From Octopus sinensis (Eukaryota): DNA of 64,000 nucleotides. The position numbers were made by a program, and so were the translations under genes. Shown here one piece after another: positions 1 to 64,000 of the stretch; position 1 is the first letter of the stretch; every line of letters starts with the position of its first letter. Under the pieces are notes generated by a model, which searched no databases, was not told where the DNA came from, and saw nothing but the letters and a program-made list of their open reading frames with translations. The stretch covers positions 100,750,001 to 100,814,000 of the forward strand of contig NC_043003.1 in NCBI RefSeq assembly GCF_006345805.1, given 5' to 3'.

Positions 1-890
<890 letters not shown>

Positions 891-1229
891 GCATACATAT
901 ATAAGAATGGTGAATTTAGGCAGTAGTTCACATTATGTTTACATAGAAATACGGTGGTGGATTTGAATGTATTGTCTGAGTTATGGAGGTGAAAGTTCAT
1001 ATATAAAGTGCCAGCTAGTAGGTGCAACATTGTGGATGGTATGGCATGGCATAAGTAGCCTATGATGGTAAACCCATCATGGGAAGATTTGGTATATAAG
1101 AGTACTATCGGGAGTAAGGAACCAGGTGGTGACTAAAGTGTGGCGTTAGTGTTCGTTATTTTTTTGCCAATCCACAAGTCTCTGAATTCCTTTGTGTAGT
1201 GGGGTGGGGGTCATGGTCAGTCCTACAAC

Positions 1230-1650
1230 CTAATTGGTCAGCTACTTTTTTGAAAACCATGACATGGTTCTGGTTTGTTGATGGTTAACAGCTAAGACAA
1301 AAACAAAATTTCTTGATGCATTCTGATACTGTCTCCAAAGACCCAACAATAGTTGGCACTATCTTCACCTTCTTCATTTACCATAGCTGAGCTATTTTGT
1401 ACTTAAGAGGGTTGTATTTATCTATTTTTTCACCTTCCTTCTTGAATATTGATGGGTCAGAGGGGCACACAAAATCAACTATATAGCACATGTGGTGCAT
1501 CTTGTCTACCACCACAAGGTCTGGTCTATTATGCTCTAGCACCTGATCTGTTTGGATTGGGAAATCCCAGGGGATTTTGCAAATCTCTGACTCTGCCACT
1601 CTCTGCAGTTTGTGCTCATACCAATATCCAATGTAACACTTTTGTTGCCA
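1230..1650 (-). mobile_element. Dong/R4-type non-LTR retrotransposon, restriction-like endonuclease fragment
   Basis: Translation KIPWDFPIQTDQVLEHNRPDLVVVDK...YIVDFVCPSD...KEGEKIDKY..L matches the PD-(D/E)xK RLE domain of R4/Dong/NeSL elements; abuts (ATT)n at 1658-1690. Confidence 0.85.
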
Positions 1651-2194
1651 TAACTTTATTATTATTATTATTATTATCATTATTATTATTATCATCAGCA
1701 ACAGCAGTTGTAGTAGTAAGTGAGTACTGTCATTTGCTTGGATCATTGCAATGTGTAAATGATACAAATATTTTTAAGACTTTTTAATGCCCTTTAACAT
1801 TTAAACCACTCATATCAGGCCCAAATAGTCTATCTGTTTTGTGTTCAAACTGGCCAGATCCATCCTGTCACAACTAACCAAAAATGTCATCCTAAAATTA
1901 ATCTCATCCAGTGCTAATGCCATATAAAAAACACAGTCCACTCTGTAAAGTGGACAGCTTTAAGAAGAGCATAAAATCATGAAAGCCATGCTGAAACAGG
2001 CATCAGTAGTGCTTGTGTAACATAAAAACCACCCAGGCCACTCTGGTGTTAGGAAGGGCATCCAGCTATAAAAACCATGCTAAAACAGTGGAGCTTGATG
2101 CAGTCCTCTGGTTTACCAGTCCGTCAAACTGTCTAACCCTTGCCAGCATGGAAGACAGATGTTAAATGACGATAATGATGAGGATGATAATTTT

Positions 2195-2590
2195 ATTTAC
2201 TTGTTTCAGTAATTTGACTATGGCCATGCTGGAGCACTGCCTTTAGTCAAACAAATCGACCCCAGGACTTTGTAAGCCTAATACTTATTCTGATGTTCTC
2301 GTTTGCCAAACAGCTAAGTTAGGGGGACATAAACACACCAACATCGGTTGTTAAGTGATGGATGGGAGACAAACACACACATATACAAATATATACACAC
2401 ATATATATATATATAAAACAACAGGCTCCTTTCAGTTTCCGTCTACCAAATCCACTCACAAGGCTTTGGTCAGCCCGAGGCTATAGCAGAAGACACTTGC
2501 CCAAGGTGTCACACAGTGAGACTGAACTTGGAAACATGGTTGGGAAGCAAGCTTCTTACCTCACAGTCACTTCTGTGCCTAGCCACTCCT
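2195..2590 (-). mobile_element. Abundant cephalopod-type SINE (tRNA-like head, internal microsatellite, conserved 3' tail)
   Basis: Reverse complement of the same consensus as 29613-30002 (...aagtcctggggtcgatttg..tgactaaagg..gtgctccagcatggcc...actgaaacaagtaaa). Confidence 0.85.
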
Positions 2591-3974
2591 ACACCTGATG
2601 ATGATGATGATGATGATGATGTTGATGATGATAATGACCTCATCAAAATCTCAAAGCTTTGAGATAATGCATGATTTATTCGAAACAAAGTCAATAAATA
2701 AATAATACATTGGACAGAGAAATCTGAATGCTAAAGGGTTTGGCAATGACAGTTAGAAGTTCAGCAAAATAAGTAATGCAAATAGTAAAATTGAAGTTTC
2801 AGTTTTCTAAATCAAATATTTGTGATCATAAGAGCTAGTTAAGTCTATCTAAGAATTCCCATCTGTAAGGCTGTGTAGTTAAGAAGTTTCCTGTACAGCC
2901 ACATGGTACCTTCGACCTCAGTTTAAACAAAAACTCGTAAGTGGAAACTGTACAGAAGCCTGTCATATGACTGTGTGTGTGTGTGTGTTGTGTGTGTGTG
3001 TGTGTGCGTTTGTGTTTACACTCGTCTAAAAACTGATATTGTTCATGTGCCTCCATAACTTAGCAATTTGACATATAGAGATCAACAATATAAGTACCAG
3101 ACTGAAATAAGTTCCAAGGTCACTTTTGATCAACCAAATCCTTGAAGGTGATACCACAGCACCAGTAAAAAAAGGGGAAAAAAACTACTAACTTTAAAAT
3201 TAATTTAAACAACAATAATTTTTGTTCTCTTTATATAGTTTTCATCCTTTAATGATTTAAATCTATGAAGTTGTTCACTCTTTATTGTTGCATAAGAAGT
3301 TATTTTGTAACCGAAAGTCACCCTGATCAAGCAAACCTATGATTATAAGCACTTTAGCCTTGATGATCCTATCTTTTTGAGTCAATGTGTATCCCAGAAT
3401 GTATTATACTATTTTTTAAGAGAGAAAGGTGTGAGTAAATAGATATTTGGTTGCTATTTCGAGTAGGTCAAGTAACCAGAAGGGGTCTTTCTTATTGGCT
3501 CACAAGTGGATATGTTGTTGTTGAATATAGAAGTGCAAATTTAAAAAAGGTAAGGAAAAAGACAAATAATTGTTGGTTTGAATTCTAATTACAATTTCCG
3601 TAGTGTTAATAAGAAACAAGACAATTTCACAATTTAATTCTTACTATCATAGTTGCATGTCTCTATTTTAGACTGATTACTGTTTGAAACTTATGGGTTT
3701 CATTTACTGTGCTCATTCTAAATTAGAACACATTAAAATTTTCTCAGACTTTCTGCCTTCCTTATTTTCCGTTTGTATTTTCCTTCCAACTTAAAACTAA
3801 ATTGCAAAAGTTCAAACAGAACACCAACCCAAATAACCTCATATTATCAAACCAATTAAGAAACCAATAAAAGGTTGTTCAACCTGCTAAAAAAAAAAAA
3901 AAGTCAAACCTTTCTCAAAAAATATCCTACCATCTTTTTTTTTTAAGGAAAAAAGTAAACCACATTGAATACTA

Positions 3975-5233
3975 TCAGGTTGAGTTAAAAGCAAGCAACA
4001 TTTTGAACCATGAAGAATTTGTACTGAATTTTTGCAGAGTTTTGAATTTTCTTAAACATTTTTTTGCAATTGTCTGATAATATAGACATAAACTTGCCCT
4101 TATGCATCAATAAATTAACATTGATATTTGTTTCATTGTTGCTACAATCATCTGAAATGGTACTGTCAAAGTGCAATATTTAAGCAATATTACTATTGAA
4201 CTAAAAAGGACATAAAGCAGCTGAAACTGCTTGCGATATCAACGAAATGTTTGGTGAGTGAATAGTCACCTTGAAAATGATTTAAACGATTTCACAGTGG
4301 AGACCTGAGCCTTGAAGCTCATGAGCATAGTGGATGCCCAACTGTTGTCGGTGACAGTCAATTGAAGACAGTCATTGAGAAAGATCCATGCAAAAGCACT
4401 CGAGAACTAGCAAAAGAACTTCAAGTTAGCCAGCAAACTGCCTGAAACAATTAGCATGTGATTGGAAAATCAAAAAAGCTCAACAAATGGGTACCACATG
4501 ATTTGATTGAAAATCAGAAAATGCACAGATATGAAATTTGCTCGTTGCTTCTTCTACATAACCAGACCGATCAATTTCTCGACTGTATTGTAACTTGCAA
4601 TGAAAAGTGGATTCTGTACAATAATAAAAATCATTCTTCGCAGTGGTTGGAACAAAATAGAGCACCGAAAACCTTCCCTAAACCCGAGCTCTTCAAAAAG
4701 AAGGTTATGGTGACTGTTTGGTGGTGTACTGCTGGACTCATCCACTATAACTTCTTAAAACCTGGTAAAACCATTGCTGCAGAAATATTGCCATGAAATT
4801 GCCAAAATGAATGAAAAACTGCAACTCCTCTGTCCCATACTGGTCAACAGAAGAGGGTCAATCATTCTTCATGACAATACTCAACCACATGTTTCACTAA
4901 TGATGCTCCAGAAGTTGAGAAAACATGGCTACGAAGTTCTTCCCCATCCAGCTTATTCCCCAGACCTTTCTCCTACTGACTACCACTTTTTCAAACACTT
5001 TGAAGGTTTCCTGAGAGAGAAGTAGTTCAAAAATCAAACCAATGCTGAAAGTGCGTTCAAAGAGTTCATCAGCTCCAGAACTCCAGATTTATATGTCAAC
5101 GGAATAAACAAACTTGTAACTAATGTGTTGATTGTAATGGTACTGACTTTGATGAATAAAATTTCCACATTGTTGAAATATATTGTGATGAATTTCATAT
5201 TTCAAAACATTGCTTACATTTTACTCAGGCTGG
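3975..5233 (+). mobile_element. Full-length decayed mariner, cecropia/Hsmar1-like
   Basis: TA-flanked imperfect TIRs (tcaggttgagttaaaagcaagcaacattttgaa / rc ccagcctgagtaaaatgtaagcaatgttttgaa); WVPHDL, TCNEKW, HDNTQPH and YSPDLSPTDY motifs; frameshifted. Confidence 0.9.
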
Positions 5234-6089
5234 TATAATCCTAGATACACTATATCTGGGGAAAATGATGGTCAATAACATAAAAAGATACTGTAATAAG
5301 TACAGTATGACAAGTTTAATGTTTGAAACAAGAGAACTTCTGTGATTGAAGTGGTTCTAGAACAGGAGCTAATCTATTTTATTCAAAATTTAATGTAAAC
5401 CTTTCAAACTTGGGGTTATCACCTCAAGTTTAATTTTTATGCAATGTAGCAAGGAGTCTTTCTGGCAGAGGTAATCTGTCCTCAGGTTCAGTGAAGTAAA
5501 ACATCTAAACTAGGAAATGAACTTGCATAACAGATCTACCACTTTATAGTATGCATACCGAATAGTTTCAGTAAGAGAATATTTTATTAATCCTGAAACA
5601 GAAAATGGAATAAAATTAAGTGTCATTCAGCCAACCAACTTTGTGAAATAATACACTTCCTTAAGGCTATGTAGCTACCACTAAGTAAACAACTAAGATT
5701 TCACATCTAAGTATTCAATGCACAGGTAATGAAAAAAGGAAATTAAACGAAAATATGCAACACATCATTTGATTCTAAACTAGAAAGAAGCTTTTAATTG
5801 ATTGCCATTTCTATGTTGGATATCAAATAGATAGAGTTAATAGAGGAAATGAAGCTGCGAAATTTACCATTTATTAGAATACTAGATACATAATATTTTA
5901 TTGGCTTCTATAATTCAAGATTCCATACACAACTGAATTGCTTTTGTCTACCTCAAAGCAAATGTTATAGAGTAAGAGAATATATCTTGGTAAACCAGAT
6001 TTGTGGTGCCAGTTCAATTCCAGATTGAAGGTACATTGCAACCTACATTGTCTCACTTTCAATTAATACATATGCTCTGTAGTATGGTA

Positions 6090-6495
6090 TTTTAGGATTC
6101 TTGAATAGTTAGAAAACAAACTTATTTTTAATTAACAAATTCAGAGGCAGTAATCTGTTTTTTCAAGGGTACTAGAAGCATATTGCCAGATTTCAAGAAA
6201 ATCTGTGGCGAGTTGTGTGATAAGAATTTCAAAATCAAGCATCCATTGCATTTTGAAGTGCCATCCATGTTCTCAGTAAACATGATCAGGATCAAAGAGT
6301 GAATTTTTGTGAGTAGTACTTGTGTAAAAGAAGAACACTTTCCAGCATAGATTGTTTGGAGTGAGGCAGTTACATTTAAATCAAATGACTCGGTTAACTT
6401 CTGCAATTGCACCTACTGGGAACATGAGAATCAACATATTACAGAGGAGCATCATATCAATTTACCAGAAGTAACAGTATGGTGTGGCCAGCAGG
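6090..6495 (+). mobile_element. Tc1/mariner-superfamily transposase fragment (IVWSDE..NC.YW..ENP type)
   Basis: Manual translation [46 protein letters not shown] with stops upstream. Confidence 0.6.
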
Positions 6496-6712
6496 AGGAG
6501 ATATGGAATGAGGAGGTGGTAGTGGTGGTGGTGGTGGTGGTGATGATGAACTGAATGATGGCAATGAGAGTTAGAGTTAATATCCAACAATAGTGATAAC
6601 AATGACAATGAAGACTATTATGACAGATTTTCAGTGGGAAAGGTGGTGATGGTTTATCTTTTTCACTGAGATCAAGGCCAGTTTAAGAGAAAAACACACA
6701 CACACACACACA

Positions 6713-6746
<34 letters not shown>

Positions 6747-6850
6747 ATATCAAATTTTTTGTTTGAGATAAATTTAATATTACAGAGATGTACTTGCATA
6801 GCAAGTGATTTGATCTGAGATCGTGTGCTGGAACGAAAACAATTGCAGTG

Positions 6851-7126
6851 TGGAAGGTGTTTATAAGCCATTTAAGAAACACACAAAAGCCGTTCGATTC
6901 ACTTCAACATTTAAGTTTAATTTGTCGAAATATTTTCAGCGCTATAAGACCGCGACCTGTTCACTGACAAAAATCCATGCAGCATCTCTTTCGGCAGCAC
7001 GGATTTTTGTCAGTGAACAGGTCGCGGTCTTATAGCGATGAAAATACTTTGACAAATTAAACTTAAATGTTGAAGTGAATCGAACGGCTTTTGTGTGTTT
7101 CTTAAATGGCTTACAAACACCTTCCA
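6851..7126. repeat. 276-bp foldback (133-bp inverted arms, 10-bp loop), MITE-like
   Basis: Arms 6851-6983 and 6994-7126 differ at 6 positions by manual alignment; the ORF track shows mirrored peptides on both strands. Confidence 0.93.
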
Positions 7127-7501
7127 TAAATTTAATAATATCACACAAACTTTCAGACTTTGAAATATCAAATAAAAATATATCAAAATACTGTTATTCT
7201 TATATGATACGCTGTATTTATTTATATGCCTTCACCTGTTATTTTTAAAATATTTAAAACTTAAAACTGACATTTGATTAGTCATGGTACAAAGTTTGCT
7301 TTTATATATTACAAAGAAGCTCTAGAAAGAATTCAGAATACCTTGAAATATCAAAGAATGTCAAACAAATGAAAGATGATGTAATTGGAAGATGACATGT
7401 AAAAACAGTTTTAAAAACTCTCCATCATGGAAAAACAGAAGTGTAAAAGTGATTTAATAAAAAAGTATAAGAAGTTGTTTAATACAGTTTGTGGCTTTTA
7501 C

Positions 7502-7577
7502 CTTGAGCTTTTTGTTTAGTTTACAGCAGTACCGGTAGAGCATTCCAAGGTTTAAAGGACCAAAGTCCATATAAAAA
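7502..7577 (-). CDS. CDC14: Dual-specificity phosphatase CDC14, internal exon (76 nt): (N)[25 protein letters not shown]
   Basis: Pyrimidine tract + CAG acceptor, GTAAAA donor; peptide nearly identical to CDC14[26 protein letters not shown]; phase 2 continues the exon at 32758-32848. Confidence 0.96.
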
Positions 7578-8435
7578 CTGTTGAAAAACAAAGAAAGAAA
7601 ATGAAAATTAAATCATAAGGCAACACACCTCACAAATCAGCAGACAAGTAATAAGTTATTAAACAAAGTAGTTTGCTGTAACAAAACTTAATGTGTGTGT
7701 GCATGTGCACTCAGTATATATAAATATTCAGACATTCCAGTAGAAACACCCCTCTATCTAGACATGGCTATATATAATAACAGGGATGAGGTTATTTCCT
7801 ACAAGGCACAAACTTATCTTTCAAGATAAATTTCTGTGGGGATGCTTGTATCTTCAACTCTTAAAGGAATCATTTTGACCAAGAGTGAAAATAAATTCTA
7901 TAGCATGTTCAACACCAACAAAGACTAAAAAGGAATAAAATGGTGTAATCTTCTCTTCAGGGAAATGAAGAAATAAAACTCGTCAATAAGACATTTGAAC
8001 AGAATATGATGGAAATGTAAAGTGATGAACTGAACGCTATTAAGTTTTTTAAAAAAAAAACGTTAGAGGATATAACGTCAAAGGTAGCCGATAAAAAGAG
8101 GAAGGGTAAAGGAAAGAAAAACCAAATAAATGAGAAGTATATAACGATATGTAAATGAAATAAAACCTTAAAGTCTTGGAAAAAGATATATCTAATGAAT
8201 GTGAAATGTAAGAAGAAAATTAATGTTTAAATTATATATAATGATAGATATCACTTATATGAACTAAAGGTGTGTTTCTGCCAATGTTTACATTGGTATG
8301 CATGCTCTATAACCGTGTTTACAGTACATAAGGGATCAAATTGAGAGAATCAACCAAGCTAAATTAATTGTTTATAATGGTCTCTTAGATACCAAATTAA
8401 TTTACTAAACCCTGTACTGTTGCATTTATTCATAT

Positions 8436-8485
<50 letters not shown>

Positions 8486-8491
8486 TGGAGA

Positions 8492-8815
8492 AGGATTTTC
8501 CATGAGATTGAGTATGGAATCCCATAGTCTCTTACTTGCCAGCCATGGCTGGTCAGTGATGTTATGTATTTCCTTTCTCGAACTCTGAAGGAGGACTTGT
8601 GGTTGGAGAGATGCTGCTTGAAAGATTTCCTGAAACAACCAATGTATCTCTGTGGGCATGTGCTGTCAGTGCTGTACCTGCTGGTGTTGCTGTTGTTGTT
8701 GTTGTTGTTGTTGCTGCTGCAGCCGACATTGTTGTTGTTGGAGCTGAGACTATTGGTGTTGGCATCACTGGTGGTGGTGGTGGTATTGCCATTGCTGGTT
8801 ATGGTTAAGGCACTG
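8492..8815 (-). mobile_element. Inverted partial copy of the Penelope GIY-YIG 3' region (inverted pseudo-LTR)
   Basis: RYIGCFRKSFKQHLSNHKSSFR...ITSLTSHGWQVRDYGIPYSISWKIL; roughly 80% identical by eye to the reverse complement of 9664-9959. Confidence 0.8.
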
Positions 8816-8859
8816 CCATCCACCCATCATGTTCAAAAACCAGGTTGAGGGTGTTAGTA

Positions 8860-10130
8860 AGAGGATTATGAACCTTCCTCCAACCAAGAGATTTTCAACG
8901 CAGCTGCCCCATATTATAATGAGGCCCTAGCTGCCAGCAGATTTATGGACTGCATTTCCCACATGCCAGAACCCAACAATTGCAGAAGGAAGCACCACAG
9001 AAATACCATTTGGCTCCCCCTATCTCTCTTAACACAAAAAACTCCTGTAGGTAGAATATTCCTTAAATTAATAGTAAACATTTCACTAGCTCCCATAGGT
9101 ATGGGCCCATTTTCAACGGGCACAACATTAGAGTCTCATTTAGCAGTTACCCCAATATTAAGAGCATCCTAGTTAGTGCCCCTAAGCCACAGGAAGAGGC
9201 AGGATGTTCATGCAGGGACCACAACAGATACCCAGTAGGAGACCAATGTGAAACCAAAGGGGTTGTCTATCAAGCTGAAGTACTAGCAAACCTTGGCAAT
9301 ACCACCGGCAGAATAAGAAGCAGCCGTAGACACGAGAACAGAACCAGCAACACCACCACCATTGACACAGTTAACAACATTAGCATCAATAGCAATAACA
9401 GCACCAGCGGCAGTATTGGCAGTTTCCCTGACGGCAACAACACTAACAACAGCAGTGGCATCGCCATCAGCTTCCCTAACATCTACAGTAGCAGACATGA
9501 CAACCCCTAAAGCAGCAGCAATAGGTCCAGTGCCACCTACCAGCTATAACAGTAATAACAGCAGCAGCAGTGACAGTGGTTCTAGCAAAAACACAGTTAA
9601 TGACACCTCTAGCAGTAATGGTAGTCTCCCACTAATGACCGAGACCACAATTATAACAACAACAGTGCCTTGACCATAAACAGCAGTGGCAATACCATTA
9701 CCGATGCCATCACCACCACCACCAGCAGTTCCAGTTCCAACAACAACAATGTCAGCGGCAGCAGCAATATCAACAACACCAGCAAGTACAGCACTGACAA
9801 CACACGCCTACATTAGATGTTCCAGGAACTCTTCCAAGCAATGTCTCTCTAACCACTGGTCCCCCTTCAGAGTTCTGGAAAGGAGATATATAACATCACT
9901 GGCCAACCACATCTGGCAAGTAAGAGACTAAGGGATAAAATGATCTCATGGAAAATCCTCGAGAACCGAGGCTCCTACATCAACGGGACTAAGCATTGCA
10001 AGTTATGCATAGCTGAATGCGCAAGAATCCTAAAAGATTAGCTCAAACCAGGGAACATTCTTAACTCTAGAACAGAGATTTTCAGGCCATGTTTACATTT
10101 CAGGTGGTTCCTGCTAGCCTTTTGGAGCCT
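8860..10130 (+). mobile_element. 5'-truncated Penelope-like element (RT thumb/linker + GIY-YIG endonuclease), decayed
   Basis: Pieces NQEIFNAAAPYYNEALAAS, RNTIW, HNIRVSFSSYPNIKSIL, CSCRD...VYQAEV, YI..SRNSSKQCLSNH, NGTKHCKLC occur in the order typical of PLE ORFs. Confidence 0.85.
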
Positions 10131-10240
10131 ACAAGATGGCAGCACAGACAGACGTCAATAGCCAATAGCAAAGGGAGATAATCCCCAGTTGTTATCTTTG
10201 AGTAATAAGGCATTTCCTCCTCCATATTTTTAAGAGGTCA

Positions 10241-10337
10241 TGGGGCAACAGGTTTTTGGGATCTTGACGATACGCCATGAAGTTAAACCCTTTATGGACG
10301 GGAAACCTAAGGTAATCCTATAAACTGGCCTTCCCCA
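10241..10337 (+). ncRNA. Degenerate type I hammerhead ribozyme candidate downstream of the Penelope endonuclease
   Basis: GGAT-CTTGACGA-stem II (cgccatgaag/ctttatggacg)-GAAAC-C-taa-G-GTA-ATCC, with extendable stem I (tgggg..ggtttttgggat / atcctataaact..cccca). The core has one extra T compared with CUGANGA. Confidence 0.55.
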
Positions 10338-10403
10338 TTTTTAATATATACTGCTCTACATCTCAGTGTGCTTCTTTCTTCTTTTGGATTTGTTTTCTAC
10401 AAA

Positions 10404-10432
<29 letters not shown>

Positions 10433-10438
<6 letters not shown>

Positions 10439-10912
10439 TAAATGAAAGAATGGAGTCGAACGAAGATGTTAACAAAATTCCTTTACTCTCGACACATGTT
10501 TCGAAGATAGCATATTTTCATTCCGAAGGAATAAAGGGTGCATTATGCAATCTTCTCATCAAGAAAGAAAAGGAGCCTCTCTCAACAACAAGACAACCAA
10601 AAATTTCGATGATTGCCTACATGGTAACCAAAGCGATAATGAGTGTTTTTTGTGACACATTTGTGACGTCAATGCTTATAACGATTTTAAAAAAAAAACA
10701 TTCATTATCGCTTTGGTTACTATGTAGGCAATCATCGAAATTTTTGGTTGTCTTGTTGTTGAGAGAGGCTCCTTCTCTTTCCAGATGAGAAAATTGTATA
10801 ATGCACCCTTTATTCCTTCGGAATGAAAATATGCTGTCTTCGAAACATGTGTCGAGAGTAAAGGAATTTTGTTAACATCTTCGTTTGACTCCATTCTATC
10901 ATTTATTCATAT
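10433..10912. repeat. 480-bp foldback element (~219-bp arms, ~41-bp spacer) adjoining (TA)n
   Basis: Arms 10433-10651 and 10693-10912 show about 10 mismatches by manual alignment; mirrored ORFs MESNEDVNKIP... on both strands. Confidence 0.93.
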
Positions 10913-11062
10913 TCAACACACAAATTTCTACACATGAACCCAGAGTTTCTACCCTTGACAGGTCGCTTCAACCGTGTTTTCTGACGTGAATTTGCTACCC
11001 AGTTTTCGGTTAAACAAATTTTCCATGCTGACGATAAACATAGGATAATTCATTCACCTACT

Positions 11063-11111
<49 letters not shown>

Positions 11112-11339
11112 CCCACATACACAGGCATGCATACACAATATGCATACATATGCAAACATACTGAATTATCTCTAGTAAATGGACACTCAGCTGATTGACA
11201 TCCAATAACTAACAGGCACACTCCAGCTCCTCACCCACAGATATGCTGTCTCCTATCTTTGTCTCTTCTATCACAACTATAATGGCCTTTGCTCCTTCGA
11301 TCTGACTGGTCTATCCATCTCCATGCATATCAATCAATA

Positions 11340-11790
11340 TTTATTATTCAAAATCCAACAAAGAAATATGAATGATAGGGGGAAATGGAGTATAGTCAGT
11401 TGCTGCCAGACATAGTTTATTAAGGCTATCCACTCATTTCCATCTTCAGTCACTAGAAGTATTTCACTGAGCGATATCCTGCATTCTGCATGAATCATAT
11501 GGTGGTAGGTCATTCTTGGCCATTTCCTCTTGCACTTGCCACCTCATAGGCTATTAAGTAGCAGGCACTGTTGATAGCATTCACTGAGTGGGTGTCACAG
11601 TTGGTGACCAGTCCATCTCAGCCAGCGTTCCTTATCCTTGTGTTCATTTGCCTTTCATCAGCCATTTAGTACAATATATCATTGGAAATGTGATCATTAT
11701 AGGATATATTTTCCCTTAAGTTTCTAGTGTGAAAATTGTTCACCATGGCCCTTTGTCAGTTCGTATTTGTTACCTGTGTCTAGCATCCAT
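11340..11790 (-). mobile_element. RTE-clade LINE 3' end remnant
   Basis: Degenerate ISNDILY..RIR...GKCKRKWPRMTY, resembling the RTE C-terminus (GKRKRGRPRTTW). Confidence 0.45.
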
Positions 11791-11829
11791 ATGTAATAAT
11801 TGTTGAGTTGATATCAAACAACCAGAGGT

Positions 11830-12130
11830 GTTAAAGATATGACATTGCTCCACATGCCACTCTCCTTCTGTCTATGATATCAATGTTTTAGTTGTGAGAG
11901 AGATCAGTTACAATCGATCCAAGGTAAGTAAATGACCAGTAGAATGGAAATGGTGTGAGACTGGAGTGTCATTGCCGAGTCTGATGTCTCGAAGGTGCTC
12001 CATGAACTGGTCAGCCAAGCAGCATCCCATTCAACCAATGTAGGGCAGAGAAAGGCAGAAAGACGAGGAAATGCAATAAATGACGTTGCTAGAAGTGCAG
12101 GTATAGGGGCTGGTGATATTATAGGGATGA
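11830..12130 (-). mobile_element. Penelope-like GIY-YIG fragment (second PLE type)
   Basis: YTCTSSNVIYCISSSFCLSLPYIG*MG..LADQFMEHLRDIRLGNDTPVSHHFHSTGH. Confidence 0.75.
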
Positions 12131-12544
12131 AGATGGGTGCCTGTGAGGATGGGTGCTGTGAGGATGGGTGCTGTGAGGATGTATATATATATATATATTA
12201 TATATATATATATGTAGGAATATACGTATGTGTGTGTGTGTGTGTGTGTGTTTTTACCCCCACCATCACTTGACAACCAATGTTTCTGTGTTTACATCCC
12301 TGTAACTTAGCCATTTGGCAAAACACACTGATAGAATAAGTACTATGCTTACAAAGAATAAATCCTGGGGTCAATTTCTTTGACTAAAGGTGGTGCTCCA
12401 GCATGGCTGCAGTCACGTGACTGAAACAAGTAAAACAATAAAAAGTATGCCATTTTAATCCTGAGCAATGCTAGGTATCTTTGCTAGTTTATATATGCAA
12501 ATACATATATACATATGAAAACACACACACACAAATATATACAT

Positions 12545-12585
<41 letters not shown>

Positions 12586-12594
12586 TAAATACAT

Positions 12595-12950
12595 ATTCTT
12601 TTATTCTTTTACTTGTTCAATTATTTCAGCTATGTTGGAGTAGTGCCTTTTAGTCAAAGAAATCAACCCCAGAACTTATTTGTTGGAAACCTAGTAATTA
12701 TTATATCAGTCTCTTTTGCCAAAGTGAGAAGTTACAGGGACATAAACACACAAATATCGGTTGCCAAGTGATGGTGGGGGACAACCACAGACGCAAAGAC
12801 AGACACACACACACACATATACAACAGGCTTCTTTCAGTTTCCATCAACCACAAGGTTTTGGTTGACTCATGGCTATAGTAGAAGACTGACCCTGAAACC
12901 ATGTGATTGGGAAGTCAGCTTCTTACCACACAGCTACGCCAGCACCTCTT
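12595..12950 (-). mobile_element. SINE, same family as 29613-30002 (a + strand 3' half also lies at ~12250-12445)
   Basis: Matches the SINE consensus blocks. Confidence 0.75.
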
Positions 12951-13149
12951 TTGTAGACTTGTGTGTTTCAAATGGAACGTAGCCTTATGGAAAAGAAAAT
13001 GGTCAGAGAGATAACGGGTGTTATGAAAGGAACATGTAATGTTAAAGTCCTTAATATCTCATTTCTTAGTGATAACATAGTCTATGAGATGCCTATCCTT
13101 AGATCTAGGATGCATCCAGGTTGTCTTGCAACAATTTTACTTCTGAAAA

Positions 13150-13740
13150 TAGGTATTTGTGATGCTTAGACTGAATTCCCTGCAAATGGAGAGCACACAC
13201 AGACCACTGGAGGTCATTTGACCTACACCATGGTAAGCAAGTACACCTTCCTATGCCTAATAATCAGTACCAACATGAGTGTTAAAGTCGGTCATAAAGT
13301 TTATTCCTATGGTGACAAATGGAGATGACATCTTGGAGTTGGTTGCAAAATTCAGCCTTTTTGTGCTCGGAGCTGGCCATGGTTGGGGCATAGCAACTGA
13401 CAAGCAGAGCATGAGTGCTGTGATCAAATTCTAACATTAGTGTCATGATGTGATCAGAAATACCTTTGGTTAGAGAAAGAAGGGATCTAGCTATTTCTGT
13501 TTTGATGGCAAAACCAACACCAGAGTTGTGTGACTCATCTTCATTTCTTCATAAGAAAAATATGTATCCACCTTTATTTTCATCTGACTGACGATCCTGC
13601 AAGGTGAGTTTCACTGAGTGCAGCAATGTCAATGTTGCATTTCTTTAGTTCAAGGGCAACCAACAGTTTTTCATTCTGGTGCTGAGTGACTGTCTTGAAG
13701 TGTGTGCACATTCCAAGAACCAAAGTTAATATTCTTAGAT
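13150..13740 (-). mobile_element. RTE-clade LINE apurinic endonuclease fragment
   Basis: NFGSWNVHTL...DIAALSETHLAG...NSGVGFAIKT...VSCYAPT...DFNTHVG...LSITNTYF with frameshifts. Confidence 0.8.
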
Positions 13741-14559
13741 TTCTTCATGTTTCAATTGCCTTACTGAATAACCAGACAGCTGCAGCAGGCTGCCAAGTTT
13801 AAGTTGAGTAAGCAATGTTTGGGGCTCCTTTTCTCACCCTCCCCCTGTTGGGGAAAGCAGTGCTGTGTCTAAATAGATCTGCTTTGTCACCACAGGAGGA
13901 CACAGACAGCACAGTTACTCATAAGTTCTGTGCTGGAATGGCCATCACCCAATGTCACCGACTGTGTAGAGATCCAGCAATCGACTTCCAGTAATATCCT
14001 TTACCTGTCTCTGCTGCTTTCACTCTCTCACCAAAGAACTTGTTGATTTTTGCAAGTTGAAGCTGTGCTGTATTGAATGATTAAATGTAAGTTGTCAGAA
14101 AACCAACACATATGATTTGATTTGAGTGATGGAGGCTTGTGTAGAACCAGCCACATTTTTTGGAAGTGATGATAGCAAGAATATGGCACACATATGTACC
14201 ACAATACCAAGGCTTTTTCTTCAGAGGTTTCCATCTCCTAGACAGGCCACAATAAACAAGCTGGAGAGCCTAGTTTGCCCTATGAGTCACAGTTTGCTGA
14301 TGGTACAGCCCTGTTAAGGAGACCCCCAGCAGTCAAAGACCTGGTTTTATATCAGTTTTCTTCTCCTAGATGGGATGCCTTCACCATGGTGAAGAAGCCC
14401 CATCTGCCCCCTAATATATGAAATTAAATACATCAAATTTATATTATCAAAAAACAAAAAGATAAAACAGTATATACACATACAGTTCGATAGCCGTTGA
14501 CTAATCATGAGTTCCTTCGTCCTGTGGGGTTGCCAGCTTAGTCGCCAACAACCCAACCT

Positions 14560-16732
14560 ATGCAAAACAGACAATTTTGCTCGATCCTTGCTTTATGTTG
14601 AAGTACCTGTCTATTACACCTGGTCAGGAAAAAAATGGGTAAAATGTATAAATGTAACCCCAGCTATCACCTGAGGCAGAAGAGATATTTCAAAGCAATG
14701 CTATTGAGAAAGTTTACACAGACCATCCAAATCAACAAGAGTACTTCATTTTACGTCTCCTCCGACACACTGTCCGAGGTCCCACATGTTTTCAAGATCT
14801 GCAAATGTTTAATGGAGACCTCTGTCCAATCTTTAGGGTGGCCTGTGCAAAACATGGACTACTTGAAGATGATACTCACTGGCACCAAACATGTGACAAG
14901 GCTTCTGTTGCCAAAATGCCAACTCAACTACGCCAATTATTCTCCATCATGCTTATGACATGTGCCTTGAGTGATCCTGTAACACTTTGGGATATTGACA
15001 GAGAAAGCATGTTGGAGGATATACTACGCAGAATTTAAAGGTAGAACCCATCGCAAACAGTCAAATACAACGAGGCTATTTTCAACGAGGCATTCAATGA
15101 CTTAGACAACCGAGTGAAATACATGGGTGGCAGTGGAGTTGCTTTTGGTCTGCCTCAACCAGATGTGTCACCTGGAACCCTTGACATTGAATATGTATGG
15201 GAGATCAATGATGGCGTCGAAGAAATGGCAGCTTTAGTGGGTGATAATGAACACAAATTGAACAAGGATCAAAAAACTGCCTTTGAATCCATTATTTCAT
15301 CCACTCATAGTGAGACTGGTAATCTCTTCTTTTTTGATTCTCCAGGTGGAACTGGCAAAACATTCATTATCAATCTTGTTTTGGTGAAGCTGCAACAAAA
15401 TAAGCAGATAGCTCTTGCTGTGGCATCAAATGGAACAGCTGCAACTCTGTTGAATGGTGGACGCACAGCTCATTCGCACTTCAAATTGCCTCTGGACCTT
15501 GCAAAAAAAGACATAGCAACCTGCAATATCACAAAAGCAAAAATTCACACCGAGTGCAAACTGATCATTTGGGATGAAGCAACAATAAGTCATAAGGGGG
15601 ATTTTGAGGTTCTTGACAGATTACTTTAAGATCTGAGGTACAACTCAAAGCTAATGGGCAGCCTAACAGTACTCCTTGCAGGCAACTTTCAACAAAAACT
15701 CCCAGTCATTGCAAAGGGAACGAGAGCAGATGAGGTAAATGTGAGCATCAAATCTTCCCTTTGGCAATTTGATGTCAAATATACACAAACTATTGGCGAG
15801 AGTTTGCCCAATCTGAACACACAATTCACAGACTATTGTTGGCTGAGAAAACATGCAATTTTGGAGCCAAAACATGTCACAGTTGATGGCATAAACAATC
15901 ACCTTCTGGAACAATTGCCTGGTGATTGTCGTACATACAAGTCAATTGATACTGTGCTCCACACCAATGATGCTGTTCATTACCTTATTGAATTCCTCAA
16001 TAGTCTTGCACCTTCAGGTCTACCACTGCATGAATTGCATCTAAAGGTTGGAGCCCCAGTTATGCTTTTAAGAAACCTTGATCCTCCAAAATTATGCAAT
16101 GGCATGAGACTTATTTCAAAAAAATTGATGCAGATAGTGTTGGAGGCAACAATACTAACTGGGAAAGCAAGTGGTGAAGATGTTTTCATTCCAAAGATTC
16201 CTCTGATTCCTTACGACACAGAAATTGATTTCAAAAGGCTACAATTCCCACTGAGATTAAGCTTTGCAATGAGCATCAACAAAGCACAGGGTCAGACATT
16301 GGAAGTGGTAGGCCTTAATCTGGTGGAACCTGCTTTTTCTCACAGATGATCTAGAGTTGGAAATCCGGAAAATCTATTCAACTATGCACCCAATGGCAAA
16401 ACCAAAACCATAGTCTATCATGAAACCCTGCAAGACTGAAATTTTGCAACAAAGATGCCTCTCCCTTTGACAACCTCTGACAACCTCTTACGCCAACCTC
16501 CGATAACCTCTCTCACCAACTTCTGACTATCTTTTTCGCCAACCTCCATAAACCTCTCTTGCCAACCTCCAGCAATCTCTCCATCCTCCAGCTGACAGTC
16601 TTTTGTACTTTTGCGTGATGGAAAAAATACACCTTTTGTGGCAGTTATAACGAAATTGCTTCCTTATATCAGAGTAAAAAAGTGTTTCAAAAGAACATCT
16701 TTACCCCTGGGAATTACCGGGTACACCAGCTA

Positions 16733-16733
<1 letters not shown>
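14560..16733 (+). mobile_element. Helitron relic: Rep C-terminal region + PIF1-like helicase, ending in hairpin + CTAG
   Basis: Walker A DSPGGTGKTF, ASNGTAATLL.GGRTAHS, IIWDEA, KRLQFPLRLSFAMSINKAQGQTL; 3' hairpin tacccctgg/ccgggta, CTAG at 16730-16733 followed by T. Confidence 0.93.
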
Positions 16734-16780
<47 letters not shown>

Positions 16781-16899
16781 CAATAAGAAAATGGAGGAGA
16801 ACAATAGGTGGTTCATCAACTTTTAGACATTATATTACGCTAACTTATTTATTTACTAAACTGATAATTACAATAATATACATACATATAACATATGTA

Positions 16900-17062
16900 A
16901 GAAGAAGAAGAAAGAAGAAGAAAGAAGAAAGAAGAAGAAGAAGAAGAAGAAGAAGAAGAAGAAGAAGAAGAAGAAGAAGAAGAAGAAGAAGAAGAAGAAG
17001 AAGAAGAAGAAGAAGAAGAAGAAGAAGAAGAAGAAGAAGAAGAAGAAGAAGAAGAAGAAGAA
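16900..17062 (+). repeat. (GAA)n trinucleotide tract, about 45 pure units
   Basis: Direct reading. Confidence 0.97.
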
Positions 17063-17119
17063 ATAAGTGTTTGTACAGAAGAAGATTGTTGTACCAGTAC
17101 TATCAACAATCAAAATTTT

Positions 17120-17900
17120 AGAATGCTAGACCAAGTATCTAAGAAATGTAGTAGAAATTTAGTTGGAACACACTTGACTGCCCACACAAGTTGCTCCTAC
17201 ACACCTGCTGCTAATGTCAGTGGTATAAGATTCCCTGAAGTTGATATAAATAACCCTAATCCTGCTAGCGTATGTAGCAGTAGGGGAGTGGAGGCAGGGA
17301 AAACAAGTATTAATACTGCAAATACTAATGCACTATCTGACAATTGTAATGATTCTGATGTAACTGATATAATACATCTACACATGTCCAAATAAACCAT
17401 GACCACACTGCTAGTGTTTGCAATAATAATAAAGTTAGCTATTATAGTAATATTATTGGATCTTTGAATCATTCTATTTGCTTTGATACTACACCTAACT
17501 TATATGATAAAAGTGATCATAGTTACCTTGTTGCTCCTAGAATGCGCAGTTCTCATAGCAAGGATATCTGACTGCTTAATAATACATGTTTAGCTTGGAA
17601 TATAGTTTACAAGTGCAACATAATAACTGACGCTAACACCTTTACCTATGTAGGCACTACATCTCAAGACTTCAAATCCAGATTGTGTAATCACCTTTCA
17701 TCATTTTGACATTACAATAAATCTTGTATCTTGTCCCTAGCAGAAAAGGTGTGGTAATTAAAGGATAATAATACTCAGTCTAAAATTGCCAGAAATATAG
17801 TTAGGAAAGCAGTACCATATTTAAATAACAGGAATGGCTGTATGTTGTGCTGAACTATATGAAATATTAAAATATCCAGACAATCTTAATACAACACAAC
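17120..17900 (+). mobile_element. Penelope-like GIY-YIG remnant
   Basis: NTCLAWNIVYKCNIITDANTFTYVGTTSQDFKSRLCNHLSSF...SLAEKVW*LKDNN...NGCMLC. Confidence 0.7.
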
Positions 17901-18083
17901 ACTTAAAATGAAATGCTTACAACACAGTAAAAAGATATTCTCTCACTTCAAACCTGTTATGTAATGTCTACTGAAACCAACTGTTTATCTATACTGAGAA
18001 TTAATTCCGTTAATTCTGTGATTCTCTAATCCTGACTGCACTTATGTTACTGTAATATGTTTTGTCAGTATCATCACATTATA

Positions 18084-19331
18084 TTGGGTTGTCTGGAAAG
18101 TTTGTGCCGATTTATAGTAGCTTACCTTTCGACTTATTTTAGAACATGGTTGAGTCCATAAAATAGGATTTGACTACACCTCCGTTTAGAGCACAGCTTA
18201 AGCTATCTTTCCGCGGAAGAAGATTTATGTCCCTATAACCTGTGTTAATTCTGTAACCCTTTAAAATGGAAAATAAGAAAGTTCATTTTCCGCACTTGGT
18301 GCTTTTCTTTTTCCGTGAAGGGAGAAATACCTCACAAGCAACCAAAGAAATATGCACAGTTTACAGTGATGTTTCTTTATCTGAAAGAACTGTACAGAAG
18401 TGGTTCGCAAGGTTCCGAGCTGGAGATTGTAGCCTTATTGATAAAGAGCAATCAGGCAGACCATCCACTACAGATGATGACCAAATCAAGTCATTAATTG
18501 AGAATAACCCACATTGCACAACCCAAGAATTGGCAGAAAGCCTCAACCTATCAAAAGCCGTCATTCATGAGCACCTGGTAAAGATTGGGTACACAAATCA
18601 CTACAATATTTGGGTACCATGAGTTGAGTGAGAAAATCCTTTTGGATCACATTTCCATCTGTGATTCGCTTTATAAACAGAATGAAAAAGCGCCTTTTTT
18701 AAAGCAAATTGTGACAGGTGGTGAGAAATGGATAATCTACCAAAATGTTCAGAGAAAGCAACATGAGCCACCCCAAAAGTGAGTCTTCACCCTAAAAAGT
18801 CTTGCTTTGTGTCTGGTGGGATTGGAAAGGAATTCTGTTCTATGAGCTTCTCCCAAGTAACCAGACAATTAATTCTGAGAAATACTGCACACAACTGGAT
18901 GAGTTAAAAGCAGCAATTCAAGAGAAACATCCAGAATTGGCCAACAGGAAGGGTGTTGTTTTCCAACATGATAATGCAAGACCGCGTGTTTCTTTGGGAA
19001 CCAGACAAAAATTGCTGCAGCTCGGCTGGGATGTGTTACCCCACTGTCCATATTCACCAGATATTGCTCCTTTGGATTTCCACTTATTCATGTCTCTGCA
19101 GAATAGTCTTAATGGTAAAAATTTCAATTCCTTGGATGACATAAAAAGATACCATGATGAATTCTTTGCCATGAAACCACCTCAATTCTGGGAAGAGGGT
19201 ATTTTCAAGTTAAAGGAAAGATGGAGACGCAACAAAATGGTTCATATTTGGTTGATTAAAAATGTAATGACAAGTATTTATTGACCTTTTTCTTTCCTTT
19301 AAAAATCAGCACAAATTTCCGGACAACCCAA
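18084..19331 (+). mobile_element. Full-length mariner, mellifera-like, mildly decayed
   Basis: TA TSDs (18082-83, 19332-33); ~30-bp TIRs ttgggttgtctggaaagtttgtgccgattt / rc ttgggttgtccggaaatttgtgctgattt; WVP, HDNARP and YSPDIAPLDF motifs. Confidence 0.95.
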
Positions 19332-19386
19332 TATAATATAATTGTGACATATTGTATGACCTCATTCTCAACATAACCGCCCTCTC

Positions 19387-20700
19387 TCATTTACATTTAT
19401 ATGGACATTTATAGTATCTTCTCTCACTTCCTGTCCTGGCACTGAAAGAGAAATTACAACTAAACCAAAGACAGGTACCAGATGAGTAAGGCAGGGCCCT
19501 GTCAATGATGGTCCATTCAATGTTGGGTGTTTCAATCTGGAAGTCATGGAGTCTCCAAATGAAACAAAACAATGAAGTGGAGCTCTTTCTATCCCTGCAT
19601 ATAAGCAAGTGTATGTGCTGTGTGTACCTTCCTTTGAAATCATTGGCTATCTCTCCTGAGAATTGATTCTCCATGTAGCTCCTAGGTTAGATAAAGGATT
19701 GAACCAGCTTATCTTTCTCTTTCTAGTCCTCTTTGGTTGTGGGGTTGGGATCCTCCATACATGTCAACTTCTTGGTAACCTTACTCCTTGCCAATGCATC
19801 ATTGTTGTTGTGAGTGGGGGGACTGTTGAAGATCTCCCTACCAGCCAAAAGTTTGGATATTCTTCTGCTAATGCCTGAAACTAGGTTTCTAATTACAGTG
19901 GAGGAGGGTAATTCAAGCTTCTGAGGATGTATACAGTTTCCTCATTGGGAAACTGTATACATCCTCAGTACTTGCCTGTTTTCAAGTCTAGGGTCATAGC
20001 TAGAAAGTTGACCATGATCAAGTTGATGTTATCTGTTATGGACAAGCCAAATTCTTTGAATATTTTTACCAAGCCCTTCCTAAACTTGTCCATGGCATGG
20101 CCATTTATATGGCTTGAAATTGCCAGGCTGATATCTCTGTAAAGGCACCAACCTATGTGGGTGTATCCATTTCTTGGGGGTATCCAAGATAAATAACTCA
20201 ATGAGGTCAGCAATCTTAACCCATAATAGCTCCCCATAGAAATGTTGAACAGTTGACTGCTTTCTTTCTTCATCTAGGCGGAATTGTGGTGAATCAGGAT
20301 TGACTTTCTGATATTCATAATGATTCTGACATCAAAATTGTTTATACTAGTGAATTGCTTAGCAAAATTTAGAGCCTTCAGGAAGTGAGGTTTTGATATA
20401 GAAGGGTAAAAGTCTATGATGTCAAACTGTGTGAATCTGCAGGCTGATTTGTTCTCAATATCAGATGTGCTGGAATCCCACTGAATCAACTCTGTGGACC
20501 TTCTAATGTCAGAGTTGATGGTGTCAAGAATATATTTACTGACAATACCTATCTCACTTTTCAAGGAGTTGATCAGCCTGCACTTGAGGTTGGAGAGGAA
20601 ATTAGGTTTATAGCCCTTAAGTGTAACATGGGAGGTGGGGGAAAGGGGAGTTGCATGGCAAGGCTGTCCACACAATCTTCTATATTAAGGACAATGACTA
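19387..20700 (-). mobile_element. Penelope-like element, RT + GIY-YIG, decayed
   Basis: TLKGYKPNF...CRLINSLKSEIG...FDIIDFYPSI...FNISMGSY...LYRD; then DFKGRYTQH...STSLFCFIWRL..IEWTIIDRALPY. Confidence 0.88.
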
Positions 20701-21369
20701 GCTCTATTTATATCATTGAATGTGGAGATGCTAGTTTTCTTATGTCTTGGTGATTGTGTTTGTGAGGAGTCTTGTGTGTGCGAGGATATATCATTTCCGA
20801 AAGCATAGCCTCTATTTAATTTAATTCTCCTTCCATGCTAATAGTCTCCTATTAGCAAAGCATTCCCTAAACTCATCATAATCAGAAAATATTTCACCAC
20901 TGACTCACAGTCACACAATTTCTTCATCTGCCTCTTATCATTATTGTGCCTCGAGTTCAAATCCTGCTGAGGCTAACTTTGCCTTTCATCCATTTAGCAT
21001 CAATAAAGTATCAGTGAAGTACTGTTAACAGTCTTTTCTCTTAGAATTGGCTATGTGAAGGATCAAACAACAAAGAAGGACCATTATTACAAGCCTCGGC
21101 TTTTCTAACTAGCAAGTTGTTTGTCACCTCTGCCACAGTCCATCTAATCTCCTTTCATCCAAATACTACTTCACCCAGCAACCTCACCAGTAGAAAACAC
21201 TTTGCTCAGTTATTCAGTTTCTCCAGAATATTAACTCATTTATTTTGATCTGGAAGAGCCTGCAATGGTATTGGATACAGATGTTGGATTATTACCCTTA
21301 GTTTAGTAATAAACATGCTCAGGTCAAATGATAACAAAGAAGATCTACTGTGATCAGCTTAAGAGGCTT

Positions 21370-21739
21370 AAATCAGCGCTAAAAGAAAACCGCCCATCTT
21401 TGCTTTCAAGATGAAAGGTGTTCTTCTATCAGAATAATGCTAGACCACATACAATGAGGATGACATTCCAAAGGCTAGAACACTTTGAATGGGAAACTAT
21501 GCCACACTCACCATATTGCCAGAAATTACCCCATCTGATTATCATTTGGACGGAGAAAACATGAATTCTGTAGACAAAGTCAGAACAGTACTGGAGGAGT
21601 ATTTTTCATCTACCAGAGAGATGGAAGAACATTGTAGAAAATGAAGGAGAGTATATTTTAGATTAAAAAAGAACTTTGTTTATCTTAATTTTGAAAAATA
21701 AAAGTATAAAAAAAAGCATTATTTATGGGGATGACCCAA
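21370..21739 (+). mobile_element. Mariner 3' fragment with right TIR (same family as 54439-55589)
   Basis: NNARPHT..., PHSPY..PSDYHL; ends ...tatggggatgacccaa followed by TA. Confidence 0.75.
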
Positions 21740-23626
21740 TATATATATCTGACTCATAGTACTGAAGTATTACAAGAGATTGTTTCAATGTTAGCTGTCA
21801 TTATTAAGCCACAAAAGTTCCATTAAGTTAAGAATGAAAGAACAGTAGCTTTTGTTGTTTCTAATAAAATGTCTTTACCTGTCTTTAAGAAATCCATTGA
21901 AATCTATTAACAAATGTGAGAGTGCATTAAAACACTACTAAGGTGCAGAAGCTGCAATTTGGAAATGTTTAATTTTTGGACACACCCATCAGTGGAATCG
22001 TTTTCATCTTTAGTCTAGTTGCCTTGGCCCAATCTATATGAAAGAAAGTTGAATGGTTACTTCTAAAACGAAGGCACCGATCCAAGATGCTATGCAAATA
22101 TAACCCTAGAACATGGAGATACAAATATGCATGGTTGTTGTGTGGACCCTTCAGAGAAAAGAATCAACATTTCAAATAAGGATGTGCATTATCTGTTGGA
22201 AGATAGATAATTTTATTTCCTATCCATGGCACCACCAAACTTCCATTTATTGAATTCGTGCTGATAGTAAAATTTTGACAATTGTTTAATAAATGCTTCA
22301 AGTTTGAGAGAATATCTGCTATGTATCATCTTAAGGAATTCTGAGAAATATTTTACAGAAAAAGACAAATTATATTTCTTTATGCAACCATTCTTCTGAG
22401 AAATAGATTACTTTTAGTTCTGTGCATGAAAAAATTTCATTTTTCTTTCTTTTTTATTTATTTGTTTATTATTATTTCTTTTTTGAAATTTAGTCTGTTA
22501 TTTACTACTTAAAATATATATTTGTAACAGACCCTGTAAATATAAATACTTTGATAAAAAGAGGATAAAAGTTATTCTTGGAACAATTTGCAAGTCATTT
22601 TGCATTTTTGTTTTTCTCTAGCACAACTAACTAAACTAATCCTAATCAATGGGAAAAGTAGGTTAGTTGCTGTGGCAAGAACAGTGTATGTTGAAGTGAT
22701 AGTGTGGTAGAAGTTAGCAGCAGTGTCAGTGTTGTAAATAGATGGTAGCAGTAACAACAGTACAGGTGCGGGAAAAGCAAGTTATGTAAATCAGTACGGA
22801 AGTTACTGTTTGCTTTCTACACAAATAACTAAGAAATGGTAATCTAGTGAAAATATATAACATTACAAACAGTAAACTATAATGGTACAGCAGTAAAAGT
22901 TTGAAGTAAATAAACAACAGGCACAACAAATACTAAATATTGTAGTGAAGTAGAGAATATCACTTTACTTCTGTGAAAGACAGAAGGCTTTTGATGTTGC
23001 AATCTGTAAAATTAAATGAAGACCAGAAGGTTCTTATTACAAAATGACAGTAGTTATATTAACCTCTAGAGTGCCAGCCTGTTTGGGTTGTGAGGTTAGA
23101 GAACAGTGTTGATCAAATACCAAGCAACCACTGTGATGGAGTTATGTTACATATCCTGTAATTGGTGCAGCATTACTTTGAAGGGAGATGACAAATGTCT
23201 CAATTGACATTAATTCAAACATTTTGATTTCAAATCAAAATCGCCAGTTTGAGCAGATCATGTAATATCATCTAGCTGTCAAAAATAGGAAAGCAGACAC
23301 CTATGAATACTGCTTCCAATAAATCTTATACTCTAGAGTTCAAATCCCATCCACTTCACACCATAAAAGATTGTTTACTCTGAAGAGTCATCTATATTTT
23401 GTTTTGATTTGATATGGTTGTGTGCTTGCTTTCCAACCATATAGTCTCCATTTCAGTCTCACAGCACAGAACATTTTGTCTTCAACTATAGCCCCAGGTT
23501 GACCAAAGCCTTGTGAAGTAGATTTGGTAGATAGAAACTGAAAGAAGCCTGTCATTTGTGTGTATATGTGTGTAGGTATATATATCATTGTCGTTGTCAT
23601 TTAACGTCCACCTTCCATGCCCCCCC

Positions 23627-23686
<60 letters not shown>

Positions 23687-24128
23687 CACAAAATTTTATA
23701 TAGAGTTACCCAAGGTTTTGCATCCACAAAGCTAAAGCCTTGTAGACAGCTCGTCAGACTCTATATGAATACAAAATTTTAAAATATTTACATTGCAGAC
23801 ATAAGGAAATGCTCAGAACTCGATGAATATGAAAAAATGTTAGTGAGTACTGAAATTATCGTATCGGGGCTGATATGATAATAATAGAATTTTATAGAAA
23901 AATTTCTATTGGCTTACTTCGGGACGCGTGCTTATAGTGATGAATTAATGGTTATTGACGATTTAAGTCTATTTTCGGCATATTTGGCATTAGAATTTTT
24001 TTTTTTGCCCTTGTTTATAAGTTGTTAATAAATTTAACTTTTAAAGATATTTTTTAATATGCTGGCCATTGATAGAATTTTTTTCAAAAATTTCTATCCT
24101 ATATTAGATATATATATATATATATATA

Positions 24129-24720
24129 CTAGCAGAAATACCCAGTATTGCCCAGGTTAAAGAGAATAATGAAATTTAAAAATGCCATCTAGATTACACA
24201 GGTCTCAACTGCTAGTAGCTGAGATACCAACTTTCTACATTAATAACTCTCCATCCCATGCCAGCATAGAACATAGATGTTAAGTGAAATGTTAAAAGAA
24301 AGTTTTCAACCCATCTATGTATATAAAGTAAATACATGTAATTCAAAAACACGTTTTGTGTAGCTTATTTCATAACCAAAAAACAGGTACAAATTATAAA
24401 CAATGAAAGGCTGATTTTGGTGATTCATTTGACGGAGGTTAGGGTTAGGGTAGAGAGCCAATCTGATGATAAATCTGACCTTGAATCTTGAAAGTTGTGG
24501 CACCAAATATTGTCATCTGTAGTGCAGCATTGAATTGTCTAATTTTGTTTTGGAAGTGCTTGGAATCTTGGTCAGTTGATGATAACAGTTTCTTCAATGG
24601 GTCTGGAGGTTGGGGGATTGCAGAGAGTTTAACCTTAATCGATAAAATAAGTATCAAATTAAGCACTTGGGTTGATGTAATCAACTTACACCTTCCCCTG
24701 AAATTGCTGACCTTGTGTCA
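24129..24720 (-). mobile_element. Internally deleted Helitron: Rep N-terminal piece joined to the 3' terminus
   Basis: KVKLSAIPQPPDPLKKLL...KHFQNKIRQFNAALQMT..TFKIQGQIYHQIGSL; hairpin + CTAG at 24129-24132. Confidence 0.75.
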
Positions 24721-24769
24721 AAATTTGAAGTCGAAGAAGAAGAAGAAGAAGAAGAAGTCGTCGTCGCCG

Positions 24770-27340
24770 CCGTTTGGCAATTCCATGCCCCTACAATTTA
24801 CTCTTTTTCCCCGCTTCAAAGTAAGCACCGCACACTTTGAGAGACCGAATTCCATCCCTATATCCTTGCTGCATATCTGCACAGTCTCAACCAGGCTCTC
24901 CATTTCAGGTTCTGCTTTTGCAAACAGTTTTAAATCATCCATGAAGAGAAGATGGTTGAGATGAGGTGTCCATCCTTTCTCAGCTCATAGTGTACACTGA
25001 TTTTACGCAGGAGTACAGAAAGTAGAATCAAGGCTATAACAAATAACAAAGATGATCAAGAGTCTCCTTGAAAGATACTGCTTTTGATTGCTACCTCATC
25101 TAAGTGCTGTTGTTACAGGAAAGACGTGTTTTCCAACTAGGCATGTTGTTCTTAATCAGTGCACACACATTCTCAGCTATTCCACACGTTGAATGTTTCC
25201 AAAATCCATGACTGCAGCAGCATGTCATAAGCCTTTTTGAAGTCTATCCAGGCCATGCATAAGATTTTTTGGTACCATTTACAGTTCTTCATTATAAACT
25301 TGTCTATCACAAGGTGGTCCTTGGTGCCCTTGGATCCTTTGTGGCATCCCTTTTGTTCTACTGACAGAAGATTATTTTCTGCAAGGAACGTATATAGTTT
25401 CCCTACGAGGGTACCTGTCAATACTTTCCATAGGAGGTTAAGACAAGCAATGGGTTGGTAACTGCCAACCTCATTGTCCTTTGACTGATCTTTCATTAAC
25501 AATGTTGTTCTTCCCTCTACCATCTACTCCAGAACTATACCACTCTGTAGGCAATTATCTAATTGCAACATAATTCTCTTGTGTATTGACCTAAACCACT
25601 TGAGCCAGTAGCCTTGAACTCCATCTGATCCTGCTGCTTTCCAGTTTGGCAGTTTTGATATCTGAACAAGGACATCTTCTACTGTTATGCACACATGGCC
25701 CTGTTGTGGAGCCTCTGGGTGATGAAGTTCAGATCTCATGGAATGAATCTACTCAGCTCTGTGGCTGTGTTGAACTTCTTGTCCCCAGATGCTATTCCAA
25801 AATTGGCAGGTTTCTTCTGCTTCAAGAGGTGAATTATCTTCTGTGCTTCCTCCTAAGCCCTTAAAAAACTGCCTCTGGTTGTTTGAGAATAACCGGTTTT
25901 GCTGGAACTGCAATATGTGGTCAATGTAGCACTGCACCTTTAATATTTTAGCCCACACACATTGTTTTAGGGTTTCAGTGACAGTTTTGAACCCTTTCTT
26001 TTCTATTTAGTACCTCGCGTTAAGATATGCCCTTGCACTTTCTTTTCTATTTTTCCATTGCCCTTTTGACCACTCTTCTATGAGGCTCAGATCTTTACAT
26101 AAAGTTAGAATATCACCTTCAATTCACCATGGCTCCTTCTCTCCATCTACTTTCCCCTCTTTCTTTCCAACCAGTTCACCTACTAAAATTGAAGCAGATC
26201 TGATCAAGTTCCTTGTTTCTTAGATCGCTTGTCAGACTGTGTTTCAGAGTTTCATCAACTTTTTGGGTTGCGTGTTTCACATTGTTACAGTCAAAGCTTC
26301 TTAGATTCACCGGCTTGGTCTCTGTTCTTGTAATTTTTATATCCTTGTGTATTTTCCTGAAGTTTCTCTGTTCCTCAGTCATATCCTCTCAGGGGTTTTC
26401 CACATTATATCGATTTACCAGTCTCTCCTCCACCACAGCTTCACCTTGCCAACACATTCGCTGATCTTTACCTACATTATTCTCCTTGAGGTTCTCTCCA
26501 CTAAAGAGGCTTTTCCCGATTGTCTGAATCTGGGCCTCATTAAGAAAGCTTCTATTCCAAACTATTCTTATTTGATTCATGAGTCCATTTTCAGTAACCT
26601 GGAACGTACCCAGCTGGTTCTAATGATCTTTTTCCAACAGCTTTTCATTTGCCATTGTCCTTATCTAGCAAGGCTTGTACATGGCACTGGATCCCCTTTT
26701 GGTTCATATCAACAGACCACTTGCATTTTCGAGCATATTACATAATTTGACCAGTACAAGGACTGTGTCTTGTAGTATGGCTAGCAGTTGTTGGATTACG
26801 ACTGGGCTCACCCTGCTGCACAGTGGGGCACCTGCCAGGTGCGGCACTTTCACCATTTGTTCTAGTCCTATTCACACCGTTATCATCATTTATTTTTCTT
26901 GGTATTTTCACTCACAAATGGGGTGTGTTTTTAGGTTACTACCAACTGGTACTTTTATCGAGACACCATCTCTATTAAGGTAATCCACCAAGGTGGCAGG
27001 GTCCTTGCTCCTCTGGTTTTACGCTTAGAGTGTTCCTTCTCCTAGGCTGCCTGCCACCCCAAGGCTAATGAGTACAGCCTACCTGGGGCACTGATTATTT
27101 GGAGGTACCAGATACTCACTTTTTCACAAACTTCTCCTGCTGGTTTCGCATAGGAGTCAGGCTTGACCACTATGACTAAGGAGTCTTATCTACATCAGTT
27201 TTGAAATCAGAGTATTCCTTCTCCTAGACAGACTGCCAACCAAGGCTCATGAGTTCTGTCCACCCATTTTCAGAATGGCCATTGACTCTTTAAGTTCCTC
27301 TGTCCTTTGCCGGGTTTTGCTTTCAGTCTTGCAGGGTGTC
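24770..27340 (-). mobile_element. Dong/R4-type non-LTR retrotransposon: 5' region through RT, 3'-truncated, decayed
   Basis: YQPIACLNLLWK, EQKGC.KGSKGTKDHLVID, AWIDFKKAYD and MDDLKLFAK...GMEFGLSKC motifs. Confidence 0.88.
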
Positions 27341-27429
27341 GAAAATCCACCCCCACTCACAATTATTACTATAATTATATTATTACTATAAGGCCATATT
27401 ATTATTATTATTACTATTATCAACTTGAC

Positions 27430-27670
27430 TCGGGTTCATTCTTATTCCCAGTAGAATTTATGTGGATAGCAGGGTACTACCTGTAACTTTAAGTATCCAC
27501 ATGCTTTCAGTAGTCTTTCAAGTATTTAAAACTCTCCTGATAATCTTTCTTGTCCCTAAGAGGCAAACTTTCTGTAGAAGCTCTACAGGACATTCTATTC
27601 CAATCTCCTTCAAACCAATTGTCTATATCTTTACTTCCAGTTTCCAATTATTACAGAAACAACCTTTATA
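27430..27670 (-). mobile_element. Dong/R4-type 3' end followed by a (TAA)n-like tail
   Basis: Degenerate VIIG...LLQKVCLLGTRKIIRRVL; (ATT)n tract at 27360-27420. Confidence 0.6.
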
Positions 27671-27948
27671 GTTTTCACACACAAAATTCTTGCAAATTCA
27701 AAATTATTATTATTATTGAGAGAGAGAGCAGCACATGCCATCAAAGTGACATGGATACAAATATAAGAAGCCCAATATATCCATCATGACTACCTATCTG
27801 ATAAGGGTACATCACATACATGCATCACAACCATATGTGCGTGACATGGTGATCTTATATTAAGATAAACAGGTGGGGCTTTATTAAAATTCTCTTCAGG
27901 TTGAGTAGCTCATCCCACTCAAAAGATCTCTAAATAAGGGTTGTTTAA

Positions 27949-28994
27949 CCCTTTCGTTACTATATTTCTGACCAAAATTATGTGTTTCAATTAATTTCTA
28001 ACGTAATCATAAATTTAGTCTGGTTTCATTAAACAACTATAACTTTTTTATTTATTAATATATTAACTTGAATTTTGGAAGATAATTTAATGAAATGTTC
28101 TCAACCAATTCTATACTATAATTTTTGTCACAAAGTGACCCTAATTGCAGGTAGATACAGGTAAAGTCAACAAAATATAAAATTATTAAAATTTTGTTCA
28201 AACATCGCTATAGAAAATGGGTTATTAGCTAATATTCAATTGGGTATACAACAAAATTTTACGATAGAATTTGTTATTCTGGGTAACTTTCTGATACCCA
28301 TAATAATATTTATGGCAAAATAGTCTTAATTTCATTTAAGGTTATGGGAAACCACTAACTATCCGTTCTTTCGCTTTGTTTACGTTTAGCGTAACGGTTC
28401 GTTTCCGCCGTAATGATTTCAAATAGGCTCATTCGAAAAAGTAAAAAGAAATAGTCTAAGGCTTTACTCTTCTGGGAAAGTCTGTGGCTTGGTCCAGTTT
28501 CTTCAGAAAAATCACCGAAAGAAACAGTTTTTAAATTTTCACTCCATTCAGGTGCCAATTCATTTTCTTTATCACTGTTTTCACTTTCGGAAAATGAAAC
28601 ATCAGATTCATTATCAAATACCACGTGCTTTTTTTTTCAGTCATAGAGTTAGATTTATGAAGGTCTTCAGTAGAAAATCCTTTGAATTCTGACTCGCTGC
28701 TTGATATAATGGAATTCGTATCCATTTTTTGTCAGAATTACAAATTTTGAAAACACAATAGGAACAAATTTCAGAAAAAAATCTCCCAAAATTCACGGAA
28801 TTAAAATTACACTTCGACTTTTGTACAAAACTGTAGTTGAACTCTCTACGAAGTATAATACGTGTTTTCATGAATGTACTAAAGAGATTTGCTCTGATAT
28901 TCTCATTTAAATATGAATAGGTAAATTCGGGCGGTTTTGGGCAGCTTGGTCACATTAACCAAAATTCTTTTCGGGCGGTTTGGTAACGAAAGGG
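27949..28994 (-). mobile_element. Non-autonomous piggyBac derivative, complete
   Basis: TTAA TSDs (27945-48, 28995-98); perfect 12-bp TIR CCCTTTCGTTAC; residual LDYFFLLF..EIITAETNRYA...WFPITLNEIK; interrupts an older repeat. Confidence 0.95.
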
Positions 28995-29304
28995 TTAAGG
29001 ATGCTGAACAAAACACCTATGTTTCCAGAGATGAATTGTTTAAACCACAAAGAATTCCTCTCGACACATGGCTATGATGCTCCCCAACTACTTCTGCTCA
29101 TGATCAGAAATGCATATATCATCAACCACTAAGGGATATGCTCAACTGATTAAGGGCAAGCAACTGATAAGCAAACCTGTGATATTGAGCAGAATATTTG
29201 CTGTAGCCCATCTTTTACACCAAGACAAAACATATACAGGATAACACTTCCAACCAGTTGAGACCAGAAGCTATGAGAGCCACTATTATTATTATTATTA
29301 TTAT

Positions 29305-29384
<80 letters not shown>

Positions 29385-29612
29385 AACTCAGGTTTTGTTG
29401 AAACTTATGGGATCTTGCATGAGTTGTTCCTCTTTTTTCAATTTTGTTACCATTTCTTGCTGAGTGTCTTTCTAAGACCTAGGGTAAAGAAACTCATTGT
29501 ATACATTGATAGGCCATTAAACTAAACACACCAAATTTTCAAAATGAAATGATGTTATATGAAAAAAAATACATGGGTAGTAAGTGTTATTATTACCATT
29601 ATTATTCTGCAT

Positions 29613-30002
29613 AGGCACAGGAGTGGTAAGTAGCTTGCTTACCAACCACATGGTTCCGGGTTCAGTCCCACTGCATGGCACCTTGGGCAAGTATCTTCTA
29701 CTATAGCCTCAGGCTGACCAAAGCCTTGTGAGTGGATTTGGTAGATGGAAACTGAAAGAAGCCCGTCGTATACATGAATATATATATATGTGTGTGCATG
29801 TTTGTGTGTCTGTGTTTGTCCCCCCAACATCGCTTGACAACCGATGCTGGTGTGCTTATGTCCCTGTAACTCAACGGTTCAGCAAGAGAGACTGATAGAA
29901 TAAGTACTAGGCTTACAAAGAATAAGTCCTGGGGTCAATTTGCTCGACTAAATGTGGTGCTCCAGCATGGCCACAGTCAAATGACTGAAACAAGTAAAGA
30001 GT
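29613..30002 (+). mobile_element. Full-length cephalopod-type SINE
   Basis: tRNA-like head (gtggtaagtagcttgctt...ggttcagtccc), central (TA/TG)n, conserved tail ending gactgaaacaagtaaagagt. Confidence 0.88.
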
Positions 30003-30089
30003 ATCACACAGTATCCAATATCGAGATGTTGTTGATTGAAAATATTGTCTAGGGGAAGAGGGTACTGTCTGTCAAGTCACAACAAGGAC

Positions 30090-31070
30090 CTCCGACTGAC
30101 AATACTTTACACAATATGCATGCAGTTCCAAGTCATGCTGATATTTGCCATACACCTAGATTGTAGGGGATTTTGAAAGTTTCCAGATGTTTCTTCAGGT
30201 ATTGAACCCAATGCTCCAATGACAATAGGGACAACCTTTATGTTTGACTCTCGTAGCTGCCACATCTTGATGATCTCTATTCCCAGGTCTCCATATTTAT
30301 CCATCTTTTCTCTTTCTTTCATGCCTGCACTTGTACTCTCTCTGTGCAAGACTTTCACAAGTACTAACAATGTGGATTACACTTTTGACCCTCTTCCCTC
30401 ACATTCTGCAGAGATTCATAGCAATTGTGTGGTACATATCCTGAGTTGGTATTCAATGTCTGGTCCTGGGCAGAGAGGATTAGACTTTCAGTCATCTTTT
30501 TTAGGTCACTCTTGCTAAGCCACCTCCATGATGCTCCCTGGTCTTTTAATTTGTTAGTTTCATGATGGAACTAACCATGTAAATCCATGCGAAGTAGAGT
30601 TTCTTCTCTCTCATTGACTATTCATGATCAGAATTCATTAGCACTTTCAAGTCCATTTTTGCTAAATCCTTCTACATTAGCAGTATACTGTAGCAGGTCT
30701 TGCTTGCTGCTTACCAAATATTCTTCTTTCACTGTTGATGCACTCCCATACGCTAATCAGCTCAAATCCACCTTTACACCTCTTCATGTAGTGCCTTTAT
30801 ATGTTTGCCTTAGGGTGAAGGGCACCATGCATTGTCATCGTCTTTCAAGTAGTGTGAGCAAGCTGGTTAATCTCTGCTCATGTCTGTTAGCAACAGCTCA
30901 TATGTTCCTTGAGTTGAGATTTGATTTCAAGAGAAGTTTCAGGGACTTCAAATATTCAGTGATATACTTGTCTTACATTTCTCTGTGCAAGATATTGTCC
31001 AGCTCCAGGATCCCAAGGTACTTGTACCCATCATCATTCAGGTCTTCCATTCTCTCTCTGCTCCTTTCCC
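30090..31070 (-). mobile_element. Dong/R4-type LINE 3' half (RT thumb + RLE)
   Basis: YKYLGILELDNILHRE..., KEREKMDKYGDLGIEI.KMW..KVVPIVIGALG. Confidence 0.8.
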
Positions 31071-31094
31071 CAATTATTAATATTATTACTATCA

Positions 31095-31430
31095 GTGAAG
31101 GTGCATAGCTCAGTGGTTAGATCATCAAGCTTACAATCATGAGGTTGTGAGTTCAATTCCCAGACCGGGCTGCATGTTGTGTTCTTGAGCATGATACTTT
31201 ATTTCACGCTGCTCCAGTTAACTCTGCTGTAGAAATGAGTTGCAACATCACTGGTGCCAAACTGTATTGGGTTTTGCTTTTCCCTTGGATAACATCAGTG
31301 GTGTGGAAAGGGGAGGCTGGTATGTATGGGCGACTGCTGGCCTTCCATAAACAACCTTGACTGGACTTGGCCTCGGAGGTTAACTTTCTAGGTGCAATCC
31401 CATGGTCATTCATGACCAAAGGGGGTCTCC
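31095..31430 (+). mobile_element. tRNA-derived SINE, second family
   Basis: A box TAGCTCAGTGG and B box GTTCAATTCCC followed by an unrelated body; no CCA/acceptor-stem closure. Confidence 0.75.
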
Positions 31431-31452
31431 TCCTCCTCCTACAATTATTATT

Positions 31453-31487
<35 letters not shown>

Positions 31488-32757
31488 TATCATCATTTTA
31501 CACTGTTTGTTATTATTATTATTTCTTAATCAGTTACACCATTTTTCTTATTGTTTCATTAGACTGATGTAAAAAAGAAAACTGCAAATCCTATGAGAGT
31601 CATAAGACTAGCTTATGTTCCTCTTGAACAAATGTAAGTCAACAGCTGCATGAAAAAAGTGTGCAGGTAAGGAATTCCACAGAGACAGTATGAAGGGAGG
31701 AAGGATTGGGCATAAGTAGAGGGCTTGTGCATGTGCATGAATGTGATTTTTGACACCACACATCAATCACTATTGGACTTTATGAAATACAAAATAGATC
31801 AAGAAATGAAATGATAGTGATACATTTGTACACTACTGGACTTAAGTAACAAAAGAGTTACTCAAAACTACCTGAAAGGATTCCCTACAATTAAGCAAGA
31901 GAGAGAGAGAAATTTTCTGATAGGATGCTTGTGGATCACAAGTAACACTCCACTCTACAAGAAAAGCTTAACTGAGGACTGTAAACCAATGAAACACCAG
32001 TCAATTTGACAGTAGTAAACTATACAAACTAGTAGTACTTAACTATAGCTGGATGGTGCAAATGAGACCTAACTGTTTCAACTATGGTCAAAGTGCAGCA
32101 TCAGTGATAGAATAGAAAGTACTGAATCTACTCAGTTGATTGACCAATATTTATTAACTCAGCTATTCAAGCCATTTGACTAAATCGTGTTCATTATCTC
32201 AACAGAGACAATATAATGAGAAATCCTTTTTAACAAATGCAACAAAAAAAGTGAAGATTAATAGAGATATTTTTTAAATAAGTACCTCTGGCTAGGTAAC
32301 TATGTATCTCCTTTATGGCAGCACACCTCTTTCTTAACTCTCCCTCTCTTTCTAGGTGACCATGTCCCTCCTCTTCAGCAGTACACCTATTCTGCCTTCA
32401 TTCTTCTTAACTCTTGCTCTCTTTTTCTCACTCTCTTCCCCTCTCTCTCTCCCTCTCTCTAGATGAGTAACCATGTACCTGCGCAACAGCAACACATCTG
32501 TTTCTATCTCTCTGTCACACCTTTCATCATCTGACACAAGATCACCTTCTCCGGTGTCCCCTTCTCTCGCCCACACAATCTGTCTTAGGAACAATGAATG
32601 ACAAAACAAAATATCAAAGAAAAAATGTCTAGCTAGACAAATAATACACTCCCCCAAAAGGAAGGACAACAAGAAACTCTCGGTTCTTGCATGACTTTGT
32701 ATTTATTTGATCTTTTAGCACAAACATGGCTAATTACGGAACAAAATTTATACTTAC

Positions 32758-32848
32758 TTTTCATAAACGAGTTCATCATCAATAGAAAAATAGTGAACAT
32801 TAGGCTTTGATCGTGGTCTGCCTCGGAGTGTAGCAAAGTACAGCCGAT
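32758..32848 (-). CDS. CDC14: CDC14 internal exon (91 nt): (D)[29 protein letters not shown](N)
   Basis: ttttatag acceptor and GTAAGT donor; matches CDC14[32 protein letters not shown]; ends in phase 2 and joins 7577 to restore N-F-Y. Confidence 0.96.
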
Positions 32849-33729
32849 CTATAAAATAAACAATAAAAAGATTCATTTATTTATTGCTTCTGGCATAATT
32901 AGATAATAGTTCATTAACAGTATATCTATTCATCTATGAAGTTGATTGATGTCTCTGAGAAAGACCACCTCGAACAGGGCACTATCAATATAACCAACTA
33001 TAGTATAAACAGTAATATTTAAATATAACCAAACTTCATTGCCTGATACCATTATATATGCATAAAATGACAAAGCAGCTGTCATTCTGGGTCAGAACAG
33101 ACTTGGGAGTAATGTTAATTAAGATGTTATTCTAAACTCCTCACAAATCCAGAAATCTTGAACTAGAATCTTACCACTGGATGCAGGATACACACACACA
33201 CACACACATTTTTTGCATTTTGCAATAATGCAGACATGTAAGTATATTATTATTAATAAGCCTTTACATAAATAAATAACGTGAAATACACGAAGGGACA
33301 AACAAAAAAACAAACGGGTCATTCAAAGCCTTCATTCTTCAGTCAGAAACTGATCCCTCATCGCAGATTTCGGCTGTTTAATTCTGAGATCCGCTCTGAA
33401 TCAGCAAATATGATAATATAAGTTATTTGCATGTTTTTGAGTTGCAAAACGAATTTGTTGTGATGTTTGGATTTTTGTTTTGTTAAATAATGGTTCAACT
33501 AAATATTTTCTGTCATTTATGACTTTATACACTCCTTCTTTTTTTCTTGTACAACAAGTAACCAGAAACATTTTCTGAGACAAGCCCATTTTAGTCCAGG
33601 CTTCTGCCACTAGAAGCCACTTGATGCGACCCTCAGGGCATGTCTGCTGACCAGCATTATTGTCTGGTGAGGTCGTACTACCATGAGGTACATCTTTGTT
33701 TTGCAGTGCTTCTTGTTTGTTGATTTTTG

Positions 33730-34210
33730 CAAGGCTGAAACAAAGAAACAGAATGCTTCCATAAAATTCTACTTTCTGCTGGGGAAAACAGTGGCTGAAA
33801 CAGCTGTCATGCTTTAAACAGCTTACAAGGTTGCTACCATGAACAAAACACAAGTTTACAAGTAGTTTCCACACTTTAGGAATGGTCACTTATCACTCAT
33901 TCAAGATGACCGACAACCTCCTGAACGAATGAAAACAACATGAAAATTCATGAACTAATTTTGAAGGACTGTCACCGAAAAATTGATGAACTTGTTGATA
34001 TGACTGATCTGTCCTGGAACTCCTGCAATGAATTTTGAGTGAGGAATCACAAATGAAAAGAGTTGGAGCAAAATTTGTACCTCACTTCCTCACAGAAGAT
34101 GAAAAGCAGTCATGGCTGAATGCATGTCATGAACTGAAAGAATAGTTGGAAGTAGATCTGCACCTTTCTTCGAAGGTCATCACGATTGACAATAGCTGGT
34201 GCTATGGACT
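33730..34210 (+). mobile_element. Mariner (irritans-like) N-terminal fragment
   Basis: QNASIKFYFLLGKTVAET...KRVGAKFVPHFLTEDEK...SKVITIDNSWCYG. Confidence 0.7.
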
Positions 34211-34520
34211 ATGCAGATGTAGAAGAGGTGAAGAAAAATACAATGGAGGTGTTAATATGCATCCCTTCGTAAGAGTATCCACACTGCTAAGAACAATGGA
34301 AAATGCATCTGCACTAATGCCTTACTTCAAATGCAGAATAATCTGAAAGTGATAAAAGTCTAATTGAATAAAATAGTATTGCAAAATTCTGGTTTCTCTT
34401 GGGTATATTACAATATTTTCTATATGATTTATAGCTCATACACCAAGGAACTTTTTTTATGAATACTACTGGAACAGTTCAATCCAATATATTCTGACTT
34501 AAATATTTATGTGTATATAC

Positions 34521-34554
<34 letters not shown>

Positions 34555-34565
34555 ATATATATATG

Positions 34566-34597
<32 letters not shown>

Positions 34598-34610
34598 GTG
34601 TGTATACATA

Positions 34611-34647
<37 letters not shown>

Positions 34648-34669
34648 TGTGTGTGTGTGTGTGTATATA

Positions 34670-34699
<30 letters not shown>

Positions 34700-34700
<1 letters not shown>

Positions 34701-35020
34701 CTTATTATAAAAGGCAGATTTTATCTGCCTCCCTTTGTCTCTTATAGAAATCTACAATATAGGATTTCTTCAATTACAATTTACCTAGCATTTTTAAGAG
34801 TAGAATAAATCGGGTCGTGCCAGGTCCAGTTTTTAAAATTTCAACCCCAATTAAGCAAAATTTAGAGAAAACTCACATTGTGGTGTGTTAGTCAAGTGCT
34901 TTTCTTAGTGTGGGCTATAGCACACGCACACACACACACACACACAAAAAAAGGGAGTGATCTGTTTCACTCACGCTATCACTCTAATTTCTACGACTTT
35001 CTCTTTGCAAGTTTGCAACG
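34700..35020 (+). mobile_element. Non-autonomous Helitron-like 5' end
   Basis: A|TCTTATTATAAAAGG start directly after (TA)n, resembling other Helitron 5' termini here. Confidence 0.5.
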
Positions 35021-35023
35021 ATT

Positions 35024-35677
35024 AAAGTGAAAACAGTGAATCCGAGAGCTCCGACAGCGATAAAGAAAATGAATTGGCACCTGAATGGAGTGAAAATTTA
35101 AAAACTGTTTCTTTCGGTGATTTTTCTGAAGAAACTGGACCAAGCCACAGACTTTCCCAGAAGAGTAAAGCCTTAGACTATTTCTTTTTACTTTTTCGAA
35201 TGAGCCCATTTGAAATCATTACGGCGGAAACAAACTGTTAAGCTAAACGTAAACAAAGCGAAAGAAAGGATAGTTTGTTATTTCCCACAACCTTAAATGA
35301 AATTAAGACTATTTTGCCATAAATATTATGGGTATCAGAAAGTTACCCGGAATAACAAATTCCATCGTAAAATTTTGTTGTATACCCAATTGAATATTAG
35401 CTAATAACCCATTTTCTATAGCAATGTTTGAACAAAATTTTAATAATTTTATATTTTGTTGAATTTACCTGTATCTACCTGCAATTAGGGTCACTTTGTG
35501 ACAAAAATTATAGTATAGAATTGGTTGACAACATTTCATTAAATTATCTTCCAAAATTCATGATAAATAAAAAAGTTATAGTTGTTTAATGAAACCAGAC
35601 TAAATTTATGATTACGTTAGAAATTAATTGAAACACATAAGGGGTGTATTTTGGTTAGAAATATAGTAACGAAAGGG
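35024..35677 (+). mobile_element. piggyBac derivative, one end missing (same family as 27949-28994)
   Basis: Near-identical internal sequence; ends GTAACGAAAGGG followed by TTAA (35678-81). Confidence 0.9.
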
Positions 35678-35789
35678 TTAAGAAAAAGCAAAAAATATTT
35701 TATTCTTTATAAATGTTGTGTTCAAAATAACATGTTGTGTTCAAAATAACATATACACAAAGTATGTGTATATAACTACATGGCTTATA

Positions 35790-36183
35790 TCTTTATATAT
35801 AAAAGTGAAGTTGTGTGTCTGTCTCCTACGATTTAGATTTGTAACTACTCCCACATTTTGCGGCGCAGTGTAACCAAAACCGGGTATCTTATAGTCGTGA
35901 TTCATATCGAGCCCTTCTGGGTATTAGCGTGCGTCTACGATGAGTCTACGATTTTAAAAAAATTTACCATCATATTATTCCATTTTAATGCATTTTTTCG
36001 CTATTATATAAGGGAAGTAACTCTCTAAAAATATCTACGATGTGTCAAAGATTAAAAAAAAAAATTTACCTTAATTTTTTTTCCATTTTTAATGCATTTT
36101 TTTGCTATATTTTGGCTATAACTCTCTAAAAATGCTTATATAGTTATTTCCTTACAAACCGAGCAACGCGGGCGACACTGTAG
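35790..36183 (+). mobile_element. Non-autonomous Helitron
   Basis: A|TC start, 3' GC hairpin (ccgagcaacgcggg) and ...ctgTAG|T end. Confidence 0.8.
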
Positions 36184-36203
36184 TATATATATATATATAT
36201 ATA

Positions 36204-36429
36204 CTAGCAGTGTCGCCCGGCGTTGCTAGGGTTTGTAAGGGAATAACTATATAGCATTTTTAGAGAGTTATAGCCAAAATATAGCAAAAAATGCATTAAA
36301 AATGGAAAAAAAATTATGGTAAATTTTTTTTTTAAATCTTTGACACATCGTAGATATTTTTAGAGAGTTACTTCCCTGATATAATAGCGAAAAAATGCAT
36401 TAAAATGGAATAATATGATGTAAATTTTT
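36204..36429 (-). mobile_element. Inverted second copy of the same Helitron 3' half, cut by the gap
   Basis: CTAG at 36204-07; reverse-complement match to 35960-36183. Confidence 0.8.
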
Positions 36430-36529
36430 NNNNNNNNNNNNNNNNNNNNNNNNNNNNNNNNNNNNNNNNNNNNNNNNNNNNNNNNNNNNNNNNNNNNNNN
36501 NNNNNNNNNNNNNNNNNNNNNNNNNNNNN
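36430..36529. other. Assembly gap (100 N, true size unknown)
   Basis: Exactly 100 N. Confidence 0.99.
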
Positions 36530-37700
36530 GCTGAAAAGTTCCTGGCTTTGGATAAAAGAAAAGCTGTAGGATCAGTTGATCATGAGTTTACCCAACATAT
36601 TCCCCTCTCAGATTCACACACTTATTGCAGTTGTCTTTCAGTTTTTCTATGGCTTGTAAAAAGAACTCAGAAGGTTGGGCCTCTAACCAGGCCTATGTAA
36701 TAGCAATCACTTCCAAATCTGAGTGAAATTTAATTCCCTTAAGATGTTTCTTAAGTTGTGGAAAGAGGTGATAGTTGGAGGGGGCCAAGTCATAAAAGTA
36801 AGTTAGATGGTCTACAAATTCAAAGCCAAAGTCGCTTATTTTTCTTAGAGTTTTGTGTGCTGGTGCATTGTCCTGAAAAAACAGGACACCATGGCTCAGC
36901 TTTCCATGGTGTTTCTGCTTCAAAGCTTCATGCAATTCATCCAAGAGAGACTTATAGTATTCTGTGTTGATGGTGTGGCCTTTTGGCAACTCTTTGTCCC
37001 AAAACACTGAAGCCAAAATCTTTTCAGCTAACTTCCAGGTTTGAAAATGCTTGTGATGTATTGAACCTCTGTAGTGTCACTCCATTGATTGTTGGTTGGT
37101 CTGGGAACCATAATGATGGGGCTAAGGTTCGTCCATGGTGACTAAATGAGCCATAAAATTAACTTTCTTCACTGCAAACCAGTCCAAAAATTGATTTTGG
37201 TGTTGTCACTTATATGCTTCTGATCTGCGTTCAAGGTATTTCAACACCTATTTATGGAAAGCCTTTTCATGTCTGAATGATGTGGTCAATTCTTTTGAGA
37301 AATCCCCAGAGTCTCAGCTATGACTTTAGCTGAAATCCTGTGGCCCTTGAGAATCATGACAGGCACTGCATTGGTTTTGTACTCTGTGATTATGGAAGTT
37401 GGCTGTCCTGACCAGGTTTTATCTGTGACTTCGAAATGACCTCTTTGAAACCTTGACACCCTGACTTTCATTGTGGAGTAAGGTGGGCAGCCATCCTTCA
37501 AGACTTCTTTTGTCTTGGATTTCCACTGCTCCTTTGCCTTGCAAAAAGAGAAACTTCATGATCACCCATTCTTCAATTTTATAAAAATCCACTGTAGGAG
37601 CTGTTATCATGCATTAAATCTGCAGAAAAGAGAAGGATGTATTGGTAACAGCTCTACCTTTTCACAATACCTATAAAGCCAGGAACTTTTCAGCACTCCA
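36530..37700 (-). mobile_element. Mariner (irritans-like), decayed
   Basis: TIR gctgaaaagttcctggcttt at both ends; QDNAPAH and YFYDLAPSNYHLFPQLK motifs. Confidence 0.88.
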
Positions 37701-38019
37701 TATAAGTGTGTTTATTTACACTCATATTTATATTAAAACATATTTATATACATCTTTGTGTGTGAATGTATGTGTATGTGCAATCATGTTTGTTTACATT
37801 TCTTAAATCAATGAAATCTGTAAATTATGTTATTCTTTACTTAGAAAAGGAGGTAATATTTTGAAAATGAATGGGCTTAATATTCAATTTCATATATATG
37901 TGTGTGTGTGTGTAATTGATAAACTGAATACAATTTGTGATAAAAATTTGTAGTTTTATTTTAATTAAAACACAATCAAATTCACAGCAAAATATTTTAC
38001 TAGTTCTCCTGCATTTATC

Positions 38020-38531
38020 AAACTTACTAATTATGGCTTATCTGGGATGTGGGAAGAGAAACATCAGGGTAATGTTTGGATTCTTCAGAAGCCATCATCA
38101 TATTCTTGATTAGATAAAGAACTGAGTAAATGGAGTTCTTAGAAATAACACCTAATCCTGAACTAGCTGAAGTGTTAATAACCTTAAAAAATGCCAAGTC
38201 CAACCTGAGTCCATTTCTGGGTCTATTATGCAAAATTTCAGGCTTAATAATTAATATGATATTGACAGAGTCAATAGTAATATATTTATTATCAGTGCAG
38301 ATAGGTTTTATATAAGTAATAAAGAATTATATTAAAAGAAAAACAATTTTATAGCATTATGAACTGAACCTTGAGCAATTTGTTTTATTAATCTTCTTAT
38401 TTGGAAGAAATTTGTAACAAAAGAAATTATTAACATTTGTATATGATAAAAAAAATTTGATATTTGTTTACACACACAGAACCCGGATGTTTCATTCCCC
38501 ACGTCCCAGATAAGCCATAATTATTAAGTTT
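38020..38531. mobile_element. ~510-bp MITE-like element with ~55-bp imperfect TIRs
   Basis: aaacttactaattatggcttatctgggatgtgggaagagaaacatcagggt versus the rc of the right end aaacttaataattatggcttatctgggacgtggggaatgaaacatccgggt; TSD not resolved. Confidence 0.7.
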
Positions 38532-38699
38532 TCATCAGTGAGAGCAATTCATCTGGCAATTCAACAGATTCATCAACTTCAAGCATAGAAAACTAAAATC
38601 ACAGTGCATAGGATAACTCTTCCATACAGCCAACACACAAAATAGTAAACCACAAATAGAGATACCTGGCCTTACTTGGGAATAAGATGGCATAGTTTT

Positions 38700-38995
38700 T
38701 TCTTTGTTTTATTTGTTTCAGTCATTTGACCATGGCCATGCTAGAGCACTGCCTTTGGTTGAACAAGTCGACCACAGGGTTTATTCTTTGTAAGCCTAGT
38801 ACTTATTCTATCAGTGTCTTTTGCCAAACTGCTATGTTATGGGAATGCAAACACAGCAACATTGGTTATCAAGCAATGGTGTGGGTACAAACACACACAC
38901 ACACACACAAATATACACATATATACGACAGTCTTCTTTCAGTTTCTCTGTACAAAATCCACTCACAAGGCTTTGGTCAGTCTGAGACTATTATA
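38700..38995 (-). mobile_element. SINE (same family as 29613), 5'-truncated
   Basis: Consensus tail and central microsatellite. Confidence 0.75.
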
Positions 38996-39004
38996 TAATC
39001 GTTA

Positions 39005-40370
39005 TCATCTTTCCATGCTAGCATGGGTTTGACGGTTTGACTGAGGGCTGGCAAACCAGATGGCTTCACCAGGCTCCAATCTTGATCTGGCAGAGTTTCT
39101 ACAGCTGGATGCCCTTCCTAACGCCAACCACTCCAAGAGTGTAGCGAGTGCTTCTACATGCCACCAGCATGGGGGCCAGTTAGGTGGTACTGGCAATGAC
39201 CTCGCTTGAACCTTTTTACACATGCCACCGGCACAGCTGCCAGTAAGGCTATGCTGGTAACGATCATGCTCGAATGTTGCCCTTTTACATGTCACCGGCA
39301 CGGAAGCCAGTTAGCCGCTCTGGAAACGATCACGCTCAGATGGTGCTTTTAGCACCCTACTTGTACGGGGCACAAGTGCCAGTAAGGCGATGCTAGTAAC
39401 GATCACACTCGATTGGTGCCTTTTATATGTCACTGGCACGGAAGCCGGTTAGCCGCTCTGTCAACGATCACACTCGTATGGTGCTCTTTGCACCCCGTTA
39501 GCACGGGTGCCAGTCATCGAATTTCATTTGCCTCAGGTTTTCGCAAGCGGAGTTTAGTGTCCAAAGAAGGAAAAGGTACGCATAAGTCGGCTGGTTACGC
39601 CCCTGGCATATGCCACAAGGTTATGGTCTCATTTGGCTTGCCGGGTCTTCTCAAGCGCAGCATATTTCCAAAGGTCTCGGTCATTAGTCATTTCCTTGGT
39701 GAGGCCTAAAGTTCGAAGGTCGTGCTTCACCACTTCATCCCAGGTCTTCCTGGGTCTACCTCTTCCACAGATTCCCTCAACTGCTAGGGTGTGGCACTTT
39801 TTCACACAGCTATCCTCATCCATTCTCGCCACATGGCCATACCAATGCAGTTGTCTCTCTTGCACACCACATCTGATGCTTCTTAGGTCCAACTTTTCTC
39901 TCAAATATGCACACTGACATTACACACCCATTGGAGCATACTGGCTTCATTCCTTGCAAGCTTACGCATGTCCTCAGCAGTCACAGCCCATGTTTCACTG
40001 TCATGTAGCATGGCTGTTCGTACACATGTGTCATACAGTCTACCTTTTACTCTGAGCGAGAGGCCCTTTGTCACCAGCAGAGGTAAAAGCTCTCTGAACT
40101 TTGCCCAAGCTATTCTTATTCTAGCAGCTACACTTTCAGTGCACCCACCCCTGCTACTGACTTGGTCACCTAGGTAACGGAAACTATCAACTACTTCTAG
40201 TTTTTCTCCCTGGAATGTGGCGGAAGTTGTTCTCTGCGCATTTTCAGTGTTTATTGCTCCCGAGCATCTGCCACATACAAAAACTATCTTCCCAGTTAGC
40301 CTTCCTTTGATATTACTGCACCTCTTATGTGTCCATAGCTTACACTGGGTACATCTTATAGACACACACA
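39005..40370 (-). mobile_element. RTE-clade LINE 3' part, with Cys-rich finger and tandemly repeated 3' UTR
   Basis: CTQCKLWTHKRC...FVCGRC, EVVDSFRYLG, QLHWYGHVAR, GRGRPRKTW; two ~139-bp tandem units at 39239-39515. Confidence 0.9.
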
Positions 40371-40391
40371 TACACCAATATATCCATACAT

Positions 40392-40449
<58 letters not shown>

Positions 40450-40491
40450 AAAAGAATGAAATGAAAAAGTGTCCAATATTTTTTTTTTCAG

Positions 40492-40689
40492 GATCGTCTA
40501 AAATCAGCAAAGCTTTACAAGTGTAAAAAACCTCAGGCTTCCACTACAAATGGCATTGGTGCTGTTAAAAAACCAAAGACATTTGTTCCTGGTGCTAAAC
40601 TATCAACAGAAAAAAGATCAGCAGCTGCATCCATGGTTGGTTCAAGTCTACCTGCTGGATCTTCAAAAGAAGAAATTGAAGCCATTAAG
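40492..40689 (+). CDS. SNRPA1: U2 snRNP A' exon (198 nt): DRLKSAKLYK...KPKTFVPGAKLSTEKR...SKEEIEAIK
   Basis: T-rich CAG acceptor, GT donor, phase 0/0; aligns to human U2A' ERQEAEKMFKG...KTFNPGAGLPTDKK...DVEAIK. Confidence 0.9.
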
Positions 40690-42493
40690 GTACTCTTAAC
40701 TTGTTGATTATGTTAGATAATGAATGTGGTTTCTTGTACTTCAGGTCACTAATTCTTATTTTAATGTTAGTGGTTCATATTCTGTTCCCATGCAAAACAG
40801 CTGTTGGCTCCATTAACTCTGTAGGTACCACAGCTATTGGGTCCACAGTGTAGGTACAAAGTGGTGCTGTCATTCATTGAAACAAGTCACAGCACTGCAA
40901 CTGTACACTTGACAAGTGATTTGTTGGTTTTCTTAACTGAATTTATGTCCTTCTGCAGACAACTGGTTTCTTATCCTTTAAACCAAAATAAAGAGTTAGT
41001 TGTAGACTAAGTATATGTGAAATGATAGTACTCTTATTTTATTATTTTTGTATCTTTATTAATTTTTTGCTGCTGCTTTCAACTGCTTTATATGATTTAG
41101 CTGATATGAAGCTGAGATTAAACTTCTGATTAATGATTTCACAATCTCTGAAGCTGAATTTTCTGGAGTTGTTTCACTGTCATCAATCTTCCTAATGTCA
41201 AATGAGTATTTGAAGTAACTACTGCAAATTTACAAAATGCTAAATATGCAATATTTTCGCTTATTACAAGCAGTAGTGACAATGTCTCCTCATAGTACCT
41301 ATTTATAGCTAAGTGGATTCAGCTATGGAAAGCTAAAGATCTTAACTATATATATTTATGACATTAAGCTCTGCAGTAGCCAAGTCTTTTAAGTAATAAT
41401 ATTTTATCATTTTGCTTTTATTATTTTTCTGTGATGCATAGAAGAGAAAAAGGGTTTTTTTTTCTGTAAGGTATATTTTAAATTTCTTTCCTCAAGAAAA
41501 CAGTGGTACAAAACAATAAATTTTAGACACAACTCAATGTTGCATGGCTGGGAAAGGCGTTATTTCTCTTTCTTCATTTTCTTCATTTTCAACTAAGCAA
41601 CCAACACTATTTTACTTTTTCCTTCATTAAATTACTTTATTTCCCTCTTGGTTTGGTATTGCAATATTTTAGCTATTACCAATAGATTATTAAATATTGT
41701 AGACATTATTTTTAATCACTGAACAATTAAGCATGCTCATCATCATTTAGCATCCACTTTTCTATGCTTGCATGGATCAGATGGAATTTGTTGAGGCAAA
41801 TTTTTTACAATCAAATGCCCTTCCTGTTACCATCTCTCACCTCTTTCCAAGCAAGGTAATATTTCCCTGTGACAGCATAGAAAGAAGACTGGGAATAAAC
41901 GACCTTACTTGTTTACAACAATCACATGTCCTCAAGACAAAGGTACCCACAAATGCACACACACACACATGACTGCCTTTTACATTCCATTTACCAGATC
42001 CACTCACAAAGCTTTGGTCAGTCTGAGACTGCAGTAGAAGACACTTGCCCAAAGTGATGCACAATAGGATTGAATCCAAGACCATGTGGTTGGGAAGCAA
42101 ACTTCTTAACTCTGCAGCCACTTTTAAAGACAATTTAAGATGATTTAAGGAAGCTTTATATTATTAATATAGTGGTTATTATTTTTTTTAATACTCAAAG
42201 TTTTAATTTCATTTCCTTTTATCTATTTCTTTTTGTTTGTTTTCTGTTTGTACTCCATCATGTTCCTCAACACCAATTATTCAACTATGAAAAAAAAAAA
42301 GAATCCCCTGTTTTGTCCTGAGGCATAGCAAATAGCAATATTTAAATCTGAAATCATGGCAACTGTAATATAATAATTTCTGATAATAGTTTTGAAAAAT
42401 ATATTTTTGTCAATTTTTTTTTCAGGTGCCTCAGTATGTATTTATTTGCTCATATCTTTAATATTAATTTTCAAATTTTCTTTTGATCTACAG

Positions 42494-42587
42494 AAAGCAA
42501 TATCAATGGCAAAGACTTTGCAGGAAGTGGAACGCTTGAACCAGATGCTACGGTCTGGACACATTCCTGGCTTTGAAATTAAAGGAA
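42494..42587 (+). CDS. SNRPA1: U2 snRNP A' exon (94 nt): KAISMAKTLQEVERLNQMLRSGHIPGFEIKG
   Basis: CAG acceptor, GTGAGG donor; matches NAIANASTLAEVERLKGLLQSGQIPG; ends in phase 1. Confidence 0.95.
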
Positions 42588-43569
42588 GTGAGGATTATTT
42601 AAAAAAAATTTTTTTGTTTACTTTTTTATTACCAGTAGAATGTATGTTTATTTTTCTATGTTAAGAAAATTTCTTTATAACTCTGATCACTCAATTCTGA
42701 AGAAAGAACAAATTTGCTCATAGCTGGGAACTTTATCAAAATAGTAAATGTTGTAAGATGGTTCAATCAAACAGAGTACAACCCAATTAACAATAGTGTG
42801 TTGATTGAGTGGGCCCTTTTCCTAAATCTTAACATTTTGAATCTACATTTTCTTACCATGTCTTACGCACACACATACATATATACATGCACAAGCATGG
42901 CTGTTTGGTTAAGAAGTGTGCTTCCCAGCCATGTCATTTTAGGTTCAGTCCCACTGTCTGGCATCTTGGATGTCTTCTGCAATAGTCCCAAGCTGACCCA
43001 AGTCTCGTGATTGGATTCAGTTGGCAAAAACTGAAAGAAACTACTGAAAGAAACTACTTTGTGTGTGTGTGTGTGTTTGCGTATTCTAATTTTGACATTA
43101 CATGGTAGTTGTAAAACAAGTGTTTATATCATACAATCATCGTCATTCATTTTCAATCTTCCATGAAAACATTTCTGGCCCTGAGGAAATATTTACCTTG
43201 CTTGGAAACAACTGAGAGACAGCAACATCAAAAATCTACCTCAGTAAATTCCATCTGAGCCATCTGGAAAAGTGATCATTAAAATGGTGATGGGTGATAG
43301 AGCCACATATGCACATATAATGTCATCATCATTTTATGCCTACTTTCCATGCTTGCATATGTCAGATAGGTCATCACTGTCTAAGTTTCCTATCCAGAGG
43401 ACAGATTAGAGGATCATTTTTCACTCGTATGTTACTTTTTGGTACAGTTTATACTGCTAGATCCCCCTCCTGTTGCCAGCCTTGTACAGGGTGTCGTGGA
43501 TGTATTTTATTGTAGCACTTGCACTAGACAGGTTGTCATATCTTTGACACTGATAGTCATAGACATGAC

Positions 43570-45020
43570 TCTAGCATGCAGAAGTGGTATTCTGGGATGC
43601 TAGACAGTGTATCAGAGAGAACCTAGATGTTGTGGTTGAGTACTTTGTACATACAGATAATGGTTTGCTTGCACTTACTGATTCTAAGAAGAAAGAGGCA
43701 TGGAAGTGTCGCTATGAAAGGTTGCTAAATGTGGGGAGAAGGAGAATCTTCCTAATATGGGCCAGCCATCAGAATTGACAGTAGTTTGATTGGTAGAGCA
43801 GTTAAAGATATGAAAACAAAAAAAAAAGCTAATGCTCCATTGGGAATTACTGCTAAGATACTTAAAATATTTGATGGAGTAGGATACAGTCTGGTTGCCT
43901 GTATAGTTTAATCAGGTAATTCAGGAAAGTGTCATTCCTAATGATTTGTGTAGCAGTTTTATAGTCAGCTGCTACAAGAGTAAAGAAGATGCCTTAGAAG
44001 TAATTAGAGACATCAAATTACTGGATCAGGTCATGAAAGTTACAGAGAGTTATAACCTAATTAATTAGAAATAGAGTAGATGAGATACAGTTTGATTTTG
44101 TGTTGAGTAGAAGTACTACTGATGATATCTTCTTAGACAACTGCAGAAGTATTATACTTGACATTTGTTGACTTGGAAGAAGCCTTTGGCAGAGTGTTTT
44201 GCTCTGTGAAATGGTGGTCTCTGAGGAAGCCAAGTATAGATGGATGACTTGTGGAAGTTGCGCAAGTCACATACAGGGCTGCTGTCAGTAAAGTGATAGT
44301 TAACCAGGAGTACAGTGATGAATTTAATGTACAGGTAGGCGTTCACCAGGACTCAGTTCTCAGTCTCATCCTATTCATCATTGTCTTCCAAGGCCATAAC
44401 AGTCAAATTCAAGACCTGCTGTCCTGGGAACTGCTATGTACTGTTGGTCTCACTCTCATAGTAGAAAAGAAATTGCAGGCGTAAAAGCAAAACCTGGAAT
44501 CATTGTCTTAAAGTTAACTTAGCAAACACCGAAGTTCTAATAAGCAAGAAAACAAGCAGGACCCTACCTACCTCAGATAAATGGCTCTACTTGATATGTA
44601 GGAAAGGTGTAGGCAGTAATTCCACATGCTGTACCCAGTGCAAGCTATGAGCACACTAGATGTGCTGTGAAATTACTGAAAGGTTGTAAGAGAAAACTGT
44701 TTTTGTGGAAGATGCACATGTACCATAGAGTTTGAGGTCACATGGGAAATTGATTCTCTCAAATCCCTAGATTGATAGTTTCTGTTAGCTAGGTGACCTA
44801 ATTAGCTACCGAGGAGGATGTTCTGAAAATGTAGTCACTAGAATAAGAATAGAATGGAGAAAGTTCAGAGCCGTTACTTCTATTAGCAATGAAAAATTTC
44901 TCCCTTTTCAAGAGGAAGGCAGATTGTATGATGCTTGTGTACATTACAACTATGTGACATAGTAGTGAGATGTGGGCTCAGAATACTGATGACATGAAAG
45001 ATTAGAGAATAAAGCTTAGT
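43570..45020 (+). mobile_element. Heavily decayed RTE-clade LINE (RT region), intronic
   Basis: AWKCRYERLLNV, IKLLDQVMKV, FVDLEEAF.RV, FNVQVGVHQDSVLS.ILF, and a CTQCKLW-like segment. Confidence 0.8.
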
Positions 45021-45584
45021 AGTGAGAATTTTTTTTTTCCTTTCTCTTTTTTCCCTGTTCTTTTGTGTTGTAAGTTTCGTGGCACAAAAAAACCCCACTC
45101 AGTACCCTCTGTAAGAAGAGCATCCATCATAGAAAGCATGCCAAAGATGACTTTGGAGCTCAACACAGCCCTGCAAATTGCAGATTCCCTGTTAAACTGT
45201 CTTACTCATGCCAGCATGGAAAGTGGATGTTGAATGATGTTGATGATCCATCAGCTGCTTTACAGAGAGTACTGGATACATTTTATTATGATGCCTTCCA
45301 TAATCAGCTAGTATAAGTTGATAATGTTAACTAAAATTACAAAAGATTGCACTAAGCAACAAGAGTGCTAGAGATTTGTTGTTCATCCCATATAACCATG
45401 GGATTACAATCGAAGGAATTAGGAGGCCACATGGGAAATTGATTCTCTCAAATCCCTAGATTGATAGTTTCTGTTAGCTAGGTGACCTAATTAGCTACCG
45501 AGGAGGATGTTGTGAAAATGTAGTCACTAGAATAAGAATAGAATGGAGAAAGTTCAGAGAGCCGTTACTTCTATTAGCAATTGG

Positions 45585-46130
45585 GACTAGTTAAAGTCAT
45601 AGAAATTCTCTGACAACCACTTCTGACATTGTTTTCAGTGTTGTGCAATTGGTCTTATCATCTGAGAAGAATCAGATCATCCCCAGCTCAACAGGCTACC
45701 TCAGTTTGTTCAGGAGCTTCTTTGCCTTCATCAAGTGGTTCTCCTTGGCCTTAACTGACAGAATGTGTCCCTTGCACTTTTTATATGAGTGGTAGCAAAG
45801 GTCCTCATTCAGGGCCAATTTCATGGTAGCTATTACAAGACCCATCTCTCTCGCTAAAGCCTGGATCTTCCACCACCTAGTCCCACAGTTGTTGGATGAA
45901 TCCTGGCTTGCAAACACAGTTCGAACTCCTGCTGGTCATAGCTTCATGGTGTCAGCATTTTGATACCCATTGTAAATCATCTTAATGAGGTAACTTTTTT
46001 CCAATATTCAGATGGCTGCCAATCCTTTGTGCCAGCTATCTTTTTCTCAACTGCAATTTTAATTTTTATGTTCTCCAATGTTGTTAGCTGTTTGTTTACC
46101 ACACATCAAGCTGTTCTTGAAAAAAGGAGA
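45585..46130 (-). mobile_element. Tc1/mariner (maT/DD37D-like) fragment
   Basis: ALAREMG...ALNEDL..HSYK..KGHILS.KAKENHL.KAKKLLNKLR...FFSDDK. Confidence 0.7.
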
Positions 46131-47467
46131 TAACAATTGTCAAATTTAGCCCTAACACTCTATATGTTTATATTAGTGTGGGGCTAAAAACTACATTCAA
46201 ACAAAAACACTTGATTGTGTTCATGTCCGACTGATGTATCTCCCTCACTCTACTGTCCAGTTTGTATTTAAATACTAAGGTTGATGTTATTACAATTTGT
46301 GGCCTAATCTGACAACCAATAGATGATTAAAAGACAAGCTTCATGTGATATATATTTTAGGATTTCATGTTGTGTGCATATGTGTATAATTATATCTCCA
46401 TGTGCATCATCATTATCACTATTTGACATCTGTCTCCCATGCTGGTGTGGTTTAGATGGTTCAACATGATCCAACAAGCCAGTTTCTATGGCTGGGTGCT
46501 CTTCCTTAAACTGCTTTACAAAGTGTACTGGGTGGTTTTTTCCTGACACCATCATGAGTAAATGTTACCAACTAACTCAACTGAATGGGGTTGTAGTAGA
46601 GAGGGAGATGACTTTATGTCAGGTGTTGAGAGGGTATGATTGAAGGAGGAGATACATTGCTATCTCACATTATATAAGGGCAAAAAGAAGTAGCTAATAA
46701 GAAGACGATGATGGTAACAAGATGTCTGTATACTCAAGGTGAGAATAAGAGAAAATACAAACAGGATTGGGAAAAGTAGGTGGGTAAATTGAACAGAGTA
46801 TGAAAAGAGAGTGTTGGTGTTAGTGTAGAGATGAATGCAATGCACGGAACAAAAGTGGATGTGTAGTCAGTGGAAAATTTCAGTATGATGAGGGGAAGAG
46901 AAAGAAATAGGAAGGAGGAGTGATAAGTGGTGGTTCAGGAAGGATGGAAAGTAGCAGTATAATAAACTTGTAGATAGATCAAAAACTAGGGAGATGTACA
47001 GTGACTGAGCAGGATGTCAGAGGTATGTAGGAGGGGTTAAAGTGAGTGAGGGACAAATGTAGGGAAAGTTATCAATAGCTGATAAGGGAGAGTGCTAAGG
47101 ATGAGGTGTGGCAGTCCTAAGATTGGCTCAGGAGAGGGAGAGATAACTGGGGCATAGAAAGGGATGACCAGATAAATTGGAAAGGTATGATATTGAAAAT
47201 GATGGATGGATTTTAAAAGGAAGTAGTTTCAAGGAGGAAGAGATGTAACTGGAGCACAAAGTAGTAGTGAAATGCTTGCAGATTTTGCTCATGATTGCAG
47301 CAACTGAATACTGTTGTAGTTAGAAGATCAATTTCCACTATTACATACCATGTCTTTCTGGCTCTTCTTATCCATATGCATCACATAACCATACCAGTAC
47401 ATTCAACATTATATAAAAATCAATGTGCGTGTGCATATATTTATAATGTATATATGTTTCTTTGTAG

Positions 47468-49542
47468 GGCCAGAAGAGGATGCAGAAGAGGAAGAAGTTA
47501 GCGGAAAGGAGAGTTTGCCACGAGAAACTTTGCGGAAAGATATACATCAGAAAGAGCAAAACCGAAAAAGGGAGCACCAAGATGATGATAGGTGGCAGGA
47601 AAGTGAAGCAAAAAGAAAGAAAGAAAATCAAGACAAACAAGTGCAGCAACAAAAGACCCAACGTAAACAGGATCTTGAACAAGAACGTAAACAACAAGAA
47701 TTAGAACGCAAAAAAGAGTTTGAACGTAAGAAAGAAATTGAAAAACAAAAGGAGCTTGATAAACAGATGGAACTTGAAAAACAGAAAGAAGTTGATCGAC
47801 AAAAGGAACGTCAGAAAGAGATAGAGAGGCAGAGGGATTTAGAAAGACAAAAAGAGGTAGAGAAGCAGAAGGAATTAGAAAGACAAAAAGAGATAGAGAG
47901 GCAGAAAGAATTAGAAAGACAAAAAGAGTTCGAGAGGAAGAAGGAAATTGAACGCCAGCAAAAATTAGAACAACAGGCAGAGCGAGAGCACCAACAAGAG
48001 TTAGAACGACAAGCAGAGCTAAAGCGCCAACACGAGTTAGAACAACAGGCAGAGTTTGAACGCCAACAAGAACTGGAACGTCAACAGGAAGAGCTAGAGC
48101 ACCAACAGGAACTGGAACAACAGGCAGAGCTGAAGTGCCAAGAGTTAGAACGACAACAGGCAGAGCTAAAGCGCCAAGAGTTAGAACAACAACAGGCAGA
48201 GTTGGAGCGCCAACAAGAGCTGGAACGACAACAGGCAGAGTTGGAGCGCCAACAAGAGCTGGAACGACAACAGGCAGAGTTGGAGCGCCAACAAGAGCTG
48301 GAACGACAACAGGCAGAGATGGAGCGCCAACAAGAGCTGGAACGACAACAGGCAGAGATGGAGCGCCAACAAGAGCTGGAGCGACAACAGGCAGAGTTGG
48401 AGCGCCAACAAGAGCTGGAACGACAACAGGCAGAGTTGGAGCGCCAACAAGAGCTGGAACGACAACAGGCAGAGTTGGAGCGCCAACAAGAGCTGGAACG
48501 ACAACAGGCAGAGATGGAGCGCCAACAAGAGCTGGAACGACAACAGGCAGAGCTGGAGCGCCAACAAGAGCTGGAACGACAACAGGCAGAGTTGGAGCGC
48601 CAACAAGAGCTGGAACGACAACAGGCAGAGTTGGAGCGCCAACAAGAGCTGGAACGACAACAGGCAGAGTTGGAGCGCCAACAAGAGCTGGAACGACAAC
48701 AGGCAGAGTTGGAGCGCCAACAAGAGCTGGAACGACAACAGGCAGAGTTGGAGCGCCAACAAGAGCTGGAACGACAACAAGAACTGGAACGACAACAGGC
48801 AGAGTTGGAGCGCCAACAAGAGCTGGAGCGACAACAGGCAGAGTTGGAGCGCCAACAAGAGCTGGAACGACAACAAGAACTGGAACGACAACAGGCAGAG
48901 TTGGAGCGCCAACAAGAACTGGAACGACAACAGGCAGAGTTGGAGCGCCAACAAGAACTGGAACGACAACAGGCAGAGTTGGAGAGCCAACAAGAACTGG
49001 AACGACAACAGGCAGAGCTGGAGCATGAACAAGAGTTGATGTGTCAAATGAACCAGCAGAAACTTCTGCAATTGAAGCAGCAGCAGTTGGAACAGGAAGA
49101 ACTGGAGCGACAGATGTTGGAACAACAGCAGCAACAAATGGTCATTGAAGCAGCTGCTGCAGCAGAGATTGAGGAAGAAGAAGAGGAAGATGAAGAGGAA
49201 GAGGGAGAAGTGGATGCTGGTGAAGAAGATGATGAAGAGCAAGCTGTTCCTTCTACTCCGCCTCTTCATCTACAGCATTCTGTGGGAGGAGACTCTGCCA
49301 AATCTGGTGAGGAAGAAGAAGAGGAGGATGATGACGACGAAGAAGAAGAAGAAGAAGAAGAGGAGGAGGAGGAGGAGGAGGAGGAGGGTGAAGTAGAGAC
49401 TGTTGAAATAGAGGATGATGAAGATAGCCAAGATGTCAAAGTAGAAGTTGAAGATGAAGAGGAAGAAGGAGATGCAGGAGAAGAGGTGGAAGTAGAGGAG
49501 GAAGTTGAAGTAGAAGACGATGAGGAAGTGGAGGAAGAGGAG

Positions 49543-49577
<35 letters not shown>

Positions 49578-49641
49578 AGAAGAGGAGGAAGAAGAAGAAG
49601 AGGAGGAGGAGGAAGAAGAAGAAGAAGAAGAGAGGAGTTAG
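47468..49641 (+). CDS. SNRPA1: Giant terminal exon of U2A' (coiled-coil repeats + acidic tail); probably ends at TAG 49716-49718 if a 1-nt indel near 49630 is corrected
   Basis: ttctttgtAG acceptor; phase-1 junction A|GG CCA gives R-PEEDAEEEE, like human G-PTDDGEEE; 724 uninterrupted codons. Assignment to SNRPA1 rests on phase and weak similarity, not on transcript data. Confidence 0.72.
48190..49023 (+). repeat. Coding minisatellite, 39-nt unit (QQAELERQQELER) x ~20 plus two extra 18-nt half units
   Basis: Unit caacaggcagagttggagcgccaacaagagctggaacga, counted from the translation. Confidence 0.95.
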
Positions 49642-50903
49642 AGGAGGAGGAAGAAGAAGAAGAGGACGATGAAGAAGATGAAGAAATGGAATGTGAAGAT
49701 GCTGATGAGAGTGATTAGTTGTTTGAAGTATTGTACAAGTGTGTGTATGTATGTATATATGTATGTGAGAGAGAGAGAGAGTACAGGTATGTAAATATAT
49801 TTCTCTAAGAAGGTGTGTGTTTGTATATAACTGCTCCTCTGAGTGTGATCTTTTAGACTTTATTGAATGTTTTCTCAGAACCTCTCTTCTCATTGTTTAA
49901 CTTCATCATCACATCATTGTAATTAAATCATTTTTATTATTTTCTTCATCAGTTTTTTTTTTTTAGGACAAAATAATTGGTGCATAATTTAAGAAGAATG
50001 CCAATTTGTTACCTCTGAATATATGGTATGCTGTTAAATGGGAAAATAGCTAAGAAAATGAAAAGCCCTGTTTTTCTCTTTTAGAACTAAATGAATCACT
50101 TATAGTAGTTTAATTGGTGATACTTCTACTTAGGGTGCACTCTGCAAGCCTTTCTTCGTTCAACTTTTGAAGATGTGCCAGTTCATGCATTACTTGCACT
50201 AGGCTGTCTTTCTGTCCAATGAAAGACTTCTCATTTACTTAATTCACTGCCAAAATCCAGAAGTTGAGCTCTGTCAGTGTGGGCTCTTTGTAGAGACATC
50301 ATTTTCAGTGTCCCTGTATACATACACAAGCATTCCCACAAATATTTGTATACATCCATGTATTTTTATAGTTAACTTGTTAAGAAGCAAGTTCGATCCT
50401 TTATTCACAATTTCTTGTTGATGTAACAACATTAAACGTACAACATGAATAGGTCTTTGTATTTGATCTCAGTTAATTGTTCTATTTATTTCTTCTTTAA
50501 TTTGTTTTCCTTTAATTTATCCAACAGCAAGTCATATTGGAACCAAGAACTGGTGGATCTATTGAATTCAGCTCTTCATCATTTTTACTGGTTCCAACAT
50601 GTGTGTGCGTGTAATTATTTCTGTTCCAGTTCTTTTTCAGGCAGTTTTCGTTGTTGTAAACAACAAATTGGCAGCTGATATCACACCAACTGGCTTCTTA
50701 GTCATGCAGTTACTGTGAAGTTTCAAACACCACTTTTAGAAAGTATTTTTTGTACAACTATGAGTGAATTTTATTTTCTCTCTGAATGGACAAACTGCTG
50801 CATCTGGAGATATGATAAGGCCACATATCAATCGGATATTGTTTTGCATAACAAAGCCATGCCTGATAAGGCTATGATACTACACTTGATTGGTTAAAAC
50901 ATA

Positions 50904-50946
<43 letters not shown>

Positions 50947-51183
50947 TAAAAAGTAAATAAATAAAAATTGAGATTTTATTTTTAGACTTCATTTCATACT
51001 TAGTTTAAAATGTATGTGTGTGTATAAATGAGTATATCTCTACTGTGATTTTACACAGGTGTCTGAATTACTAGTAGTGATCCACAATGGTAAGAGTAAA
51101 GCCTAAATAGGAATAAAGAATGGAGGTAGATGTAGTTCTCTACTTGCTGTCTATTCATATATCTGTATGATAGCATTGCATGG

Positions 51184-51282
51184 ATTTAATTATTGAGACA
51201 CCTGTTCATGTCAACTCTGTGGTGTGTGTATATATAAATACACACACACAGTTGACATGAACAGGTGCCTCGGTAATTAAAT
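51184..51282. repeat. ~100-bp hairpin (~45-bp arms) abutting the Tc1 left TIR
   Basis: atttaattattgagacacctgttcatgtcaactctgtggtgtg versus rc atttaattaccgaggcacctgttcatgtcaactgtgtgtgtg. Confidence 0.8.
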
Positions 51283-51285
51283 ATA

Positions 51286-53544
51286 CAGAGGTTGAACAAA
51301 ATAATGGAAGCACCGTAAAATTTCAAACAAATTTATTTTAATATGGGGTAGGACCGCCTTTTGCAGTAATTACAGCTTTAATTCTGCGAGATATGAACTC
51401 ATACAAAATTTGAATTGTTTCCAAAGGAATTTTTGTCCATTCTTCAACTAAAACAGTCTCCAGTTCTTGTGATAATGGTAGAGGATATTGACTTCTTGCT
51501 TGTTTTTCTAAAATGCACCATAAATCTTGGGACTGTGGTAGCCAGATGTTCAACTTCACTAGAATGTTTCTCATGCCATTCAGTAACAACTTTAGCTGTG
51601 TGAATTGGTGCATTTTCATCCTGAAAGATTACGTTTCCCTCCGGAAACAGTTCCACAGCCATAGGATGAATTTGATCAAATAAAATGCTTAAATAGTCTT
51701 GGCTATTAATTCTGCCATGAAGGGAAACCATTGGGTCGGCAGATTTCCAAGATATAGACACCTTCCAAATCATCACAGATTCTCCATGTTCAACAAGTGG
51801 AAGAAGGCAGTCTGGGTCAAATGCTTCTTTTGGCTGTCTCCACACATATACTCAGCCAGTGGTCGGAAATAAGGTAAAAGATGACTCGTCCGAAAAAATA
51901 ACATTCTTCCACTGCTCTAGGGATCAATTCTGTAGGTTTTTATTCCACTGTAAATGCTTTGCAACGTTTTTGAAACGAGCGGTTTTTTGATTGCAGCCCT
52001 CCCGTAAAATCTGGCTTTGTGCAACTCCTGGTGCATAGTTTTTGGGAGCTGTACTTTTGTGATCCTTTCTAGCAATTTGTGTAAGAGTCCGACAGTCACT
52101 ATCTGAAAGTTTTGGTTTTCTTCCAGAGTTTCGTTTCGAAGAGGAGGTTTTTCCCTCTTTCTCAAAGGCTGCTGTTACTTTTGAGTCAGTACTTCTTGAT
52201 ACACCAAATATTTCGGCTGTTTACATTACACTAGTGTCTGCCGTACGAGCACCAATGACTTGACCTCTTTGAAAGTCCATAGATCTGTCATTTTAATTAT
52301 CTTTTTCTGATGGTATCTGAAAAGAAACAGCAATTTTAGCAAGACATATTTCGATACCAAACTGCCCAAAGCCGCCCGAAAAAATTTTGGTTAATGTGAC
52401 CAAACCGCCCAAACCCGCCCGAATTTACCTATTCATATTTAAATGAGAATATCAGAGCAAATCTCTTTAGTACATTCGTGAAAACATGTATTATATTTCG
52501 TAAACAGTTCAACTACAGTTTTGTACAACAATCGAAGTGTAATTTTAATTCCATGAATTTTGGGAGATTTTTTTCTGAAATTTGTTCCTATTGTGTTTTC
52601 AAAATTTGTTATTCTGACAAAAAGTGGATACGAATTTCATTATATCAAGCAGCGAGTCAGAATTCGAAGGATTTTCTACTGAAGACCTTCATAAATCTAA
52701 CTCTATGACTGAAAAAAAAAAGCATGTGGTATTTGATAATGAATCTGATGTTTCATTTTCCGAAAGTGAAAACAGTGAATCCGAGATCTCCGACAGCGAT
52801 AAAGAAAATGAATTGGCACCTGAATGGAGTGAAAATTTAAAAACTGTTTCTTTCGGTGATTTTTCTGAAGAAACTGGACCAAGCCACAGACTTTCCCAGA
52901 AGAGTAAAGCCTTAGACTATTTCTTTTCACTTTTTCAAATGAGCCCATTTGAAATCATTACGGCGGAAACGAACCGTTATGCTAAACGTAAACAAAGCGA
53001 AAGAAAGGATAGTTAGTGGTTTCCCACAACCTTAAATGAAATTAAGACTATTTTGCCATAAATATTATTATGGGTATCAGAAAGTTACCCAGAATAACAA
53101 ATTCTATCGTAAAATTTTGTTGTATACCCAATTGAATATTAGCTAATAACCCATTTTCTATAGCGATGTTTGAACAAAATTTTTATAATTTTATATATTG
53201 TTGAATTTACCTGTATCTACCTGCAATTAGAGTCACTTTGTGACAAAAATTATAGTATAGAATTGGTTGAGAACATTTCATTAAATTATCTTCCAAAATT
53301 CACGTTAATATATTGATAAATAAAAAAGTTATTGTTGTTTAATGAAACCAGACTAAATTTATGATTACGTTAGAAATTAATTGAAACACATAAGGGGTGT
53401 ATTTTGGTCAGAAATATAGTAACAAAAGGGTTAAGCAACACTAATAATAAATCAAAAAACATAAAAATAAATAAGCTTTTGACGGTTTTATAGATATTTC
53501 AAAATTATGATGCTAGGTGTTTCCATTATTTTGTCCAACTCCTG
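51286..53544 (-). mobile_element. Tc1-like (DD34E) transposon, decayed, with nested piggyBac
   Basis: TA TSDs; 29-bp TIRs cagaggttgaacaaaataatggaagcacc / rc caggagttggacaaaataatggaaacacc; FQRGQVIGAR, IFQDENAPIHT and WLPQSQDL motifs. Confidence 0.92.
52350..53430 (+). mobile_element. piggyBac derivative (third copy) inserted in the Tc1 5' UTR
   Basis: Right end GTAACAAAAGGG + TTAA (53431-34); left TIR degenerate (tttcgatacc); acidic N-terminus ORF 52624-53016. Confidence 0.9.
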
Positions 53545-53615
53545 TATGTATGTATATATATAAAGAGATGTATGAAATGGCTACAAGTGTGTATTGAATA
53601 CTTTAATGCTTGTGT

Positions 53616-53661
<46 letters not shown>

Positions 53662-54438
53662 CACACACACACAAATGTACAAGTTTTTCATTTGGAGTAT
53701 AAGAGTATAATATCTTCTGTACTGAGTCTTATGTTATTTTTTCTGTAAATGTTAATAATTACGGAGAAGATAATTTATTTCTTTTTTCTTATTCTGTATT
53801 TGGATCTTAATTACAAATATTAGTTTTAGGTGGAATTTCTTGCTGTGTTTAGGTTCATTTCATTTTTCCTGAGTTGATGAAAATGCCCTTATTTGGAGTG
53901 AAATCACTTTTGTATCAGTATTTAGTAGTTCACATAAAGATAAAAACTGGTTGTGCTGATTTAATGTTAACAACTAGCTTGATGTAGTAAAACAAACAAC
54001 ATATTCATGTTGTCTGTATCAACATGAAACCATTCAGAGAAACATAAAGGTGGATGTGGCAGATGTTGTGTCACGAGAAGGACATCTAGTAATATAAATA
54101 TTTTCTTTAGTAAAATCCCATGAGTATCAGGTCAAAAACATTGTTCATTTTTGATAATCATGATATACTACTGAATTTATTTATTTCAGGGTTATATAAT
54201 TGTCCATTTTATTTGCCCAGATTCTTAATTTATGAAGCCACAGTTAGTATTAGTGGATTAAATATTTTCCTGTATTTATGCTGTGAATTCAAATTCCATC
54301 CAAACCTTTTCATTTTTCTGATATAATACTGAAGCCAGTATAATTGATTATACCTGAAAGGGTGGCTGCAATCCACTGTCAAAGAGTAAACCCTCTCTCT
54401 GTCTTTCGTGTGTGTGTGTGTATGTATATGTATATATA

Positions 54439-55589
54439 TTGGGTCATTCTATAATCTAAAAATATACTCTCCTTTATTTTCTACAATGCTCTTTCATCTG
54501 TCTGTTAGACTTGCAAGGCTTTCTTCCAAAATTTACTTGTTTGTGATGAAAAATACTCCTCCAGTACTGTTCTGACCTTGTCTACAGAATTCATAGTTTT
54601 TCCATCCAAATGATTTTAAAGAATGCAGAATAAATGATAATCAGATGGGGCAATGTCCAGCAAATATGGTGGGTGGGGCATCGTTTCCCATTCAAACTGC
54701 TCCAGCCTTGGAATGTCATCCTTGCTGTATGTGGCCGAGCATTATCCTGATGGAAGAACACCTTTTATTTTGAAAGCAAAGATGGTTGTTTATCTTCTTT
54801 GTGAGGTTTTGGTTTAAAAGTTCAAAGTGGACTAAACCTTTCATATCCCACCAAACATAACAACACCTGACGTGGGTGAAAACCTTTAGCCTGGGGTGCT
54901 GGTGTTTCTCCTTTCCCTAACGACTACCTTCGGCACTTGACATTTTTAGAGAGAACCCATTTCTTATCACCAGTCACTATTCAGTCCAAAAAAAGGTTCA
55001 TTTGTGAGACGTGACAGCAAAGAACAGCACACATTCACTTGCTGTGCACAATTAGACTCAGAAAGTTTATTAGGAACCCATTGACCCAATTTACTGACTT
55101 TTCTGATTGCACATAGGTGTCGCTGAATGACCAAATCCAAGCTTCTCTGCTAGTTCCTCAAGTCACGATGGGATTTTGTTCCACCAGGGATTGCAGAACA
55201 TCTTCGTCAAGCTCTATAGATCTTCCAGGATGTGGCTCGTCTTCTAGGCTGTGGTTTCCGGCTCAGAGTTGCTAGAACTGTAGTTGACACTGACTTACGC
55301 TTACTGTCCAATCCCCATGTACTGTATTGATATTCCTCACACTTTCTATTGTGTTGTTGCCTTTATTGAACTCATAAAGAAAAATATGCCGAATATGCTC
55401 CTTTGTCACTTCCATTATAGCTTTGAAAAAATAACTGTTAAAATCGAACGGCACTCTTCAAAACTTGCACTACAAATAAGTACAAGTTAAAATTACTACC
55501 AGCTTTTATAGCAAGTTGACGCAGGTCCTGTCTCCATCCAACTTTTCATACAATTGAAAAAGAAACACTTTATTTATGGGATGATCCAA
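54439..55589 (-). mobile_element. Mariner, decayed
   Basis: TA-flanked ends ttgggtcat... / ...atgatccaa; MEVTKEHIRHIFLYEFNKG HTH; QDNARPH and APSDYHLF motifs. Confidence 0.85.
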
Positions 55590-55619
55590 TAATGTGTGTA
55601 TATATATATATATATATTT

Positions 55620-55979
55620 ATACTCTTTTACTTGTTTCAGTCATTTCACTGTGGCTATGCTGGAGCACCACCTTTAGTCGAGCAAATTGACCCCAGGACT
55701 TATTCTTTGTAAGCCTAGTACTTCTATCGATCTCTTTGCCAAACGGGGACATAAACACACCAGCATCGGTTTGTCAAGCGATGTTGGGAGGACAAACACA
55801 GACACAGAAAGACACACACACATATATACATACATATATACGACGGGCTTCTTTCAGTTTCGGTCTTCCAAATCCACTCGGCCCGAGGCTATAGTAGAAG
55901 ACACTTGCCCAAGGTGGGACTGAACCCGGAACCATGTGGTTGGTAAGCAGGCTACTTACCACACAGTCACTCCTGCGCC

Positions 55980-55980
<1 letters not shown>
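55620..55980 (-). mobile_element. SINE (same family as 29613)
   Basis: Consensus match, relatively CpG-intact. Confidence 0.85.
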
Positions 55981-56015
<35 letters not shown>

Positions 56016-58061
56016 CTAGCTGAGTTACCTGGCATTGCTCGTGTTCCATGCAATTGAAGAATTAGACTTTTCTGTTACATTTACTGGAATACCTGTTTCG
56101 AATTTCATCATCATTGCAGATGAGGGTTATTTCCCTCTTTACACACCCTAAAAAAATTATAATCGTGCCACATGTATCCCATACTACTGATTTTTATGCA
56201 CATATTCCAAAATTCCAGTCTTATAGAACTTGTTAAAAGGATTTTGCTCCTGAAAAATGGAGGTCATGGAGCTCTAAAATATGAGAATTAAGGCCTCTAT
56301 TAAGGGTGGGCATCTTAATGTCAACCAGAGAAGTTGAATTGTTGAGAATCTTTTTAACTTGGGTTTTATATCTATTGTTTGAATTTCCTTGAAATAGGAA
56401 ATATATGTTCACTGGGTTTGTAAAAGAGAGCAAAGCTACATGAAACCAGAAGACGAATGATCACAATAAGCAGTCAGCTACAGTACCCTTGTCGTTACCA
56501 CTCCCAATGTAGTATTCCTCACCATGTAAGATGCATTACGAATCTATAGCAATTGGAAGGGTGTGACCCAACTGAAATAAACATTAACAACTGTGTGACG
56601 TGAGGGCTAAGGAGAAGTGAAAGTTGGAGTTTGCAAATGACCACTATACTGATATAGAATAAATTTACAATCTATAAATGTCTGAATAACCAGTCACTCA
56701 TCTGGGAAGGCCTTGAGATCAATGTTACCATCTGGGGACTATGTATGACCCAGTGATAATAAAAAGACTGAAAAGGAGGTCTGCAATCAAATAACTTTAC
56801 CCAACATTTTGCAACTGAATCAGTGGAAGGAAAGATGCCTCATTTACTTGACAATTTATGTACCACATTGCAGAAATCACAATGTAAGTGTATGTCAAAG
56901 CAAACTCTTACACTGTCGTACCATTTAATTACAAATAATGCTCACCTTTTATGCTCGGGTAACTTTACAGCTTCCAAGAGTACAACTGTATTCGTCTTTG
57001 CTTAGATAAAATGACAAAATTGTGGGTGTTAATTCCCCATGAAGGGGTCTTTCTAACTTGTAAGAAGATGAAATTTTATAAATATTACTTCATTTGTATC
57101 TAATATCTATGGTTAAAATTTCATCAACTGCAAAAATATATGAATTGTCATATATTTCATTTATGAGGATGTACTCTTGTATTTGTCTAAGTGCTATTTT
57201 TTTTTTATATTGATAAGCCTGGTACTTATTCTATTTCTTCTTGTGAAACCAGTAAGTTATGGGGATGTAAATAAATAAACAGCAGTTGTGAAGCAGTGAT
57301 GAGGGCAAAACACAGAAACAGTCACACACATACACTTACATATATATACAATTGATTTTAAGTTTCTGTCTACGAAATCCATATATATATATGAGATAAT
57401 GGTGTCATTGAGACCCAAAGGTGTCAGATAATGCTGAATAAGTGCTATAGACAGACCATAGTTAAGTTCCAGATTCGGTAATATTGCGAATAAAGGGTTC
57501 AACATTGGTTTTCTATGTCAGCGTGTGTATATAAGAATTTTTTGCATAATAAGATAAAAACCAAAGCTGTATAGATATTAGAGCATTTATAGAAAGGTCT
57601 TGCAGCTGTTTCTAGGATATTAATAATATCCCTTCATTGGAGACAGTGTGAGAGGAAGATTAAGTCATAGTTAGTTTAGATGTGATTCAAAATAGAGAGT
57701 GAGGTGGAGGAAAGAAAATGTGTGTAAGATATGTATGGGTATTGAAGTTGTAAATCCGTTTTATAGGCATAATGGTATATATGCAATATTCCAATATCCT
57801 TTGAGTAAAATCCAAAAGTTCAACATAGTTTAATACGAGTCCTTCCAAATATAGAGTTTATAAGCAATGTAAGATTCCCTTATGAGTGAGATCCAGCAAA
57901 TTTTTAAACTTGCACATTCCCAGCAGGGAATGTGTTTTTATTAGCTAAACTGGGCAACATGACAATCCCTAATGACAACAATATCTGTTTCAACACACGA
58001 TTTCACATTAAGAATCTTGCAAAACTTATATATCTATATATATATATATATATATACATAT

Positions 58062-58120
<59 letters not shown>

Positions 58121-58123
58121 CAT

Positions 58124-58164
<41 letters not shown>

Positions 58165-59545
58165 TATAGTTAAATTGCTCGGAGTCTGGTTCGGTCCAGA
58201 CCTCCAAATGGACAAGAACTGGGATGAAATAATGGCTAGGGTGGTCACTCTCACCCAGGAAGCTATTCCTAAGAGGTTGGGGGGAGGTGGCGAACACGTA
58301 CATCGCATCTGTCATCGATTACCGCCTGATCGTCGTGCCTTGTCCCAACCCTACCATCACCAAACTGGGACGCGTACACTTCCGCTTCTTGTGGAAGGGA
58401 AGCATTCCAGTGGTTAGGAGATCTATTTGCTGTCAACACCCGGTAAATGGAGGGCTAGGCATGCTGTGGTTGATGATGCGCAGACACGTGCTGAGACTGC
58501 GACATCTCTGGCACTTCATAGACAATGGTGTGGCACGCTTTCCAGCAGCTTGTCTCCTTGCCCGAACTGCAGTCATGGATCAAACAGAAACCAAGGCTAG
58601 GTGAATGGCACCAGGAGTGTCATGTTGCTCTCAAGCATTTCTGCTGTCCGGGACCAAACTTGTGCGACTTCCTTCCAACATAGGCATTCTGTAGAGGATT
58701 AGTGGAGTGGGGATGCAACGACTTTCTTGGGTAGAATCTGGGAGTCGATGAGGAACACCTGACCCGCCTGTTCAAGACAACTTTCGGGCCAGGACCTATG
58801 GACAATCACCAAACATCCCTGGCCTGGCAGTGCTATCAAGAAGCATTACCCATTCGGGATAAGCTCTACAGACACAGTTCGAGACACACCGGACCGACTT
58901 GCCTGATATGCGGTCAGAGCACCGAAACCGTTTGCTTGCACTCATGTAGTATCCAACCATTTTGGACCTGTAGGTTTATGCTGAACAACTGCTGTCACAT
59001 GTGGGACGAGTCCACCTGTCAGCAGAGTCTATCGTGAAAATTGCTCTGCCACCTTCCCTCAACTGGGAAGGCAAGGCAGTCTTCATCGTACTGGTGACCA
59101 CGGTGAAAGAATGTGTGTGGTGGACTCAAGCGAAAGGATTAGAGACAAACACTTACCTCTCTGGTCAAACGCTTGTCAACTTTTTCAAGTACCAATTGAA
59201 AAGGCATGGAGAGGCAGGTTTTATCTTGTGAAAATTTCAAAAAAGATTGTCCGTGCGAGTGATGAAACCACTTTGAGCATGATCCTGTAAATCGTAAAAG
59301 AGAGAGAGCACTTTTCTCTCGTGTTTATTCCCTCCCTGCCTGAGGTTACCTTGGTCTTTTCCATAGACTTTTCTTTCCACAGATAAACCTAATCTTACTT
59401 TTTACATTTTTAGAATTCTTCTGTGATACACAATCCCTTTTGATCGAAATTTTACTTTTTTCTCTTATTTTCCCTCTTTTTTTCATTTTCTAAAAGAAAA
59501 GCCCTACATTTTTATTTGTCCCCTCTGTGTGGCCAATAAAGTTAT
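58165..59545 (+). mobile_element. Tx1/L1-clade LINE 3' part (RT thumb, zf-RVT-like CCHC), 5'-truncated
   Basis: [17 protein letters not shown]...GGLGM, LAWQCYQEALPIRDKL...CLICGQSTET..H; AATAAA at ~59535 followed by microsatellite. Confidence 0.85.
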
Positions 59546-60499
59546 CTATCTGTATATATATATATATATTGCGAATTTGTCATAAAAACCATTCCCTGGA
59601 GACAAAGATCTCAAATGTTTTAGATAAGTAAATCACTTACAGAAAGAAAAGATCCAATAGGAGAACAGTAAAGGAGTAGAAAGTTTAAGAAAACCTTGAC
59701 ACCAAGTCTAGTCTTCCATAGCTTTGCAAATGAAATGGCTTAAACACATTGTATAATAGGACCAATATTTGAAGGAAATATCTCTTAACTGTATAACATT
59801 GGCAGGCAAATAAATATTGGATAATTAGTTCAATCTCACTGGTAAACATGCAAAAGTTGTTCTCTGATATTACAAGTGTGTATAAGGAAGGACAATTATT
59901 AATTATATTGATATATCTGATGTAAGATAAGCTTGAATTCAGTAACAGGCTGATAAGCTTAGAAGTAACCACAACAGTACAACATGTTTTGGGTATGCTC
60001 AGCTCCTAAAATACCTAAAAGAAAGCATACATTTTATTCCTTAGAGAAAAAGAACAGATGTTCATCAAAGTTACAGATCTACCTCTGATTTTGTCACCAA
60101 AATCATGATACCAAATTATATTGAAGATAACTATTACATTTTATTTTTGTATCTGGTTTGTAAGATGCTTTATGTAAATTTGTGTGTTGAAACAAATTTT
60201 GTTGAGTCTAGGGTGAGTCATTACACCAATATTAATAACACACATACTGATCCAATTCCACACCTTTATTATTAGTCAATTGGTTAAATATCCAACTAAC
60301 TAATTGATTGTTTGTCACACAATATGAAAATTAGCATACTAACAGCAGCAGATAATGAATAATGTGAACCCATGATCCACATGCAATTTTCTGGATACGA
60401 CCAGAACGATTGGATTTAAATATATAGGAGAGCTAGAAAGAAATGAGATAACACCATATGAAGTGAAGCCAGTGATATCCATGCTAGATATAGAGGTAA

Positions 60500-60700
60500 A
60501 GACTAGAATAGTACAGAGTGTTTCTGACAAAGCAAACAGAGTGAACACTTGGTACAAGACTGATAAATATCAAGGAGTGATGTTTGTGGAGGCACACCTC
60601 ATGGAGAATTATCCATAGGTTTAGGAAGGTTCTGAAGGACACCAAACTCAACATTAAAATTGTTGAGAAACCAGGGAGCTCCATCAGATCTCAATTATGT
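60500..60700 (+). mobile_element. Possible Penelope-like linker remnant
   Basis: TWYKTDKYQGVMFVEA...IKIVEKPGSSI resembles a PLE post-RT segment recalled from invertebrate elements. Confidence 0.35.
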
Positions 60701-60729
60701 AAGATGTACCCCTTCGAAAATACTACATG

Positions 60730-61500
60730 TGTAGTGGATGCGTGGATGTATTAATAAATACATAAGTGCTTTGTAATAAATTAAAGATTTATTATCACTA
60801 CATCAATTTGTAAGCAATGTTACACATCGCTTGTACAAAATGCATATTAAATAGTGGTTGCAAATAATACATATTAAAGGAATGCATAATACAGGATACA
60901 CATTAAAGCAGAATATGTTTGATGGTGCGTGTGTGTAAATCATGCATGACAGAGTCACCTTTCTGAATATTCTTTCGTCGTCCTCATAAATGCGTGACGT
61001 TCTCTTAAACGTTGGTTTGGCTTCTCTCCAGATACCTATTTCTCCGTTCTATTTATAACATCTCAAATAGCCAGAAAAATAGATATACCGCAAGAGTGTT
61101 ATTGCGTACAGTAGGTCGCTGGTCGTCCTGTTAAACTTCGCCTGACCTGCTCGGGTCAGAGGTCGAAGGGAGACGATCCATCATTTTTTGTCAGAAGAAA
61201 GAGATTCTGATTTCGCGCCTTTTTGTGCATTGATTATTATTTTTATTATTTTTTTTTTTTTTTGATTGTGTGCATGTAGAAAAAAATTTTTTTTACACAT
61301 TGAACGATAAAAATATGGATGAAAGGTTTACAATTTGTATGTGCTATATGGTGGGCAATATGTATATGTGCCCAGGCAGAATTATGTTGGCGCGTTGAAA
61401 GAGATGTGCGTCTATTGATTACTCGACCTACTAGAGGTCTAATAGAGACAAGGTATCTTTCAGTGGAGAAAAAAAAAATCGAGTGATAGCACGCATGAGA
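60730..61500 (-). mobile_element. Putative 3' LTR/3' UTR of the Gypsy element
   Basis: On the minus strand: CpG-rich, TATAAATA (~61055), AATAAA (~60790) and a terminal ...CACTACA at 60730. LTR start and PPT not identified. Confidence 0.35.
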
Positions 61501-61745
61501 ACAAGATTTGTAAATGTGTGTGGATATACAGTTAGCAAAAAAATATATTTATGAGAAAGCAAACATTTTGAAAAGAAAACAAAAAATATGTACATGCAAA
61601 AATGAAAGAAATGTTCATCGGCAAAGTTCGATTTTGAAATGTTCCGTAAAAGTTCATACAGACAGTTTTTGTTTTCATTTTTTTTTTCTTTACGTACACA
61701 AATGTTCTTTGATTTCTCTGGGTGGGTGATGCAGTTATGTGTTCA

Positions 61746-64000
61746 TTAGGAAGATGGATACGTTAGGAGTTCAGAACTTACCCGAAAAACTTGCACAAAC
61801 CTTGCTGGCCATCGAACTGTTCTTCCTGATTTGGTGTGTCGGGGTTGTGCAGCATCTGTGGTGTTCGCTGGAGTTGCCGAGTCTGTTTGAGGAAAAGAGG
61901 GGACTGAATGTAAGTCCTCCTCGATGAAAGCTTTTTTTAAACGATCAATCGAGACCGTATTTCGTTTACCTCCAATATCGAGGACGAAATACTTGGGTTC
62001 TCTTTTGATGACCTTGTAGGGCCCGGAATATGGTGGTCGAAGTTGAGAGGGTATCCCATCATTCCTCACGAAGACATGAGTCCATGTGTTGATATCTTTT
62101 GGGACACGTGAAACGACGTTCTGTTGTCTAGGGCCTGAGGGTGATACTTGCGACATGGATGTTCGTAATCGGTGCACATATTGTTGTGGGTCAGGGAAGT
62201 TTTGTGAAACAGGTTCGATCATCTGCCCAGGTAAGGTGAGTGTTGTGCCATAAACGAGTTCGGCCGGAGTATATCCCAGTTCTTCCTTAATCGTGGATCG
62301 AATTCCAAGGAGGATGAGAGGGAGATGTTCCAACCAGTGAGAACTGTCTGGAGCAGCTTTTATAGATGCCTTGAGTTGGCGGTGAAAGCGTTCCACCATG
62401 CCATTTGCTGCAGGGTGGTAAGCTGTAGTGCGGGTGTGTTTACACCCGAGGAGACGAGTCAGCTCGGTGAAAAGGTGGGAATCGAACTGACGTCCTCTGT
62501 CGGTGGTAATTGTTGCGGGTGTGCCAAAACGCGAAACCCATTGTGATATCAGCGTTTTAGCGACCGTTTCTGCTGATATATCAGATAGGGGCCAGGCTTC
62601 GGGCCATCGCGAGAACCTATCTACGCAAGTTAGCAAATATGAATAGTTCTGCGAAGGTGGCAGGGGTCCAACGATATCAATGTGAACGTGCTGAAATCGT
62701 GCATCGGGCTGCGAAAATGAACCGATTGGTGATTTTATGTGCCGGTGGATTTTCGATTTTTGGCACGCAACACAGCACTTGGTCCATTCTCTGATATCCT
62801 TGTTGATACTGGTCCACACAAAACGGGTCGATATTAGCTTTTGAGTGGAGCGAATACCAGGATGTGACAGAGAATGTAGAGCGGAGAAAACTTCTCGACG
62901 ATATTTCTGTGGTACATAAGGGCGTTGGTAACCAGTGGAAATATCACACCAAATATGGGCTGTGGATGATGGTAGTGGAACATGCTGAAATTTCAGAGAT
63001 GACGAATTCCGGAGCTTTAGAAGTTCTTCGTCATTCTCCTGGTCAGCTGCTATACGTGCCAGATCAATTGTAGACGTGGTGTGGATAGCATTGATCTGCG
63101 CACGTGAAAGTGCATCGGCTGCCACGTTGGTCGTCCCTTTGATGTGGCGTATATCCGTCGTGTACTGCGATATGAAATCGAGGTGGCGTATTTCTCTTGG
63201 CGAATGGCGATCCGGTTTGGTGTTAAATGCGTATACTAATGGCTTGTGGTCGGTATATATGGCAAAATTGGTACCTTCTAGCATATGACGGAAATGCTTA
63301 ACGGCCAGGTATGCCGCCAATAATTCCCGACTGAATGTGCTGTATTTGGTTTCCGCGGGTTTTAACCGCTTAGAAAAGAAAGACAACGGTTGCCATATAC
63401 CGTCAACAAGCTGTTGTAGCACACCTCCGATTCCGGAATCGGATGCATCAACGAGTAAACATCGTGGGGCGTCTGGTTTTGGATAAACCAACATGGTAGC
63501 GCTAGATAACGCTTTTTTCAGGGCAGCGAAAGAAACGAGTTGATCTTCGGTCAGAGCTATATCTGCGTTTTTGCAGGTTCGCTGACGTAGCAAATCCGTG
63601 AGCGGTTGCGCTATTTCAGCGAGGTGGGGCACGAACCGTCGATAGAAATTCGCTAGACCGAGATATTCCCTTAATTTGCGGAGAGATGTGGGTGGTGGAA
63701 AATCCACGATGGCCTTGACTTTCTCGGGAAGGGGACGAATTCCATTTTTATCGACTATATGGCCGAGAAAATGAAGGGAAGCAACTCCGAACAAACATTT
63801 AGTAGGGTTGATAACAATTCCGAATTTACGTAAACGTTCGAATAGCAGGTGAAGGTGTTGATTATGCTCTTCGTCCGAGTTACTGGCCACGAGTATGTCG
63901 TCTATGTAGGCATAGACGAAAGGCAAACCTCTAGTCACCATGTCGATAAACCTTTGGAATGTCTGTGCCGCGTTTCGTAAACCGAAAGGCATACGCAGGA
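61746..64000 (-). mobile_element. Ty3/Gypsy pol (RT C-part, RNase H, HHCC integrase), CsRn1/Kabuki-like, intact ORF running off the window
   Basis: 748 aa without stops: [68 protein letters not shown]. Confidence 0.96.

What the first reader, a model, noticed from the sequence alone, without database searches (positions are those of the whole stretch)
47468..49718. U2 snRNP A' appears to carry a ~750-aa coiled-coil/acidic C-terminal extension
Human U2A' ends about 20 residues after this splice junction (GPTDDGEEEMEEDTVTNGS). Here the next good acceptor is in the right phase, starts R-PEEDAEEEE and, after frame correction, ends DEEMECEDADESD*. The two ends resemble the two halves of the ancestral tail, so the expansion seems to have occurred inside it. 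Between them are a charged region, E/R/K/Q helical repeats and over 150 mostly acidic residues interrupted by a PSTPP linker. A core spliceosomal protein with a long helical rod and a polyanionic tail would be a lineage-specific innovation that I do not know to be described. It might act as a scaffold, an RNA mimic or chaperone, or a condensate modulator.
Basis: partly seen in the sequence, partly recalled or inferred. Interest (0 to 1): 0.85.

Follow-up and report, generated by a model that had tools for sequence, protein, structure and literature searches.

The report
Cephalopod U2A' with giant helical-acidic tail
The last coding exon of the octopus gene for the core splicing protein U2A' has grown from about a dozen codons to about 750, adding a ~500-residue charged helix and a ~165-190-residue acidic tail, and a cuttlefish has the same design, so it is old and maintained, though no RNA or protein data were checked here.

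Summary
An AG acceptor at 47468 is in phase with the donor of the penultimate SNRPA1 (U2A') exon at 42587. It opens a 723-codon ORF ending at TAG 49641. The +2 frame then runs on to TAG 49718.

The ORF is real coding sequence. Its degenerate repeats vary mostly at third codon positions, and the other two + frames hold 24 and 36 stops.

The decisive evidence is comparative.
- In the cuttlefish Acanthosepion pharaonis, the SNRPA1 last intron splits the same codon (A|GG, Arg).
- The cuttlefish exon starts with the ancestral acidic tail motif (EEVEEEMD).
- It continues into ~506 helical E/R/K/Q residues, the same Q-rich/AAAAAEIEE junction, ~180 acidic residues with a TPP(L/M)H linker, and the same C-terminus (EEMEVEDSD* against EEMECEDADESD*).
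- In the limpet Patella, the homologous phase-1 exon encodes only (G)VEEEEEEMDM*.

So this is the expanded terminal exon of U2A', shared by octopus and cuttlefish. The predicted protein is ~975-1000 aa.

The helical part lacks heptad periodicity, so it looks like a single charged helix rather than a coiled coil.

Not shown: transcripts, isoform ratio, protein and function. The octopus protein models retrieved here (157 and 246 aa) omit the extension. No paper describing it was found.

The parts
40492..40689 (+). SNRPA1 (U2A') exon, 66 codons, phase 0 (DRLKSAKLYKCKK...SSKEEIEAIK). It corresponds to human residues ~155-205.
   Evidence: tblastn with O. bimaculoides U2A' P0001, E=5e-31. Splice sites were read.
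42494..42587 (+). Penultimate SNRPA1 exon (KAISMAKTLQEVERLNQMLRSGHIPGFEIKG + 1 base). Donor GGAA|gtgagg.
   Evidence: Aligns to human U2A'.
42588..47467 (+). Last intron, 4,880 bp, phase 1. Its position and phase are shared with cuttlefish (1,980 bp) and Patella (1,271 bp).
   Evidence: No block is conserved with the cuttlefish intron.
47468..49641 (+). Terminal coding exon as assembled: the last two bases of the split Arg codon, then 723 codons, then TAG.
47470..47667 (+). Start of the extension (PEEDAEEEEVSGKESLPRETLRK...KRKKENQDKQVQQQKTQRK). It holds the remnant of the ancestral acidic tail and the GKESL motif shared with cuttlefish.
   Evidence: The HMMER alignment to the human tail GPTDDGEEEM crosses the junction. 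GKESL is present in Sepia. Overall similarity of the two exon starts is weak, z=3.
47668..49149 (+). Helical repeat region, 494 aa, no Pro/Gly. Degenerate 6/12-aa units (KEhERQ) lead into a near-perfect 13-aa unit (QQAELERQQELER; 39-bp array at 47970-49035, 27.8 copies). A Q-rich junction follows (QQKLLQLKQQQLEQEELERQMLEQQQQQMVIE).
   Evidence: TRF. Composition and periodicity. AF2 predicts helices at residues 18-192 and 201-319, pLDDT 84. The junction core is homologous to cuttlefish, z=10.7-14.9.
49150..49638 (+). Polyacidic region, 163 aa, 67% Asp+Glu, net charge -107. The PSTPP linker is at 49249-49263.
   Evidence: The cuttlefish counterpart is 179 aa, 82% acidic, with TTPPMH.
49627..49641 (+). 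Frame break inside the GAA/GAG run (GAGAGGAG), giving ...EERS and TAG in the main frame. It is probably a 1-base assembly error or allele in a triplet repeat.
49642..49718 (+). Continuation in the +2 frame (ELEEEEEEEEDDEEDEEMECEDADESD*), with stop TAG at 49716-49718. This is the conserved C-terminus.
   Evidence: Cuttlefish ends ...DDDDNEEEEMEVEDSD*.
49922..49927 (+). First polyadenylation-signal variant (ATTAAA), ~200 nt after the stop. It is a candidate 3' end.
   Evidence: consensus match only

Best explanation
WHAT IT IS. Window 47468-49718 is the terminal coding exon of SNRPA1 (U2 snRNP protein A'). In non-cephalopod molluscs this exon encodes about 11 acidic residues. In coleoid cephalopods it has been expanded about 70-fold. 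The growth came from tandem amplification of 18-, 36- and 39-bp units encoding E/R/K/Q/L helical repeats, and from GAA/GAG triplet runs encoding poly-Glu.

Spliced through the conserved phase-1 intron (42587^47468), it would give a U2A' of ~975-1000 aa. The parts, in order, are:
- the usual LRR domain, which binds U2B'' and U2 snRNA stem-loop IV (established knowledge; the LRR exons lie outside the window);
- the usual linker;
- an uninterrupted charged alpha-helix of ~500 residues;
- a Q-rich/poly-Ala junction;
- a polyacidic tail of ~165-190 residues that ends in a conserved EEME.ED..SD motif.

HOW IT PROBABLY WORKS (inferred, not shown). The helix has no heptad periodicity, so it would act as a long, stiff single-helix spacer rather than a dimerising coiled coil. 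At 1.5 A per residue its contour would be on the order of 70 nm. It would hold a tethered polyanion away from the peripheral 3' domain of the U2 snRNP.

The tail would then bind basic partners such as arginine-rich/RS-domain splicing factors or histones, in the manner of the acidic tail of the related LRR protein family ANP32.

Total length and segment lengths are similar in octopus and cuttlefish even though the repeat units differ. This suggests selection on physical properties (length, charge) rather than on sequence.
For: Shown:
- The ORF, its phase and its splice sites.
- A coding signature in the degenerate repeats, and 24 and 36 stops in the other + frames.
- The flanking upstream exons are U2A': E=2.5e-42 to O. 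bimaculoides U2A' and E=9e-11 to human U2A' chains in spliceosome structures, with that alignment running across the junction.
- The cuttlefish locus L003 has the same A|GG split codon. Its exon starts (R)INNEEVEEEMDIEE...GKESL and has the same order of modules and the same C-terminus.
- The octopus and cuttlefish junction cores are similar far beyond composition: z=10.7-14.9 against 1000 shuffles.
- The annotated cuttlefish SNRPA1 protein P0036 uses the junction.
- The Patella last exon is (G)VEEEEEEMDM* after a phase-1 intron at the same position.
- Gastropod, bivalve and chiton U2A' proteins are 245-259 aa.
- The last intron holds no conserved block.
- Segment lengths: helical 494 vs ~506 aa, acidic 163 (189 with the shifted end) vs 179 aa, whole exon 2251 vs 2165 nt.
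- Helix: no Pro/Gly, AF2 helices with pLDDT ~84-90, hydrophobic periodicity 6.5/3.25 (octopus) and 8/4 (cuttlefish) with none at 3.5.

Indirect: the O. vulgaris Blast2GO-derived name for the LRR-only model is 'small nuclear ribonucleoprotein A trichohyalin-like' (naming method in PMC10700109). This would fit a public protein named 'trichohyalin-like' that also matches the U2A' LRR.
Against: - No transcript, junction read or peptide was examined.
- The octopus models found do not contain the extension. O. sinensis XP_029639546 and O. vulgaris CAI9726212 stop at 157 aa. O. bimaculoides A0A0L8I707 is 246 aa and ends ...IKGK*.
- No ortholog of the extension is present in the protein collections.
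- The LRR exons are not in the window, so linkage to them is inferred from other assemblies.
- The assembled sequence has a premature TAG 26 codons before the conserved end.
- The cuttlefish assembly has two frame breaks inside its array.
- The octopus repeats are Q-rich and net negative, and opposite charges sit at i,i+3 rather than the i,i+4 typical of ER/K helices.
- The function of the tail is pure inference.
Confidence: 0.8

Rival explanations
1. The exon is a genuine SNRPA1 exon but is used only in a minor or tissue-specific isoform. Most U2A' would be a short protein made from another 3' end, for example the 246-aa ...IKGK* form annotated in O. bimaculoides, or intronic polyadenylation.
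For: - The O. bimaculoides model ends GK*, which needs a different acceptor.
- An AG at 49708-49709 followed by AG TGA would give exactly K* if the whole extension were skipped.
Against: - No other exon encoding the ancestral acidic tail exists between 42588 and 47467. That tail motif sits at the start of the big exon.
- None of the 18 A[AG]+stop acceptor candidates has a good polypyrimidine tract. The one at 49710 has 5 of 18 pyrimidines.
- The short models are explained equally well by annotation failure: a very long TE-filled intron (no LRR exon in the >40 kb of window upstream of 40492) and repeats that short-read assemblies cannot span.
- ~720-750 codons kept open and alignable across the octopus-cuttlefish split argue for regular translation.
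Confidence: 0.12
2. The ORF belongs to a separate 'trichohyalin-like' gene lying just downstream of SNRPA1, with its own promoter and first exon. U2A' would end elsewhere.
For: - The O. vulgaris name contains 'trichohyalin-like'.
- The octopus U2A' models found do not reach the ORF.
- Compositional hits of the ORF are to unrelated charged-repeat proteins.
Against: - Coding similarity to cuttlefish begins exactly at a phase-1 acceptor in both species, with the same split codon completed by the SNRPA1 donor.
- There is no in-frame ATG until codon ~100 of the exon.
- No conserved element that could be a first exon lies in the intron.
- The cuttlefish exon opens with the U2A' tail motif EEVEEEMD.
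- The human alignment crosses the junction.
Confidence: 0.05
3. It is non-coding satellite and microsatellite DNA (a 39-bp minisatellite plus GAA repeats) that is open by accident, lying in the 3' UTR or downstream of the gene.
For: - The 39-bp array is open in all three + frames and on the - strand.
- Variants within the near-perfect array are too few to show selection: 3 synonymous and 2 non-synonymous types.
- There is a frame break in the GAA run.
Against: - The non-repetitive and degenerate parts (~440 codons) are open only in this frame. The other frames have 24 and 36 stops.
- Third-position-biased variation, and six-codon Arg use at homologous repeat positions.
- Order of modules, junction core, TPP(L/M)H linker and C-terminal motif plus stop are conserved with cuttlefish.
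Confidence: 0.02

Closest known systems
Canonical U2A' (human SNRPA1, yeast Lea1; 239-255-aa chains in spliceosome structures such as 5xjc_o)
   Same: The window's two upstream exons and the first ~10 residues of the big exon align to human residues 155-246. The last intron has the same position and phase as in Patella. An acidic tail with an EEEM[DE] motif is present.
   Different: The canonical tail ends 11-20 residues after the junction. Here ~750 residues follow: a ~500-aa helix and a ~165-190-aa polyacidic region. This roughly quadruples the protein.
Teleost U2A' with expanded acidic tails (280-327 aa, e.g. Albula goreensis P0103, Dallia pectoralis P0147)
   Same: Growth occurs inside the acidic tail, between GP..EEEE and a retained terminal ...EEMEEDTPVNGS.
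   Different: Only +25 to +70 residues, acidic or Gly/Val-rich, with no helical repeat module. It is independent of the cephalopod event.
ANP32 / pp32 family (LRR + LRRcap + long low-complexity acidic tail; histone chaperones)
   Same: The sources name the U2A' hits 'U2A'/phosphoprotein 32 family A C-terminal domain-containing protein'. The cephalopod protein would combine an LRR domain with a >150-residue polyacidic tail, which is the ANP32 layout (from my own knowledge).
   Different: This is not an ANP32 member. The exons are orthologous to SNRPA1, and ANP32 proteins have no long helical spacer. The resemblance is an analogy of design, and binding to basic proteins was not tested.
ER/K single alpha-helix (SAH) domains (myosin VI/X, caldesmon) and trichohyalin-type charged repeats
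   Same: Very high E/R/K/Q content, no Pro/Gly over ~500 residues, no heptad periodicity, predicted continuous helix. The cuttlefish version has balanced charge: E+D 0.33, K+R 0.31.
   Different: Much longer than characterised SAH domains, which are tens to ~200 residues (from my own knowledge). The octopus repeats are Q-rich and net negative, with i,i+3 rather than i,i+4 charge pairing. Similarity to named proteins is compositional only, and there is no Pfam match.

Membership tests
U2A' (SNRPA1/Lea1) | N-terminal LRR domain with LRRcap (Pfam LRR_9, PF14580) that binds U2B'' | tested here: inconclusive
   The window holds no LRR exons. In O. vulgaris and O. sinensis, five LRR exons lie in L001/L002, with no further exon in 10 kb downstream. 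Physical linkage to this window was not shown. In cuttlefish, all exons including the big one are in one locus.
U2A' (SNRPA1/Lea1) | C-terminal linker region homologous to U2A' residues ~155-235 (KTFxPG ... EVERL...SGQIPG) | tested here: met
   E=2.5e-42 to O. bimaculoides U2A'. E=9.4e-11 to human U2A' PDB chains. tblastn.
U2A' (SNRPA1/Lea1) | The big exon occupies the position of the ancestral last exon (same intron position and phase, acidic tail motif at its start) | tested here: met
   Phase-1 introns in octopus (A|GG), cuttlefish (A|GG) and Patella (G|GA). Cuttlefish exon start EEVEEEMD compared with Patella VEEEEEEMDM*. The human alignment crosses the junction.
U2A' (SNRPA1/Lea1) | The exon is joined to the upstream U2A' exons in mRNA and the long protein exists | not testable with these tools
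   No RNA-seq or proteome resource is available. The only support is that the annotated cuttlefish model uses the junction.
Canonical (heptad) coiled coil | Hydrophobic residues with 3.5-residue periodicity (a/d positions) | tested here: not met
   Octopus power at period 3.5 is 29.5, against 1577 at 6.5. Cuttlefish has no power at 3.5 and peaks at 4/8. Repeat units of 6, 13 and 8 residues are not commensurate with heptads.
ER/K single alpha-helix (SAH) | Highly charged E/K/R-rich sequence, few hydrophobics, no helix breakers | tested here: met
   Octopus: E+D 0.30, K+R 0.18, Q 0.28, hydrophobic 0.17, P+G 0 over 494 aa. Cuttlefish: E+D 0.33, K+R 0.31, no P/G. AF2 predicts continuous helices.
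ER/K single alpha-helix (SAH) | Dense i to i+4 (and i+3) opposite-charge pairs | tested here: inconclusive
   Octopus: i,i+3 = 0.26 but i,i+4 = 0.07. This pattern is unlike classic E4K4 designs.
ER/K single alpha-helix (SAH) | Monomeric, stable helix in solution | not testable with these tools
   Needs CD, AUC or SAXS on recombinant fragments.
ANP32 (pp32) family | ANP32-type LRR sequence orthology | tested here: not met
   The exons are orthologous to SNRPA1, not ANP32. Only the LRR-plus-acidic-tail design is alike.

The most novel reading that the evidence does not exclude
In coleoid cephalopods every U2 snRNP carries a ~1000-aa U2A'. Its ~70-nm single-helix spacer and ~165-190-residue polyanionic tail have been kept at constant length since the octopus-cuttlefish split while the repeat sequence turned over. 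The core spliceosome would then have gained a lineage-specific physical module. That module could couple U2 to chromatin or to arginine-rich factors, or tune nuclear condensates, in a clade already known for unusual RNA biology.
Probability: 0.25. Interest if true: 0.8.

Novelty: new variant of a known kind. Interest (0 to 1): 0.6.

Why it matters
U2A' is among the most conserved spliceosomal proteins. It is 245-260 aa in the gastropod, bivalve and chiton proteins retrieved here and in human, and up to ~330 aa in some teleosts. A four-fold enlargement shared by octopus and cuttlefish, with similar module lengths but different repeat units, would be a rare structural innovation in a core snRNP. 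It would also be a natural test of what long charged helices and tethered polyanions do in the nucleus.

There is a practical point too. The octopus gene models retrieved here are truncated at 157 aa (O. sinensis RefSeq, O. vulgaris) and 246 aa (O. bimaculoides UniProt). Orthology tables and proteomics databases built on them would miss the real protein.

Tried and rejected
1. Protein-database searches for orthologs of the extension.
- The junction-spanning query found only three short U2A' proteins.
- The whole extension gave only compositional hits to unrelated charged-repeat proteins.
- The non-repetitive junction core gave 0 hits among 1.84 billion representatives.
- So no annotated ortholog was retrievable. 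Orthology had to be shown at the DNA level in the cuttlefish locus.

2. Exact look-ups of window ORFs (738-aa GTG-start, 624-aa ATG-start) and of P0001 were not on record.

3. The window does not overlap the O. vulgaris locus L001, where only transposon matches were found. The comparison with the O. sinensis locus L002 did not run in that call. None of L001's or L002's SNRPA1 exons is in the window. The window's species was not identified.

4. A search for an alternative last exon giving 'K*' found 18 candidates, none with a convincing acceptor.

5. BLASTP with composition correction found no alignment between the octopus and cuttlefish C-terminal parts. A Smith-Waterman shuffle test was used instead.

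6. A selection test inside the near-perfect 39-bp array was uninformative, with only 5 variant types.

7. Pfam gave no match on the extension.

8. Literature searches for SNRPA1/U2A' in octopus or cephalopods, and for trichohyalin-like in cephalopods, found nothing relevant.

9. The non-coding-satellite reading and the separate-gene reading were considered and rejected (see the rival explanations).
Full report
THE OBSERVATION

The window is TE-rich, AT-rich animal DNA. Of SNRPA1 (U2A') it contains only the last two canonical exons:
- 40492-40689 (DRLKSAKLYKCKK...EEIEAIK);
- 42494-42587 (KAISMAKTLQEVERLNQMLRSGHIPGFEIKG plus one base).

The donor is GGAA|gtgagg. The next strong acceptor, tttctttgtag|GG, puts the exon start at 47468. 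A+GG makes Arg, followed by PEEDAEEEE. The frame then stays open for 723 codons to TAG 49639-49641.

Inside the terminal GAA/GAG run, near 49630, the sequence reads GAGAGGAG. From there the +2 frame continues ELEEEEEEEEDDEEDEEMECEDADESD* to 49718.

IS IT CODING?

- The 39-bp array (47970-49035, 27.8 copies) is open in several frames and says nothing by itself. Its few variants are uninformative.
- The other ~440 codons are open only in this frame. The two other + frames have 24 and 36 stops.
- In 16 degenerate hexads (E-h-E-R-Q-K), nucleotide diversity by codon position is 0.34/0.09/0.58.
- The conserved Arg uses all six codons, CGN and AGR. This is the signature of selection on the protein.

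WHOSE EXON IS IT?

Protein databases gave no ortholog of the extension. The octopus U2A' models found are short:
- 246 aa ending IKGK* in O. bimaculoides;
- 157 aa ending in intron read-through in O. sinensis (XP_029639546) and O. vulgaris.

The answer came from the cuttlefish Acanthosepion pharaonis SNRPA1 locus (L003).
- Its penultimate exon ends AAAA|gtaagt and the next exon begins tattttacag|GG. This is the same split Arg codon as in octopus.
- The exon opens (R)INNEEVEEEMDIEEPVQQELEEQEMEGKESLKESKELKEQEELER... and runs on as E/R/K/Q repeats.
- Two frame breaks lie inside the array (~31,945 and ~32,335).
- The reading then continues through ...EQQKLLQQQQLQLKQQQLEEQEELERQLQEQQQQLMIEAAAAAEIEEDEEEE...TTPPMHQ...DDDDNEEEEMEVEDSD*.

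The octopus has QQKLLQLKQQQLEQEELERQMLEQQQQQMVIEAAAAAEIEEEEEE...PSTPPLHLQ...EEDEEMECEDADESD*. The junction core scores z=10.7-14.9 above 1000 composition-preserving shuffles. The exon starts share only GKESL (z=3).

The conserved C-terminus plus stop shows that the shifted frame at 49642-49718 is the biologically meaningful one. The break near 49630 is most simply a 1-base error or allele in a triplet run.

The annotated cuttlefish protein P0036 (303 aa) uses this same junction. It then leaves the frame through a small predicted intron.

OUTGROUPS

- In Patella caerulea (L004), the homologous intron is also phase 1 (AAAG|gtaact ... ttacag|GA). Its last exon encodes only (G)VEEEEEEMDM*.
- Gastropod, bivalve and chiton U2A' proteins are 245-259 aa.
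- HMMER aligns the spliced octopus product to human U2A' 155-246 across the junction, with RPEEDAEEE against GPTDDGEEE.
- tblastx and blastn find nothing conserved between the octopus (4,880 bp) and cuttlefish (1,980 bp) last introns. There is therefore no sign of a first exon for a separate gene.

I conclude that 47468-49718 is the expanded terminal exon of SNRPA1. The expansion predates the octopus-cuttlefish split. With ~153 LRR residues upstream, the protein would be ~974 aa as assembled, or ~1000 aa with the conserved end.

WHAT THE EXTENSION LOOKS LIKE

Octopus:
- 66 mixed-charge residues;
- 494 residues with no Pro/Gly (E+D 0.30, K+R 0.18, Q 0.28, hydrophobic 0.17, net -61);
- 163 acidic residues (net -107), or 189 with the shifted end.

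Cuttlefish:
- ~506 helical residues with balanced charge (E+D 0.33, K+R 0.31);
- 179 residues that are 82% acidic;
- whole exon 2165 nt, against 2251 nt in octopus.

The repeat units differ: 6/13 aa in octopus and 8 aa in cuttlefish. The arrays have therefore turned over while lengths stayed similar.

Hydrophobic periodicity is 6.5/3.25 in octopus and 8/4 in cuttlefish, with essentially no power at 3.5. A heptad coiled coil is therefore not supported. AF2 on the first 320 residues predicts long helices with pLDDT ~84. A single charged alpha-helix is the better description. The caveat is that the octopus charge pairing is i,i+3 and the repeats are Q-rich.

MECHANISM (INFERRED)

The LRR domain should bind U2B'' and U2 snRNA stem-loop IV as in other eukaryotes (established knowledge). 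The extension would project from the peripheral U2 3' domain as a stiff spacer carrying a polyanion. By analogy with the acidic tails of ANP32 proteins, which share the LRR/LRRcap design, the tail could bind histones or arginine-rich factors. None of this was tested.

WHERE THE EXPANSION HAPPENED

Teleosts offer a parallel: their tails grow internally while keeping ...EEMEEDTPVNGS. But the cuttlefish retains EEVEEEMD at the exon start as well as EEEEMEVEDSD at the end. The exact history is therefore undecided.

WHY ANNOTATIONS MISS IT

- No LRR exon lies in the >40 kb of window upstream of 40492. That stretch contains several transposon-derived ORFs.
- In O. vulgaris and O. sinensis no exon lies within 10 kb after LRR exon 5. 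This very long intron probably breaks gene models.
- The O. bimaculoides 'GK*' ending can be produced by an AG at 49708-49709 followed by AG TGA. That would be a model that skips the unassemblable repeats. This is an inference.
- The O. vulgaris name 'small nuclear ribonucleoprotein A trichohyalin-like' came from Blast2GO on nr hits. This would fit a public model named 'trichohyalin-like' that carries the U2A' LRR, but I could not check it.

NOVELTY

No paper on it was found. It is a new variant of a known protein, not a new kind of system. The missing piece is transcript and protein evidence.

Noticed in passing
window 1-40491; L001 39082-49096: The intron between the last LRR exon and exon 40492 must be very long. 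No LRR exon lies in the >40 kb of window upstream of 40492, a stretch that contains several transposon-derived ORFs. In O. vulgaris and O. sinensis no further exon lies within 10 kb downstream of LRR exon 5. The O. sinensis RefSeq and O. vulgaris models end there at 157 aa with a read-through ...KQKVSST*.
   Followed up: partly
window 49708-49715: An AG followed by AG TGA, 9 nt before the true stop, would give '...IKGK*' if spliced to donor 42587. That is exactly the end of the O. bimaculoides UniProt model A0A0L8I707. The polypyrimidine tract is poor, so this is probably a modelling artefact rather than a real isoform.
   Followed up: partly
L003 ~31,945 and ~32,335: The cuttlefish assembly has two frame breaks inside its ELERKRQE/ELERQRQE array. 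The annotated SNRPA1 model P0036 escapes through a small predicted intron (about 31,085 to 31,177) and ends in an out-of-frame ...KRTGKTTTISSRKGT*.
   Followed up: partly
window 47668-49149 vs L003 ~31,075-32,600: The helical region has nearly the same length in octopus (494 aa) and cuttlefish (~506 aa), although the repeat units differ (13/6 aa vs 8 aa). The acidic parts are also similar (163-189 vs 179 aa). This hints at selection on length.
   Followed up: partly
window 47545-47625: Two basic patches (NRKRE ... 13 residues ... KRKKE) near the start of the extension resemble a bipartite nuclear localisation signal. They are not obviously conserved in cuttlefish.
   Followed up: no
L001 and L002 6992-9658 (- strand): An intronless 888-aa ORF with matches to synaptonemal complex protein 1 (SCP-1) lies head-to-head with the SNRPA1 5' end in both O. 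vulgaris and O. sinensis.
   Followed up: no
window 15114-16349 (+): Two adjacent ORFs with PIF1-like helicase and Pif1 2B domains. This looks like a broken Helitron-type or PIF1-derived element inside the SNRPA1 intron.
   Followed up: partly
window 4458-4796, 18266-19284 (+): Mariner/Mos1-type transposase fragments (HTH_48, Transposase_1). Further ORFs at 36693-37016 and 51338-51845 on the - strand look similar by eye. Of those, only 51444-51845 was scanned, and it gave no Pfam match.
   Followed up: partly
window 61746-63992 (-): A 748-aa open pol fragment of an LTR retroelement (RT, RNase H, integrase) lies close to the window end. It was not analysed further.
   Followed up: no
P0103, P0107, P0147 (teleost U2A', 312-327 aa): Teleost U2A' tails are expanded internally by 50-70 acidic or Gly/Val-rich residues while keeping the terminal ...EEMEEDTPVNGS. 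This is a small-scale, independent parallel to the cephalopod expansion.
   Followed up: partly
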